From contig CAUYUJ010000098.1 of the NCBI GenBank assembly GCA_963575745.1, positions 1-64,000 on the forward strand: a stretch of DNA of 64,000 nucleotides. The letters are read 5' to 3'. Positions 1 to 64,000 of this stretch are shown here, one piece after another. The DNA is from Prorocentrum cordatum. Lineage: Eukaryota. A model generated the notes under the pieces. The model did not search any database, had not been told where the DNA came from, and saw only the letters and a list, made by a program, of their open reading frames with translations. The stretch's first letter is position 1. The number at the start of each line of letters is the position of its first letter. The position numbers and the translations under genes were made by a program.

Positions 1-40
1 AACAACAGCAGCAGCAACCACCACCACCACAACAACAACA

Positions 41-130
<90 letters not shown>
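1..130 (+). repeat. (AAC)n microsatellite
   Basis: AAC run visible directly; the same motif resumes at 8449-8486. Confidence 0.97.
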
Positions 131-131
<1 letters not shown>

Positions 132-190
132 TACTAGCACGTGGGGACACTCCGTTCTCACCAGTGCCAGGGTTTTCATAGGAGGCGGCA

Positions 191-608
191 AATACCCCCA
201 CTTTGTGGGGGGGCCGGTTCAAGCTCTACCAAATTTCCAAACGACTCTTCGCCACCACCCACACCCAGCTTCCCGCCCTATGACGTTCGGACACTTCACT
301 TCGTGGCCTGCGGACGACCTTGGCTACTACACTGGCGCATGGTTACAATGACTTCTTGTGGTAACATTTTGTGGAAACTAGCTTAGTATACGATGCGACG
401 CCAGCCAATACCCCCACTTTGGGGGGGGGATGTGCAAGCTCTACCAAATATCCACACGACTCTTCGCCACCACCCACACCCAGCTTCCCGCCCTATGACG
501 TTCGGACACTTCACTTCGTGGCCTGCGGACGACCTTGGCTACTACACTGGCGCATGGTTACAATGACTTCTTGTGGTAACATCTTGTGAAAACTAGCTTA
601 GTATACGA
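191..608 (+). repeat. Direct duplication of about 203 bp (191-393 and 407-608)
   Basis: Both copies run from AATACCCCCACTTT to AACTAGCTTAGTATACGA with few substitutions. Confidence 0.95.
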
Positions 609-857
609 CTTATACCCCTGTTCCAACAATGGGCACGTGTACCGTTTTCCGACGTTTTAGTTTCTGTACCACACAAGCAAGACCCTTATTTTGACTGGTA
701 TCACGTGCGTGGCGCCAGCATACCACAGGACTTGTTTCCGTTGTTGTGAAACGATATATGCTCATTCTTGTTCTGTGGTTCTCGTTCCGGCCTCAATGTG
801 CAATACTGGCTCACTCGTCGACGAAATACACGTGACTACCTCTCTCTGGTTGGAGGT

Positions 858-1105
858 CCTGATGGTTGTGGTTGTCCCGATAATTGTCGCGATGAGTGTC
901 CCGATGATTGTCCCGATTGTTGTTCCGATGGTTCTCCCGATGGTTGCCCCGATGGTGGTCCCGATCGTTGTCCCGATGGATGTCCCGATGGTTGTCCCGA
1001 TGGTTGTCCTGATGGTTGTGGTTGTCCCGATCGTTGTCCCGATGGTTGTCCCCATGGTTGCCGCGATGGTTGTTCCGATGGCGGCCCCGATGGTTGTCCC
1101 CATGG
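858..1105 (+). repeat. 12-bp minisatellite (GATGGTTGTCCC)n
   Basis: About 20 variant copies; they produce the CPDG, TTIG and VVPM peptide repeats in the ORF track. Confidence 0.92.
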
Positions 1106-1188
1106 GTGCCCCGCCGGAGGAGGAGGAGGAGGAGGAGGAGGAGCAGCAGGACAAGGCGAGGCGGACGCATACGTGCTCTGGAAGCATA

Positions 1189-2333
1189 CTAAAGAGACGA
1201 GTCTGTGTGCTCATCGTCTTCTGGCATGCGCCTGTCCCTAATGGCACGCATCGGGCGCAATACTGCAAGCTGCGCTCCTGGCACCCATACATCAGGGGCC
1301 AAGTGTCCCAGCATGGTGCCGATACGCCTCCTCGCGGACACATCGCCCGTGCGTCCGTGGGGCGCCAATACCGCCAGGACGCCCTGGACATGCGCCGGCA
1401 TACCCAGATCCACACGGTAATCCATGACATTCCCATACTCGGACTGCCCGAAAGAACGCCATACAGGCATGTGCCACCAATGATCCTGCTTCGGGAACAA
1501 GGTGATACCATCCTTGACGTCGTGGGAGGCATTCCACAGAGCCATACATGGCGGCTCCATGCCCATGGATGCCGTGTGTGTTGCCACAAATACATCCAGG
1601 CTCGCCATGCGCCTGTATGACAGACCTGATACCACCTCGGAATGCACGTGAATACGCAGGAGCTGCAACAGCCTGCGCAAGCCAGCATACACCCAGCCGC
1701 CGGGTCGGACGAATACGTGCGAACTCCAGTTCGCTATACCAGCTTGGGTGCACAGCCGATTGAATACTTCCGCAAGTGTGCCCAGATACTGCGCGGCTGG
1801 ATCTTTGAAACCATCAAAGTTGCCGAATACCAAGCCAGGGTAGAAGTATACAGCGAACGCCATCCACTCTGGGGTCTCGATGCCTCCCATACGCCGCTGG
1901 TTCTCGACCATACCGTTCTCCTTTGAACGGCGCGTGCTCTCCGCGGTCGACACACACAGGCATACGCCCGTGAGTCCCTGCCACATACACGGAAAATACA
2001 CTGCGGTCGCGAACCACGTGGTCTCGCGCAGCACCTTTCAGGAGAGAAAAAAGTACCAATACCACCAGCTAAGGGGGTGGCCGCGCCTTCCCCTCGAGCT
2101 GGTGGCACCTCGTTCCAGGCACTCTCTGGAGGCATGCCCGGAAGGAACCACCAGCTCGAAGAGTGAGCGGCCACCCCCCTAGCTATGTGGTACTGTTGTC
2201 TCTCCTGAGCCTTGAGCCATTGGAATACCAATCCGTCCCCGCCGGGTGACACAGACCAGCGCCTCATACCCTCGGCCACCTCCTCGTTGGATGGGATATA
2301 CTCCCCAGTCTGTTCGTCCCACTGCCCTGCCAT
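1189..2333 (-). CDS. Hypothetical protein of about 380 aa, probably one ORF broken by a frameshift near 2040
   Basis: The MAGQWDEQ frame (ATG at 2333) and the LRETTWFATAVYFP frame (1189..2034) overlap near 2040; both read as complex, non-repetitive protein; no recognised domain. Confidence 0.5.
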
Positions 2334-2513
2334 TGCCAACAATACGGACGCGCGTGCAAATATGGAAAGAGATACGAAAAGCAATATACGACTGGAGCCC
2401 CAATGGCTAAGGCACACACATAATGCTGTGGGAAAGTGCCAAAGTCCATACGAACGGAAACGAAGCACATACATGTGTCAAACTGATCAGACAACTCAAT
2501 CTCACAAGCAGGT

Positions 2514-2965
2514 GAGGTTGATGGCGGCTCCTGTTTCAAAACAAGAGTTCCCGATGAGGCACTCTGGAGGGACCCAAGGGGAGGCGCCGTGAGAGGCGGG
2601 GCCCGAGGCCTCTGGGGGCTGGGGTGGGCCAGGGGGATAAGGTTGAGGGAGGCCTGTTTCAAAACGGGGTTCTCGCTTGAGTTCCCGATGGGGCGCTCTG
2701 GAGGGACCCGAGGAGAGGCGCCGTGAGAGGCGGGGCCCGAGGCCTCTAGGGGCTGGGGGGGGCCAGAGAGGGCACGGAGGATTAGGTTGAGGGGGGCTCC
2801 TGTTTCAAAACAGTGCTCTCGCTTGAGTTCCCGATGGGGCGCACTGGAGGGACCCGAAGGGGGGCGCCGTGAGAGGCGGGGCCCGCGGCCTCTAGGGGCT
2901 GGGGGGGACCAGAGAGGGAGGATGAGGTTGAGGGCGGCTCGTGTTTCAAAACGGGGTTCTCACAC
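2514..2965 (+). repeat. GC-rich tandem repeat, unit about 130-143 bp, about 3.3 copies
   Basis: Repeated block CTGTTTCAAAAC...GAGTTCCCGATG...GGAGGGACCC...GCGCCGTGAGAGGCGGGGCCCG. Confidence 0.9.
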
Positions 2966-2999
2966 TGATAGGACAACTCACACTCACAAGCAGGTTAGT

Positions 3000-4455
3000 C
3001 AACATATTGTCACATTTCTGGATCAAATTTCAGACACATGCATTTGTTATATATGGTACATATTGCACATGATACATATGATAGACATGAGACAAAGACA
3101 CACAACAGTTGGTCACATTTTTGGGACAAATTTCAGACTCATGCATTTGATATAGATGATACATATTGCCATTGATTTCCTGGACATGAGACTAAGACAC
3201 ACAACAGTTGGTCACATTGTTGGGGCAAATTTCGTACACATGCCTTTGTTATATATGATACATATTGCACATGATACATCTGATAGACCTAAGACAAAAA
3301 CACACAACAGTTGATCACATTTTTGGTGCAAATTTCAGAAACACGCATTTGTCATACATGATACATATTGCACATGATACATATGATAGACATGGGATAA
3401 AGACACACAACAGTTGGTCACATTTTTGGGGCAAATTTCGGCCTCATACATTCCTTATTGTGATACATATGGCACATGAATAGATTAGACATGAGACAAA
3501 GACACACAACAGTTGGTCACATTTGTGGGGCCAATTTCGGGGACATGCATTTGTTATACATAATACATATTGCACATGATATGATAGACATGAGACAAAG
3601 ACACACAACTGTTGGTCACATTTTTGAGGCAACACCATGCATTTGTTATACACACAACAGTTGATCACATTTTTGGTGCAAATTTCAGAATCACGCATTT
3701 GTCATACATGATACATATTGACATGATACATATGATAGACATGAGACAAAGACGCACAACAGTTGGTCACATTTTTGAAGCACATTTCGGCCTCGTGCAT
3801 TTGTTATGTATGATACATTTTGCACATGAATATATTAGACATGAGACAAAGACACAAAACAGTTGGTCACATTGTTGGGGCAAATTTCGGGGACATGCAT
3901 GTTATATATGATACATATTGCACATGATATGATAGACACGAGACAAAAGCACACAACTGTTGGTCACATTTTTGTGGCAAATTTCAGACACATGCATTTG
4001 TCATATATGAGTCATATTGACATGGTACATATGATAGACATGAGACAAAGACACACAACAGTTGGTCACATTTTTGGGGCAAAATTCAGACACATGCATT
4101 TGGTATATATGATACATATTGCACATGATACATATGCTAGACCTCAGACAAAGACACACAACAGTTGGTCACATTTTTGGGGCAAATTTCGTCCACATGC
4201 ACTTGCTATATATGATGCATATTGCACATGGCACATATGATAGACACGAGACAAAGACACACAACAGTTGGTCACATTTTTGGGGCAAATTTCGGACACA
4301 TGCACTTCTTATATATGATACAGATTGCACATGATGTGATAGACATGAGACAAAGACACACAACAATTGATCACATTTTGGGGGCAAATTTCGGACACAT
4401 GCATTTGTTATATATGATACATATTGCACATGACACATATGATAAGCATGAGAGA
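3000..4455 (+). repeat. AT-rich tandem repeat, unit about 100 bp, about 14 copies
   Basis: Unit ACACAACAGTTGGTCACATTTTTGGGGCAAATTTC...GATACATATTGCACATGATACATATGATAGACATGAGACAAAG. Confidence 0.95.
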
Positions 4456-4678
4456 AAAACATTATAGGACAACTGAAACTCACGAACAAGTTTGTGGGGC
4501 ACATACACCCACAGACCAGGTGGTCTCATTATTTGGGACATTTTGTTTTGCCACTCCCGCGCACTTCATATATGCACTCCCGAGATGCAGAGAAGCAATG
4601 CCCTGGTCTAAATGCATGCAGCCCCTGCCTCCCCAGTGCGCACGCACGACTCTGGAAAATTGCTCATATACCGTGCCA

Positions 4679-5515
4679 TCAGGCAGTGCCGAAATCGTTG
4701 ACGGCGGAGCCCTGTGAGCCCACCGCCTCCACGTCAATACCGTTGCGGCCCAACGCATGACGGACCTTCACAGCAGCCTGGAACTCTTGAAGTGATACCT
4801 CCTGCTGCTCTGGACCAGCTCCGTGAAAACTGTTCCCGTGATACCTGAAACAGGTGGCGGCCCTGTGGTGACACTGAGCCACGAATGCCAACCCCCCACA
4901 GCTTTGCCAATGGGCCATCATACGCACTCGCGAAAGTTTACCCTTGTCGAGCCACTCATACACTTTCTTCGCATGCTGGTCCAATGCCGGCTCAGTCTTC
5001 GTGTCCGGCAGCACTGCTTCGTCCATACCGCTCGCACGCAGAGCGGCAGCACCCCTTTTCTCATACTGCTTCTTGGGTGCCAGGCAATACTGCAAGGACG
5101 GCAGGATCTCCTCAATCTCTTTGTAGAACTCCTCATACATCGTCGGATTCAATACCGCCTTGTTCGCCGCCTGTACCGAGGGATCGTTTTGATGCTCGCA
5201 GAAGGTCTTCATCGCGTGAATGAAACGGTTAATACCGACACCCCTCCGCTCCGGCTCCTTGCTGCACATCTCCGACATCCATACGGCCCCACTCTTCAGC
5301 GGCTCCTGCATCTCGTTCCATACCTGCTTGTCCGATAACTTCGCGAACTTGGAAGGCCCGTATACGTTGAGCAACTGCGACGGCAACGTCTCGAATACCT
5401 TCAGCCACTCCCGCTTCTTCTGGTCCTTCGCCTTCTCCGCTGAGGCCGGGGCGCCCGGTTGCGCCCCTGGAACCAACATCGCGAAGTCAGTGGCCATACC
5501 ACTGTCGAGGCTCAT
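4679..5515 (-). CDS. Hypothetical intronless protein, 278 aa from MSLDSG
   Basis: Uninterrupted, compositionally normal ORF (track 4679..5626); no family recognised. Confidence 0.65.
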   Translation of the reverse strand: MSLDSGMATDFAMLVPGAQPGAPASAEKAKDQKKREWLKVFETLPSQLLNVYGPSKFAKLSDKQVWNEMQEPLKSGAVWMSEMCSKEPERRGVGINRFIHAMKTFCEHQNDPSVQAANKAVLNPTMYEEFYKEIEEILPSLQYCLAPKKQYEKRGAAALRASGMDEAVLPDTKTEPALDQHAKKVYEWLDKGKLSRVRMMAHWQSCGGLAFVAQCHHRAATCFRYHGNSFHGAGPEQQEVSLQEFQAAVKVRHALGRNGIDVEAVGSQGSAVNDFGTA

Positions 5516-6335
5516 TGCGACCGATTGGATCGAAACCGCAGGGAATATACTTCCGAGTGGGAAGACTGGTACTGCCGCGCCAGCTGTGAGATTATATGGC
5601 TGCAATGGGAGACGTATGATACACATGAGACAAAGTCAACACATAGCATTTTAACATTATCGCCTTTTCCGTCTTAGAAGCGCCGAAGACGTTCCAAGAG
5701 GCCCAAAAAAGAGGAGCAAAGACGGCCCAAGAGGACCCCAGTATAGCCCTGGAGGCCCCCCAAGACGACCCCGAGAGGCCCCCAAGATGGCCTCAAGAGA
5801 GTGAACTCGAACAGACCCTTCTAGTCCTCCACCCCAAGATGACCCCAACAGCCCCCATTTTTGGGCCAGTTTGGAGACGCAACATGTCGGTATATATGAT
5901 ACATACCAGCCTTGCTCTTTGTCGGAGATACACGCGTAGGGAGCCACCGTGTGCTCAACAAGTCACATTTTTTTGGAACAGGTACGTGAAAATACTCTTT
6001 CTATGCATGCATGTATGTCTGTATGTATTTCTGCATTGTGTATCTATGTAAAAATGTTATAACACATGCATACGACGATATGTAACTCTCAGCGCATGTC
6101 TCGACGTACGCGTTATATGTCATTCATACGACGTATGTAACTCTGAGTGCATGTCTCGACGTACGCATGTGTATGTGCATGTGACTGTGTAGGTAAGGTC
6201 TATGTGTAAAGAATGGCTATGCGCGTCGAACTAGTATGTTTACATGTGTGTATGTATGTATATGTGAATGTCATTGCTGCTATATGCTCTTCTTTCATAC
6301 TTTTCTGGTCGACCACTGTGTCAGACAACATGCAA

Positions 6336-7487
6336 CTATACAAATGAACACCGCCCTCGGGGTTCAGCCAGCAACGCCTCCAACTTGACTTTGGATAATC
6401 GTCTGGTGATCCACCTTCCCTGCATTTTAATTCTTTCATACTCAGAGCCGCCGCGAGCGTGCACTGCGGATACCAGCTCCTCGTAACTCCTCTTCCGCGC
6501 CCCCGTGCCTGCAGGCTTCTGCATACCGCGCTGCACCAGCACCGCGAGCTTCTTCTTAGTATACGACTTCGCGTACTTGATACCCAGACCCTTCGCGGCC
6601 TTGACCAAGCCGCGATACTGCTGATTGTGCTGGACCTTCTGAGTCACAACGCTCAGACAACTCGCGAGCACACGGAACTCTGGAATGCCATCCAATTCAA
6701 CCTTGGGACACAAACGGCGGCGACCCATCTGAAACGCCACCTCCCAAGGTCCGCCAGCGCGTTTGGAGGGTAACTTCCGCAGCACAGCGAGTGATACACC
6801 CACACAGCTGCGGATCTCCTCCAAAACCTGAATTGTGTAAGGAAGCGTGGATACACTGCATGCGAGCCCATGTCGGACACGCGAAACATTTGCCCGCACA
6901 GACTTCCTCTTGTCATGCTGCTCAATGAGATACCAAAGACCACGCAGCGAATACCTATTGATAGCCTGCCGCGTCTCGCAGAACAATACATACATGGTCG
7001 CGGCACTCACTTGAGACGTGGTGTTTAGAGCCTTCCTCATACGACCCAATGCTGTGGTCATACTGTCGCAGGACACCACGCCAAAATGCGCGAGCCCCGC
7101 CGCAGCATTGCGCCCATACTTCCGACACTGCCGCTTCAGAAACCACTGATGCAGCTCCTCGGTATACTCCGCGGGCGCGCAGCCCATGAAAAACTCAAGC
7201 ATGTGCATAAAACACCGCATACAGTCCATGCTGTTATACTTACCTGCCATCTTCACCTGGTTCTTCTGAACAGCCACGGCCACATAGTCCGGGATACTGT
7301 CCCCGATGGCCATGATGTCAGCGCTCGCGACCGAGACGCCCACCACACGGGGACGCTGAAGCCCCGATACTACGTGCGCCCACTTCTCCGCAAATGCAAC
7401 AAGGCGCCGTCGTATACGAGCCCTGCGAAGAGTGCGAATGAAGTTCAAACCAGAATACGCCATGTGCAAACCTTCCCGATGGGCCAA
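6336..7487 (-). CDS. Hypothetical basic protein (up to 383 aa) with possible C-terminal Rho-N/HEH-like helical motifs
   Basis: Uninterrupted ORF; LVKAAKGLGIKYAKSYTKKKLAVLV and SYEELVSAVHARGG...RLSKVKLEALL resemble helix-extension-helix nucleic-acid-binding motifs (by eye only). Confidence 0.55.
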   Translation of the reverse strand: MAHREGLHMAYSGLNFIRTLRRARIRRRLVAFAEKWAHVVSGLQRPRVVGVSVASADIMAIGDSIPDYVAVAVQKNQVKMAGKYNSMDCMRCFMHMLEFFMGCAPAEYTEELHQWFLKRQCRKYGRNAAAGLAHFGVVSCDSMTTALGRMRKALNTTSQVSAATMYVLFCETRQAINRYSLRGLWYLIEQHDKRKSVRANVSRVRHGLACSVSTLPYTIQVLEEIRSCVGVSLAVLRKLPSKRAGGPWEVAFQMGRRRLCPKVELDGIPEFRVLASCLSVVTQKVQHNQQYRGLVKAAKGLGIKYAKSYTKKKLAVLVQRGMQKPAGTGARKRSYEELVSAVHARGGSEYERIKMQGRWITRRLSKVKLEALLAEPRGRCSFV

Positions 7488-7526
7488 ATACGAGCATCCC
7501 CTCTCTTTGCATACTGCCTCGGATGG

Positions 7527-8150
7527 GATCCTATACAGATCCGATACGGACTGTATACGATCCTATACAGATCCGATACGGACTGTATACGATCCTATAC
7601 AGATCCGATACGGACTGTATACGATCCTATACAGATCCGATACGGACTGTATACGATCCTATACAGATCCGATACGGACTGTATACGATCCTATACAGAT
7701 CCGATACGGACTGTATCGGATCCTATACAGACCCGATACGGACTGTATACGATCCTTCACAGATCTGATACGGACTGAATAGGATCCTACACAGATCTGA
7801 TACGGACTGAATAGGATCCTACACAGATCCGATACGGACTGCATAGGATCCTACACAGATCCAATACGGACTGCATAAGACCCTTTCCAGATCCGATACG
7901 GACTGTATAGGACCCCCTACAGATCCCATACGGACTGTATAGGATCATATACAGATCCGATACGGACTGTATCGGATCCTATACAGATCCGATACAGACT
8001 GTATGGGACCCTGTACAGATCCGATACAGACTGTGTGGGACCCTGTACAGATCCGATACAGACTGTATGGGACCCTGTACAGATCCGATACAGACTGTAT
8101 GGGACCCTGTACAGATCCGATACAGACTGTATAGGGCCCTGTACAGATCC
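7527..8150 (+). repeat. 32-bp self-complementary minisatellite, about 19 copies
   Basis: Unit GATCCTATACAGATCCGATACGGACTGTATAC; period confirmed at 7559 and 7591. Confidence 0.96.
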
Positions 8151-8361
8151 GAGGCCCGCACTGCGACCCCGTCCCACTGGGTCGCAGCGCGGGCCTCCGC
8201 TATATGGCAGAGGCCACGAACCGTGTGAGGGGCGCGCCGAAATGGGCCCCAGGCCTTCGGCTCCGCCCCCTGTGGGGCCACGAACCGTGCGAGGGGTGCG
8301 CCGAAATGGGCCCGAAACTTTCGGTTGCCCGTCCGGACCCCCCCCCCGGTTGTTGTGAGTG

Positions 8362-8593
<232 letters not shown>

Positions 8594-8703
8594 GCTCTCT
8601 GTCGACAAATGGTCGTATTATTTCTGCTGTCGCTCAAAAAAGTAATGAATCAAACACATTAAAATAATTGAAATTAGAATCCCTGGAGGTGATTTGTACA
8701 TAG

Positions 8704-8741
<38 letters not shown>

Positions 8742-10519
8742 CTAAAATTACATAAAATAAATGTAACTATAATATGGTTCATTACATTTTCAAACATAAA
8801 ATATCTTAGAATTTCGCTTGCTGTCCCCAAGTTCTCAATTAAAGTTGACTCGTTACGGTAAAAAAACATGTCTGTGTTCGTTCTTGAAAAACACATTAAC
8901 AACATGTTATTTACGTATTTCGTTTTCGTTCTGCCGTTTCATTTGCACTGTTTCAATTTTTCTTGGATAGAAAAAGGCGGGGGGGGGGGGGGGGGGGGGG
9001 AATGTAAATATCAAATTCAAACGGCGAACTACTGCAATTTAAACTCTCTGGAATACCATTGGAACATTCCTCGTGATATGCCGAAATCTTTCCCCGGAAA
9101 ACGATATTAATTTACACAATTCTGACATAAAACAATGCATCATTATATATCTCTTGTGAGAAACAGATGTCACAATGTCATTGTATCCAACATGTCAACC
9201 AAAACGTGAAATCATATTGTATCGAACGCTACTCTTTCTAAACGAACAAACTGAAAATACGAAATGACGCTTTACAATCAAAATATATTGTTCAATTAAC
9301 TTCAATATAGGAAACCAAAAATAATCAATATAATAGAATTTCAAATCCATGTTATAATAACTTTTGGATTTTGAAATTAACACGCAATTGATACGTTAAA
9401 AACCTGATACATATCGGGCATAGATCCATTACAAGAAACATATACATACGAATTCACGAATGACTATTTTTCAATTTCTTATTCTAATCTCTTGTATATA
9501 CGTGTATATATATATATATATATGTAAGAGGATGCATTTCGAACAAGCCTGAAATCTCTCCAGATTCCTGCTTGAAACCAGAAACACCGTCAACACATCT
9601 GCAGGAACAAATTCTGAGTAAGAGACCTTCGTTGGCCGTTTCGTTTTCCTTGTCTCTTCTGCTTTCCAGCAGGCCTCAGCTAAATATTATTTGTTATAGT
9701 TTGTTCTTTACATCCCCGCGAAACAAAGACCTCGCCATTCCTTTCGAATCAATCCAAAAGGCGGCAATAGCAGAGGCCCACGTGCGCCCCGGGTCAGAAG
9801 CCTGGAAAGAGGCAGCCAGAAACCAGATTTCAAAAAAAAACTGATCATCATTTTCCGGATTGCTTCAAACAGCACGCGGCCGGAAAATCCCGGCAGCAAA
9901 GTAAGCTAAACGCCGAGAAAACCATAGGACGGAAGGACAAGAGGGGCAAGGGAGGGGGGGAACGGAGGAAGGGCGAAAAGGAGAAAGACGGCAGCAGCAA
10001 ACGACGACTTGTTTTTTTTCTACGCAGCCTCACGGGGACGAACCAAGCCACACGCGGGTCACACCAGCGTCAACGCGCACTAAAAATTGAAGAATAAAAT
10101 AAGCAAGAGACGGAAAGAGAAAGCGGAACGAGGAAGAAAAGAGGAGGACAAGAGAAAGACGAACAGAGAACAAGAAGAAGAAGGAAAAAAAGAAGAAGAA
10201 CAGAAAGAGGACGAAAGAAGAAAACGAGAAGGAGGGAGGGAGGGAAGTGGGCGCGGCAAGCAGGCAAGCAAGCAGGGGGGGAGCGAAGAAGAAAAAGAAA
10301 AGGAAAGCGCCGGACGCGCCGGGCGAGGATAAAAAAAAACGCCTGCGGACCGAGCACCGCTCAGAACCCGCGCGGGGGGAGGAGCAGAGGAGAAGAGGGA
10401 GACGGCGGACGACGGCAACGACAGCAGCAAACAGGAGAAGAGAGGGGGGGGAAGGAGGGGAGGGAAGAGAGAGAAGACAAGAACAACAAGGAAGGGAGAG
10501 GGAGAGAGACAAGATGGAG

Positions 10520-11578
10520 AGCTAGCCGGGCGGCTGCCAATCCTGGCACCGGCGCAAAGGGTGGTCTGCAAACGGAACGCGGCAACTTCAAGTATTTGTC
10601 CAGTCAGGGTACGAATCGGCCATTTCCCTGAGCAAAGTTTGGAGAAGCGCTTGAAAGTCGTGGACACTTTGGGCAGCCACAATGCTGTCTGGACCAGACA
10701 GTCTGGTAGAAGGTTATATACTCCTACTGAGCCAAGAACAGAACGGCGAGCAAAATCTGGAGCGCGAAGCTGGACAGGGTCAACCAGGTGCCGGGCGTGA
10801 CGCCGAGGAGAGCGAGGAGGAGGAGGAGGACCGGAAGGGGAGAAGAAGGAGGAGAAATGGGCGGAGCCATGGCCAAGCACGACACGGCGGACAACGCCGA
10901 GCATCGCAATGTCTCGCCGGAAGGCCAGAGGAGCCAGCGAGAAATGATATAACGCTTCTCTTTCCGTTATCGCAACAGCAAAAAGAAAGCTGGATTGAAC
11001 AGCGTCAAGAGGAGCAAGAGAGGAGGAGGAGGCGAAGTGAAAAACGCAACTTCGGTACTCTATATATGACACAATCTGGGCTTGGTATAACAAGATAATA
11101 TCAGCAGGTTTATAGAAATAACGGCATCGCAACAAACTACGTAATTTCCATCCACAATCACAAATACAGGTCTGAATGGCTCCATGCATAACAAGCGAAG
11201 GTCAAACACAATTCCCAACAACTGAAATGATGCTCCACACGGACGGCTGCGAGAAATGATATGCTTGCTTTCCTCGCCAGGGTCACGAACGACCCGGTTA
11301 GCAGCGCCCCACCTGCGCAGAGAAGTTTGACACTCGTCAAGCACGCGGTGGCCCTGGTCGTCTCTAACACTGTTGTCGACCACCCGGAGAGCAATGAGGT
11401 CATCCGCATAAACGAGCTCTTCAAAAATAGTGGCCCGAACGGCCATGCACGAGTCAGAAAAAAAGGCGCTCCAAAGCGGATGCCCCAAGACAGCGCCTTA
11501 GTGAATCATACCCATGCGGGCCGCGACAATTTACCTTGAACTCGCGGGTGAGCACAACGTTGCTTGAACACGATATCA
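10520..11578 (-). pseudogene. 5'-truncated non-LTR retrotransposon ORF2 fragment (RT C-terminal part and downstream region)
   Basis: VYADDL motif in ORF 11060..11488, then LLGIVFD, LYQAQIVSYIEY, LDAVQ and LAPLAFRRDIAML in ORF 10080..11189; stops and frameshifts; pyrimidine-rich tail downstream (about 10080-10510). Confidence 0.85.
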
Positions 11579-11601
11579 CTTGAGCCGAAATTGCTTGAGC
11601 C
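11579..11601 (-). other. Possible tandem spliced-leader relics
   Basis: Minus strand reads ...CTGGCTCAAG CAATTTCGGCTCAAG; the second unit matches the 15-nt relic CCATTTTGGCTCAAG at 13/15. Confidence 0.5.
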
Positions 11602-12339
11602 AGTTGCCGAACAGTGGGCGTCCCGGGTGTTACTGCAGCTCTGGTGATAGAACCGGCCCTTCTGGTAATCCTGATCCTGTTCCTCCTGGTTTGACGGCTT
11701 CATCCGATGACAAGCTTAATTTTATCATGGGCAATATGATTACGCAAACACAGTTTAACTGTCAAATGAACCAGCACTCCATTGATTTTCTATATTTTTG
11801 TATTTTTATATCAAACATGTTTTATTGTTTATTTGTTCTGTTTGCAATGTTATGTTTTTCTTTGTTCTATCTATTTATTGTATTATTATTTTTTGGGTAT
11901 TTATAAATTACCTCGCTGCAGCACGAACAAATAACCTCACCACACGTGAACGCAAAAACTGCGCGCGCGAGGTCTCTCAGAGACAACAAGACCAACGCAA
12001 AGAAAGAGGAAAAAAAATAGGGGGGAGGACGGGAGGGAAACGGAAAAGGAAGGAAAAACAAGCGGATGACAACGGAGAGGATGAAAAAAGGAAGGCGCAG
12101 GAAGCGCCGGCACGCCGTGCAAAAAAAACGCATCCCGGCTGCAGTCCACACAGCACGAAGGGGACGAGGAGAAAGCGAGAAGGAGGGGGAGCGCCAAACG
12201 GACAGCAGGCACGACGACGAACGAAGGCGATGGCGAAACACGACAGCAGCAGGCAAGAGGGACGGAAGGAAGGGGGAGCAAAAAGGAGGGAAGGGGAGGG
12301 AAGGAAGGGGGAGGAGAAAAGGGGAAAAGGCGAGACGAG

Positions 12340-12990
12340 CAACTAACCGCGTCAAGCGCGACATGCCCGCATCGGGCGCACGGCAAGGGAGAGCCGCGGT
12401 GAAAACGTGTGCTTCCAGTCGGCGCACCGAACAGCACGGGCACGAAAGAAACATTGCAGCCTCGACTGGAGCCGGGAGACAGACTGAGCTGCTATGACGA
12501 AATCGGGCGATAGATTATAAATCCAGATAGCACCAAGAGCAAAATCAAATATATAATCAGGTGAATCAAGCCCGTTCGATAGCGGGAAAGGAAGGAGGAC
12601 AAAGAACGGAAACCGGGAGAACCAGAAGGAGCCGAGACCGAGGACACACCGATGGATAACTCTGAACATAATCATATCACGTCTTGTGCTACAAGGTGCA
12701 ACTCTGTTGACGATCGACCACACAGCTTCCATCACAATTTGCTCCCACGACGGATGAAACGAAACTTCCCTCGAAAACGCTGGATATAATAATTGTGAGC
12801 GTTCGAAAGACCATCACTACAAAAACGGCACACTGCCGGATAAAACTCGGTGCCTGCAGCGAACATGTTCTGCCAAACGGACACATTCGGCTGCGAGCCA
12901 AGGATAAAACTGGAAACAGACGAATCGGAAGGAATGGCTCACTGAACTCTAAATTTATGTATGTGAACAATCTAGCAACTATATCAGGTG
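12340..12990 (-). pseudogene. Second, more decayed and internally deleted LINE ORF2 fragment related to the one at 10520-11578
   Basis: APCSTRRDMIMFRVIHRCVLGLG...ALGAIWIYNLSPD parallels APLAFRRDIAMLGVVRRVVLGHG...VLGSVGVYNLLPD; similar pyrimidine-rich tail at about 11940-12340. Confidence 0.7.
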
Positions 12991-14261
12991 AACATTTTGA
13001 AATCCAATTCCAACTCTGCTCGCGGAATCGTACCTTGCGGGAGACGCTCGAAAGGAATCGGCGGGAAGAACACGGTGATCAATTATTTCGTTGATAGTCT
13101 CACCTGTTTAAAAAATTGGAAAATCAATGAAAACGAGATTACGAAAATAGGGTCCCCTGGTGACGCTGCGAGCAACCGTGCTCGTGAGAGAAACGCTTCA
13201 AACGATACCCCTCTGGGATGAACTGTAACGCACACAAGCAACATGGTGAATATTGAAACCGCCAACTATAATAATTCCCGCCGCTCTTGCAGAACAAGCT
13301 ATTCAAACTGCAGCGCATCAATCGAAAAAAAATGAGAGATAAAAAATAAACCAAGGAACCTCAGCAGAAGGAGACATAAAACAAGAAAACATTAAAAACT
13401 GAGAATCAATAACACAAACTGCAACGCCGCCGGATTGTAACGCTGTAGTGTTGGAGGCATTCTGCGTGGCTGCGACAGCAAAGAATGCTGGAAGATTAAC
13501 TCTTGTCGCACGTTCGTAAACTTCTTCCTCTCGTCTGAAACGTTCTAACCGCTCGTGGGCTCTTTCTGCCTCTGCTTACACCGATTTCCCGGAACCTGGG
13601 CTTGCAATGCTCGTCACCTGGCTGCGTCGTCACTGCGCCTGCGTTTCTCGTTGATTCTGGGCATTGTAAACTTTCATATACTCTTTGACAAGCTTCGACT
13701 CACTTCTCTAGGCAAAATGTTCGTATTACTTTAACTGTACAACATGTTATGTACGTCGTAATACATTTCTTGGCACTCTCTTTACATTGTCTCTTTTCTA
13801 CTTGTGCAACTTGAATAGCAAATAATGTGATATTTACTACAGTATGTGAACTAATTTGAACGTCGCATATTTTTTGAATTCTCGATGTGGTGAATTCTAA
13901 ATCGATGTACGTTTTAAAAAATCTTGTTTTTTTTAATATGTATATTATATATAAATGATATATAACTAATACTGAATGTCTAACATAGTGCTTGCTCATC
14001 AATCACGTTACTTTAACATAGATGCCTGCACGTAAAATATAGTTCGATTCTAGTATTGATCGTCTGCCTGTCCATCTAAAAAATGATTCAAACATACAAA
14101 CCCACCCATGTGATAATGTTTCCGAAACCAGAAATTATTACAACGAACGCAATATACGGTAATGCATATTATATATATACATATATAAATATATACATAT
14201 ACATATATATACATATATATATACATATCGACAACACTCGAATCACGAGTTACACAAAAAA

Positions 14262-14490
14262 TACCTCGTGAGTTAATACTTTACATCTCGGGTATGCACA
14301 TCCACCTCCAGAAAAGTATTAACTCGCGAGTTGATCCCTTCTCATGCTCCCACCGACAGAAAAAAAAAGCATGAACTTGCGAGTTAATTCTTCTCATTTC
14401 CCACCGACAAGAAAAAGTATTATTAACTTGGGAGATAATTCTTTTGCTATCCAACGAGACACAAAGTATTAACTCGCAAGTTAATATTTT
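14262..14490 (+). repeat. Degenerate repeat of about 49 bp with palindromic core AACTCGCGAGTT
   Basis: About 5 variant copies of TTAACTCGCGAGTTAAT. Confidence 0.75.
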
Positions 14491-14547
14491 TCCAACCCTG
14501 GCCAGTGGTAACAATACTAGTCTATGTAGAAGTAACTTCGTGAGAGC

Positions 14548-14670
14548 AAGTAGTAGTGGTAGTGGCCATAGTAGTAGCAATAGTAGTAGTAGTAGTAGTA
14601 GTAAAAGTAATAGTAATAGTAGTAGCAGTTGCTGTACTAGTAGTAGTTAAACTACTTGTAGTAGTAATAC

Positions 14671-14709
<39 letters not shown>

Positions 14710-14712
14710 CAC

Positions 14713-14759
<47 letters not shown>

Positions 14760-14862
14760 CTAGTACTATTACTAGTAGTAATACTAGTAGTCGTAGTAGA
14801 AATAGAAGTTGTAGTAGTAGTAGTAGTAGTAGTAGTAGAAGTAGTCGTAGAAATAGTGGTAG
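14548..14862 (+). repeat. (TAG)n microsatellite
   Basis: Seen directly. Confidence 0.97.
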
Positions 14863-15103
14863 TCCATCTCTCCCAGTCATCCCCTATCTCTCCCTTCTCT
14901 CGTTTCCTTGTGAGCTGTCGTTGCTGTCGTCTGCCGTCGACCTTCTCTCTCACTCTCGCTTCTGCTCTTCCGCCGCGTTTCCGCGTTTCCTACCTGCTTG
15001 CTTTGGTGGTGCAGCTAGCTAGCTCTCTAAATCATAACCAGATTTTGAATTTGGTACTACTATAGAGAATAATACCGGAGAAAAAACCCAATCAGATGTT
15101 TGT

Positions 15104-15512
15104 TAGGGCTATAAGTCTGTAGGGCTATAGGGCTATTGGGCTATAGGGCTATACGGCTATCGAGCTGTACGGCTATCGGGCTATAGGGCTATAGGACTGT
15201 GACCTATAGGGCCATAGGCCTATAGAGCTATGGAGCTATAGAGCTATATTATCGGGCTGTAGGGCTATAGGGATGTAGGGCTATTAGGCTATTAGGGCTA
15301 TAGGGATATAAGGCTACAGGGCTACAGGGCTATAGGGCTATACGGCACAAAGGCTATAAGGCTATAGGGCTACTGCGCCCTTGGGCACCCCCGGGCACCC
15401 GGGCACCCGGGCACCCCCGGGCAACCCGGGCACCCCCGCGCACCCGCACACCCGGACACCCTGGCCCGGCCACCGAAATCGGCCACCCGGGCACTCCCGG
15501 GCACCCGGGCTC
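15104..15512 (+). repeat. (TATAGGGC)n 8-mer satellite followed by (GGGCACCC)n
   Basis: TATAGGGC units at about 15104-15372; GGGCACCC-type units at about 15383-15512. Confidence 0.9.
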
Positions 15513-16774
15513 CCACTGAAATCGGCCGCTCACCTCACCTCCGCTTTATATCCGCTAGCACCTACAGAACCAAGCTCTGATTGGGGAAATATCTGCACAA
15601 CAATTTCAATACCGACACCTGCAAATAGAATATTTATGGTCGCGCAAAAGCAATTCTCCGGCAGCGAAAAAGGCTAGCTACACGACGCGCCGCAAGCCAG
15701 CCTGCCCACTCACCAAGCAGTAGCGGGCTGTGCGCGAGGCTCACAGCTGGGGGCATCCAAGAAACTCAAACACATGTAATCTGACAAAATGCAGAAATTG
15801 AATGCATGCTGTAAAGTACGCATTGTATTGAAACAAATGAAACTGTAATTTATTATGAAACTAAACGCTCTGTAACGAAGAAAGACAAACATACATCAAC
15901 CTTAAAATGAATTACGCCGAAACCAAATAAAAAACTTCAAATAACATGCTCAACCTAATAAATTAGAATATCGCCTCAAATATCGAATGAAGAAATTAAA
16001 ATAACTGTATCTTGCATGTGTAACAGAACTGCTGAAAATACCAAACAATCAAAAGAGAGACAAAAAAAAATCGCAAAATCCGGAACCCAAAAAAACAAAC
16101 CACATCAACTCATCAATCGAATTAACAAGAAAACAATTGATTAGGACTGTCGAGTAATGCCGTACGTTACGTCTATAACAAAATCAAACATGGACCACTG
16201 AAACTGTCACTGATCCATCTCACCACCAATTGTATTTCAATGAAGAAATTTGCAGCGACGCGATTGAAGCATTCCCTTTGCCCAAATGGTGCCGTCTTGT
16301 CGTTTGAACACTTTTCCTTCGTGCTCTCTGTACTAATCCGAACGCCATGAAATTATTTGGGGAAAAATCATGCTCAAATTGTCCTGCGACGTTTCGGTGT
16401 TTAAATTTGTGGCGTTTCGGTACTCAAATGTATCCTCCGTCACTTCGGTGCTGAAATGTGTCCTGGCGTATCCGCACTCACATTTGCTGTTTGGGGCGTT
16501 TCAATACTCGAAAGTGTGTGCTCTAATGAGTCCTGCGGCGTTTCGTGCTCAAATCTGCTCTTTGCGGCGTTTCGAGACTAAAGTGTATTCTGCCGCTTAC
16601 TGTGTCCTCCGGTACTCAAATGTATCCTCTGTTATTTTGGTGCTCGAAGTGTCCTGATCGATGAAATTCGGAACTATGGTCGGGGTTATGGACATGGCCA
16701 AAACGAACTTCGACTCCTGACGACATATACGACACAGTTTCGGAAGATTCATCATCACAATTCATATTTTTCAA

Positions 16775-19700
16775 TCCCACCAGCCCTCTGGGCGTCGGTG
16801 GTTTAAGGCGTTTCCTCTTCCACCCCTCCCTCTTCCCCTTCGGGGAGGGGTTTACCCCTCCCCCTACCCCCTCCCCACTGACCTGGACAGGAGGGGCGGG
16901 GAGCGGTCAGAGCGTCCAAAACGGCCTCGGCGAGGAAGCCAAAATCATTGATTTTACTATGGTTTGGGCCCCATTTTAGCCTTCTGAGGGGGCAAGGCCA
17001 ATTAAAGCCCCCAGGATGTCCCAAGAGGCCGCAGGATAACCCCAAGATGGCCCCAAGAGGCCCCCCAAGAGGCCCCCAGGAGGCCCCCAAGAGACCCCCA
17101 AGAGGGCCCAATAGACCCCCCAGAGGCACCCAAGGTGCTCCCAGAGGCCTCGGCGATAATGTCAAACCATTGTTTGCACTAAGGTTTTAGCCACATGTTG
17201 GCCTCTTGGGGGGGGCACTGATTAAGATGACTCCAAGAGCGCCTCGGAGAGCCCAAAATGACCTCCAAGATGGCTCAAGAAATCCCAAGATGTCTCATAC
17301 TGGCTTCCTCTGTGTGCTGTCCACTTCCCTGATCGAGGCAATCCCACCAGCCCTCTGGGCGTCGGTGGTTTAAGGCGTTTCCTCTTCCACCCCTCCCTCT
17401 TCCCCTTCGGGGAGGGGTTTACCCCTCCCCCTACCCACTCCCCGTGGACCTGGAAGGGGAGGGCCGCGAGCGGTCAGAGCGTCCAAAACGGCCTCGGCGA
17501 GGAAGCCCAAATCATTGATTTTACTAAGATTTTGGCCCCGTTTTGGCCTCCTGAGGGGGCAAAGATGGCCCCAAGAAGCGCCCAGGAGGCCCAAAAGCCC
17601 CAAGATGGCCCCAAGAGGCCCCAAGAGGCCCCCAGGAGGCCCCAAACAGGATCCCGAATGGCCCACAGAGGCCCCCCGAGGCACCCAAGACGCCGAAAAG
17701 CCCCTCAGGACGACCCTCTACTCGCCTAGGCGTCGTTGCTGGACGGGCTGGTGGGGATACGCGAAGCGTTTCCCCACCAGCCCTCTGGGCGTCGGTGGTT
17801 TAGGGCGTTTCCTCTTCCACCCCTCCCTCTTCCCCTTCGGTGAGGGGTTTGCCCCTCCCCCTACCCCCTCCCCACTGACCTGGACAGGAGGGGCGGGGAG
17901 CGGTCAGAGCGTCCAAGATGGCCCAGGACGGCTCCAAGAGGGCGTCAGAGAGCCCAAGATCGCCTCCAAGATGGCTCAAGATAGCGCAAGATGCCTGAAG
18001 ATGATTCAGAAGACGTTCCAACACGTTCCAAGACCGCTCCAAGATGGTTCCAAGTGCCCACAAGAGCATCATTAGAGTGCCCTCAAAAGGCCGAAAATAT
18101 TCAAAACCCTAAGGAAAATCAATGTTTTTGGCGTTCTCAGTTTTTCGCTTCCGAAGCCCATCCGAGGCCTCAAGATGGCGCCAAGATGTCCCAACTGAGC
18201 CCCAACAGGGGCCCAAGAGAGCCTCAAGACTGCCTCAACAGCGTCCAAGAGCGCTCCAAGAGCGATCCAAGAGGGGTCCAGGAAGCGATTTTAGACAGTC
18301 TGGAGGGGCAGCGCTAATTAAAGCTCTGCTCTTCTTTGATAGATTTGCTCCATGATGCCCCCCCAGAGCGCCCCGATGGCGTCTAAAAGGACCCCAGACG
18401 CCCAAAAACTGCTTCAACATAAATTCAAGCGAGCGCTCGCGCGGGACGCGAAGCCCAGAATACTGCGAAAACACATGTAAGAGCAACCGAAACAATCAAA
18501 TGCTTCCCACAGAAATATGTAGGATGGGCTGGTGGGGATATATTCTTTACAGCCGCAGGCGGAAGCGCCGGCGGCGGCGGGTCACGGTCGGGCCGCGGCC
18601 GTGACGAATTACCCGGGCGCGCGCGGGGGCCGCGGATCAGGCGGCGGTGCGAGCTGCAACCCAGGGCGTCTGAGAGGCCAGGCGGCAGTGCAAGCTGCAA
18701 CCCAGGGAGTCTGAGGGGTCAGCAACCCAGGAAACAAGGCGGACGCGGCCAAAATGGCGCGCCGCACATCCCCAGTCATGGATCGTGTCGGACCGACAAT
18801 CGCATGGTGGTGGGAACCAGTCTCCGTGCAAGAAGGTGTCAGGAAGCCCAGGGTGTCAGTCGGGTATGAGCGGACCGAAGGCGTAGAGCTGACGTCGTCC
18901 AGCAAAGAAGGGAATTTCTGACAAGGCCAGCGCACCGTCGCAGCTTCAGAAAACGCACCCGGCGGCTGGCTGGTGGGGATACGCGAAGCGTCAAGAATCC
19001 CACCAGCCCTTTAGGGCGTAGGTGGTCTAGGGAGTTTCCTCTGCCAACCCCCTTCTTCCCCTTCGGGGAGGGGTTTACCCCTCCCCTTACCCCTCCCCAC
19101 TGACCTGGACGGGGCCGGTCGCGAGGTGTCAGAGCGTCCAAGATGGCCCAAGACAGCTCCAAGAGCGAACAGGCGAGAAAACACAAAACATTGATTTTAC
19201 CTAGGTTTTGGAAGGATTTTGGCATCTTGGGGGGGCCCAAGAGGCGACTCGAGGCACTCTGGAGGGGCGGGGCTAATAAGCAACCCACCCTTCTTTGATA
19301 GATCTCCTCCAAGATGGCCCAAAGAGCGCCCCGAAGGCTCCCAAGAGCGCCCCAAGAGCGCCTCAAGAGGGCCCCAAGAGACCCCAAGAGGCCCCCAAGA
19401 AGCCTCCAAGACGTTGCCAAGAGACCCCCAAGAGGCCCCAAGAGAGTCCAAGATGACCCAAGACGGCTCCAAGAGCGAAAAGGCGAGAAAGCAACAAACA
19501 TTGATTTTACCTAGGTTTTGGAAGGATTTTGGCCTCTTGGGGCGCCCAAGAGGCGACTCGAGGCACTCTAGAGGGGCAGCGCTAATTGGGGAACCCCCCT
19601 TCTTTGATAGATCTCCTCCAAGATGGCCCCAAGAGCGCCTCGAAGTCTCCCAAGAGCGCCCCAAGAGCGCCCCAAGAGGGCCCCAAGAGGCCCCAAGAGG

Positions 19701-20197
19701 CCCCCAAGAGGCCTCCAAGAGGCCCCCAAGAGACCCCCAAGAGGCCACAAGAGGCTCCCCGAGATACGCAAGAGGCCCCCGGGACCGCCAAGAGGCCCCA
19801 AGGACGGCCCAAGAGGCCCCCAAGCTCGCAATTGTCCTCCTCCTCCTCCTCCTCCTCCTTTTTTTCTTCCTCCTCCCTCCTCCCCCTCCCCCTCCTCCTC
19901 CTCCTCCTCCTCCTCCTTCTCCTTTTCCTCCTTCTCGTCCTCCTCGTCCTCGCAGTCCTCCATCTCCTCCTCCTTCTATTCCTCCTCCTCCTCCTCCTGC
20001 TCCTCCTCCTGCTCCTCCTCTTCCTCCTCCTACTCCGACGACGACGGCTCCTCCTACATCCTCCCCCTCTTGGGGTATATGGCGGCTCACCCCGCCCTTT
20101 GTTCTTCTGCATGCTCCCCCGCTTCCCTCATAACCTCCACTCCCCTGGGACTCATTTCTGGACGGGCTGGTGGGGATACGCGAAGCGTCTAGAATTT
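16775..20197 (+). mobile_element. Family B: four head-to-tail non-autonomous Helitron2/Helentron-like units (starts about 16775, 17342, 17771, 18998)
   Basis: Each unit starts CCCACCAGCCC within a hairpin. The complementary GGGCTGGTGGG followed by hairpin ACGC-GAA-GCGT occurs at 17745-17769, 18968-18991 and 20164-20188. Interior is CCAAGA-rich. The first unit lacks the 3' repeat. Confidence 0.75.
18541..18967 (-). mobile_element. 427-bp insertion with 14-bp target-site duplication, probably a LINE 3' fragment
   Basis: GGCTGGTGGGGATA at 18527-18540 and 18968-18981 flanks unrelated sequence and duplicates the family-B 3' repeat. Confidence 0.7.
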
Positions 20198-20464
20198 CTC
20201 GAGTATTCCGAAATAGTACAGGGAACATGGCCCAAAAAAACTATTTGATGCAATAATCTCTGTCAAATTATCAACAAGCGAGACAACAAATTATCCCGGC
20301 AAAGCAACCTAACAGCGATGTGTAGAAGCATATCTGAAAGCATTCCCCTTAAGATTCAGACGAAAATCCAGTTGCGAATTCTGCTGTTCTCGCAGTCGCA
20401 GTCGCATTCGCGATGACAGTCGCAGCGGCAACGGCAGTCGCAGTCACAGCCTCAGCCTAAGCCT

Positions 20465-21275
20465 GCCTCCTCCTCCTCCTGCTCTTTCTCCTGCTCCTCC
20501 TCCTCCTCCTCCTCCTCCTCCTCTTCCTCCTGCTCGTCCTCGTTCTCGTCCTCCTCGTCTTGCTCGTCCTCCTCATCCTGGTGCTCTCTCCTCCTCCTCC
20601 TCCTCCTCCTCCTCCTCCTCCTCCTCCTCCTACTCCTCCTGGTGTCCTCGTCTCCTCCTCCTGGTGCTCTCCCCCCCCCTTCCTCCTCGTCCTCGCTCAT
20701 CCCTCCTCCTCGTCCTCCTCCTCTCTTCCTCCTCCTCCTCCCCTCCTCACTCCTCCTCCTGTTATCCTCCCCCTCCCTACCCCTCCTCCTCCTCCTCATC
20801 CTCCTCCTCCTGTTCGTCCTCGTTCCGTCCTCCTCGTCATGCTCGCCTCCTCCTCCTGGTAGTTCTCACGTCCTCCTCCTCCTCCCTCCTCCTCCTCCTT
20901 CCTCCTCCTCCTACCTCACTCCACCTCCTCCTCCTGGTGTCCTCGTTCTCGCTCCTCCTGTACTCTTCCCCCCCCCCCTCCTCCTCCCTCCTCGTCCTCG
21001 TCCTCCTCCTCTCCTCCTCCTCCCTTCCTCCTCCTCCTCCTCCTCCTCCTCCTCCTCCTCCTCCTCCTGGTACTTTCCTCCCCCTCCCCTCCTCCTCCTC
21101 CTCCTCCTCCTCCTCTTCCTGGTCGTCCTCCTCCTCCTGGTCGTCCTCCTCCTCCTGCTCGTCCTCCTCCTCCTCCTGCTCGTCCTTCTTCTCCTGCTCC
21201 TCCTGCTCCTCGTCCTGCTCCTGCACGTCCTCGTCCTCCTGGTCTTGCTCGTCCTCCTCCTCGTCGTGCTCTTGC
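20465..21275 (+). repeat. (TCC)n degenerate microsatellite
   Basis: Seen directly; similar tracts at about 19834-20060, 27222-27340 and, as GGA, 62030-62138. Confidence 0.95.
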
Positions 21276-21283
21276 CCCTGCTG

Positions 21284-21857
21284 AAAATGTGGCCCAGGAA
21301 TGGGAGTTCTGGGAAGTCGAAGAGCACAAAGTTGCCTACAGTTGGCTACGGGCATTCAAAATGTGGCCCGGGACTGGAGTTCTGGGAACTCGAAGAGCAC
21401 GAAGTGGCCTACAGTTGGCTCCGGGCATTCAAAATGTGGCCCGGGAATGGAGTTCTGGGAACTCGAAGAGCACGAAGTGGCCTACAGTTGGCTCCGGGCA
21501 TTCAAAATGTGGCCCGGGAATGGAGTTCTGGGAACTCGAAGAGCACGAAGTGGCCTACAGTTGGCTCCGGGCATCCAAAATGTGGCCCGGGAATGGAATT
21601 CTGGGAACTCGAAGAGCACGAAGTGTGTGACTGTTGCATCCGGCCCTCCAGAATGTGGCCCGGGAATGGAGTTCTGGGAACTCGAAGAGCACGAAGTGTG
21701 TGACTGTTGCATCCGGTTATTCTAAAGGTGGCCCGGGAATGGCGTTCTGGGATCTCGAAGAGCACGAAGTGTGTGACTGTTGCATCCGGTTATTCAGAAT
21801 GAGCCTGGGAATGGAGTTCTGGGAAGTCGAAGAGCACGAAGTGTGTGACTGTTGGTG
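21284..21857 (+). repeat. 73-bp tandem repeat, present in all six family-A copies
   Basis: Unit AAAATGTGGCCCGGGAATGGAGTTCTGGGAACTCGAAGAGCACGAAGTGGCCTACAGTTGGCTCCGGGCATTC (period 21431 to 21504); other arrays at about 23017-23520, 27345-27765, 31610-32070, 35826-36180 and 39687-40112. Confidence 0.96.
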
Positions 21858-22300
21858 AAAAACGAGTTCGGCACAGGCCCGCCCGGCAACTCCCAACACC
21901 TGCCCGGACCCCCCTGTGGAGTGATCTGTGAGCTCTTTTGACACTACTAGAAACCTATCAGTCTTCGCTGTTAGGTAAATACGTTATGCCGACATATAAT
22001 TGAATCGTGCATATGATCATTCCCGTGACATGGAAGCAATAATGAAATTGGCGCGAGCAGAAACAATATACGTTCGGAACGCACGCGCAAACCTGGAAAA
22101 GGGTAAGTATGATATTTTCCGGCACATGTTTCTACGGAATTCTTTACGTCACAAAAAAGGGAACATACAAAAATATGCAATGTCATTATGTGCAGGGAGC
22201 AGGCTATTCTGAACATTCAACATTCATTGAAACTGTTCACAGAAAGCATTTCGTTGACCGCATCCCTTGAAGGCCGTCAAATTCCAAGAATAGAAAAAAA

Positions 22301-23660
22301 AATATCCCGGCAAAGCAACCTAACAGCGATGTGTAGAAGCATATATGGAAGCATTCCCCTTAAGATTCAGATGAGAATCCAGTTGTAGAGTTCTGCTGTT
22401 CTCGCAGTCGCAGTCGCATTCGCGATGACAGTCGCAGCGGCAACGGCAGTCGCAGTCACAGCCTCAGCCTCAGCCTGCCTCAGCCTCAGCCTCAGCCTGC
22501 CTCAGCCTCAGCCTGCCTCAGCCTCAGCCTCTGCCTGCTTCAGCCTCAGCCTCAGTCTGCCTTCAGCCTCGGCCTCAGCCTCGGCCTGCCTCAGCCTCAG
22601 CCTGCATCAGCCTCAGCCTCAGCCTCAGCCTGCCTCAGCCTCAGCCTCAGCCTGCCTCAGCCTCAGCCTCTGGTGCCTCAGCCTGCCTCAGCATCAGCCT
22701 GCCATACCCCCTAAAGCCTCACCTCAGCCTCACATCAGCCTATCCTCACATCAGCCTGCCCTCAACGTCTGCCTCCAGCCTGCTCAGCAAAGTCTGCCTT
22801 CGCCTCACCTCACCTCAGCCTGCTCACATCCGCCTAGCCTCAGCCTCAGCCCTCAGCCCACCTAGCCTCATCCTCAGCCGTCCTCCGCGTCTGCCTCCAG
22901 CCTGCCTTCAGCCCTCGCCTCGCCTCAGCCTGCCTCAGCCTCATCAGCCTCAGCCTGCCTGCCTCAGCCTCAGCCTCAGCATCAGCATCACCATTCTCAG
23001 CCTCTGCATCAGCATCAAAATGCGGCCCGGGAATGGAATTCTGGGAAATCGAAGAGCACGAAGTGGCCTACAGTTGGATCCGGGCATTCAAAATGTGGCC
23101 CGGGAATGGAGTTCTGGGAACTCGAAGAGCACGAAGTGGCCTACAGTTGGCTCCGGGCATTCAAAATGTGGCCCGGTAATGGAGTTCTGGGAACTCGAAG
23201 AGCACGAAGTGGCCTACAGTTGGCTCCGGGCATCCAAAATGTGGCCCGGGAATGGAGTTCTGGGAAATCGAAGAGCACGAAGTGGCCTACAGTTGGCTCC
23301 GGGCAACCAAAATGTGGCCCGGGAATGGAGTTCTGGGAACTCGAAGAGCACGAAGTGGCCTACAGTTGGCTCCGGGCATTCAGAAGGTGGCCCGGGAATG
23401 GAGTTCTGGGAGGTCGAAGAGCACGAAGTGGCCTACAGTTGCAATCCGGCCCTCCAGAATGTGGCCTGGGGAGTGAGTTTTCCTGGGGAAGTCGAAGAGC
23501 ACGAAGTGTGGTGACTGTTTGAGAAAAAACGAATGTGCACAGGCCCCGCGGGCCACTCCGGCAAGCGACCGAGCCCGGACCCCGCCTGTGGGGAGTGACT
23601 TGGTGAGCTGCTTTTATATCCAGCTAAATACATATGCGCGTGAGGCGCGCAGCTTTAGGA
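22301..23660 (-). mobile_element. Family A copy 2 (non-coding; CCTCAG tract plus 73-bp array; degenerate right terminus)
   Basis: Left terminus TATCCCGGCAAAGCAACCTAACAGCGA intact; right end noisy and abuts copy 3. Confidence 0.7.
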
Positions 23661-23662
23661 GT

Positions 23663-26600
23663 AATTATCCCGGCAAAGCAACCTAACAGCGATGTGTAGG
23701 AGCATATCTGGAAGCATTCCCCTAAAGATTCAGATGATAATCCAGTTGTAGAATTCTGCTGTTCTCGCAGTCGTAGTCGCATTCGCGATGACAGTCGCAG
23801 TGGCAAACGGCCAGTCGCAGTCACAGACCTCAGAGCGCGAGCCGGCCTCAGCCTCAGCCTCCGCCTGCCTCAGCCTCAGCCTGGCCTCCAGCCTCAGCCT
23901 CAAAGCTGCCTGCAAATCCTCACATCATCTGCTCAGCTTCGGCCTCAACCTCAGACTGCTCAACCTCAGCCTGCATCAGCCTCAGCCTCAGCCTCACCTG
24001 CCTCAGCATCAGCCTGTGCCCACTAGCTACAGCCTCAGCCTCAGTCCTGCTCTGCCTCAGCCTCACCTGCATTCAGGCCTCAGACCTCATCCCTGCGTCA
24101 GCTCGGCCTCAGCCTCTAGCCTGCCTCCTTGCCTCACCTCAGCCATGAAAAAATTCAGCAATCGCACGAAAATCAACCCAGCATGCCATGGACAAAGCGC
24201 TGAATGTACACCGATGTGTTCGACGACTGCGTATGTAATGATGTGACGATATACAGACTGAGCCCTTCGTGAATGTCTACATGTTTTACTGACGCCTACA
24301 AACGGCGCTGACGTGTGTGTGAAAAGTGTCCGCGCAGCAAAAGCCGGCGAAGCGTGCAGACAGCCAGCTGCAAAAGGTTGCGAGCGGCTCTTGGAAGACG
24401 TTAACGGAACGGAGCTACGGTGTCTGAAAACAATGGCATCGAAGCGAAGAGCCTCGGAGCCCTGCAGCCTGAGAAACACCGCAGGAACTCGCATACTGAA
24501 AAGGAATGCATTGCAAACCGCACGTTGCGAACCCTGCAGGCTGAGAAGCACCGCAGGATGTCGCATGCTGAAAAGCACTTGTACTGCAGAGCGCAGGCTG
24601 CGATACCTGCAGGCTGAGAAGCACCGCAGGAACTCGCATGCTTTCGAACACTACTGCTCGAGACCGCAGCTGGAGAGCGGCAGACCGCAGGCTGAGAAGC
24701 ACCGCGGGCAGAGAGACTTGCAAAACTCAGTTGTCCTGATCGTCTTGGAGGAAGTCACGCCAGTCCGGCGGCTGCCAAGAATCGATGATGCGCCTGGAGC
24801 CACCGCCCGTGCTGCCGCCGATGTCCAGGTAGTCGCCATCGCCCCTGAACAGACGGCCGTGCCCGCGCGCCAGAATCGCTTGGTTGCGGATTTGAAGCAG
24901 CGCTCCGCTCTCAAACATCTGCAACACGTCCTGCTGCCTGCGCGTGAAGTTCGGCTTTGCCTGGCCAGCCTGGGCAGACAGATATAGGGAAAGCCGCTCC
25001 CCCACGTTGTAGCGCGCGATGGCCTCGGCCTTCTGGTGGTGCAGCCGGCGCCGCTGTTGCCGCAGAGCTTCCTCGGGAACTGCTGCATCACGGCCCTCAC
25101 TGTGATCAGCTTGCAACGCTTGCGTTAACCAATCAACGTCGAAGCGCCCTGAGGAGGCCAGCGCCTCCCAGATCTGTTTAGTACCGGCCACACGTTGCAA
25201 ATGGCGATGCCACCGCTTACGCTTCTGGTCTTTCGCAAACTTGGCGACGCTACCCAGACCTGCACCCTTGGCCTGGCCACCTTTTCCCGCAGGCTGAGAA
25301 GCACCGTGAGAACCTTTCTTACCGCCTGGCCCTTTGTTAGGACCCTGCGGAACCGCATGGCCCCCTTGTGGCGCAGACTTGCCTCTCGCTTTTCCCTTTT
25401 CGACATCCCGTCCCTGAAGCGCACGCTGCTGCCGCGACTGCTCGTACTGGTCGCGAGCTACTCAGACCAATTCCTGGCGCTCAGGCTCCGTGAGAACGTA
25501 GCGCACGTCGTCGATGTTCTTGCTCCGCAGAAAGTCATGTCGAAAAACAAACAAAATAAAAATAAGAAACAAATTGGAAAAAATAAAAAAAAAAAAAGAA
25601 AAAAAACAAAGAAAGTAAAAAAAAACATTAAATAAGAAAATAATGAACACCACCTCCCACCCCCCAAAACAACCAAACAATAACACCCTAGAGCTTAAGG
25701 ACAGAGAGAAATGCTCGGCCAAGTCCACCTCCTGAGACGAGACGCAAAGGCCGTGTCATATTCCGAGCCAGGCTGAGGAGCGCCAGCTGGATCAGTGTCC
25801 GCCGGCTCCGTGGACTTCCTCTTTTTGAAAAGCAAGAGACTGAGATGATGGAGGACTTTCGGATCGTACTCCTCGTCGTGGTTACCTGTCGTCCCAAAGC
25901 TTCCTCAGCTCCCTGTGCAAGTCGCCCGCGCGATTCTGAACGACATCCTCGACGTAGTCGGGATCACCCGGTGAAGTCGGTGAAAGCGGAGGAGCAGAAC
26001 TCGGCGACCGATCCCAATGCACAGAAGACTCGCGGTCCGCCTGTACGCTGACGTCGGCGTCGGAGACGTTTTCGACGACAATTTTCCGCCTCTTGCTCTC
26101 CCCAGGCTGAATAGCACCAGGGAGAGTGAGCACAACCGCCACCGCATCGTGTGCGTCGTTGCGCATGCCACGATCCGTAAAAGACGCGCCAACGGCAATG
26201 GAGCAGAAACGGGCGACTGCTCCGCAGACCGCGACGTGGTCGCCTTTGAGGTCGGCCGGAGTGGCATGGACCTCCCATACCTTCTCGTCGTTCTGCTCGC
26301 GCTGGTAAGCCTCCCGCGCCTCCTGGAAAGTGAGGTTGTCGTCGCCGACTACAAGCACAACGACTGCCACGTTTAGATTCTCAAGAATCTTGGCCAGGCC
26401 GTCCAGGTGCAAGCGGAGATGGCGAACTGTCCGCTTTCGAGTCTGGATGCTCGGCGGTTTCTTGCCGCACACAATGTGCATGTTGGCGATCACCACGTGG
26501 AACTTGTCATGGCCTGGTTTGTTCACCTCAAAATGTGAAATAACAGCATCAATATCTCGGCCGCTAGGAGGCCTGTAAACTTTGCTGTCTTCGCACAGAG

Positions 26601-27885
26601 TCAGTTCCGCAGGCTGAGAATCCACCGCGACCGCCAGAGAGTCAAGTAAGTTGTCGACCTCCAAGAAGCGAATGCCATCACCGAAAGGCTTACTGAGGAT
26701 GTCTGTCACGAGATCCCTGCTCGGCGAAAGCCTTCACGGAACGCACCGACCTCGCAGCCACAGACCATATCAGCATCAGCGGTCTCCACTATCTTGGCGC
26801 ACAACCTTCCGAAATTAGCGCAGTGAGCGGCCGCCTGCTTACCAGTCATCATGCCCTGCTCGAACCCGAAATTGAACGAGGCGACCGTGAAAGACGCAGG
26901 CTGCACAGCGCCAGAACCAGGCGTCTGTCCACCTTCCTCCGCAGGCTGAGACGCACCGCGAGGCGGCGCAGGCTGAGAAGCACCGCGAGGCGGCGACACT
27001 TCGGACGAGCCTCGCGGAGCAGAGGCTGCGGATGAACGTTGGACATGGGGGTACGGCCAGGGGAACGCCATTGCAATCAAAACTCAGTGGACTGCAGTGA
27101 ATGAAAGTAGTGGCCAATTGAATGCAGAGGACTGCAGTGTCACTAGCAAGTCCTGAACCAAACACAGCTGTGGCGGAAGGAATATGAAGCGTCTGGCTAT
27201 TCAAAATGTTGCCCGGCAATGTCCTCCTCCTCCTCCTCCTCCTCCTCCTCGTCCTCCTCCTCCTCTTCCTCCTCCTCCTCCTCCTCCTCCTCCTCCTCCT
27301 CCTCCTCCTCCTGGTAGTCCTCCCCCTCCCCTCCTCCTCCTGGTAGCCCAGGAATGGGAGTTTTGGGAACTCGAAGAGCACGAAGTGGCCTACAGTTGGC
27401 TCCGGGCATTCAAAATGTGGCCCGGGAATGGAGTTCTGGGAACTCGAAGAGCACGAAGTGGCCTACAGTTGGCTCCGGGCATTCAAAATGTGGCCCGGGA
27501 ATGGAGTTCTGGGAAGTCGAAGAGCACGAAGTGGCCTACAGTTGGCTCCGGGCATCCAAAACGTGGCCCGGGAATGGCGTTCTGGGAACTCGAAGAGCAC
27601 GAAGTGTGTGACTGTTGCATCCGGCCCCCCAGAATGTGGCCCGGGAATGGCGTTCTGGGATGTCGAAGAGCACTTTGTGTGTGACTGTTGCATCCGGCCC
27701 CCCAGAATGTTGCCTGGGAATGGAGTTCTGGGAAGGCGAAGAGCACGAAGTGTGTGACTGTTGGTGAAAAACGAGCCCGGCTCATGCCGCCCGGAAACGC
27801 CCCAACACCTGCCCGGACCCCCCTGTGGAGTGATCTGTGAGCTCTTTTGAGTCAACTAGAAACCTATCAGTCTTCGCTGTTAGGT
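23663..27885 (-). mobile_element. Family A copy 3 (about 4.2 kb, ORF-bearing)
   Basis: Both termini present; colinear with copies 4-6. Confidence 0.85.
24727..27071 (-). pseudogene. EEP-domain ORF, copy in A3 (frameshifts and A-rich insert as assembled)
   Basis: ORF pieces 26706..27080, 25882..26709 and 24727..25200 match the other copies. Confidence 0.75.
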
Positions 27886-28117
27886 AAAAACCTAAACCCA
27901 AGGCAAAAGCATCCATGGAATTCGACTAAAGGTTGCGCCCCTCTGTCCGCGAATCGGCCATAGAGAATTTTTCATCACAAGGTGAGCAATCAAGCAAAAG
28001 AACTTCATGAACAACTCCCTTTTTGCGCTGCTGCACCACATCAAATTTCGTTCTACGATGCTATGGGAGCGTCGAACAAGGATTCGCATAAGAATTTTGC
28101 ATGGCCCGCGTGAAAGA

Positions 28118-31100
28118 AAATTATCCCGGCAAAGCAACCTAACAGCGATGTGTAGGAGCATATCTGGAAGCATCCCCCTTAAGATTCAGATGAGAATCCA
28201 GTTGTAGAGTTCTGCTGTTCTCGCAGTCGTAGTCGCATTCGCGATGACAGTCGCAGTGGCAACGGCAGTCGCAGTCACAGCCTCAGCCTCAGCCTGCCTC
28301 AGCCTCAGCCTCAGCCTGCCTCAGCCTCAGCCTGCCACAGCCTCAGCCTCAGCCTGCTTCAGCCTCAAAAAAAAATGAGAGACAAAAAAACAAAAAAAAG
28401 AACCAGAAAGCAATCAGTCTCTTTGCCTTCAGCTTCGCCTCACCTCAACTGCCTCAACCTACAGCCTGCAATTCACTCAGCCTCAGCCCTCAAGCCTGCT
28501 CAGCATCAGCCTGCCTCAAACTTCAGGCTTTCAGCCTCAGCCTAGCTCTGCCTCAGCCTCAGCCTTCTTCAGCCTCATCCTCAGTCCGCCGTCGCCTCGG
28601 CACTCCCTCAGCTCCTCAGCCTCAGCCTGCATGCAGCCTCAGCCTCACACTAAGCCACCCAGCAAGAAGACAAAAAGCCGCTGAAAAACACCGAATGTGT
28701 CGACGACTGCGAATGTAATGATTGTGACCGATATAAAAAAAAAAAAATAAAAAAAAACCGACTGAGCCCTTCGTGAATGTCTACATGTTTTTCTGACGCC
28801 TACAACGGCGCTGACGTGTGTGTGAAAAGTGTCCGCGCAGCAAAAGCCGGCGAAGCGTGCAGACAGCCAGCTGCAAAAGGTTGCGAACGGCTCTTGGAAG
28901 ACGTTTACGGAACGGAGCTACGGTGTCTGAAAACATTGGCATCGAAGCGAAGAGCCTCGGAGCCCTGCAGCCTGAGAAACACCGCAAGAACTCGCATACT
29001 GAAAAGGAATGCATTGCAAACCGCACGTTGCGAACCCTGAAGGCTGAGAAGCACCGCAGGATGTCGCATGCTGAAAAGCACTTGTACTGCAGAGTCCGCC
29101 AGGCTGCGAAACCTGCAGGCTGAGAAGCACCGCAGGAACTCGCATGCTTTCGAACACTACTGCTCGAGACCGCAGCTGGATAGCGGCAGACCGCAGGCTG
29201 AGAAGCACCGCGGGCAGAGAGACTTGCAAAACTCAGATGTCCTGATCGTCTTGGAGGAAGTCACGCCAGTCCGGCGGCTGCCAAGAATCGATGATGCGCC
29301 TGGAGCCACCGCCCGTGCTGCCGCCGATGTCCAGGTAGTCGCCATCGCCCCTGAACATACGGCCGTGCCCGCACGCCAGAATCGCTTGGTTGCGGATTTG
29401 AAGCAGCGCTCCGCTCTCAAACATCTGCAACACGTCCTGCTGCCTGCGCGTGAAGTTCGGCTTTGCCTGGCCAGCCTGGGCAGACAGATGAGGGAAAAGC
29501 CGTCCCCCTCGTTGTAGCCGCCGATGGCCTCGCCTTCTGGCGGTGCTGCCGGCGCCGCGTTTGCCGCAGAGCTCCAGCGGGAACTGCTGCAATCACGAGC
29601 TTCACTGTGATCACCTTGCAACGCATGGCGTTAACCAATCATACGTCCGAAAAAAAAAAGAAAATAAAAAAAAAACAAAAAAAAAAAAAAAAATAAAGAA
29701 GCGCCCTGAGAAGGCAGCACCTCCCAGATCTGTTTGGTACCGGCCACACGTTGCAAATGGCGATGCCACCGCTTACGCTTCTGGTCTTTCACAAACTTGG
29801 CGACGCTACCCAGACCTGCACCCTTGGCCTGGCCACCTTTTCCCGCAGGCTGAGAAGCACCGTAGAACCTTTCTTACCGCCTGGCCCTTTGTTAGGACCC
29901 TGCGGAACCGCATGGCCCCCTTGTGGCGCAGACTTGCCTTTCGCTTTTCCCTTTTCGATATCCCGTTCCTGAAGCGCACGCTGCTGCCGCGACTGCTCGT
30001 ACTGGACGCGAGCTACTCTGACCAATTCCTGGCGCTCAGGCTCCGTGAGAACGTAGCGCATGTCGTCGATGTTCTTGCTCCGCAGAAAGTCATGTCGAAG
30101 CTTATGGACAGAGAGAATGGCTCGGCCAGTCTCCTCCTGAGACGCAAAGGCCGTGTCATATTCCGAGCCAGGCTGAGGAGCGCCAGCTGGATCAGTGTCC
30201 GCTGGCTCCGTGGACTTCCTCTTTTTGAAAAGCAAGAGACTGAGAGGATGGAGGACTTTCGGATCGTACTCCTCGTCGTACCTGTCGTCCCAAAGCTGCC
30301 TCAGCTCCCTGTGCAAGTCGTCCGCGCGATTCTGAACGACATCCTCGACGTAGTCGGAATCACCCGGTGAAGTCGGTGAAAGCGGAGGAGCAGAACTCGG
30401 CGACCGATCCCAATGCACAGAAGACTCGCGGTCCGCCTGTACGCTGACGTCGGCGTCAGAGACGTTTTCGACGACAATTTTCCGCCTCTTGCTCTCCCCA
30501 GGCTGAACAGCACCAGGGAGAGTGAGCACAACCGCCACCGCATCGCGTGCGTCGTTGCGCATGCCACGATCCGTAAAAGACGCGCCAACGGCAATGGAGC
30601 AGAAACGGGCGACTGCTCCGCAGACCGCGACGTGGTCGCCTTTGAGGTCGGCCGGAGTGGCATGGACCTCCCATACCTTCTCGTCGTTCTGCTCGCGCTG
30701 GTAAGCCACCCGCGCCTCCTGGAAAGTGAGGTTGTCGTCGCCGACTACAAGCACAACGACTGCCTCGTTTAGATTCTCAAGAATCTTGGCCAGGCCGTCC
30801 AGGTGCAAGCGGAGATGGCGAACTGTCCGCTTTCGAGTCTGGATGCTCGGCGGTTTCTTCCCGCACACGATGTGCATGTTGGCGATCACCACGTGGAACT
30901 TGTCATGGCCTGGTTTGTTCACCTCAAAATGTGAAATAACAGCATCAATATCTCGGCCGCTAGGAGGCCTGTAAACTTTGCTGTCTTCGCACAGAGTCAG
31001 TTCCGCAGGCTCAGAAGCACCGCGGAACCCGCAGAGAGTCAAGTAGTTGTCGACCTCCAAGAAGCGAATGCCATCACCGAAAGGCTTACTGAGGATCTCT

Positions 31101-32191
31101 GTCGCGTTGATCCCTGCTCGGCGAAAGCCTTCACGGAACGCACCGACCTCGCAGCCACAGACCATATCAGCATCAGCGGTCTCCACTATCGTGGCGCACA
31201 CCCTTCCGAAGTTAGCGCAGTAAGTGGCCGCCTGCTTACCAGTCATCATGCCCTGCTCGAACCCGAAATTGAACGAGGCGACCGTGAAAGACGCAGGCTG
31301 CACAGCGCCAGAAACCAGCGCGTTCCTGTCCACCTTCCCTCCGCAGGCAGAGAAGCACCCGCGAACCGCGCAGGCTGAGAAAGCACCGCGAGTCGGCGAC
31401 ACACGGACGTCGCCACGTCGAGCTAGAGGCTGCGGATGAGGGTTGGAACATGGTGTTAACCGGCCAGGGGAACGCCATTGCAATCAAAACTCAGTGGACT
31501 GCAGTGAATGAATGTAGTGGCCAATTGAATGCAGAGGACTGCAGTGTCACAAGCAAGTCCTGAACCAAACACAGCTGTGGCGGAAGGAATATGAAGCGTC
31601 TGGCTATTCAAAATGTTGCCCGGCAATGGAGTTCTGGGAACTCGAAGACCAGGAAGTGGACTAGAGTTGGCTCTGGGCATCCAAAATGTAGCCCAGGAAT
31701 GGAGTTCTGGGAACTCGAAGAGCACGAAGTGGCCTACAGTTGATGACCCCCGCATGCTCCGCAAACCAAAATTGTGGCCCGGGAATGGAGTTCGGAAAAT
31801 GGAAAGAACACCGAATGGCCTACAGTTCGCTCCGGGCATCCAAATGTGCGGGAATGGGGGGGTCCCCCCCCCTAGACCCCCCCCGTTCTGTGATGTAGCC
31901 GTCGCTCGAAGAGGATACATGATTGCCTCCGCCCCCAGAATGAGGCCCGGGAATGGCGTTCTGGGATGTCGAAGAGCACGAAGTGGCCTACAGTTGCATC
32001 CGGCCCCCCAGAATGTGGCCTGGGAATGGAGTTCTGGGAAGTCGAAGAGCACGAAGTGTGTGACTGTTGGTGAAAAACGAGCCCGGCTCATGCCGCCCGG
32101 AAACGCCCCAACACCTGCCCGGACCCCCCTGTGGAGTGATCTGTGAGCTCTTTTGACACTACTAGAAACCTATCAGTCTTCGCTGTTAGGT
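28118..32191 (-). mobile_element. Family A copy 4 (about 4.1 kb, ORF-bearing)
   Basis: Termini TTATCCCGGC at 28121 and CGCTGTTAGGT ending at 32191. Confidence 0.85.
29233..31478 (-). pseudogene. EEP-domain ORF, copy in A4 (564-aa open stretch; NDAHD changed to NDARD)
   Basis: ORF 29789..31483 spans the whole EEP-like domain; C-terminus continues in 29233..29592. Confidence 0.75.
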
Positions 32192-32309
32192 AATCAATTC
32201 AAACGGGAACGCAAACCGGGCTCAGATTCCTGTAAACACCTTACAAAAATGCCGAAAACAAGAAATGTTTTAAATAACCAAAATACTTTCAATCATTAAA
32301 AAATGACTT

Positions 32310-35300
32310 AAATTATCCCGGCAAAGCAACCTAACAGCGATGTGTAGGAGCATATCTGGAAGCATTCCCCTTAAGATTCAAATGAGAATCCAGTTGTAGA
32401 GTTCTGCTGTTCACGCAGTCGTAGTCGCATTCGCGATGACAGTCGCAGTGGCAACGGCAGTCGCAGTCACAGCTCACCTCAGCCGGCTCAGCCTCAGCCT
32501 CCGCCTGCCTCAGCCTCAGCCAGCCTCAGCCTCAGCCGCAGCTCTTCAGCCTCAGCATCAGTCCTGCCTCAGCCTTCGCCCCAGGCCTCAGCCTGCCTCG
32601 GCCTCAGCCTTGCACTCAGCCTCAATCCTCAGACCTCGGCCTGCCTATCCCCAAAAAGCATCACCTGCCTCAGCGCCTCAGCCTCAGCCTCAAGCCTGCC
32701 ACAGCCTCGCCTCACCTGCTCAGCCGCAGCCTCATCTGCCGTCGCCTCTGCCTCAGCCTCAGCCTGCCTCAGCCTCAGCCTGCATCAGCCTCAGCCTCAG
32801 CACGAAGCAACCCAGCTAGAAGGACAAAGCGCTGAATGTACACCGATGTGTTCGACGACTGCGTATGTAATGATGTGACGATATCCAGACTGAGCCCTTC
32901 GTGAATGTCTACATGTTTTTCTGACGCCTACAAACGGCGCTGACGTGTGTGAGAAAATTGCCCGCGCAGCAAAAGCCGGCGAAGCGTGCGGGAGCTCGCA
33001 TGCTGAGACAGACTACGTCTGCAGACCGCCAGCTGCAAAAGGTTGCGAGCGGTTCTTGGAAGATGTTTACGGAACGGAGCCACGGTGTCTGAAAACATTG
33101 GCATCGAAGCGAAGAGCCTCGGAGCCCTGCAGCCTGAGAAACACCGCAGGAACTCGCATACTGAAAAGGAATGCATTGCAAACCGCACGTTGGGAACCCT
33201 GCAGGCTGAGAAGCACCGCAGGATGTCGCATGCTGAAAAGCACTTGTACTGCAGAGCGCAAGCTGCGAAACCTGCAGGCTGAGAAGCACCGCAGGAACTC
33301 GCATGCTTTCGAACACTACTGCGCGAGACCGCAGCTGGAGAGCGGCAGACCGCAGGCTGAGAAGCACCGCGGGCAGGGAGACTTGCAAAACTCAGATGTC
33401 CTGATCGTCTTGGAGGAAGTCACGCCAGTCCGGCGGCTGCCAAGAATCGATGATGCTCCTGGAGCCACCGCCCGAGCTGCCGCCGATGTCCAGGTAGTCG
33501 CCATCGGCCCTGAACAGACGGCCGTGCCCCAACGCCAGAATCGCTTGGTTGCGGATTTGAAGCAGCGCTCCGCTCTCAAACATCTGCAACACGTCCAGCT
33601 GCCTGCGCGTGAAGTTAGGCTTTGGCTGGCCAGCCTGGGCAGACAGATGGCGGGAAAGCCGCTCCCCCTCGTTGTAGCGCGCGATGGCCTCGGCCTTCTG
33701 GTGGTGCAGCCGGCGCCGCTGTTGCCGCAGAGCTTCCTCGGGAACTGCTGCATCACGGCCCTCACTGTGATCAACTTGCAACGCTTGCGTTAGCCAATCA
33801 ACGTCGAAGCGCCCTGAGAAGGCCAGCACCTCCCAGATCTGTTTGGTACCGGCCACACGTTGCAAATGGCGATGCCACCGCTTACGCTTCTGGTCTTTCA
33901 CAAACTTGGCGACGCTACCCAGACCTGCACCCTTGGCCTGCCACCTTTTCCCGCAGGCTGAGAAGCACCGTGAGAACCTTTCTTACCGCCTGGCCCTTTG
34001 TTAGGACCCTGCGGAACCGCATGGCCCCCTTGTGGCGCAGACTTGCCTCTCGCTTTTCCCTTTTCGACATCCCGTTCCTGAAGCGCACGCTGCTGCCGCG
34101 ACTGCTCGCACTGGTCGCGAGCTACTCTGACCAATTCCTGGCGCTCAGGCCCCGTGAGAACGTAGCGCATGTCGTCGATGTTCTTGCTCCGCAGAAAGTC
34201 ATGTCGAAGCTTAAGGACAGAGAGAATGGCTCGGCCAGTCTCCTCCTGAGACGCAAAGGCCGCGTCATATTCACCAGGCTGAGGAGACGCTGAGTAAAAA
34301 ATATAACAAACAAAACACCATACAAGACTTAAAATAAGACTTAAAAAAATAAAAACCATCAGAAAAAAATAAGAGAAAAAACAAAAAAAAAATCAGAATA
34401 AAATAAGTCAGCTGGATTAAGCGCTCCGCTGGCTCCGTGGACTTCCTCTTTTTGAAAAGCAAGAGACTGAGATGATGGAGGACTTTCGGATCGTACTCCT
34501 CGTCGTACCTTTCGTCCCAAAGCTGCCTCAGCTCCCTGTGCAAGTCGTTCGCGCGATTCTGAACCACATCCTCGACGTAGTCGGGATCACCCGGTGAAGT
34601 CGGTGAAAGCGGAGGAGTAGAACTCGGCGACCGATCCCAATGCACAGAAGACTCGCGGTCCGCCTGTACGCTGACGTCGGCGTCGGAGACGTTTTCGACG
34701 ACAATATTCCGCCTCTTGCTCTCCCCAGGCTGAATAGCACCAGGGAGAGTGAGCACAACCGCCACCGCATCGTGTGCGTCGTTGCGCATGCCACGATCCG
34801 TAAAAGACGCGCCAACGGCAATGGAGCAGAAACGGGCGACTGCTCCGCAGACCGCGACGAGGTCGCCTTTGAGGTCGGCCGGAGTGGCATGGACCTCCCA
34901 GAGCTTCTCGTCGTTCTGCTGGCGCTGGTAAGCCTCCCGCGCCTCCTGGAAAGTGAGGTTGTCGTCGCCGACTACAAGCAGAACGACTGCCTGGCTCAGA
35001 TTCTCAAGAATCTTTCCCACGCAGTCCAGGTGCAAGCGGAGATTGCGAACTGTCCGCTTTCGAGTCTGGATGGTCGGCGGTTTCTTGCCGCACACGATGT
35101 GCATGTTGGCGATCACCACGTGGAACTTGTCATGGCCTGGTTTGTTCACCTCAAAATGTGAAATAACAGCATCAATCTCTCGGCCGCTAGGAGGCCTGAA
35201 AACTTTGCTGTCTTCGCACAGAGTCAGTTCCGCAGGCTGAGAAGCACCGCGGAACCCCCAGAGAGTCAAGTAGTTGTCGACCTCCGAGAAGCGAATGCCA

Positions 35301-36300
35301 TCACCGAAAGGCATACTGAGGATCTCTGTCACGTTGATCCCTGCTCGGCGAAAGCCTTCACGGAACGCACCGACCTCGCAGCCACAGACAATATCAGCAT
35401 CAGCGGTGTCCACTATCGTGGCGCACACCCTTCCGAAGTTAGCGCAGTGAGTGGCCGCCTGCTTACCAGTCATCATGCCCTGCTCGAACCCGAAATTGAA
35501 CGAGGCGACCGAGAAAGACGCAGGCTGCACAGCGCCAGAACCAGGCGTCTGTCCACCTTCCTCCGCAGGCTGAGAAGCACCGCGAGGCGGCGCAGGCTAG
35601 AAGCACCGCGAGGCGGCGACACTTCGGACGAGCCTCGCGGAGCAGAGGCTGCGGATGAACGTTGGATATGGGGGTACGGCCAGGGGAACGCCATTGCAAT
35701 CGAAACTCAGTGGACTGCAGTGAGTGAATGCAGTGGCACGATTGAATGCAGTGGACTGCAGTGTCACTAGCAATTCCTGAACCAAACACGGCTGTGGCGG
35801 AAGGACTACGAAGCGTCTGGCTATTCAAAATGTGGCCCGGGAATGTAGTTCTGGGAACTCGAAGACCAGGAAATGGCCTACAGTTGGCTCCGGGCATCCA
35901 AAATGTGGCCCGGGAATGGAATTCTGGGAACTCGAAGAGCACGAAGTGTGTGACTGTTGCATCCAGCCCTCCAGAATGTGGCCCGGGAATGGCGTTCTGG
36001 GATGTCGAAGAGCACGAAGTGTGTGACTGTTGCATCTGGTTATTCTAAATGTGGCCCGGGAATGGCGTTCTGGGATCTCGAAGAACACGAAGTGTGTGAC
36101 TGTTGCATCCGGGTATTCATAATGTGGCCTGGGAATGGAGTTCTGGGAAGTCGAAGAGCACGAAGTGTGTGACTGTTGGTGAAAAACGAGCCCGGCTCAT
36201 GCCGCCCGGAAACGCCCCAACACCTGCCCGGACCCCCCTGTGGAGTGATCTGTGAGCTCTTTTGAGACCACTAGAAACCTATCAGTCTTCGCTGTTAGGT
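32310..36300 (-). mobile_element. Family A copy 5 (about 4.0 kb, ORF-bearing)
   Basis: Termini at 32313 and 36300; fused directly to copy 6. Confidence 0.85.
33392..35694 (-). pseudogene. EEP-domain ORF, copy in A5 (interrupted as assembled)
   Basis: ORF pieces 35473..35694, 34271..35530, 33898..34359 and 33392..33901. Confidence 0.75.
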
Positions 36301-39300
36301 AAATTATCCCGGCAAAGCAACCTAACAGCGATGTGTAGGAGCATATCTGGAAGCATTCCCCTTAAGATTCGGATGAGAATCCAGTTGTAGAATTCTGCTG
36401 TTCTCGCAGTCGTAGTCGCATTCGCGATGACAGTCGCAGTGGCAACGCAGTCGCAGTCGCAGCCTCAGCCTCAGCCTGCCTCAGCCTCAGCCTCAGCCTG
36501 CCTCAGCATCAGCCTGCCTCAGCCTCAGCCTCAGCCTGCTTCAGCCTCAGCATCAGTCTGCCTCCGGCCCACTTCCCCCCCCCCTCGGCCTCACCTCAGC
36601 TCATCGCCTCAAGCCTGCATCAGCCTCAGCTCACCTCAGCCTGCCTCAGCATCAGCTGCCTCAGCCTCAGCTCAGCCTCACCTGCCTCTGCCTCAGCCTC
36701 AGCCTGCTTCACTCACCTCAGTCCTGCCGTCGCTCGCCCCACCTCAGCCTGTCCTCAAGCCTCAGCCTGCATCAGCCTCAGCTCACACAACGACCAGCTA
36801 AAGGACAAAGCGCTGAATGTTCACCGATGTGTTCGACGACTGCGTATGTAATGATGTGACGATATACAGACTGAGCCCTTCGTGAATGTCTACATGTTTT
36901 TCTGACGCCTACAAACGGCGCTGACGTGTGTGAGAAAATTGTCCGCGCAGCAAAAGCCGGCGAAGCGTGCGGGAGCTCGCATGCTGAGACAGACTACGTC
37001 AGCAGACAGCCAGCTGCAAAAGGTTGCGAGCGGCTCTTGGAAGATGTTTACGGAACGGAGCTACGGTGTCTGAAAACATTGGCATCGAAGCGAAGAGCCT
37101 CGGAGCCCTGCAGCCTGAGAAACACCGCAGGAACTCGCATACTGAAAAGGAATGCATTGCAAACCGCACGTTGCGAACCCTGCAGGCTGAGAAGCACCGC
37201 AGGATGTCGCATGCTGAAAAGCACTTGTACAGCAGAGCGCAGGCTGCGAAACCTGCAGGCTGAGAAGCACCGCAGGAACTCGCATGCTTTCGAACACTAC
37301 TGCTCGAGACCGCAGCTGGAGAGCGGCAGACCGCAGGCTGAGAAGCACCGCGGGCAGAGAGACTTGCAAAACTCAGATGTCCTGATCGTCTTGGAGGAAG
37401 TCACGCCATTCCGGCGGCTGCCAAGAATCGATGATGCGCCTGGAGCCACCGCCCGTGCTGCCGCCGATGTCCAGGTAGTCGCCATCGCCCCTGAACAGAC
37501 GGCCGTGCCCGCACGCCAGAATCGCTTGGTTGCGGATTTGAAGCAGCGCTCCGCTCACAAACATCTGCAACACGTCCTGCTGCCTGCGCGTGAAGTTCGG
37601 CTTTGCCTGGCCAGCCTGGGCAGACAGATATAGGGAAAGCCGCTCCCCCTCGTTGTAGCGCGCGATGGCCTCGGCCTTCTGGTGGTGCAGCCGGCGCCGC
37701 TGTTGCCGCAGAGCTTCCTCGGAAACTGCTGCATCACGGCCCTCACTGTGATCAGCTTGCAACGCTTGCGTTAACCAATCAACGTCGAAGCGCCCTGAGA
37801 AGGCCAGCACCTCCCAGATCTGTTTGGTACCGGCCACACGTTGCAAATGGCGATGCCACCGCTTACGCTTCTGGTCTTTCACAAACTTGGCGACGCAACC
37901 CAGACCTGCACCCTTGGCCTGGCCACCTTTTCCCGCGGGCTGAGAAGCACCGTGAGAACCTTTCTTACCGCCTGGCCCTTTGTTAGGACCCTGCGGAACC
38001 GCATGGCCCCCTTGTGGCGCAGACTTGCCTTTCGCTTTTCCCTTTTCGATATCCCGTTCCTGAAGCGCACGCTGCAGCCGCGACTGCTCGTACTGGTCGC
38101 GAGCTACTCTGACCAATTCCTGGCGCTCAGGCTCCGTGAGAACGTAGCGCATGTCGTCGATGTTCTTGCTCCGCAGAAAGTCATGTCGAAGCTTAAGAAC
38201 AGAGAGAATGGCTCGGCCAGTCTCCTCCTGAGACGCAAAGGCCGTGTCATATTCCGAGCCAGGCTGAGGAGCGCCAGCTGGATTAGTGTCCGCTGGCTCC
38301 GTGGACTTCCTCTTTTTGAAAAGCAAGAGACTGAGATGATGGAGGACTTTCGGATCGTACTCCTCGTCGAACCTGTCGTCCCAAAGCTGCCTCAGCTCCC
38401 TGTGCAAGTCGTTCGCGCGATTCTGAACGACATCCTCGACGTAGTCGGGATCACCCGGTGAAGTCGGTGAAAGCGGAGGAGTAGAACTCGGCGACCGATC
38501 CCAATGCACAGAAGACTCGGCGTCCGCCTGTACGCTGACGTCGGCGTCGGAGACGTTTTCGACGACAATCTTCCGCCTCTTGCTCTCCCCTGGCTGAATA
38601 GCACCAGGGAGAGTGAGCACAACCGCCACCGCATCGTGTGCGTCGTTGCGCATGCCACGATCCGTAAAAGACGCGCCAACGGCAATGGGGCAGAAACGGG
38701 CGACTGCTCCGCAGACCGCGACGTGGTCGCCTTTGAGGTCGGCCGGAGTGGCATGGACCTCCCATACCTTCTCGTCGTTCTGCTGGCGCTGGTAAGCCTC
38801 CCGCGCCTCCTGAAAAGTGAGGTTGTCGTCGCCGACTACAAGCAGAACGACTGCCTGGTTTAGATTCTCAAGAATCTTGGCCAGGCCGTCCAGGTGCAAG
38901 CGGAGATGGCGAACTGTCCGCTTTCGAGTCTGGATGGTCGGCGGTTTCTTGCCGCACACGATGTGCATGTTGGCGATCACCACGTGGAACTTGTCATGGC
39001 CTGGTTTGTTCACCTCAAATGTGAAATAACAGCATCAATCTCTCGGCCGCTAGGAGGCCTGTAAACTTTGCTGTAATCCAGAAACAGTTCCGCAGGCTGA
39101 GAAGCACCGCGGAACCCCCAGAGAGTCAAGTAGTTGTCGACCTCCGAGAAGCGAATGCCATCACCGAAAGGCTTACAGAGGATCTCTGTCACGTAGATCC
39201 CTGCTCGGCGAAAGCCTTCACGGAACGCACCGACCTCGCAGCCACAGACAATATCAGCATCAGCGGTCTCCACTATCGTGGCGCACAACCTTCCGAAGTT

Positions 39301-40235
39301 AGCGCAGTGAGTGGCCGCCTGCTTACCAGTCATCATGCCCTGCTCGAACCCGAAATTGAACGAGGCGACAGTGAAAGACGCAGGCTGCACAGCGCCAGAA
39401 CCAGGCGTCTGTCCACCTTCCTCCGCAGGCAGAGAAGCACCGCGAGGCGGCGCAGGCTGAGAAGCACCGCGAGGCGGCGACACTTCGGACGAGCCTCGCG
39501 GAGCAGAGGCTGCGGATGAACGTTGGACATGGGGGTACGGCCAGGGGAACGCCATTGCAATCAAAACTCAGTGGTCTGCAGTGAATGAATGCAGTGGCTC
39601 GATTGAATGCAGAGGACTGCAGTGTCACTAGCAAGTCCTGAACCAAACACAGCTGTGGCGGAAGGAGTATGAAGCGTCTGGCTATTCAAAATGTGGCCCG
39701 GGAATGGAGTTCTGGGAACTCGAAGACCAGGAAGTGGACTAGAGTTGACTCCGGGCATCCAAAATGTGGCCCGGGAATGGAGTTCTGGGAAATGGAAGAG
39801 CACGAAGTGGCTTACAGTTGGCTCCGGGCATCCAAAATGTGGCCCGGGAATGGAGTCCTGGGAAATGGAAGAGCACGAAGTGGCCTACAGTTGGCTCCGG
39901 GCATCCAAAATGTGGCCCGGGAATGGAGTTCTGGGAAATGGAAGAGCACGAAGTGGCCTACAGTTGGATCCGGCCCCCCAGAATGTGGCCCGGGAATGGC
40001 GTTCTGGGATGTCGAAGAGCACGAAGTGGCCTACAGTTGCATCCGGCCCCCCAGAATGTGGCCTGGGAATGGTGTTCTGGGAAGGCGAAGAGCACGAAGT
40101 GTGTGACTGTTGGTGAAAAACGAGCCCGGCTCACTGCCGCCCGGCAACTCCCAACACCTGCCCGGACCCCCCTGTGGAGTGATCTGCTGCTCTCTTTTGA
40201 TCCCACTAGAAACCTATCAGTCTTCGCTGTTAGAT
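36301..40235 (-). mobile_element. Family A copy 6 (about 3.9 kb, ORF-bearing)
   Basis: Junction GCTGTTAGGT|AAATTATCCC at 36300/36301; right end CGCTGTTAGAT at 40235. Confidence 0.85.
37373..39555 (-). CDS. EEP (APE/DNase I-like) domain protein with unknown C-terminal region, about 727 aa after repairing one homopolymer frameshift near 39017
   Basis: Ordered motifs TVASFNFG, DIVCGCEVG, VVIANMHI, LVVGDDN, KGDHVAV and NDAHDAVAV. The only lesion is CTCAAAT where the other three copies have CTCAAAAT. Confidence 0.75.
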
Positions 40236-43200
40236 AATCATTGGTTCTCCTTAGGTTTTTGAAGGTTTTTTGCGTTTTCTTCTTTTCGGCCTTCCGACGG
40301 CCCAAGAGGCCCCCAAGATCGCCCAAGAGGCCTCCAAGAAGGCCCTATGACGGCCCAAGGGCCCCCCAAGACAGCCCCAAGAGCGCCCCAAGACGGCCCA
40401 AGAGGCCTCCAAGACGCCCAACATGGCCTCCAAGACGGCCCTGAAGCGCCCCAAGAGGGCCCCAAGACGGCCCAGAGAGGCCCCCAAGACGACTCCAGAC
40501 GGCGTCAGACGGACCAGGAACGCCCTAAGACGGCCAAAGAGACCCCCAGGAAGCCCCCAAAGGCCCCAAAGAGGCCCAAGGAGGCCCCCAAGATGCCTCC
40601 AAGAGGCCTCGAAGAGGCCCCCAAGAAGCCCCCAACAGACCCCAAGGGTGCCCCAAGAGACTCCTAACAACCCTCATCCTCCTACTCTATTTCTTCCTCT
40701 TCCTCTTCCTGTTCATAATCATTCTCTCCCATGTTCCCCGAAAGCTTTCCAAACCGACTCGGGGAACTCATGGTCCGATAGCTTGGCCAAGCTCTAGTCC
40801 AACTTTCGGCCACATCGGCGTTTCCAAAAAGGCAGGGGGCGGCGGTGATTCGCCGTAGGCGTCTTCGATCCGCCGCCCCCTGTGGTCTTGCCACAGGGGT
40901 GCACGGCGTGCTGGATGTTCCAGGTTTTGGTTTTGGTTCTTTTTCTAAAAGAACTCCCCAGTGGGCTTCGGCCCGTCCCGCCGGCCACCCGCAAGTTTCC
41001 GAAAATCCATCTGTCAATGCCTTTGTTGCCCCAACTTGGCCCAAGATGGCCTCCAAGACGGCCAAGATGGCCAAAGATGGCCTCCAAGATGCTTCCAAGA
41101 CGGCCAAGATGGCCTCCAAGACGGGTAAGATGGCTCCAAGATGCACCCAAGACGGCCCAAGATGGCCTCAAGATGGTCTAAGACGGCAAAAGGGCCCCGC
41201 AAAGGCCTCCAAAGACGGACAAGGAGCCAGGCCAAGACCGCCCAAGATGCCTCAAAGGACCAGGCCCCCGAAAGCGCCCCAAGAGGCCCCCGACTGCAAA
41301 CAAGAAGGGCCCCCAAGAGACAGGCTCCACAGCAGTGCTCGGACGTCGCCACCTACGAACCCACCAAGATGGCCGAAGTTGGCTCGAAGCTGGCCCAAGA
41401 CGGCCCACGAGGCCCCCAAGAGGGCCTCCAAGACGCCCAAGATGGCCTCCAAGACGGCCCCGAAGCGCCCCAAGAGGGCCCCCAGTCGGCCCCGAAAGGC
41501 CCCCAAGACGGCTCCCGACGGCGTCGGACGTGCCAGGAACCCACCAAGATGGCCGAAGTTGGCTCGAAGCTGGCCCAAGACGGCCCACGAGGCCCCCAAG
41601 AGGGCCTCCAGGAAGGCCAGAAGAGGCCGAAAACCTTGATGTTCCTAAGGTTTTTGACGGATTTAGACATTTACTTCTTTTCGGCCTGCCGACGGCCCGA
41701 GGCGGCCCCAGAGCCCCCAAAGATCGCCCAAAGATCGCCCAAGAGGCCTCCAAGACGGCCAAGATGACCTTCAAGATGCCCACGTGTTCCCCGAAGGCTT
41801 TCCAAACCGATTCGGGGAACACATGGTCCGATGGCTTGGCAGGTCTGGCCTCAACGTTCGGCCACGTCGGCGCTTCCAAAAAGGCAGGGGGCGGCGGTGA
41901 TTCGCCGTAGGCGTCTTCGATCCGCCGCCCCCTGTCGCTTCAGCAAAGGGGTGCCCGGCGTGCTGAATCCTCTCGGTTTTGGTTTTGGTTCTTTTTCCAA
42001 AAGAACTCTCCAAGTGGGCTCCGGCGCGTCCCGCCGGGGCCGCGGAAGGCCCGGAAACGAGCTCAACGACCGCAAAAAATCCTCCAAGATGGCTCAAGAA
42101 ACGGCCGTTTCGCTCGGGACATCCTCGAAAAATCGCTAACATGGCCCAAGATGGCCTCCAAGTCCGCCCAAGATGGTCCAAGACGGCCTCCAAGACGGCC
42201 CAAGAGAGTCGAAGATGGTCCACGACGGCCCCAGAGGCCCCCCAGAGGCCTCCCAGACGGCCCAAGAGGCCTCCAAGAGGTCCTCCAGGAGGGCCCGAAG
42301 AGGCCAAAATCATTGATTTTCCTTAGGTGTTTGAAGGATTTTGGAAATTTGCTTCTTCTCGGCATTCCGACAGCTCAAGACGGCCCAAGAGACTCCCAAG
42401 ATCGCCCAAGAGGCCCCCAAGAGGGCCCCATGACGGCCCAAGTGGCCTCCAAGTTGGCCCCCAAAGGGCCCCAAGACGGCCCAAGAGGCCTCCAACACGC
42501 CCAAGACGGCCTCCAAGACGCCCAAGATGACCTCCAAGACGGCCCCGAAGCGCCCCAAGAGGGCCCCAAGTCGGCCCAGAGAGGCAACCCAAGACGGCTC
42601 CCGACGGCGTCAGACGTGCCAGAAACCCACCAAGATGGCCGAAGTTGGCTCGAAGCTGGCCCAAGACGGCCCAAGAGGCCCCCAAGAGGGCCTCCACGAA
42701 GGCCAGAAAAAGCCAAAAACCTTGATTTTCCTAAAATGTTCGACGGATTTAGACATTTCCTTCTTTTCGGCCTTCCGACGGCCCGAGACGGCCCAAGAGG
42801 CCTCACAGATCGCCGAAAGATCGCCCAAGAGGCCTCCAAGACGGCCAAGATGACCTTCAAGATGCCCACGTGTTCCCTCAAGGCTTTCCAAACCGATTCG
42901 GGGAACACATGGTCCGATGGCTTGGCAGGTCTGGCCTCAACGTTCGGCCACATAGGCGCTTCCAAAAAGGCAGGGGGCGGCGGTGATTCGCCGTAGGCGT
43001 CTTCGATCCGCCGCCCCCTTGTGATTTATCACAGGGGTGCCTGGCGTGCTGGATCCTATCGGTTTTGGTTTTGGTTCTTTTCCAAAAGAACTCCCCCTGG
43101 GGCTCCAGCGCGTCCCGCCGGCTACCCGGAAAAGCTCTCAAGGAGCTCAATTCCCCAATCTTTCGCTCAAGATGGCCCAAGATGGCCTCCAAGATGGCCA

Positions 43201-45736
43201 CGTTGGCCCAAGATGGCCTCCAAGATGGTCCAAGATGGCCTCCAAGACGGCCCAAGAGAGTCCAAGATACCTCCAAATTCGCCCAAGAAGCCTCCAAGAC
43301 GGCCCAAGACAACCCAAGAGGCCTCCAAGAGGTCCTCCAGGAGGGCCCGAAGAGGCCAAAATCATTGATGTTCCTTCGGGTTTTGACAGGTTCTGGCATT
43401 TGCTTCTTTTCGGCCTTCCGACGGCTCAAGACAGCCCAAGAGGCCCCCAAGATCGCCCCAAGATCGCCCACGAAGCCTCCAAGATGGCCCCATGACGTCC
43501 CAAAAAGCTCCGAAGATGGCCCCAAGAGGGCCCCAAGACGACCCAAGAGGCGTCCAAGGCGCCCAAGATGGCCTCGAAGACAGCCCTAACGACGAGGCCC
43601 CCAAGACGGCCCCAAGATGCCCACGAGGCCCCCATGACGGCCAAAGAGGCCCCCAAGACGGCCCCAAGAGGGCCCCAAGACGGGCCAAGAGGCCTCCAAG
43701 ACGCCCAATATGGCCTCCAAGACGGCCCCGAAGCGCCCCAGGAGGGCCCCAAGTCGGCCCAGAGAGGCAACCCAAGACGGCTCCCGACGGCGACAGACGT
43801 GCCAGGAACCCACCAAGATGGCCAAAGTTGGCTCGAAGCTGGCCCAAGACGGCCCAAGAGGCCTCCAAGAGGGCCTCCAGGAAGGCCAGAAAAAGGCCAA
43901 AAACACTCATCTTCATTAGGTTTTTGAAGGGTTTTGACATTTGCTTCTTTTCCGCCTTCCGACGGCCCGAGACGGCGCAAGAGCTCCCAAAGATACCCCA
44001 AAGATCGCCCAAGAGGCCTCCAAGATAGCCCCAGAACGGCCCAAGAGGCCCCCAAGACGGCCCCAAGAGGCCCCAAGACGGCCCAGGAGGCCTTTAAGAC
44101 GCCCAGGATGGCCTCTTGGGCCGCCCTGGAGCATTCCAAAAGGGCCCCAAGTCGACCCAGAGAGGCCCCCCAAACGGCTTCCGACGGCAAGACGGCCGAA
44201 GATGGCCCTAAGATGGCCCAAGACAACCCAAGAAGCCCCTAAGAGGGCCTCCAGGAAGGACCGGAAAAGCGAAAATCATTGATTTCCTATGAGTCTTTGA
44301 AGGATTGTGGCATTTGCTTTTTTTCTGCCTTCCGACGGCCCGAGACGGCCCAACTGCCCCCAAAGATCGCCCAAGAGGCCCTCAAGACGGCCCCAAGAGG
44401 CCCCCAAGACGGCCCAAGAGGCCTCCAAAGAGCCCTCCAAGGCGTCCTCCAAGAAGGCCCGAAAGGGTCAAAATGGCCTCCAGACGGCCAAGATGACCTT
44501 CAAGAAGCAAACGTGTTCCCCGAAGGCTTTCCAAACCGACTCGGGGAACACATGGTCCGATAGCTTGGCGGGTCTGGCTTCAACGTTCGGCCACATAGGC
44601 GCTTCCAAAAAGGCAGGGGGCGGCGGTGATTCGCCATAGGCGTCTTCGATCCGCCGCCCTCTGTTGGCGTGCCACAGGGGTGCCCGGCGTGCTAGACCCT
44701 TTCGGTTTTGGTTTGGTTCTTTTCCAAAGAACTCCCCCTGCGACTTCGGCCCGTCATGCTGGCCACCCGAAAGGGATCTCAATCCCGGAAAAATCCCCCA
44801 AGACGGCTCCAGATGGCCCCCAAGATGGTCATATTGGCACAAGATGGTCTCCAAGATGGTCCAAGATGGCCTCCAAGTCCGCCCAAGATGATCCAAGACG
44901 GCCTCCACGACGGCCTAAGATGGCCTCAATATTGCCCAAGACGGCCCAAGAGGCCCCCAAAGGGTCTCCAAGATGGCCCAAGAGGCCTCCAAGAGGTCAT
45001 CCGGGAGGACCCGAGGAGGCCAAAATCATTGACTTTCCTTTGGGTTTTGACAGGTTTTGGCATTTGCTTCGTTTCGGCCTTCCGACGGCTCAAGACGGCC
45101 CAAGAGGCCCCCAAGATCGCCCCAAGATCGCCCACGAGGCCTCCAAGAGAGCCCCATGACGGCCCCAGAGGCCCCCCAAAAGGCATCCAAAACGGCCAAG
45201 ATAGCCTCCAAGACGGCTAAAATGACCCCAAGATGCCTCCAAGACGGCCCAAGATGCATCCAAGACGGCCCAAGATGGCTTCAATATTGCCCAAGACGGC
45301 CCAAGAGCCCTCCAAGAGCTCTCCAAGACGGCCCAAGAGACCTCCAAGAGGTCCCCCAGGAGGACCCGAAGAGACCAACATCATTGCTTTTCCTTAGGTT
45401 GTTGAAGCATTTGGGCATGTGCGTTTTCTCGGCATCCCGACGGCTGAAGACGGCCCAAGATGTCTCAAAGATCGCCCCAAGATCGCCCACGAGGCCTCCA
45501 AGATGGCCCCATGACGGCCCCAGAGGCCCCCCATACAGCCCCAAGAGGCCCTTCAAGACGGCCAAGGTGGCCTCCAAGACGGCTGAGATTGCCCCAAGAT
45601 GCCTCCAAGACGGCCCAAGATGCATCGAAGACGGCCTAAGACGGACCAAGAGGCCCCCAAGAGGCGCCCAAGACGGCCCAAGACGCCTCCAAGAGGTCGT
45701 CCAGGAGGGCCCGAAGAAACCAAAATCATTGTTTTT

Positions 45737-47292
45737 CCCCACCATCCTGTGGTGTTGGGTCCTCGTTTTGAAGAGACGGTGCCCCGCGTTTCCTCTCCTT
45801 TCCTCTCCTCTCCTTCCTTCCTCCTCCTCCGCCTCCCCTCCCCCTCATTTCGGCGCACCCCTCACACGTTTCGTGGCCCCATAATAAGGAGCTCCACCGA
45901 GGGCCCCAGTGGCTGCGTTCGCATGGCGGCACCACGCCCATTTCGGCACACCCTTCACACGTTTCGTGGCCCCATAGGGAGCTCCACCGAGGGCCCCCGT
46001 GGCTGCGTTCGCATGGCGGCACCGCACCGATTTCGGCACACCCCTCACACGCTTCGTGGCCTCATAGGGAGCTCTACCGAAGGCCCCACTGGCTGCGTTC
46101 GCATGGCGGCACCGCGCCAATTTCGGCACACCTCTCACACGTTTGGTGGCACCGTAGGGAGCTCCACCGAGGGCCCCAGTGGCTGCGTTCGCATGGCGGC
46201 ACCGCACCCATTTCGGCACACCCCTCACACGCTTCGTGGCCCCATAGGGAGCTCCACCGAAGGCTCCAATGGCTGCGTTCGCATGGCGGCACCGCGCCCA
46301 TTTCGGCGCACCCCTCACCCGGCTCGTGGCCCCATGGGCTCCACCGAAGGCTCCAGTGGCTGCGTTCGCATGGCGGCACCGCGTCCATTTCGGCACACCC
46401 CTCACACGTTTCGTGGCCCCATGGGGAGCTCCACCGAGGGCCCCAGTGGCTGCGTTCGCATGGCGGCACCGCACACATTTCGGCACACCCCTCGCACGCT
46501 TCGTGGCCCCATAGGGAGCTCTACCGAAGGCCCCACTGGCTGCGTTCGCATGGCGGCACCGCGCCCATTTCGGCACACCCCTCACACGTTTCGTGGCCCC
46601 ATAGGGAGCTCCGTGGCTGCGTTCGCATGGCGGCACCGCGCCCATTTCGGCACACCCCTCACACGCTTCGTGGCCCCATAGGGAGCCCCACCGAGGGCTC
46701 CAATGGCTGCGTTCGCATGGCGGCACCGCGCCCATTTCGGCGCACCCCTCACCCGGCTCGTGGCCCCATAGGGAGCTCCACCGAGGGCCCCAGTGGCTGC
46801 GTTCGCATTGCGGCACCGCGCCAATTTCGGCACACCTCTCACACGTTTCGTGGCCTCATAAGGGGAGCTCCGCCGAGGGCTCCAATGGCTGTGTTCCCAT
46901 GGGGGCACCGCGCCCATTTCGGCACACCCCTCACACGCTTCGTGGCCCCATAAGGAGCTCCACCGAGGGCTCCAGTGGCTGCGTTCGCATGGCGGCACCA
47001 CGTCCATTTCGGCACACCCCTCACACGTTTCGTGGCCCCATAGGGAGCTCCACCGAGGGCCCCACTGGCTGCGTCCGCATGGCGGCACCGCGCCCATTTC
47101 GGCACACCCCTCACACGTTTCGTGGCCCCAGAAGGAGCTCCACCGAAGGCCCCAATGGCTGCGTTCGCATGGCGGCACCGCGCCGATTTCGGCACACCTC
47201 GCACACGTTTCGTGGCCCCATAGGGAGTTCCCTCTCATTCGCTCAACCTGCTTCGCGGTACTCGCAACTGCATGTGGTTGGGTCCATGACAG
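45737..47292 (+). mobile_element. Family E unit nested in family C, carrying a 90-bp tandem array (about 15 copies, 45847-47230)
   Basis: Starts TTTTT|CCCCACCATCCTGTGGTGTTGGGTCCTCGTTTTGAA; period of 90 at 45940, 46030 and 46120; ends GTGGTTGGG...AGATT, after which family-C sequence resumes. Confidence 0.65.
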
Positions 47293-47706
47293 ATTGCGGC
47301 ATTTGTTTCTTCTCGGCATTCCGACGGCTCAAGACGGCCCAAGAGGCCCCCAAGATCGCCCCAAGATCGCCCACGAGGCCTCCAAGATGGCCCCACGACG
47401 GCCCACAAAATTCCGAAGACGGCCCCAAGAGGGCCCCAAGACGACCCAAGAGGCGTCCACGGCGCCCAAAATGGCCTCGAAGCCAGCCCTGAAATGCCCC
47501 AAGAGGGCCCCAAGATGACCCAGACAGGCCCCCGTGACGGCTTCCGACGGCGCCAGACAAGCCAGGAACGCCCTAAGAGTGCCAAAGAGACCCCCAAGAC
47601 CAAAGGCTCCCAGCAGGCCCAAGGAGGCCCCGAAGAGGCCTCCAATAAGCCCCTTGCAAGCCCCCAGGAAGCCCCAGGAATGCCCCAAAAGGCGCCCAAG
47701 AGGCCT

Positions 47707-47748
<42 letters not shown>

Positions 47749-47974
47749 TTTCCCCAATCCTCCTGTGAGTTGGGTCCTCGTTTTGAATTCGCAGCGCCGC
47801 GCTCCACTCCTCCTCCCCCTTCTTTCCACGTCCTCCTCATCCTCTTTTCCCTTCTCCCCATCACCATGACCATCATCATCACCATTATCATCCCCACCAC
47901 CATCACCACCACCATCATCGCCATCACCATCACAATCGCCACCACCATCATCATTCTCGTTACCGTCTCGACGC

Positions 47975-49245
47975 ACCCCTCACACGCTTCGTGGCCCCAT
48001 AGGGAGCTCCACCGAAAGCTTCAGTGGCAGGGCCCGCATGTGTATTCGGGTCCAGTTTGGCACACCCCTCACACATTTCGTGGCCCCAGAGGGAGCTCCA
48101 CCGAAAACCCCACTTGCAAGGCCCGCATGCGTATTCGGGTTTACTCTGGCACACCCCTCACACGTTTCGTGGCTCCAGAGGGAGCCCCACCGAATGACCC
48201 AGTGGCAGGGCCCGCGTGCGTACTCGGGTCCACTTTGGCATTCCCCTCACACGTTTCGTGGCCCCATAGGGAGCTCCACCGAAGGTCCCAGTGGCAGGGC
48301 CCGCATGCGTATTCGGGTCAACTTTGGCACACCCTTCACACGCTTCGTGGCCCCATAGGGAGCTCCACCGAAGGCTTCAGTGGCAGGGCCCGCATGCGTA
48401 CTCGGGTCCAGTTTGGCACACCCCTCACACGCTTCGTGGCCCCATAGGGAGCGCCACCGAAAGTCTCAGTGCCAGGGCCCGCATGCGTACTCGGGTCCAC
48501 CTTGGCACACCCCTCACACGTGCCGTGGCCCCATAGGAAGCTCCACCGAAGGCCCCAATGGCAGGGCCCGCATGCGTATTCGGGTCAACTTTGGCACACC
48601 CTTCACACGCTTCGTGGCCCCAGAAGGGGCTCCACCGAAGGCTTCAGTGGCAGGGCCCGCATGCGTACTCGGGTCCAGTTTGGCACACCCCTCACACGCT
48701 TCGTGGCCCCATAGGGAGCTCCACCAAAGATCCCAGTGGCAGGGCCCGCATGCGTATTCGGGTCAACTTTGGCACACCCCTCACACGCTTCGCGGCCTCA
48801 TAGGGAGCTCCGCCGAAGGCCTCAGTGGCAGGGCCCGCATGCGTACTCGGGTCCAGTTTGGCGCACCCCTCACACGCTTCGTGGCCCCATAGGGAACCCC
48901 ACGGAAACTCTCAGTGCCAGGGCCCGCATGCGTACCCGGGTCCACCTTGGCACACCCCTCAGATGTGTAGTGGCCCCATAGGGAGCTCCACCGAAGGCCC
49001 CAGTGGCAGGGGCCCGCATGCGTATTCGGGTTTACTCTGGCACACCCCTCACACGTTTCGTGGCTCCAGAGGGAGCTCCACCGAATGCCCCAGTGGCAGG
49101 GCCCGCATGCGTACTCGGGTCCACTTTGGCACACCCCTCACACGTTTCGTGGCCCCAGGGGGAGCTCCACCGAAGGCCCCATTGGCAGGGCCCGCATGCG
49201 TACTCGGGTCCACTTTGGCGAACCCCTCACACGTTTTGTGGCTCC
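47975..49245 (+). repeat. 89-bp tandem array, about 14 copies, preceded by a family-E leader at about 47752
   Basis: Period of 89 (ORF starts at 48291, 48380, 48469, 48558); shares core TTCGTGGCCCCATAGGGAGCTCCACCGAAGG with the 90-bp array. Confidence 0.93.
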
Positions 49246-49295
49246 AATGGCAGCGCTCGCATTGTGACTCGTGTCCCTCCTTGCATGTCCCTTAC

Positions 49296-49582
49296 GAGCA
49301 TGGCGCAGGATCGCCCGCGCAGTCTAGCTCAGAAGTGAGGTCGCCCATCGGGCCCTCTGATCACTCCATGTTCATGACCACGATCATGATGCACGATTAC
49401 CGACGCGATTTGGCTCGGAGGTGAGGTTGCCCATCGGGCTCTCTGATCATTCCCGCTTCTTGACCAGCATGGCGCATGATCGCCGACGCCCTCTGGCTCA
49501 GAGGTGAGGTTGCCCATCGGGCCCTCTGATCACTCCCGATTCTTGGCCACGAGCATGGCACGGAATCACCGACGCGGTTCGC

Positions 49583-49636
<54 letters not shown>

Positions 49637-49643
49637 CGATGAC

Positions 49644-49698
<55 letters not shown>

Positions 49699-49710
49699 GG
49701 TGATGATGAT
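49296..49710 (+). repeat. Repeat of about 83 bp (about 3 copies) followed by (GAT)n
   Basis: GTGAGGTYGCCCATCGGGCYCTCTGATCA recurs at about 49335, 49420 and 49504; GAT run at 49583-49710. Confidence 0.85.
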
Positions 49711-50047
49711 GAGCAGGGAGAAGGAGCGGAGAGGAAAAATCGAGTGAGCGGCGAGGCGGGTAGTCTGCCTGGCCTCAACCGCCACACGCATGTCTGCCAT
49801 TGCTGGGGACACATACGTGCCTCGGAAAGAGTACGGAGGGAAAAATGGAGTCCACATAGGCGTTTTCCGCCGCCCCCGATTGATTCATCAGAGGGGTGCC
49901 TGGCTTTGTGAATGCCGCGCTAGGGTGTTGGGCCCCTGACAAGCCCGCGCCTCACCAGGCAGCCCAGCGCGACAGCGCAGCCCAAGAAAAAGATCCAGAC
50001 ACCAGCCAAAATCAAGAGTGCTCATCGATCTCCGCGTCCTGCTCCGA

Positions 50048-51747
50048 CTAGTTGACCTCAACCTCCGCGTTGTGAATGCCGCGCTGGGGTGTTGGGCCCC
50101 TGCCACGGCCAGGACACTCGAGCCCCACCAGGCAGCCCAGCGCGACGCCGCAGACCAAAAACAAGATCAACAAGAAGAAGATCAAGACACCAGCGAAGAC
50201 TGCAATTAATCCCCATGGCTCGGTGGTGGCTGTGGTGTTTGACGTGGCCGAACTCGTGCCCGTATCAATGGTCGTCGTGGCCGTCTTGGTGGTCGTCGCG
50301 GTGGTCGTCCCAGTTGTTGTCTCGGTGGTTGTCTTGGTGGTGGTCGTCGCGGTGGTCGTCTCAGTTGTTGTCTCGGTGGCTGTCTTGGTGGTGGTAGTAA
50401 TGCTTGACGTCGCGAGACTCGTGCCGTCGAACACGTACACGGAGCCAGAACCGCCGCCGTGGTCGTCGCCATAGTAGTACATCTGTCCACACCCCACCAT
50501 CATGCGGGCCCGTCGGAGCTCACGGCCACCGCAATTCCGAAATAGTCGTCTTCGGCCCCATCACTCGCCACAAGCTTGAGCAGCCTCTCGCCGGTGGTAC
50601 CGTCGAACACGTGCACGGAGCCAGAATTTTGGCCCTGGTCGTCGTCACGATGGGCCCCCACCACCACGCGGGCCTCGTCGGAGCTCACGGCCACCGCCAT
50701 TCCGAAACGGTTGTCTGCGGCCCCATCACTCGCCAAGAGCTTGAGCAGCCTCTCGCCGGTGGTACCGTCGAACACGTGCACGGAGCCAGAATTTTGGCCC
50801 TGGTCGTCGTCATAGTAGGCCCCCACCACCACGCGGGCCCCGTCGGAGCTCACGGCCACCGCCACTCCGAAATAGTCGTATGTGGCCCCATCACTCGCCA
50901 AGAGCTTGAGCAGCCTCTCGCCGGTGGTACCGTCGAACACGTACACGGAGCCAGAATCGCCGCCCTGGTCGTCGTCATAGTAGGCCCCCACCACCACGCG
51001 GGCCCCGTCGGAGCTCACGGCCACCGCCATTCCGAAAAAGTCGTCTGCGGCCCCATCACTCGCCACAAGCTTGAGCAACCTCTCGCCGGTGGTACCGTCG
51101 AACACGTGCACGGAGCCAGAATTTTGGCCCTGGTCGTCGTCACGATAGGCCCCCACCACCACGCGGGCCCCGTCGGACCTCACGGCCACCGCCATTCCGA
51201 AACGGTCGTGTGCGGCCCCATCACTCGCCAAGAGCTTGAGCAGCCTCTCGCCGGTGGTACCGTCGAACACGTACACGGAGCCAGAATCGAGGCCCTGGTC
51301 GTCGTCACGATAGGCCCCCACCACCACGCGGGCCCCGTCGGAGCTCACGGCCACCGCCCTTCCGAAATAGTCGTATGTGGCCCAATCACTCGCCACAAGC
51401 TTGAGCAGCCTCTCGCCGGTGGTACCGTCGAACACGTGCACGGAGCCAGAATTTGTGAACTGGTCGTCGTCAAGATAGGCCCCCACCACCACGCGGGCCC
51501 CGTCGGAGCTCACGGCCACCGCCATTCCGAAACGGTCGTCTGCGGCCCCATCACTCGCCAAGAGCTTGAGCAACTGCGCGCCGCTGATAGCCTGGCGCCT
51601 CCCGAACTCGGCCTGCGGCTCGCGAGGGCGACCGCTCGCCGAGCCCTCCAGCCTCGGGCGGGCCAGCGTCCCGCTCGCTGGCGACCCGGCGCTCGGGGCG
51701 CCGCGCGCTGCCAGCAGCAGGAGCAGCGCGCCGACGCTGTGAGCCGT
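50048..51747 (-). pseudogene. Intronless retrocopy of an FG-GAP (integrin-alpha-like 7-bladed propeller) type I membrane protein
   Basis: Hydrophobic leader (ACG where ATG is expected at 51747), seven 55-aa repeats with FG.AVAVS.DG.RVVVGA.DD...SGSV.VF, a Thr-rich stalk and a TM helix; 1-nt deletion near 50510. Confidence 0.85.
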
Positions 51748-51820
51748 CTGCAGATGAGCACGAAAAGAACTAGAGACGCCCGAGGGGAGCCCTGGGAGGC
51801 CAGCGACGGCCCCTTGGAAC

Positions 51821-51842
51821 CTTGAGCCAAAATTGCTTCGGA
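51821..51842 (-). other. Genomic dinoflagellate spliced-leader relic, full length
   Basis: Minus strand TCCGAAGCAATTTTGGCTCAAG versus DinoSL DCCGTAGCCATTTTGGCTCAAG, 20/22. Confidence 0.9.
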
Positions 51843-54800
51843 CCTTCCGCTTTTGGTTTTGGTTCTTTTTCCAGAGGAACTCCCCCTGGCGCTTCGGCCC
51901 ATCCCGCTGGCCACCCGAGAGGGAGCTCCAGGAGCTCAATCCCAGAAAAATCCCCCAAGACGGCTCAAGATGGCCTCCAAGATGGCCCCCAAGTCCGCCC
52001 AAGATGGTCCAAGATGGCCTCCAAGACGGCCCGAGAGAGTCCAAGATGCCTCCAGTTCGTCCAAAGAAGGCCTCAAGACGACCCAAGAGGCCTCCAAGAC
52101 GCCTAGACTGCCTCGAAGACCGCCCTGACACGGCCCATGAGGGCCTGAAGTCGGCTCCGAGAGGCCTCAAAGACGGTCTCGGACTGCGTCAGATGGGCCA
52201 GGAACGCTCTAAGACAACCAAAGACTCCCTCAAAGAGTCCCCAGAGGTCCCCAAGAAGGCCAAGGAGGCCTCCCGAGAAGCATTCAAAAGGTCCACAGGA
52301 AGTTCCAACAAAGCACCCAGAGCCCAAAAGTGCCCCAAGAAGCTTTCAACAATTTCCTGTTCCCTCCTGCTGCTTCCCCCCTCTCCTTCTCCGTCTCTTT
52401 TCCCCCCAAATGTTCCCCGAAGGTGTCGAGGCGAGACTCGGGGAATACATGGTCCGATGGCTTGGTCAAGCTCCGCCTCCACCAACGCCCAAGATGCACC
52501 CAACACTGCCTCCATCGACTGGCTCCGATTATTTCCTCATGCTATTTTCTGGTCACCGAGTAAACAATGCAGTCCGTTGTCCCACCAAGTTTGTGCAAAT
52601 GATAAATTTCAGCGCCATCGCACAAGAAGGCCAAGGAGGCCTCCCAAGATGGCCCCAAGAAGCCCCAATATAGCCCCAAAATGGCTCCCAAGACAGTCCC
52701 AAGATGCCTCCAAGACCGCAAAGATGGCCCAATAAAACCCTAGAGTAGCCCGAGAGGCTCCAAAGAGGCCTCATCCTCCCTTCTCCTTCTTCCTCCCTCT
52801 CCTCTCCTTCCTCCTCCCCCACCGTGTTCCCCGAACACTTTCCAAACCGATTCGGGGAACACATGGTCCGAGAGCTTGGCAGGTCTCTGGCCACAACGTT
52901 CGGCCACATAGGCGTTTCCAAAAAGGCAGGGGGCGGCGGTGATTCGCCACAGGCGTCTTCGATCCGCCGCCCCCTGTCGATTCATCGCAGGGGGGCCTGG
53001 CGTGCTGGACCCTTTCGGTTTTGGTTGTGGGTTATTTTCCAAAAGAACTCTCCCAATGGGTTTCGGCCCGTCCCGCCAGGGTCCCAGAAGGATTGCCCAG
53101 GAGCGCACACTCCACGAAAAATCCTCCCTGAAACGGCCGTTTCGCTCGGGACGTCCTCAAACAATCGCGAAGATGGCCAAAGATGGCCTCCAAGTCCGCC
53201 CAAGATGGTCCAAGACGGCCTCCAAGACGGCCCAAGAGAGTCCAAGACGGCCCAAGACGGCCCAAGAGGCCCCCCAGAGGCCTCCCAGACGGCCCAAGAG
53301 GCCTCCAAGAGGTCCTCCAGGAGGGCCCGAAGAGGTCAAACTCATTGATTTTCCTTAGGTTTTATAAGGATTTTGGAATTTGCTTCTTCTCGGCATTCCG
53401 ACGGCTCAGGACGGCCCAAGAGGGCCCCAAGATCGCCCAAGAGGCCCCCAAGAGGGCCCCATGACAGCCCAAGTGGCCTCCAAGATGGCCCCAAGACGGC
53501 CCCAAGACGGCCTCCAACACGCCCAAGACGGCCTCCAAGACGCCCAAGATGGCCTCCAAGACAGCCCAAGCGCCCCAAGAGGGTCCCCCGTTGGCCAAAA
53601 AAGGCCCCCAAGACGGCTCCCGACGGTGTCAGACGTGCCAGGAACCCACCAAGATGGCCGAAGTTGCCGCGAAGCTGGCCCAAGACGGCCCAAGAGGCCC
53701 CCAAGAGGGCCTCCAGGAAGGCCACAAGAGCCAAAAACATGGATGTTCCTTAGGTTTTTTGACGAATTTTGACATGTCTTTTCGGCCTTCCGACGGCCCG
53801 AGACGGCCCAAGAGCCCCCACAGATCGCCGAAAGATCGCCCAAGAGGCCTCCAAGACGGCCAAGATGACCTTCAAGATGCCCACGTGTTCCCCCAAGGCT
53901 TTCCAAACCGATTCGGGGAACATGGTCCGATGGCTTGGCAGGTCTGGCCTCAACGTTCGGCCACATAGGCGCTTCCAAAAAGGCGGGGGGCGTCGGTGGT
54001 TCGCCGTAGGCGTCTTGGATCCGCCGCCCCCTGTCGATTCATCGCAGGGGTGCCTGGCGTGCTGGACCCTCTCGGTTTTGGCTTGGTTCTTTGTCCAAAA
54101 GAACTCTCCCAGTGGGTTTCGGCCCGTCCCGCCAGGGTACCGGGAGGATTGCCCAGGAGCGCAAACTCCACGAAAAATCCTCCCTGAAACGGCCGTTTCG
54201 CTCGGGGCATCCTCAACAAATCGCGAAGATGGCCAAAGATGGCCTCCAAGTCCGCCCAAGATGGTCCAAGACGGCCTCTAAGACGGCCCAAGAGAGTCCA
54301 AGACGGCCCAAGACGGCCCAAGAGGCCCCCCAGAGGCCTCCCAGACGGCCCAAGAGGCCTCCAAGAGGGGGGCCGGCAGGTGGGTGAGTTTGATTGAGCC
54401 GTGAGTGGAGAGCTATGCTTTCGACTGTGATGCTTTCTGTTGCGGACGGAGCGGTCGTGACCGCCTGCCTGCTGCAGGGGAGGTGCGCGGGCAGCAAGCG
54501 GGCCGCTGAGTTCCTGTGGGGAACTACGGTGAGCTGGGGGATCGTCGCGGCTGCACGCGGCCTCGAATTCTGGGTTATTGCATGTTTTTGTTTGGGTGTT
54601 GTGGGGTTCCCCACGGCGCTCCAGAAGTCCCCAAAGTGGACCAAGGCGAGGGGAGAATCTAACCCCCCTCCACCGGCCACTCCTCGTCCAGCGGTGGTGC
54701 ACATGGCGCCGCAACGTGCCAGGAAGGCCGGTAGAACAAGGGTAGGCATGCCGCACTTGCATCGGCGAGCGCTGGTGCGCCTGGTGCGTGAGTGCGACGC

Positions 54801-55849
54801 TGTGCGGATTAGGGCCCCAATTTCTGGCCATGAAGTGATCAGATATTCCTCACTGTCCTCCAGGGGCGTCGACAGGGAGGGCATCGCGGCGGAGGGCGGC
54901 GCCCCCCCCCCCTCCCCTTTCCCTCCCTCTCCCACCACCGAACAAGATTTGGCGGTGGCGGTCGAGTCCGGGTTGGACGCCGAGCCGGAGGCGCGGCTGC
55001 GTGGCGGAGCGGCACCCCGCTGGAAGCGCACGGAGCGAGAGGAGCTCTTCGGGATGATCCGGGGGCTGCAGGAGGCCGTCCAGGAGCTTCAGCGGGCCCA
55101 ATCGGGAGCGACGCAAACTGGGGGCGGGCGTAAGCCTTGGGTGTCTGTGGCCAAGAGAGGAGGGAGGAGGGGGAGGAGGAGGGAGGGAGGGGGAAGAGGG
55201 AGGCAGGAGAAAGGAACGCGGGACGCTCTGTTCAAAGCGAGGACCCAACACCGCAGGGTGGTTGGGGAAAAAGGAATATGTAATCATGCAAGCAAACACA
55301 TCGTAACATAAAACCATATTTCCCACCCACGGGTGGGGGGGAAGGAGGAGGAGGAGGAGGAGGGATCGAGGGGGAGGAGGAGGTGAAGATCGAGGGGGAT
55401 GATGATCGAAGGGGAAGGGGAGGATCGAATGTGCTGTTACAACGCTCAAGCAACGCTCAATTTACAGAGTGCTCGCCGGGCGTGTTGTTGAACTTGTTGT
55501 GGGCGGGGTTCTAGCGAACCTAGTCGCTGTAGTTCCCGACGCTGTAATGATGGCGTGCGCTCGGGCAGCCTAGACTTCTCGGAATACTGTCGGGTCGTCT
55601 TGAGAAGCTAGGGGAGGTGGGTGACGGACGGAGTGGTAGGCAAGGAACGCGGCAACCAGACGGAGGGCGTGGACGTGCGTGGGGAACAACAACAGCATGC
55701 GAAGGGGTACAGTAGGGGCCCGAACACAAGAAACCTTTCACAAGAAACCCAACCCTGAGACCCCAGGACACGTCCATCGAGTTTTGGTGTGGGACCGTCA
55801 CGCTTTTCTTTCAAAACCATCGAAACCCAAGAAACCCAGGTCACCCTGG

Positions 55850-57010
55850 AGGCAAGCAGGGTGTTTCTTGACATGGGCCCCCACTGTGTGGACGAGGTCG
55901 CTCCTGTAGCGAGGCCGTCTCGGAGAGCATCTTGTCGACGAGGAAGTTCGGTTGCGAACAGCAACGTCCCCATGCGCGAACAGGTGACGCAGTGAGGGAG
56001 CTCGTCGGCAGCACCAGCGCACCCGATCCGAATGTGCACTCCCAGCGATGGTCGAGGTGGAGCCGACCAGATGTCGTCCAGGCATTCGCCCACGTCTTCA
56101 AGATGGCAGTCGACCAGGCGGGCGACAGCGTGCGCACGAACGTGAGCATAGCGTCGACATCGACGTACTCGGGCCAGAAGATGGGGCAGAGGGCGCGGAG
56201 CCCTCGGACGAGAGGCCCGCGGACGGAGTCGACATGCAGGACTTCCACGAGCTTCTGCACAGTGGTCCTCTGGACGCGACGAGGACCAGAAACTGGACCA
56301 CCAACCTGCGGAGGAATATCAATGAACGTGCGGATCTCCTGGACGATGCAGGGAATGGGGCGGCTAACAAGAGGATGTGAAGAAAGTCCCTGTGCGGCAG
56401 CATGCAAAGTGACGGCAATCGCCACCGAATCCCAGTGTGTCGGCCACACCGGCCTTGGACCCAATCGTACAGCAGGTGCTCGTGGGCGGCGTCGGCAAGA
56501 ATGCTGTAGCAAGCAGGCAACGTGGTGACGGTCACGAGGGCAGGTCAGACGAGCGTCGCGATGAGGTCCACCAGCATGCTGCGGAAGTGGGCGGAGCCCC
56601 AGGCATACAGGCTGAATAGGTCGGACCTGGAGAGCGCGTTCGGTGGTGCACACAGGAGGCGATGAGGAGAGCCAGCTTCACGCCGCAGGAGGTCGCGGGG
56701 AGGTATTGCAAGCTGGGCCACGTAAGAGAGGGTGGACAAAACGTGAGCGTTGCACAACAAAGCCGTAAGGGAAGGAGGGACGGAGGCTGCCATGATAGAC
56801 GAGACGCGGGCGAAATGCTTCTGGACGGGGGCGCGCTAAATGGTGAGACTGGCGATGAGCTTGACGAGTTTGAAGATGGTGGCGATGTTGCGGAGGACGT
56901 CGATCGATGTGAACGCGCAACCGACGTCGTCGGCGCACGCGCGGACGATCCCCAACTCGTGCTTGACCACCGCGTGGTTTAATCAGTTCAGGAACGGGTC
57001 GAAGGCGATG
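55850..57010 (-). pseudogene. Decayed 5'-truncated L1-like non-LTR retrotransposon ORF2
   Basis: AFDPFLN...IVRACADDVG (RT catalytic loop), VLSTLSYVAQL, ILKTWANAWTT and a C-terminal C..G....DELPHC..C zinc-knuckle-like motif; stops and deletions. Confidence 0.8.
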
Positions 57011-57234
57011 ACGAAGACGATGATGATGACGATGATGAGGAGGATGACTAGTGTGAACCCAGGAGTAATCAACGATGCTGGAATAAACCCACCCTCCAAA
57101 CTCCCTCTTCGCAGGCCCCTACAACGGCTCATTTCCATTGAAGGAACTGCCTCGTTGGAAGACAACCGATGCCATGCCATTCCTGGGACTTTAACGTAGC
57201 GAGCCAACATAACTGTTGCACCCGCGTAATCCTG

Positions 57235-57625
57235 AATCTGTTTAAAACACAATTTCTGGCACGTCGATGATGGGAGCCCATTGAACTCTTGCAGATTCTA
57301 CAACGAATATGCGCCGCGCTAAGGCGAGAACCACATTTTGAAAAGGAACCGCGCTTCATCCGTGAACCTCTTGCAAATTTTCAAGCGAATGTGTTGCGCT
57401 AGGGCGACAACCACATTTTGAAAACGACCCGCCTTCAATCTGCGAAACTCTTGCAGATCTTTACAACGAGTGTGCGCCGCGCCAAAGCGAGAGTCACATT
57501 TTGAAAACCACCCGCCTTCAATCCGTGAAGCTCTTGCAAAACTCTAAAACGAATGTGCGCCGCGCTACGGCGAGAACCACATTTTGAAAACCACCCGCCC
57601 TCAATCCGTGAAGCTCTTGCAACTG
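57235..57625 (+). repeat. Tandem repeat of about 81 bp, 4-5 copies
   Basis: Repeated CTCTTGCA...GCGCCGCGCTA.GGCGAGAACCACATTTTGAAAA. Confidence 0.88.
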
Positions 57626-57912
57626 TTTAGCTTCAGAGTCATAAAAGGTGAGGAAGTCTCAAGCGAAACGCCCGGTCCGCCCTAAAAACTGCCCTCGGGG
57701 TGCGACAGGGAGAAGTTGTTTAGGAGGAAAAGGAATTGATGATAATGGAAGTGGTGGTGGAGACGAGACGAAGCCACAGCTAGGAAATGAGAAGCTCAGG
57801 GCCCCAAAACTGTGTGACAACGGATCGCGTGGCAACCTCGGAATCCCACGCGGATTTGCGATCTCGGCGGCCCCGGTCGCCCGAGACGTCCTCCGAGAAC
57901 GACCCGAGTCCC

Positions 57913-58663
57913 AAATTACCCCAGTGCGACCCTACCTAGAAGTTGGAGCCCCGAGGAAAGCAGCATTAATTGCTATGCTATGCTATGCTATGCCATGCTG
58001 CGCAATGCTATGCTATGCTATGCTGTGCTATGATATGCCATGCAATGATATGCTGCGCTATGCTATGCTATGATGTGCTAAGCTATGCTATGTCATGCTG
58101 CGCTGTGCTATGATAAGCTAAGCTGCGCTATGTTATGTTATGCTGATCTGAGCTAGGCTATACTATGATATGATATGATATGCTGCGTTCTGCGATGGTA
58201 TGATATGCTTGGATATGTTTGGCTATGTTATGCTATGCTATGATATGCTATGCTATGCTCTGCTATGCTATGCTTTGCTTTGCTGTGCTATGCTGTGCTG
58301 TGCTGCGCTATGCTATGCTATGCCGCGCTATGCTATGCTATGCTGGACTGTGCTATGATACGCTGTGCTGCGCTATGCTAGGCTACGCTCTGCTATGCTA
58401 TGCTATGCTGTGCTCTGCTATGCTAAAGCTCAGCGAAACTAAGATGAAGGTAAGCTAAGCTAAGACACACCTGAGCTAAGATGAAGCTAAGCTAAGCTAA
58501 GATGAAATAAGCTAAGCAAAGATGAGATAAACAACGCTAAGCTAAGGAGGCGTGACTGGGGGAACCGCGGGGCGGATGCCGGGGGAACCGCCTGGGGCGT
58601 TCTACACTGCCCGGCCCCTTTAAGATAGAGAGTAAGAACCCTTCTAGGCAGAGCCTAGGTAGG
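57913..58663 (-). mobile_element. Family D unit (minus strand) carrying AAGCT and TATGC satellites
   Basis: Minus strand starts TTTT|CCTACCTAGGCTCTGCCTAGAAGGG and ends TCTAGGTAGGGTCGCACTGGGGTAATTT. Confidence 0.75.
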
Positions 58664-58989
58664 AAAAGGGTGCAGTGACCACTCGGTGTGGTCACCGCAC
58701 CGTTTGGGGGCTCCCGAGTAGCAGGAGGGAGAAAAACAGTAACATCGCGGGTACTCGCGGGGTTGACCCATTGTGTTCGGCAATGGGAGTAAACGATTAA
58801 ACAAAAATTTGGGGCCGGACGATTAAACAAATAGTTTCGCCGGCCTGGGTGCCCCCACAAAAAGGGGAGAGGGGGCTCGGCCAACGGAGGGGCGACAATT
58901 CGATCGGCATGGGGAAGGCTGAACGCCGAGGCCTGACCACCCTGCCTCCCGATTTCCCCAATCCCAATATACCCTCCCACGTCTTTTTT

Positions 58990-59974
58990 CCCTACCTAGG
59001 CTCTGCCTAGAAGGGTTCTTACTCTCTTTGCTTAAAGGGCCGGGCAGTGCTAACCGCCCCGGGCGGTTCCCCCAGTCCCCGCCCCGCGGTTCCCCCAGTC
59101 CCCTGGGAGCTTCAGCCTTAGCTTTAGCTTTAGCTTAGCTTTAGCTTAGCTTTAGCTTAGCTTTAGCTTAGTGTTAGCTTAGCTTTAGCTTAGCTTGAGC
59201 CTAGCTTCAGCTTAGCTTCAGCTTAGCTTCAGCTTAGTGTTAGCTTAGCTTTAGCTTAGCTTTAGCTTAGCTTTAGCTTAGCTTCAGCTTAGCTTTAGCT
59301 TAGCTTTAGCTTAGTGTTAGCTTAGCCTTAGCTTAGCTTTAGCTTAGCTTTAGCTTAACTTCAGCTTAGTGTCAGCTTAGCTTTAGCTTAGCTTTAGCTT
59401 AGCTTTAGCTTAGCTTTAGCTTAAGCTTAGCTTTAGCTTAGCTTTAGCTTAGATTCAGCTTAGCTTCAGCTTAGTGTTAGCTTAACTTTAGCTTAGTGTT
59501 AGCTTAGCTTTAGCTTAGTGTTAGCTTAACGTTAACTTAGCTTTAGCTTAGCTTCAGCTTAGCTTTAGCTCAGCTTTAGCTTAGCTTTAGCTTAGCTTCA
59601 GCTTAGCTGTAGCTTAGCTTTAGCTTAGCTTTAGCTTCGCCTTAGCTTAGCTTTCGCTTAGCTTTCGCTTAGTTTCAGCTTAGCTTTAGCTTAGCTGTAG
59701 CTTATCTTTAGCTTTAGCTTTAGCTTAGCTTTAGCTTAGCTTCAGCTTAGCTTTAGCTTAGCTCCAGCTTAGCTTTAGCTTAGCTTTAGCTTAGCTTTAG
59801 CTTATTGTTAGCTTAGTGTTAGCTTAGCTTTAGCTTAGATTTAGCTTAGCTTCAGCTTAGCTTTAGCTTAGCTTTAGTTTAGCTTTAGCTTAGCTTTAGC
59901 TTAGCTTTACTGTTACTACTAATGCTGCTTTCCTAGGGGCTCCAACTCCTAGGTAGGGTCGCACTGGGATAATT
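58990..59974 (+). mobile_element. Family D unit (plus strand) carrying an 11-bp (AGCTTAGCTTT)n satellite at about 59110-59908
   Basis: Starts TTTTTT|CCCTACCTAGGCTCTGCCTAGAAGGG (hairpin); partner repeat CCTAGGTAGGG at 59948-59958; ends GGGATAATT. Confidence 0.78.
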
Positions 59975-59978
59975 CCTC

Positions 59979-60800
59979 CCCCAACCACCTGCCTAGTTGG
60001 GCCTCGTTTTCCTTGAGACACCGCGTCTCCTTCTCTCCTTTTCCTTCTCCACCTCCTCTCCTCCTCCCTCCTCCCTCGTCCTCCCTCATTCCCCCTGACT
60101 CCTCACACGGTTCGTGGCCCCATAAGGAGCTCCACCGAAAGCCCCAGTGGGAGGGTCCGCCTGGCGCACTCGCGCCATCCCTATCAAATAACACCATGCG
60201 GCGCATCGCTCGTGGCCCCATAGGGAGCTCCACCGAAGGCCCCAGTGGGAGGGTCCGCCTGGCGCACTCGCGTCATCCCCATCCAATAATACCATGCGGC
60301 GTATCGTTCGTGGCCCCATAGGGAGCTCCACCGAAGGCCCAAGTGGAAAAGGTCCGCGTAGCGCATTCGCGCCGTGCCTCTCAAATGATACCATGAGGCG
60401 TATCGTTCGTGGCCCCATACGGAGCTCCACCGAAGGGCCCAGTGGGAGGGTCCGCCTGGCGCACTCGCGTCATCCCCACCAAATAATACCATGCGGCGCA
60501 TCGTTCGTGGCCCCATAGGGAGTTCCACCGAAGGCTCTAGTGGGAGGGTCCGCCTGACGCACTCGCACCATCCCCACCAAATCATTCAATGCGGCACATC
60601 GTTCGTGGCCCCATGGGGGAGCTCCACCGAAGGCCCCAGTGGGAGGGTCCGCGTGGCGCACTCGCGTCATCCCTATCAAAGACTACCATGCGGCGCATCG
60701 TTCGTGGTCTCATAGGGAGCTCCACCGAAGTTCCTCGCGGCGGGCGGCGGTCGGGGGGCGGCGGTCGGACGGCGGTGGTCGGTTTTGGGAATGTTGAATT
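59979..60800 (+). mobile_element. Family E unit carrying a tandem array of about 98 bp (7 cores, 60100-60730)
   Basis: Leader CCCCAACCAC...GTTGGGCCTCGTTTT; same core as the 89- and 90-bp arrays; GAGCTCC-type cores at 60127, 60225, 60323, 60422, 60520, 60619 and 60717. Confidence 0.62.
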
Positions 60801-61399
60801 GCTTCATGCGTAGCAACGGCGAAGAAAGCTTTGGGAATGTTAAATGATCCAGTCATCCCAGGGTTGCAAAAGCACCGGCGAAAGCAGGAGGAAGAGGAGA
60901 AGAGGGAACGGGGGAGTAGACGAGGGGAGAGGGGAAGGCTGATACGAAACTGCCCCAAAGTCGTATCATCTAGACGCCGCGCAGCGAAGCGGAGGAAGAT
61001 AATACTGCAGGCCCTCCTCGTAATAAAGTGTCTACAAGGACCCGAAGGAATCCTCGAAACTGCGCCGCGTGTGGCTGCCCCAAAGCGACGCCTGAAAAAT
61101 GCGGCGGGACGGGAGGGGGGAGGCGATTTAAACGCTAGTTTTCGGCACGCCGTCACGGCGCGAGCCCAGGGGCTTTGCGGGGCGGGGGGGCGGGGGGGGG
61201 GGGGGGCGGGCGGGAGGACGATTTAAAAAATAGTTTCCGATGCCCGATTTTATTCGTCCACCCCACACAAATGAATCAGGGACCCCGGGGGTGGGGGAGG
61301 GGGGGGGACTTTTTTAATCGTCTACTCCCATTGCTGACACTGATATGCGTTAGTAAAGAAACGTGCGTTGTTCCACCTGATCCGCTCTGGAAGCCCTGA

Positions 61400-61925
61400 C
61401 CCTCGAAGATAAACGAAATTCACACGGCGTGCGCGGAAACTTTCGGAGGTCCGCACATACTTCTTCGGTATGCGCTGGACTTCCATCCCTGGCGCGCGAA
61501 GCGCGCCAAGGGCGGCGACAGAGGCGCCGCCAAGGTGGGTCCAACGCGGGCAAAGAAACCTGCGCGGAGCTCCAGAACTTCGTCCATGTGTGTGATGTTC
61601 CTTGCTCCTCGATGCGAGCACCTAGCCCGTTGAGCCTCTGCCAAACCCTGCCTCATCGATAATCTTGCCTCCTAGATCTCGCAACGACGATTTCTGAAAG
61701 ACAGGTTTACCTTGCATGTGAAAACACTTGTTCGACACCTTATCTGCCTCCCCCCGCCCTCCTCGATCCTTCTCCCGCCCCAGGCATCCGACGTCGTACG
61801 TCGCACGCCGCTGTCGGTTGTGCAAGCCCGCTCCCCTCAGGTCTGGACCTCTCTGCCGGGGACCCGTCTCCTGTCCCGAGTCGGTCGTGATCGCGGCTCC
61901 GTGGAAGCCGACAATTTGCAAAAGC
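61400..61925 (-). pseudogene. Possible highly decayed non-LTR RT fragment
   Basis: Only TDSGQE and SLRDLG-like remnants in broken frames; no catalytic motif visible. Confidence 0.3.
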
Positions 61926-64000
61926 CGTCCGTCGCCATCTCTTCAAAGCGCGAGGATCGAGGTGCAGCGATAGGTGGGGCAAGCTCGGGGGGGAACCTGC
62001 ACGGTTTCCCTCGGGGCCGTAGGCGACCCGAGGAGGAGTAGCAGGAGGAGCAGGAGGAGCAGGAGGAGTAGGAGGAGGGAGGAGAAGGGAGGAGGAGGAG
62101 GAGGAGGAGGAGGAGGAGGAGGAGGAGGAGGAGGAGGACGGGTCGCCTAAGCCCTTCGGAGAACCCTCCACCTGAGCCTATGCCCCCTTGACGTCGCCCC
62201 CTCGGTTTTCTGGGCGTAGCTCGGTCTTCCGGCGGCCGTTCGGGACGATCCGGGCACCCCTGGAGCGCCCTCGGCGAGGCACGGCTGCTGGAAAGCGCCC
62301 CGAGGCTGGAGAGCCGCCGAGGACCCACGAAGACGCCCGAAGACCATCGGGGACTTCGAACCTCGAAGGGTGCCCGGGGTCCTCGGCGGGAGGGAGCCCC
62401 CGCCGTTTGGCATGGGGCAGACGGGTCCCGAGAGAAACGGGACCTGGACCCCGAGACCTCCCCCGAGACGAGTTCTTCATCCTGGGTCGCTCCCAGACAG
62501 TCCTGGGGCCCGAGGAGGGCTCCGAGGCCCGCAAAACTGCAAGATGCCGCGGGACCCGTTTTTCTCAGGACCCGGTTCCCCCGTGGCGAGCAGTGGAGCC
62601 TGTGCCGAGCCCTGCTGCCGGTCCCCGAACGTCTCGAAGAAACGCCGTAGGAGCCGCGGCGCCAGGTCGCTGGCGCTGAAGGGTCCGAGCCTCAGCCGCA
62701 CGGGCCGCGCTCCAGCGGAAGGCCGACGAGAGCCCCTTCGAAAGGTACCCCTCGCCGTCCTCGTCCTCGTCCTTGCCCTCGTCTGCCGTCCTCGTCCTCG
62801 TCCTCGGCCTCGTCCGCCGTCCCCGTCCTCGTCGTTTTTGTTTACGTGCTGCTGAATTTACGGCAACACGACAAACATTCCTCCGTTTTGCGTGGCGCTG
62901 CCTGGACAGAGGCGGGGGGGCTGTTGGCCATAACCGCAGCAGGGGCAAAAAGGAATCTGCCGACCCTTCGGCGTGTGTGAGTCGCTGTCGTCGTCTTCGT
63001 CGTCGTCGTCGCCAGTTCTGAGAATAAGAAAACGAACAGAGAAAATCATCGTCGTGGTTACATCGGTTCCTTTCCCATTTTCCCCTCCCTGACAGGGGTG
63101 GGTACAGGGTGGTGAGGGGGGGTAGGGGCGGGCGTGCAAGAGGGGGTCCTGGGTCAGATTGTCCCTGGTCCCCCTGTAGACAGGGAGGAGGGGGGGGTCC
63201 CCCCTTGTGAAAAGGGATCTTGGGGGGAATGGGAGGCTGAGGGAGGTCCCGCCTATGGTGGTCCCAGGTCAGCACATCACCCCCCCCAAGGGTCTCAGCG
63301 GGTCCTGGGAGGGGTCGCCAGCGGGTGTCCCGGGGGAGCGTGCACATCGCCACACCTCCCCATAACCAGGGGTCCCCCTCTCGGCCCCTGCATGACCAGG
63401 CGGCCCCGACTAGAGCTGGCCGGCCTTCCCGAGGGACTCTTTCAGCAGGCGGAGCAGCTGTGCACCTCCCCCTTCGCAGGCGGAACGGGTCGCGCCCGCA
63501 CAGAACTTCTGCTCCGCCTCCCTCCCTCCTCCCGTCTAGTAATCCAGACCCCCGACGTCGTGAGTTTTCCACACAACGTCGACCCCCAGAGGCCTGGACC
63601 CTTTTTTCTTGTTTCGTTGCGCGCCAGGAGACTGCACCACATTGGAGAGCCAGCTTTCGGCGGCGAGCAAGGGCACCAGCCCCACGTAAAAAAGGGAAGA
63701 AGTACGGATCGACCACCTCACCAAAACAACGGCGTGGGTGCCAGGAGCGTCTCGCTCACGACTCTCGCAATGACCGGGCCCCTTCCCCAGGACTGGTATC
63801 TCATGCCCGGACCTTTCTTGCTGGTCCCGAGGCTTGGGTAAGGGCCCCCCGGAATCCGAAAGTAGCAAAACACCCCCCGTCGTGATCTCTTCACGACGCG
63901 AGGGGGCCTCCCTCCCTGTCCCCCTCCAGTTCCTCGCCCCCTCCTCCCGCTGGGCATGCACCGTGCTCCCGGGCGCTTCCCCTGGGGTGCCTTGCAAAGG

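What the first reader, a model, noticed from the sequence alone, without database searches (positions are those of the whole stretch)
23663..40235. Helentron-type ends around a stand-alone divergent EEP nuclease ORF, amplified four times in tandem
Seen: four co-oriented 4-kb units share termini and one minus-strand ORF (consensus about 727 aa, ATG at MAFPWP). Its N-terminal half has, in the right order, SFN, CGCE, NMH, GDDN, GDH and NDAH motifs. Established: these correspond to the N, E, H, DxN, D and DH positions of the EEP (APE/ExoIII/DNase I) fold, and Helentrons normally carry an APE domain fused to the Rep-helicase protein. Inference: here the nuclease is free-standing, has no RT, Rep or helicase partner, shows variant motifs (GCE for LQE, DAH for SDH) and is joined to about 350 aa of unrecognised sequence (KRKRWHRHLQRVAGTKQIWEVLAFSGRFD; GHGRL...DIGGSTGGGSRRIID). 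This could be an undescribed class of rolling-circle element or an undescribed cargo enzyme.
Basis: partly seen in the sequence, partly recalled or inferred. Interest (0 to 1): 0.85.

Follow-up and report, generated by a model that had tools for sequence, protein, structure and literature searches.

The report
Dinoflagellate repeat unit encoding hidden nuclease
A 20-kb head-to-tail cluster of six copies of a high-copy dinoflagellate repeat with transposon-like ends, whose single gene encodes a nuclease recognisable only by its predicted structure; all four gene copies here are dead, but the same gene-plus-ends unit recurs in distant relatives.

Summary
There are four co-oriented units of 3.9-4.2 kb (23663-40240), plus two ORF-less units upstream (20288-23662). 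All share sharp ends: TT plus a 12-nt inverted repeat at the 5' end, and its partner 19-20 nt before a terminal TTT. Spacers between units are unrelated (0-320 bp), and I saw no target-site duplication. The majority frame is open for 731 codons, but every copy is broken and the copies diverged neutrally (dN/dS 1.1-1.35).

The N-terminal half is an EEP nuclease fold (pLDDT 91.8; TDP2 Z 19.5) with its catalytic residues conserved. Pfam and PDB sequence searches miss it. The C-terminal 350 aa match no known fold. The family is large (607 clusters at 50% identity).

The ends match several Helitron2/Helentron traits. There is no supported 3' hairpin and no Rep/helicase gene in the window. Two metagenomic relatives (45-49% protein identity) carry homologous ends around the gene, so recent cargo capture is unlikely. 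Other relatives form end-less tandem gene clusters, and one is a spliced-leader retrocopy.

A 20-nt sense-strand motif (read as GASQPA in coding sequence) marks the whole family.

Verdict: a probable new mobile-element lineage with an unproven mechanism. Interest 0.68.

The parts
20288..21978 (-). ORF-less unit s-1: both termini, a (CCT)n microsatellite and the 73-bp satellite, with no gene
   Evidence: perfect 12-nt inverted repeat at 20307-20318 / 21965-21976
22299..23662 (-). ORF-less unit s0: canonical 3' terminus, (CAGCCT)n microsatellite, 73-bp satellite and a divergent 5' end
   Evidence: 3' 20-mer with 1 mismatch; no 5' 20-mer hit
23663..27887 (-). Full unit u1 with a dead gene (8 frameshifting indels, including a 148-nt insertion, plus 1 premature stop)
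28118..32196 (-). Full unit u2 with a dead gene (14 frameshifting indels, 1 stop; catalytic H257 replaced by R). Its EEP domain is in one frame at 30473-31315
32309..36302 (-). Full unit u3 with a dead gene (4 frameshifting indels, including a 119-nt insertion)
   Evidence: inverted repeat at 32329-32340 / 36289-36300
36301..40240 (-). Full unit u4, the least damaged: one private 1-nt deletion near 39016 and one 3-nt deletion. It abuts u3 with no spacer
   Evidence: (an extra A behind 39016 in contigs of all 4 runs)
37373..39564 (-). ORF of unit u4 in two frames (39010-39564 and 37373-39013); about 730 codons once the single frameshift is allowed for
30473..31315 (-). EEP (endonuclease/exonuclease/phosphatase) domain, 281 aa, used for the structure model
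   Evidence: pLDDT 91.8; 285 PDB matches at E<=0.001; TDP2 Z 19.5, rmsd 2.9, 212 aa
37376..38452 (-). C-terminal 359 aa: helical, no known fold, with family-conserved motifs (KRKRWHRHLQR..GTKQIWE..F.GRFD; GHGRL...DIGGSTGG)
   Evidence: pLDDT 79.1; best E 0.45; best Z 6.1; best E 0.75
36283..36302 (-). Example of a 5' terminus (unit u3): TT, then the 12-nt subterminal inverted repeat ACCTAACAGCGA
36301..36340 (-). Example of a 3' terminus (unit u4): TCGCTGTTAGGT, then 19-20 nt ending in TTT
   Evidence: the u3 and u1 pairs are
39687..40101 (.). 73-bp satellite (about 5.7 copies) between the 5' terminus and the gene; present in every unit
   Evidence: (summed depth 40,000-260,000 in X1 and X7)
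37107..37349 (-). Repeats just 3' of the stop codon, carrying four copies of the 17-mer GGTGCTTCTCAGCCTGC
36460..36782 (.). (CAGCCT)n microsatellite between the gene segment and the 3' terminal region
21979..22298 (.). Unique AT-richer spacer (GC 0.40) between s-1 and s0. Similar spacers lie at 27888-28117 (GC 0.46) and 32197-32308 (GC 0.33)

Best explanation
Window 20288-40240 is a head-to-tail cluster of six copies of one high-copy dinoflagellate repeat unit that behaves like a mobile element.

Anatomy of a full unit, read on the ORF strand: 5'-TT, a 12-nt subterminal inverted repeat, a 73-bp satellite, one intronless ORF, repeats carrying a 17-20-nt motif, a hexanucleotide microsatellite, the partner inverted repeat, 19-20 nt, and TTT-3'.

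The ORF encodes a Mg-dependent phosphodiesterase or nuclease of the EEP fold. It is too divergent for sequence models. It is followed by about 350 aa of helical protein with no known fold.

Shown:
- Defined ends with unrelated sequence outside them, and no target-site duplication.
- ORF-less derivatives.
- Summed contig depth over the ends about 6-30 times that over the gene in X1 and X7 (a hint only).
- Neutral decay of the four local gene copies.
- Homologous ends around the gene in two lineages whose proteins are only 45-49% identical.

Inferred:
- The gene is the unit's own gene, not recent cargo.
- The unit spreads by a Helitron2/Helentron-like single-strand (rolling-circle) route into T-rich DNA.
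- The EEP protein supplies nicking or end-processing.
- A Rep/helicase acts in trans. A Helitron2-like RepHel without an endonuclease domain is reported from Symbiodinium.
- Family mRNAs can also be retroposed.

The copies in this window are dead relics.
For: Ends and flanks:
- The 5' 20-mer occurs 5 times and the 3' 20-mer 6 times, always on one strand, with 0 expected.
- The 12-nt inverted repeat is perfect in u1, u3 and s-1. Its arms lie 3-14 nt from one end and 21-32 nt from the other.
- Spacers of 0, 112, 230 and 320 bp are unique and AT-richer than the array.
- I saw no direct repeat flanking any unit (by eye).

Copies elsewhere:
- An X19 contig leaves homology exactly at 36304.
- An X7 contig joins 36656 to 39887, which gives an ORF-less form.
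- Summed depth over the terminal regions is about 6-30 times that over the ORF in X1 and X7.

Gene history:
- The ancestral ORF was intact for 731 codons.
- The copies then diverged neutrally, with dN/dS 1.11-1.35.
- The u4 frameshift is private.
- An intact relative is 95% identical.

Protein: EEP fold with a conserved catalytic set.

Ends conserved with the gene:
- L005 has the gene, a microsatellite, a 3' terminus matching 26 of 29 nt, then a 5' terminus.
- L016 has a T-run, a 5' terminus, tandem repeats, a microsatellite and then the gene.
- Alignment scores are 43, 33 and 42, against shuffled-query maxima of 28 and 25.
- One inverted-repeat position covaries.

Literature:
- Helentron/HINE traits (passages of PMC4067079).
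- A RepHel without an endonuclease domain in Symbiodinium (passages of PMC8788227).
Against: - No Rep/helicase or RT in the window: 30 ORFs scanned, with only an FG-GAP gene and weak chance hits. None appeared on 9 extra ORFs of the relatives' contigs.
- The terminal hairpins fold no better than shuffles. The 5' end has z -1.35 to -1.8, with 10-24 of 200 shuffles as good. The 3' end has z -0.22 to +1.18.
- The 3' inverted repeat lies 19-20 nt from the end, not the 38-60 nt reported for mite HINEs.
- The EEP domain is nearest TDP2, Nocturnin and DNase I. No APE-type enzyme is among the rows shown.
- Only 1 of 25 relatives shows the 3' terminus and 2 of 25 the 5' terminus above the controls. Many contigs hold little flank, so absence there is weak.
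- L001 has about 580 and 880 bp between three diverged paralogues with no such ends. This looks like an ordinary tandem gene cluster.
- L016 carries a spliced-leader relic before the gene, so an RNA route exists.
- No empty site, circular form or insertion polymorphism could be examined.
Confidence: 0.5

Rival explanations
1. This is an ordinary dinoflagellate tandem gene array. The 'ends' are conserved intergenic control sequences of a multi-copy host gene family. The local array is degenerating, and the spacers are later insertions at a fragile junction.
For: - Dinoflagellate genes often lie in unidirectional tandem arrays (passages of PMC11453091).
- L001 holds three co-oriented diverged paralogues, two with intact ORFs of about 700 aa, 580-880 bp apart and without these ends.
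- The family is large and its catalytic residues are conserved, as expected for a working host enzyme.
- The whole-unit layout is conserved across lineages.
Against: - Unrelated spacers of different length (112, 230 and 320 bp) sit at exactly the same TTT|TT point, and one junction has none.
- ORF-less units keep both ends.
- The terminal regions have about 6-30 times the summed depth of the gene in X1 and X7 (a hint only).
- One contig leaves homology exactly at the end.
- All four local genes decay neutrally.
- The two ends form a 12-nt inverted repeat, which a control region has no need for.
Confidence: 0.22
2. Cargo capture. An abundant non-autonomous Helitron2/Helentron-type shell (ends plus satellite plus microsatellite) picked up, or was hit by a retrocopy of, a host gene for an EEP enzyme. 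The shell then amplified it as a passenger.
For: - The shell exists without the gene (s-1, s0, and the X7 joint 36656-39887). It appears far more abundant than the gene part.
- The gene exists without the shell (L001).
- The gene segment of about 2.9 kb is close in size to the 2,990-nt contig of the intact relative P0001.
- L016 has a spliced-leader relic between the shell's 5' part and the gene.
- The copies evolve neutrally, as captured genes do.
Against: - Homologous ends flank the gene in L005 and L016, whose proteins are only 49% and 45% identical to the window's. Shell and gene have therefore travelled together for a long time, or capture happened repeatedly.
- The order 5' end, tandem repeats, gene, microsatellite, 3' end is kept in all three lineages.
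Confidence: 0.15
3. An RT-less retroposon. The EEP protein nicks target DNA as a LINE endonuclease does. The unit's mRNA is then copied by a reverse transcriptase supplied in trans.
For: - EEP nucleases drive target-primed reverse transcription in APE-type LINEs (recalled knowledge).
- L016 is a frameshifted copy with a spliced-leader relic (1 mismatch to the 21-nt query) about 150 nt before the first aligned residue.
- The genes have no introns.
- The family carries a sense-strand cis motif in the 3' UTR.
Against: - The window units have no leader relic at their 5' end, no poly(A) and no target-site duplication.
- Their 5' ends are complete and identical, not truncated.
- The ends form an inverted repeat.
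- The microsatellite is internal, not terminal.
- The domain is not nearest to APE-type enzymes in the rows shown.
Confidence: 0.1

Closest known systems
Helentron / HINE (DINE-1-like) and Helitron2 rolling-circle elements
   Same: - A 12-nt subterminal inverted repeat 2 nt from the 5' end, with its partner near the 3' end.
- T-runs at both boundaries and no target-site duplication.
- An internal microsatellite plus tandem repeats taking up much of the element.
- ORF-less derivatives apparently far more abundant than coding copies.
- Head-to-tail copies (compared with the passages of PMC4067079 read).
   Different: - No Rep/helicase gene, and the only ORF is a stand-alone EEP protein.
- No supported 3' stem-loop.
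- The 3' inverted repeat lies 19-20 nt from the end, not 38-60 nt.
- The nuclease is not visibly of the APE type.
- Insertion between T and T could not be tested.
Helitron2-like RepHel element of Symbiodinium microadriaticum (Heringer and Kuhn 2021, PMC8788227; passages read)
   Same: It comes from a dinoflagellate. Its structure is Helitron2-like and its RepHel lacks the AP-endonuclease domain. It is therefore a candidate trans-acting partner for units with such ends.
   Different: I could not fetch or compare its ends or its protein. The link is an inference only.
EEP enzymes TDP2, Nocturnin/CCR4 (CNOT6L), DNase I
   Same: - Same fold: TDP2 4fva_C has Z 19.5, rmsd 2.9 A over 212 aa; Nocturnin Z 19.0; CNOT6L Z 17.8; DNase I Z 17.1.
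- The same catalytic N, E, H, D-x-N, D and D-x-H positions are conserved.
   Different: - Sequence identity is only 10-16%.
- Pfam PF03372 does not match at E<=1, and a family profile finds no EEP chain in the PDB.
- The Z values of the top families are tied, so no substrate class can be read from them.
- The domain is fused to a unique C-terminal region.
APE-type endonuclease of non-LTR retrotransposons and of Helentron Rep/Hel/EN proteins
   Same: An EEP-fold nuclease encoded by a repeated, probably mobile, unit.
   Different: No RT and no RepHel in the same ORF or unit. APE1, ExoIII and L1-EN are not among the 50 rows shown by either search, which leaves kinship inconclusive.
Dinoflagellate retrogenes and tandem arrays with spliced-leader relics
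   Same: - L016 carries a leader relic before the gene.
- L001 is a tandem cluster of paralogues.
- The window holds another leader relic at 51821-51841.
   Different: The window units have no leader relic, have inverted-repeat ends, and have ORF-less derivatives.

Membership tests
Helentron / Helitron2 (Helitron-like elements) | Autonomous copies encode a Rep (HUH) plus PIF1-like helicase protein | tested here: not met
   No such Pfam hit in 4 ORFs of the array, in 26 other window ORFs of at least 200 aa, or in 9 ORFs of relatives' contigs. The rest of the genome could not be searched.
Helentron / Helitron2 (Helitron-like elements) | [quoted passage not shown] | tested here: not met
   The EEP domain is at the N-terminus of a free-standing protein of about 700 aa. 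Whether it derives from the APE lineage is inconclusive.
Helentron / Helitron2 (Helitron-like elements) | Short (12-15 bp) asymmetric or subterminal inverted repeats, 2-4 nt from the 5' end and near the 3' end | tested here: met
   ACCTAACAGCGA / TCGCTGTTAGGT, 12 nt and 100% complementary in u1, u3 and s-1. It lies 2 nt from the 5' end and 19-20 nt from the 3' end. u4 has one mismatch.
Helentron / Helitron2 (Helitron-like elements) | Palindrome or stem-loop near the 3' end | tested here: not met
   DNA folds of the last 50 nt of 3 units give -1.2 to -3.4 kcal/mol, z -0.22 to +1.18, with 82-178 of 200 shuffles folding as well.
Helentron / Helitron2 (Helitron-like elements) | Insertion between T and T, T-runs at the boundaries, no target-site duplication | tested here: inconclusive
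   The units start with TT and end with TTT. L016 has TTTTT before its 5' terminus. I saw no flanking direct repeat by eye. No empty site was available, so the T|T target is untested.
Helentron / Helitron2 (Helitron-like elements) | Non-autonomous partners with internal microsatellite or tandem repeats sharing the ends | tested here: met
   Units s-1 and s0. An X7 contig joins 36656 to 39887.
EEP (endonuclease/exonuclease/phosphatase) superfamily | Four-layer alpha/beta sandwich fold | tested here: met
   The model has pLDDT 91.8. Foldseek gives 285 PDB matches at E<=0.001, best 5.7e-11. VIA-align gives 292 chains with Z>=8, top Z 19.5.
EEP (endonuclease/exonuclease/phosphatase) superfamily | Catalytic and metal-binding residues (N, E, H, D-x-N, D, D-x-H) | tested here: met
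   Conserved in 80-97% of the aligned family members that have a residue at each column. Unit u2 has R for H257.
EEP (endonuclease/exonuclease/phosphatase) superfamily | Match to the Pfam model Exo_endo_phos (PF03372) | tested here: not met
   No hit at E<=1 for 4 window ORFs or at E<=0.1 for 12 relatives. Only weak language-model leads, score 0.83.
APE-type non-LTR retrotransposon | Reverse transcriptase in the same ORF; poly(A) or a simple-repeat tail at the very 3' end; target-site duplication; 5' truncation | tested here: not met
   No RT hit. The 5' ends are complete and identical. The microsatellite is internal. I saw no target-site duplication.
Dinoflagellate retrogene | Spliced-leader relic directly upstream of an intronless copy | tested here: inconclusive
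   Not found in the window units with up to 5 errors allowed. Found in relative L016. The leader query was recalled from memory.

The most novel reading that the evidence does not exclude
This is a previously undescribed lineage of eukaryotic mobile elements, specific to dinoflagellates. Its only protein is a cryptic EEP nuclease fused to a helical domain with no detectable known fold. Its DNA has Helitron2-like asymmetric ends. It would be a 'split Helentron': the endonuclease module rides on its own element and cooperates in trans with the endonuclease-less RepHel elements reported from Symbiodinium. The 20-nt sense-strand motif scattered through its coding sequence and 3' UTR would be the cis signal that the protein, or a small RNA, recognises.
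Probability: 0.22. Interest if true: 0.88.

Novelty: new variant of a known kind. Interest (0 to 1): 0.68.

Why it matters
Dinoflagellate genomes are huge and repeat-rich, and most of their genes are 'dark'.

- **A name for a large dark family.** One very large family (607 clusters at 50% identity) gets a fold and a probable chemistry: a metal-dependent phosphodiesterase or nuclease that sequence models miss.
- **A tie to a repeat unit.** The family is linked to a sharply bounded, apparently high-copy unit whose ends resemble rolling-circle transposons. If that link holds, an endonuclease could serve a Helitron-like element without being fused to RepHel. That would bear on the open question of what the Helentron endonuclease is for.
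- **A directly testable motif.** The 20-nt motif is conserved at the nucleotide level between genes whose proteins are only 33-60% identical. It is kept in one reading frame in coding sequence. A copy sits about 15-35 nt after the stop codon in five of the lineages examined. It is a candidate cis signal for protein binding, a small-RNA target or a nicking site. I found no description of it in the searches I ran.

Tried and rejected
Protein searches that gave nothing:
- Pfam on window ORFs and relatives: no family.
- phmmer, and a family profile, against PDB sequences: no EEP chain.
- C-terminal half: Foldseek PDB best E 0.45, VIA-align wide best Z 6.1 on helical hairpins only, BFVD best E 0.75, Atlas no usable hit.

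Other negative searches:
- Rfam on 19500-41000: none. tRNA genes: none.
- Viral contigs: no relative of the protein. The exact 17-mer gave 7 single hits, which look like chance by my own rough estimate; no expected count was computed.
- Exact searches for the unit ends in the fetched loci: none. A tolerant alignment later found them in L005 and L016.
- Sequencing runs: no RNA holder listed. X19 is only guessed to be RNA, so nothing is claimed about expression.

Calls that failed or could not be made:
- The whole genome is not held.
- The first alignment was too diverse for the search for related loci and was replaced by A3.

Literature:
- Searches for the peptide (21 papers, none relevant) and for the DNA motif (7 papers, all unrelated primers).
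- A search on dinoflagellate, Helitron and transposable elements, with passages read in PMC12130899 and PMC11453091. None describes this family.
- One search failed on term format and was not repeated.

Ideas rejected:
- A simple tandem duplication, because the spacers differ and are unique.
- An animal-type LINE ORF2 N-terminus, because there is no RT.
- The 73-bp satellite as a row of leader relics, because it differs from the leader query by more than 5 errors.

Full report
**1. The observation**

A self-BLAST of unit 4 against the window and the junction read-out show four co-oriented units: u1 23663-27887, u2 28118-32196, u3 32309-36302 and u4 36301-40240. They are 90.7-93.5% identical in pairwise DNA alignment.

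Two shorter units with the same ends but no gene lie just upstream: s-1 at 20288-21978 and s0 at 22299-23662.

A 20-mer from the 5' end occurs 5 times and a 20-mer from the 3' end 6 times. All are on the minus strand and all lie inside 20288-40240, with none expected by chance.

The sequence between units differs each time: nothing between u3 and u4, 112 bp, 230 bp and 320 bp. These three spacers match nothing else in the window. They are AT-richer than the array, with GC 0.33-0.46 against 0.57. The array is therefore not a simple duplicated block. Homology stops at the same two points each time.

**2. The ends**

On the ORF strand each unit starts TT-ACCTAACAGCGA and ends TCGCTGTTAGGT plus 19-20 nt that finish in TTT.
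- The 12-nt inverted repeat is perfect in u1, u3 and s-1. u4 has one mismatch.
- I saw no flanking direct repeat (by eye).
- The passages I read of Thomas et al. [quoted passage not shown]
- The units match on the inverted repeat, the T-runs, the internal 73-bp satellite and hexanucleotide microsatellite, and the existence of ORF-less partners.
- They do not match on the 3' palindrome. The last 50 nt fold no better than shuffles (z -0.22 to +1.18). The 5' hairpin is marginal (z -1.35 to -1.8, with 10-24 of 200 shuffles as good).

**3. The gene**

tblastn finds four copies and no more.
- Taking alignment columns held by at least three copies gives an open frame of 731 codons plus the terminal stop, so the ancestor was intact.
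- Each copy is now broken. u1 has 8 frameshifting indels and a stop, u2 has 14 and a stop, u3 has 4 and u4 has 1 (these counts depend on the alignment).
- Pairwise dN/dS is 1.11-1.35, which means neutral decay.
- Contigs of four public runs laid on u4 carry an extra A behind 39016: 7.57 of 7.57 depth in X19, 22.5 of 22.5 in X5, 845 of 845 in X7, and 1203 of 3815 in X1. The u4 frameshift is therefore private.

**4. The protein**

Pfam finds nothing, and PDB sequence searches find nothing. An exhaustive HMMER search finds 607 cluster representatives at E<=0.001, 273 at E<=1e-10 and 44 at E<=1e-30. One is an intact 695-aa protein that is 95% identical.

N-terminal domain:
- With a 43-sequence alignment, the N-terminal 281 aa fold at pLDDT 91.8 and pTM 0.89.
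- Foldseek gives 285 PDB matches at E<=0.001. Mouse Tdp2 is on top (5.7e-11), followed by a Bacteroides EEP protein, Nocturnin and DNase I.
- VIA-align gives TDP2 at Z 19.5 (rmsd 2.9 A, 212 aa), Nocturnin at 19.0, CNOT6L at 17.8 and DNase I at 17.1. These values are close to tied.
- APE1, ExoIII and L1-EN are not among the rows shown, which neither shows nor excludes kinship.
- The catalytic positions are conserved across the family.

C-terminal half:
- The C-terminal 359 aa fold at pLDDT 79.1 into helices and two small hairpins, with a disordered linker.
- They match nothing.

**5. Who carries it, and how often**

- A spliced-leader relic lies at 51821-51841 in the window (2 mismatches to a query I recalled from memory, 0 expected). 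A near-perfect relic lies in relative L016. Both point to dinoflagellates.
- Twenty run rows from 14 studies hold part of unit 4. They include three coded organisms and several marine metagenomes.
- In X7 the ORF is covered by single contigs at depth 590-1,180, against 6 for one low-depth contig. Summed depth over the terminal regions and the satellite is about 6-30 times that over the ORF in X1 and X7. Depth is not copy number, so this is only a hint of high copy.
- One X7 contig joins 36656 to 39887, which is an ORF-less form. One X19 contig runs into unrelated sequence exactly at 36304, the unit end.

**6. Relatives with flanking DNA**

A metagenome scan gave 25 loci, and a viral scan gave none. 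Three pictures emerge.

(a) L001 (7,978 nt) holds three co-oriented diverged paralogues.
- Two have intact ORFs, and they lie about 580 and 880 bp apart.
- They share almost no DNA similarity and have no unit-like ends.
- This looks like a tandem gene cluster.

(b) L016 holds a frameshifted copy with a spliced-leader relic (1 mismatch) about 150 nt before the first aligned residue. This is a retrocopy.

(c) L005 and L016 carry homologues of the window's termini.
- In L005 the gene is followed by a microsatellite, then CGCTGTTAGGGTGCTTTGCTGGGGTAATT, which matches 26 of 29 nt of the 3' terminus.
- Three bases later comes a 5'-terminus homologue. That is the same head-to-tail junction as u3|u4.
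- In L016, unrelated DNA and TTTTT are followed by a 5'-terminus homologue, tandem repeats, a microsatellite, the leader relic and the gene.
- Local-alignment scores are 43 for the L005 3' end, 33 for the L005 5' end and 42 for the L016 5' end. The maxima over ten shuffled queries are 28 and 25.
- The other 23 loci are at background, but many hold less than 600 nt beyond the gene.
- The outermost inverted-repeat pair is A:T in the window and C:G in L005. A three-sequence consensus fold shows 1 compensatory pair of 5, with 2 pairs broken in L016. This is weak evidence.

The window's protein is 49% identical to the L005 protein and 45% to the L016 protein. The gene and these ends have therefore stayed together across deep divergence. 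This weighs against a recent capture.

**7. The motif**

The recurring peptide GASQPA is encoded by one fixed word, GGTGCTTCTCAGCCTGC.
- In the window it occurs 29 times with up to 2 mismatches. All copies are on the ORF strand and all lie inside the four units, against 0.03 expected. Four copies per unit lie in non-coding repeats just after the stop codon.
- In the 25 relatives it occurs 76 times on the coding strand and once on the other, allowing up to 3 mismatches.
- Of 25 copies inside coding sequence, 24 are in the frame that reads G-A-S-Q-P.
- The first copy after the stop codon lies about 15-35 nt downstream in L007, L015, L016, L017 and window u4.
- A logo over 69 sites shows a discrete element of about 20 nt with unconserved flanks.
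- Among 167 family proteins, GA.QP occurs 207 times, against 1.1 in shuffles. It sits at non-homologous positions.
- One sense-strand copy lies in an unrelated ORF of L010, so the motif may not be private to this family.
- Two literature searches found nothing relevant.

**8. Reading**

The unit has the marks of a mobile or selfish element:
- fixed ends with unrelated DNA outside them;
- no duplication of the target;
- ORF-less derivatives that seem far more abundant than coding copies;
- neutral decay of inserted copies;
- an intact close relative elsewhere;
- an end architecture conserved across lineages.

The end architecture is nearest to Helitron2/Helentron-type elements. A RepHel without an endonuclease domain, in an element of Helitron2-like structure, is reported from Symbiodinium microadriaticum (passages of PMC8788227).

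I therefore commit, at about 0.5, to this: a dinoflagellate mobile-element lineage whose own gene is a cryptic EEP nuclease. It probably moves by a Helitron-like single-strand route with RepHel in trans, and it can also be retroposed. The mechanism is inferred, not shown.

The main rivals are:
- a host tandem gene array with conserved intergenic signals (0.22);
- capture of a host gene by an abundant shell (0.15);
- an RT-less retroposon (0.10).

**9. What remains open**

- No genome was available to look for empty sites, dispersed copies or a RepHel partner.
- Source names of the relatives could not be read.
- No RNA holder was listed.
- The C-terminal sub-domains were not folded separately.
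- Supplements of the cited papers were not opened. Those of PMC4067079 and PMC8788227 may hold end sequences that would allow a direct comparison.

Noticed in passing
window 24464-39468 (29 sites, minus strand); loci L001-L024: A discrete motif of about 20 nt, cgcGGTGCTTCTCAGCCTGCg, marks the whole gene family at the nucleotide level. It lies on the sense strand only (76 copies against 1 in the relatives). In coding sequence it sits in one reading frame (24 of 25), where it reads GASQPA, at non-homologous positions. A copy also lies about 15-35 nt after the stop codon in five of the lineages examined. I found no paper on it.
   Followed up: partly
window 20288-21978 and 22299-23662: Two ORF-less units with the same ends, a microsatellite and the 73-bp satellite. 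s0 has a divergent 5' end.
   Followed up: yes
window 50500-52170 (-), with 51821-51841 (-): An ORF with seven FG-GAP repeats (Pfam E 7.7e-105), built on a 165-bp tandem repeat (50492-51572). A spliced-leader relic (2 mismatches to the query) lies inside the upstream part of the stop-to-stop frame. It is probably a retroposed gene.
   Followed up: no
window 21284-21843, 23015-23508, 27346-27752, 35826-36178, 39687-40101: The 73-bp satellite of the units reaches summed contig depths of 40,000-260,000 in runs X1 and X7. That is far above the gene part, so it is probably a major satellite of these genomes.
   Followed up: partly
window 40296-47700 and 51950-54370: Long stretches of degenerate repeats (periods of 90-355 bp) that read as Pro/Lys/Ala/Gln-rich peptides on the plus strand. 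They flank the array on its right. Their nature is unknown.
   Followed up: no
L010:6272-7753 (-): A 494-aa ORF that is not a family member (no profile hit). It carries one sense-strand copy of the motif (2 mismatches, read as GAPQPG). It also has an N-terminal module (…AAYTLSEYIQYYG…) that recurs at the start of family member P0166 and inside P0025.
   Followed up: partly
L001:1432-7710: Three co-oriented paralogues of the family at 37-41% identity to P0001. Two have intact ORFs. They are separated by about 580 and 880 bp of microsatellite-rich spacer without the unit ends. A weak leader-like string lies just before the third gene.
   Followed up: partly
L015:606-897: The 3' UTR of a relative with 60% protein identity holds a 213-nt tandem duplication. 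Each copy carries two exact 17-mers 62 nt apart. This mirrors the motif-bearing repeats after the stop codon in the window units.
   Followed up: no
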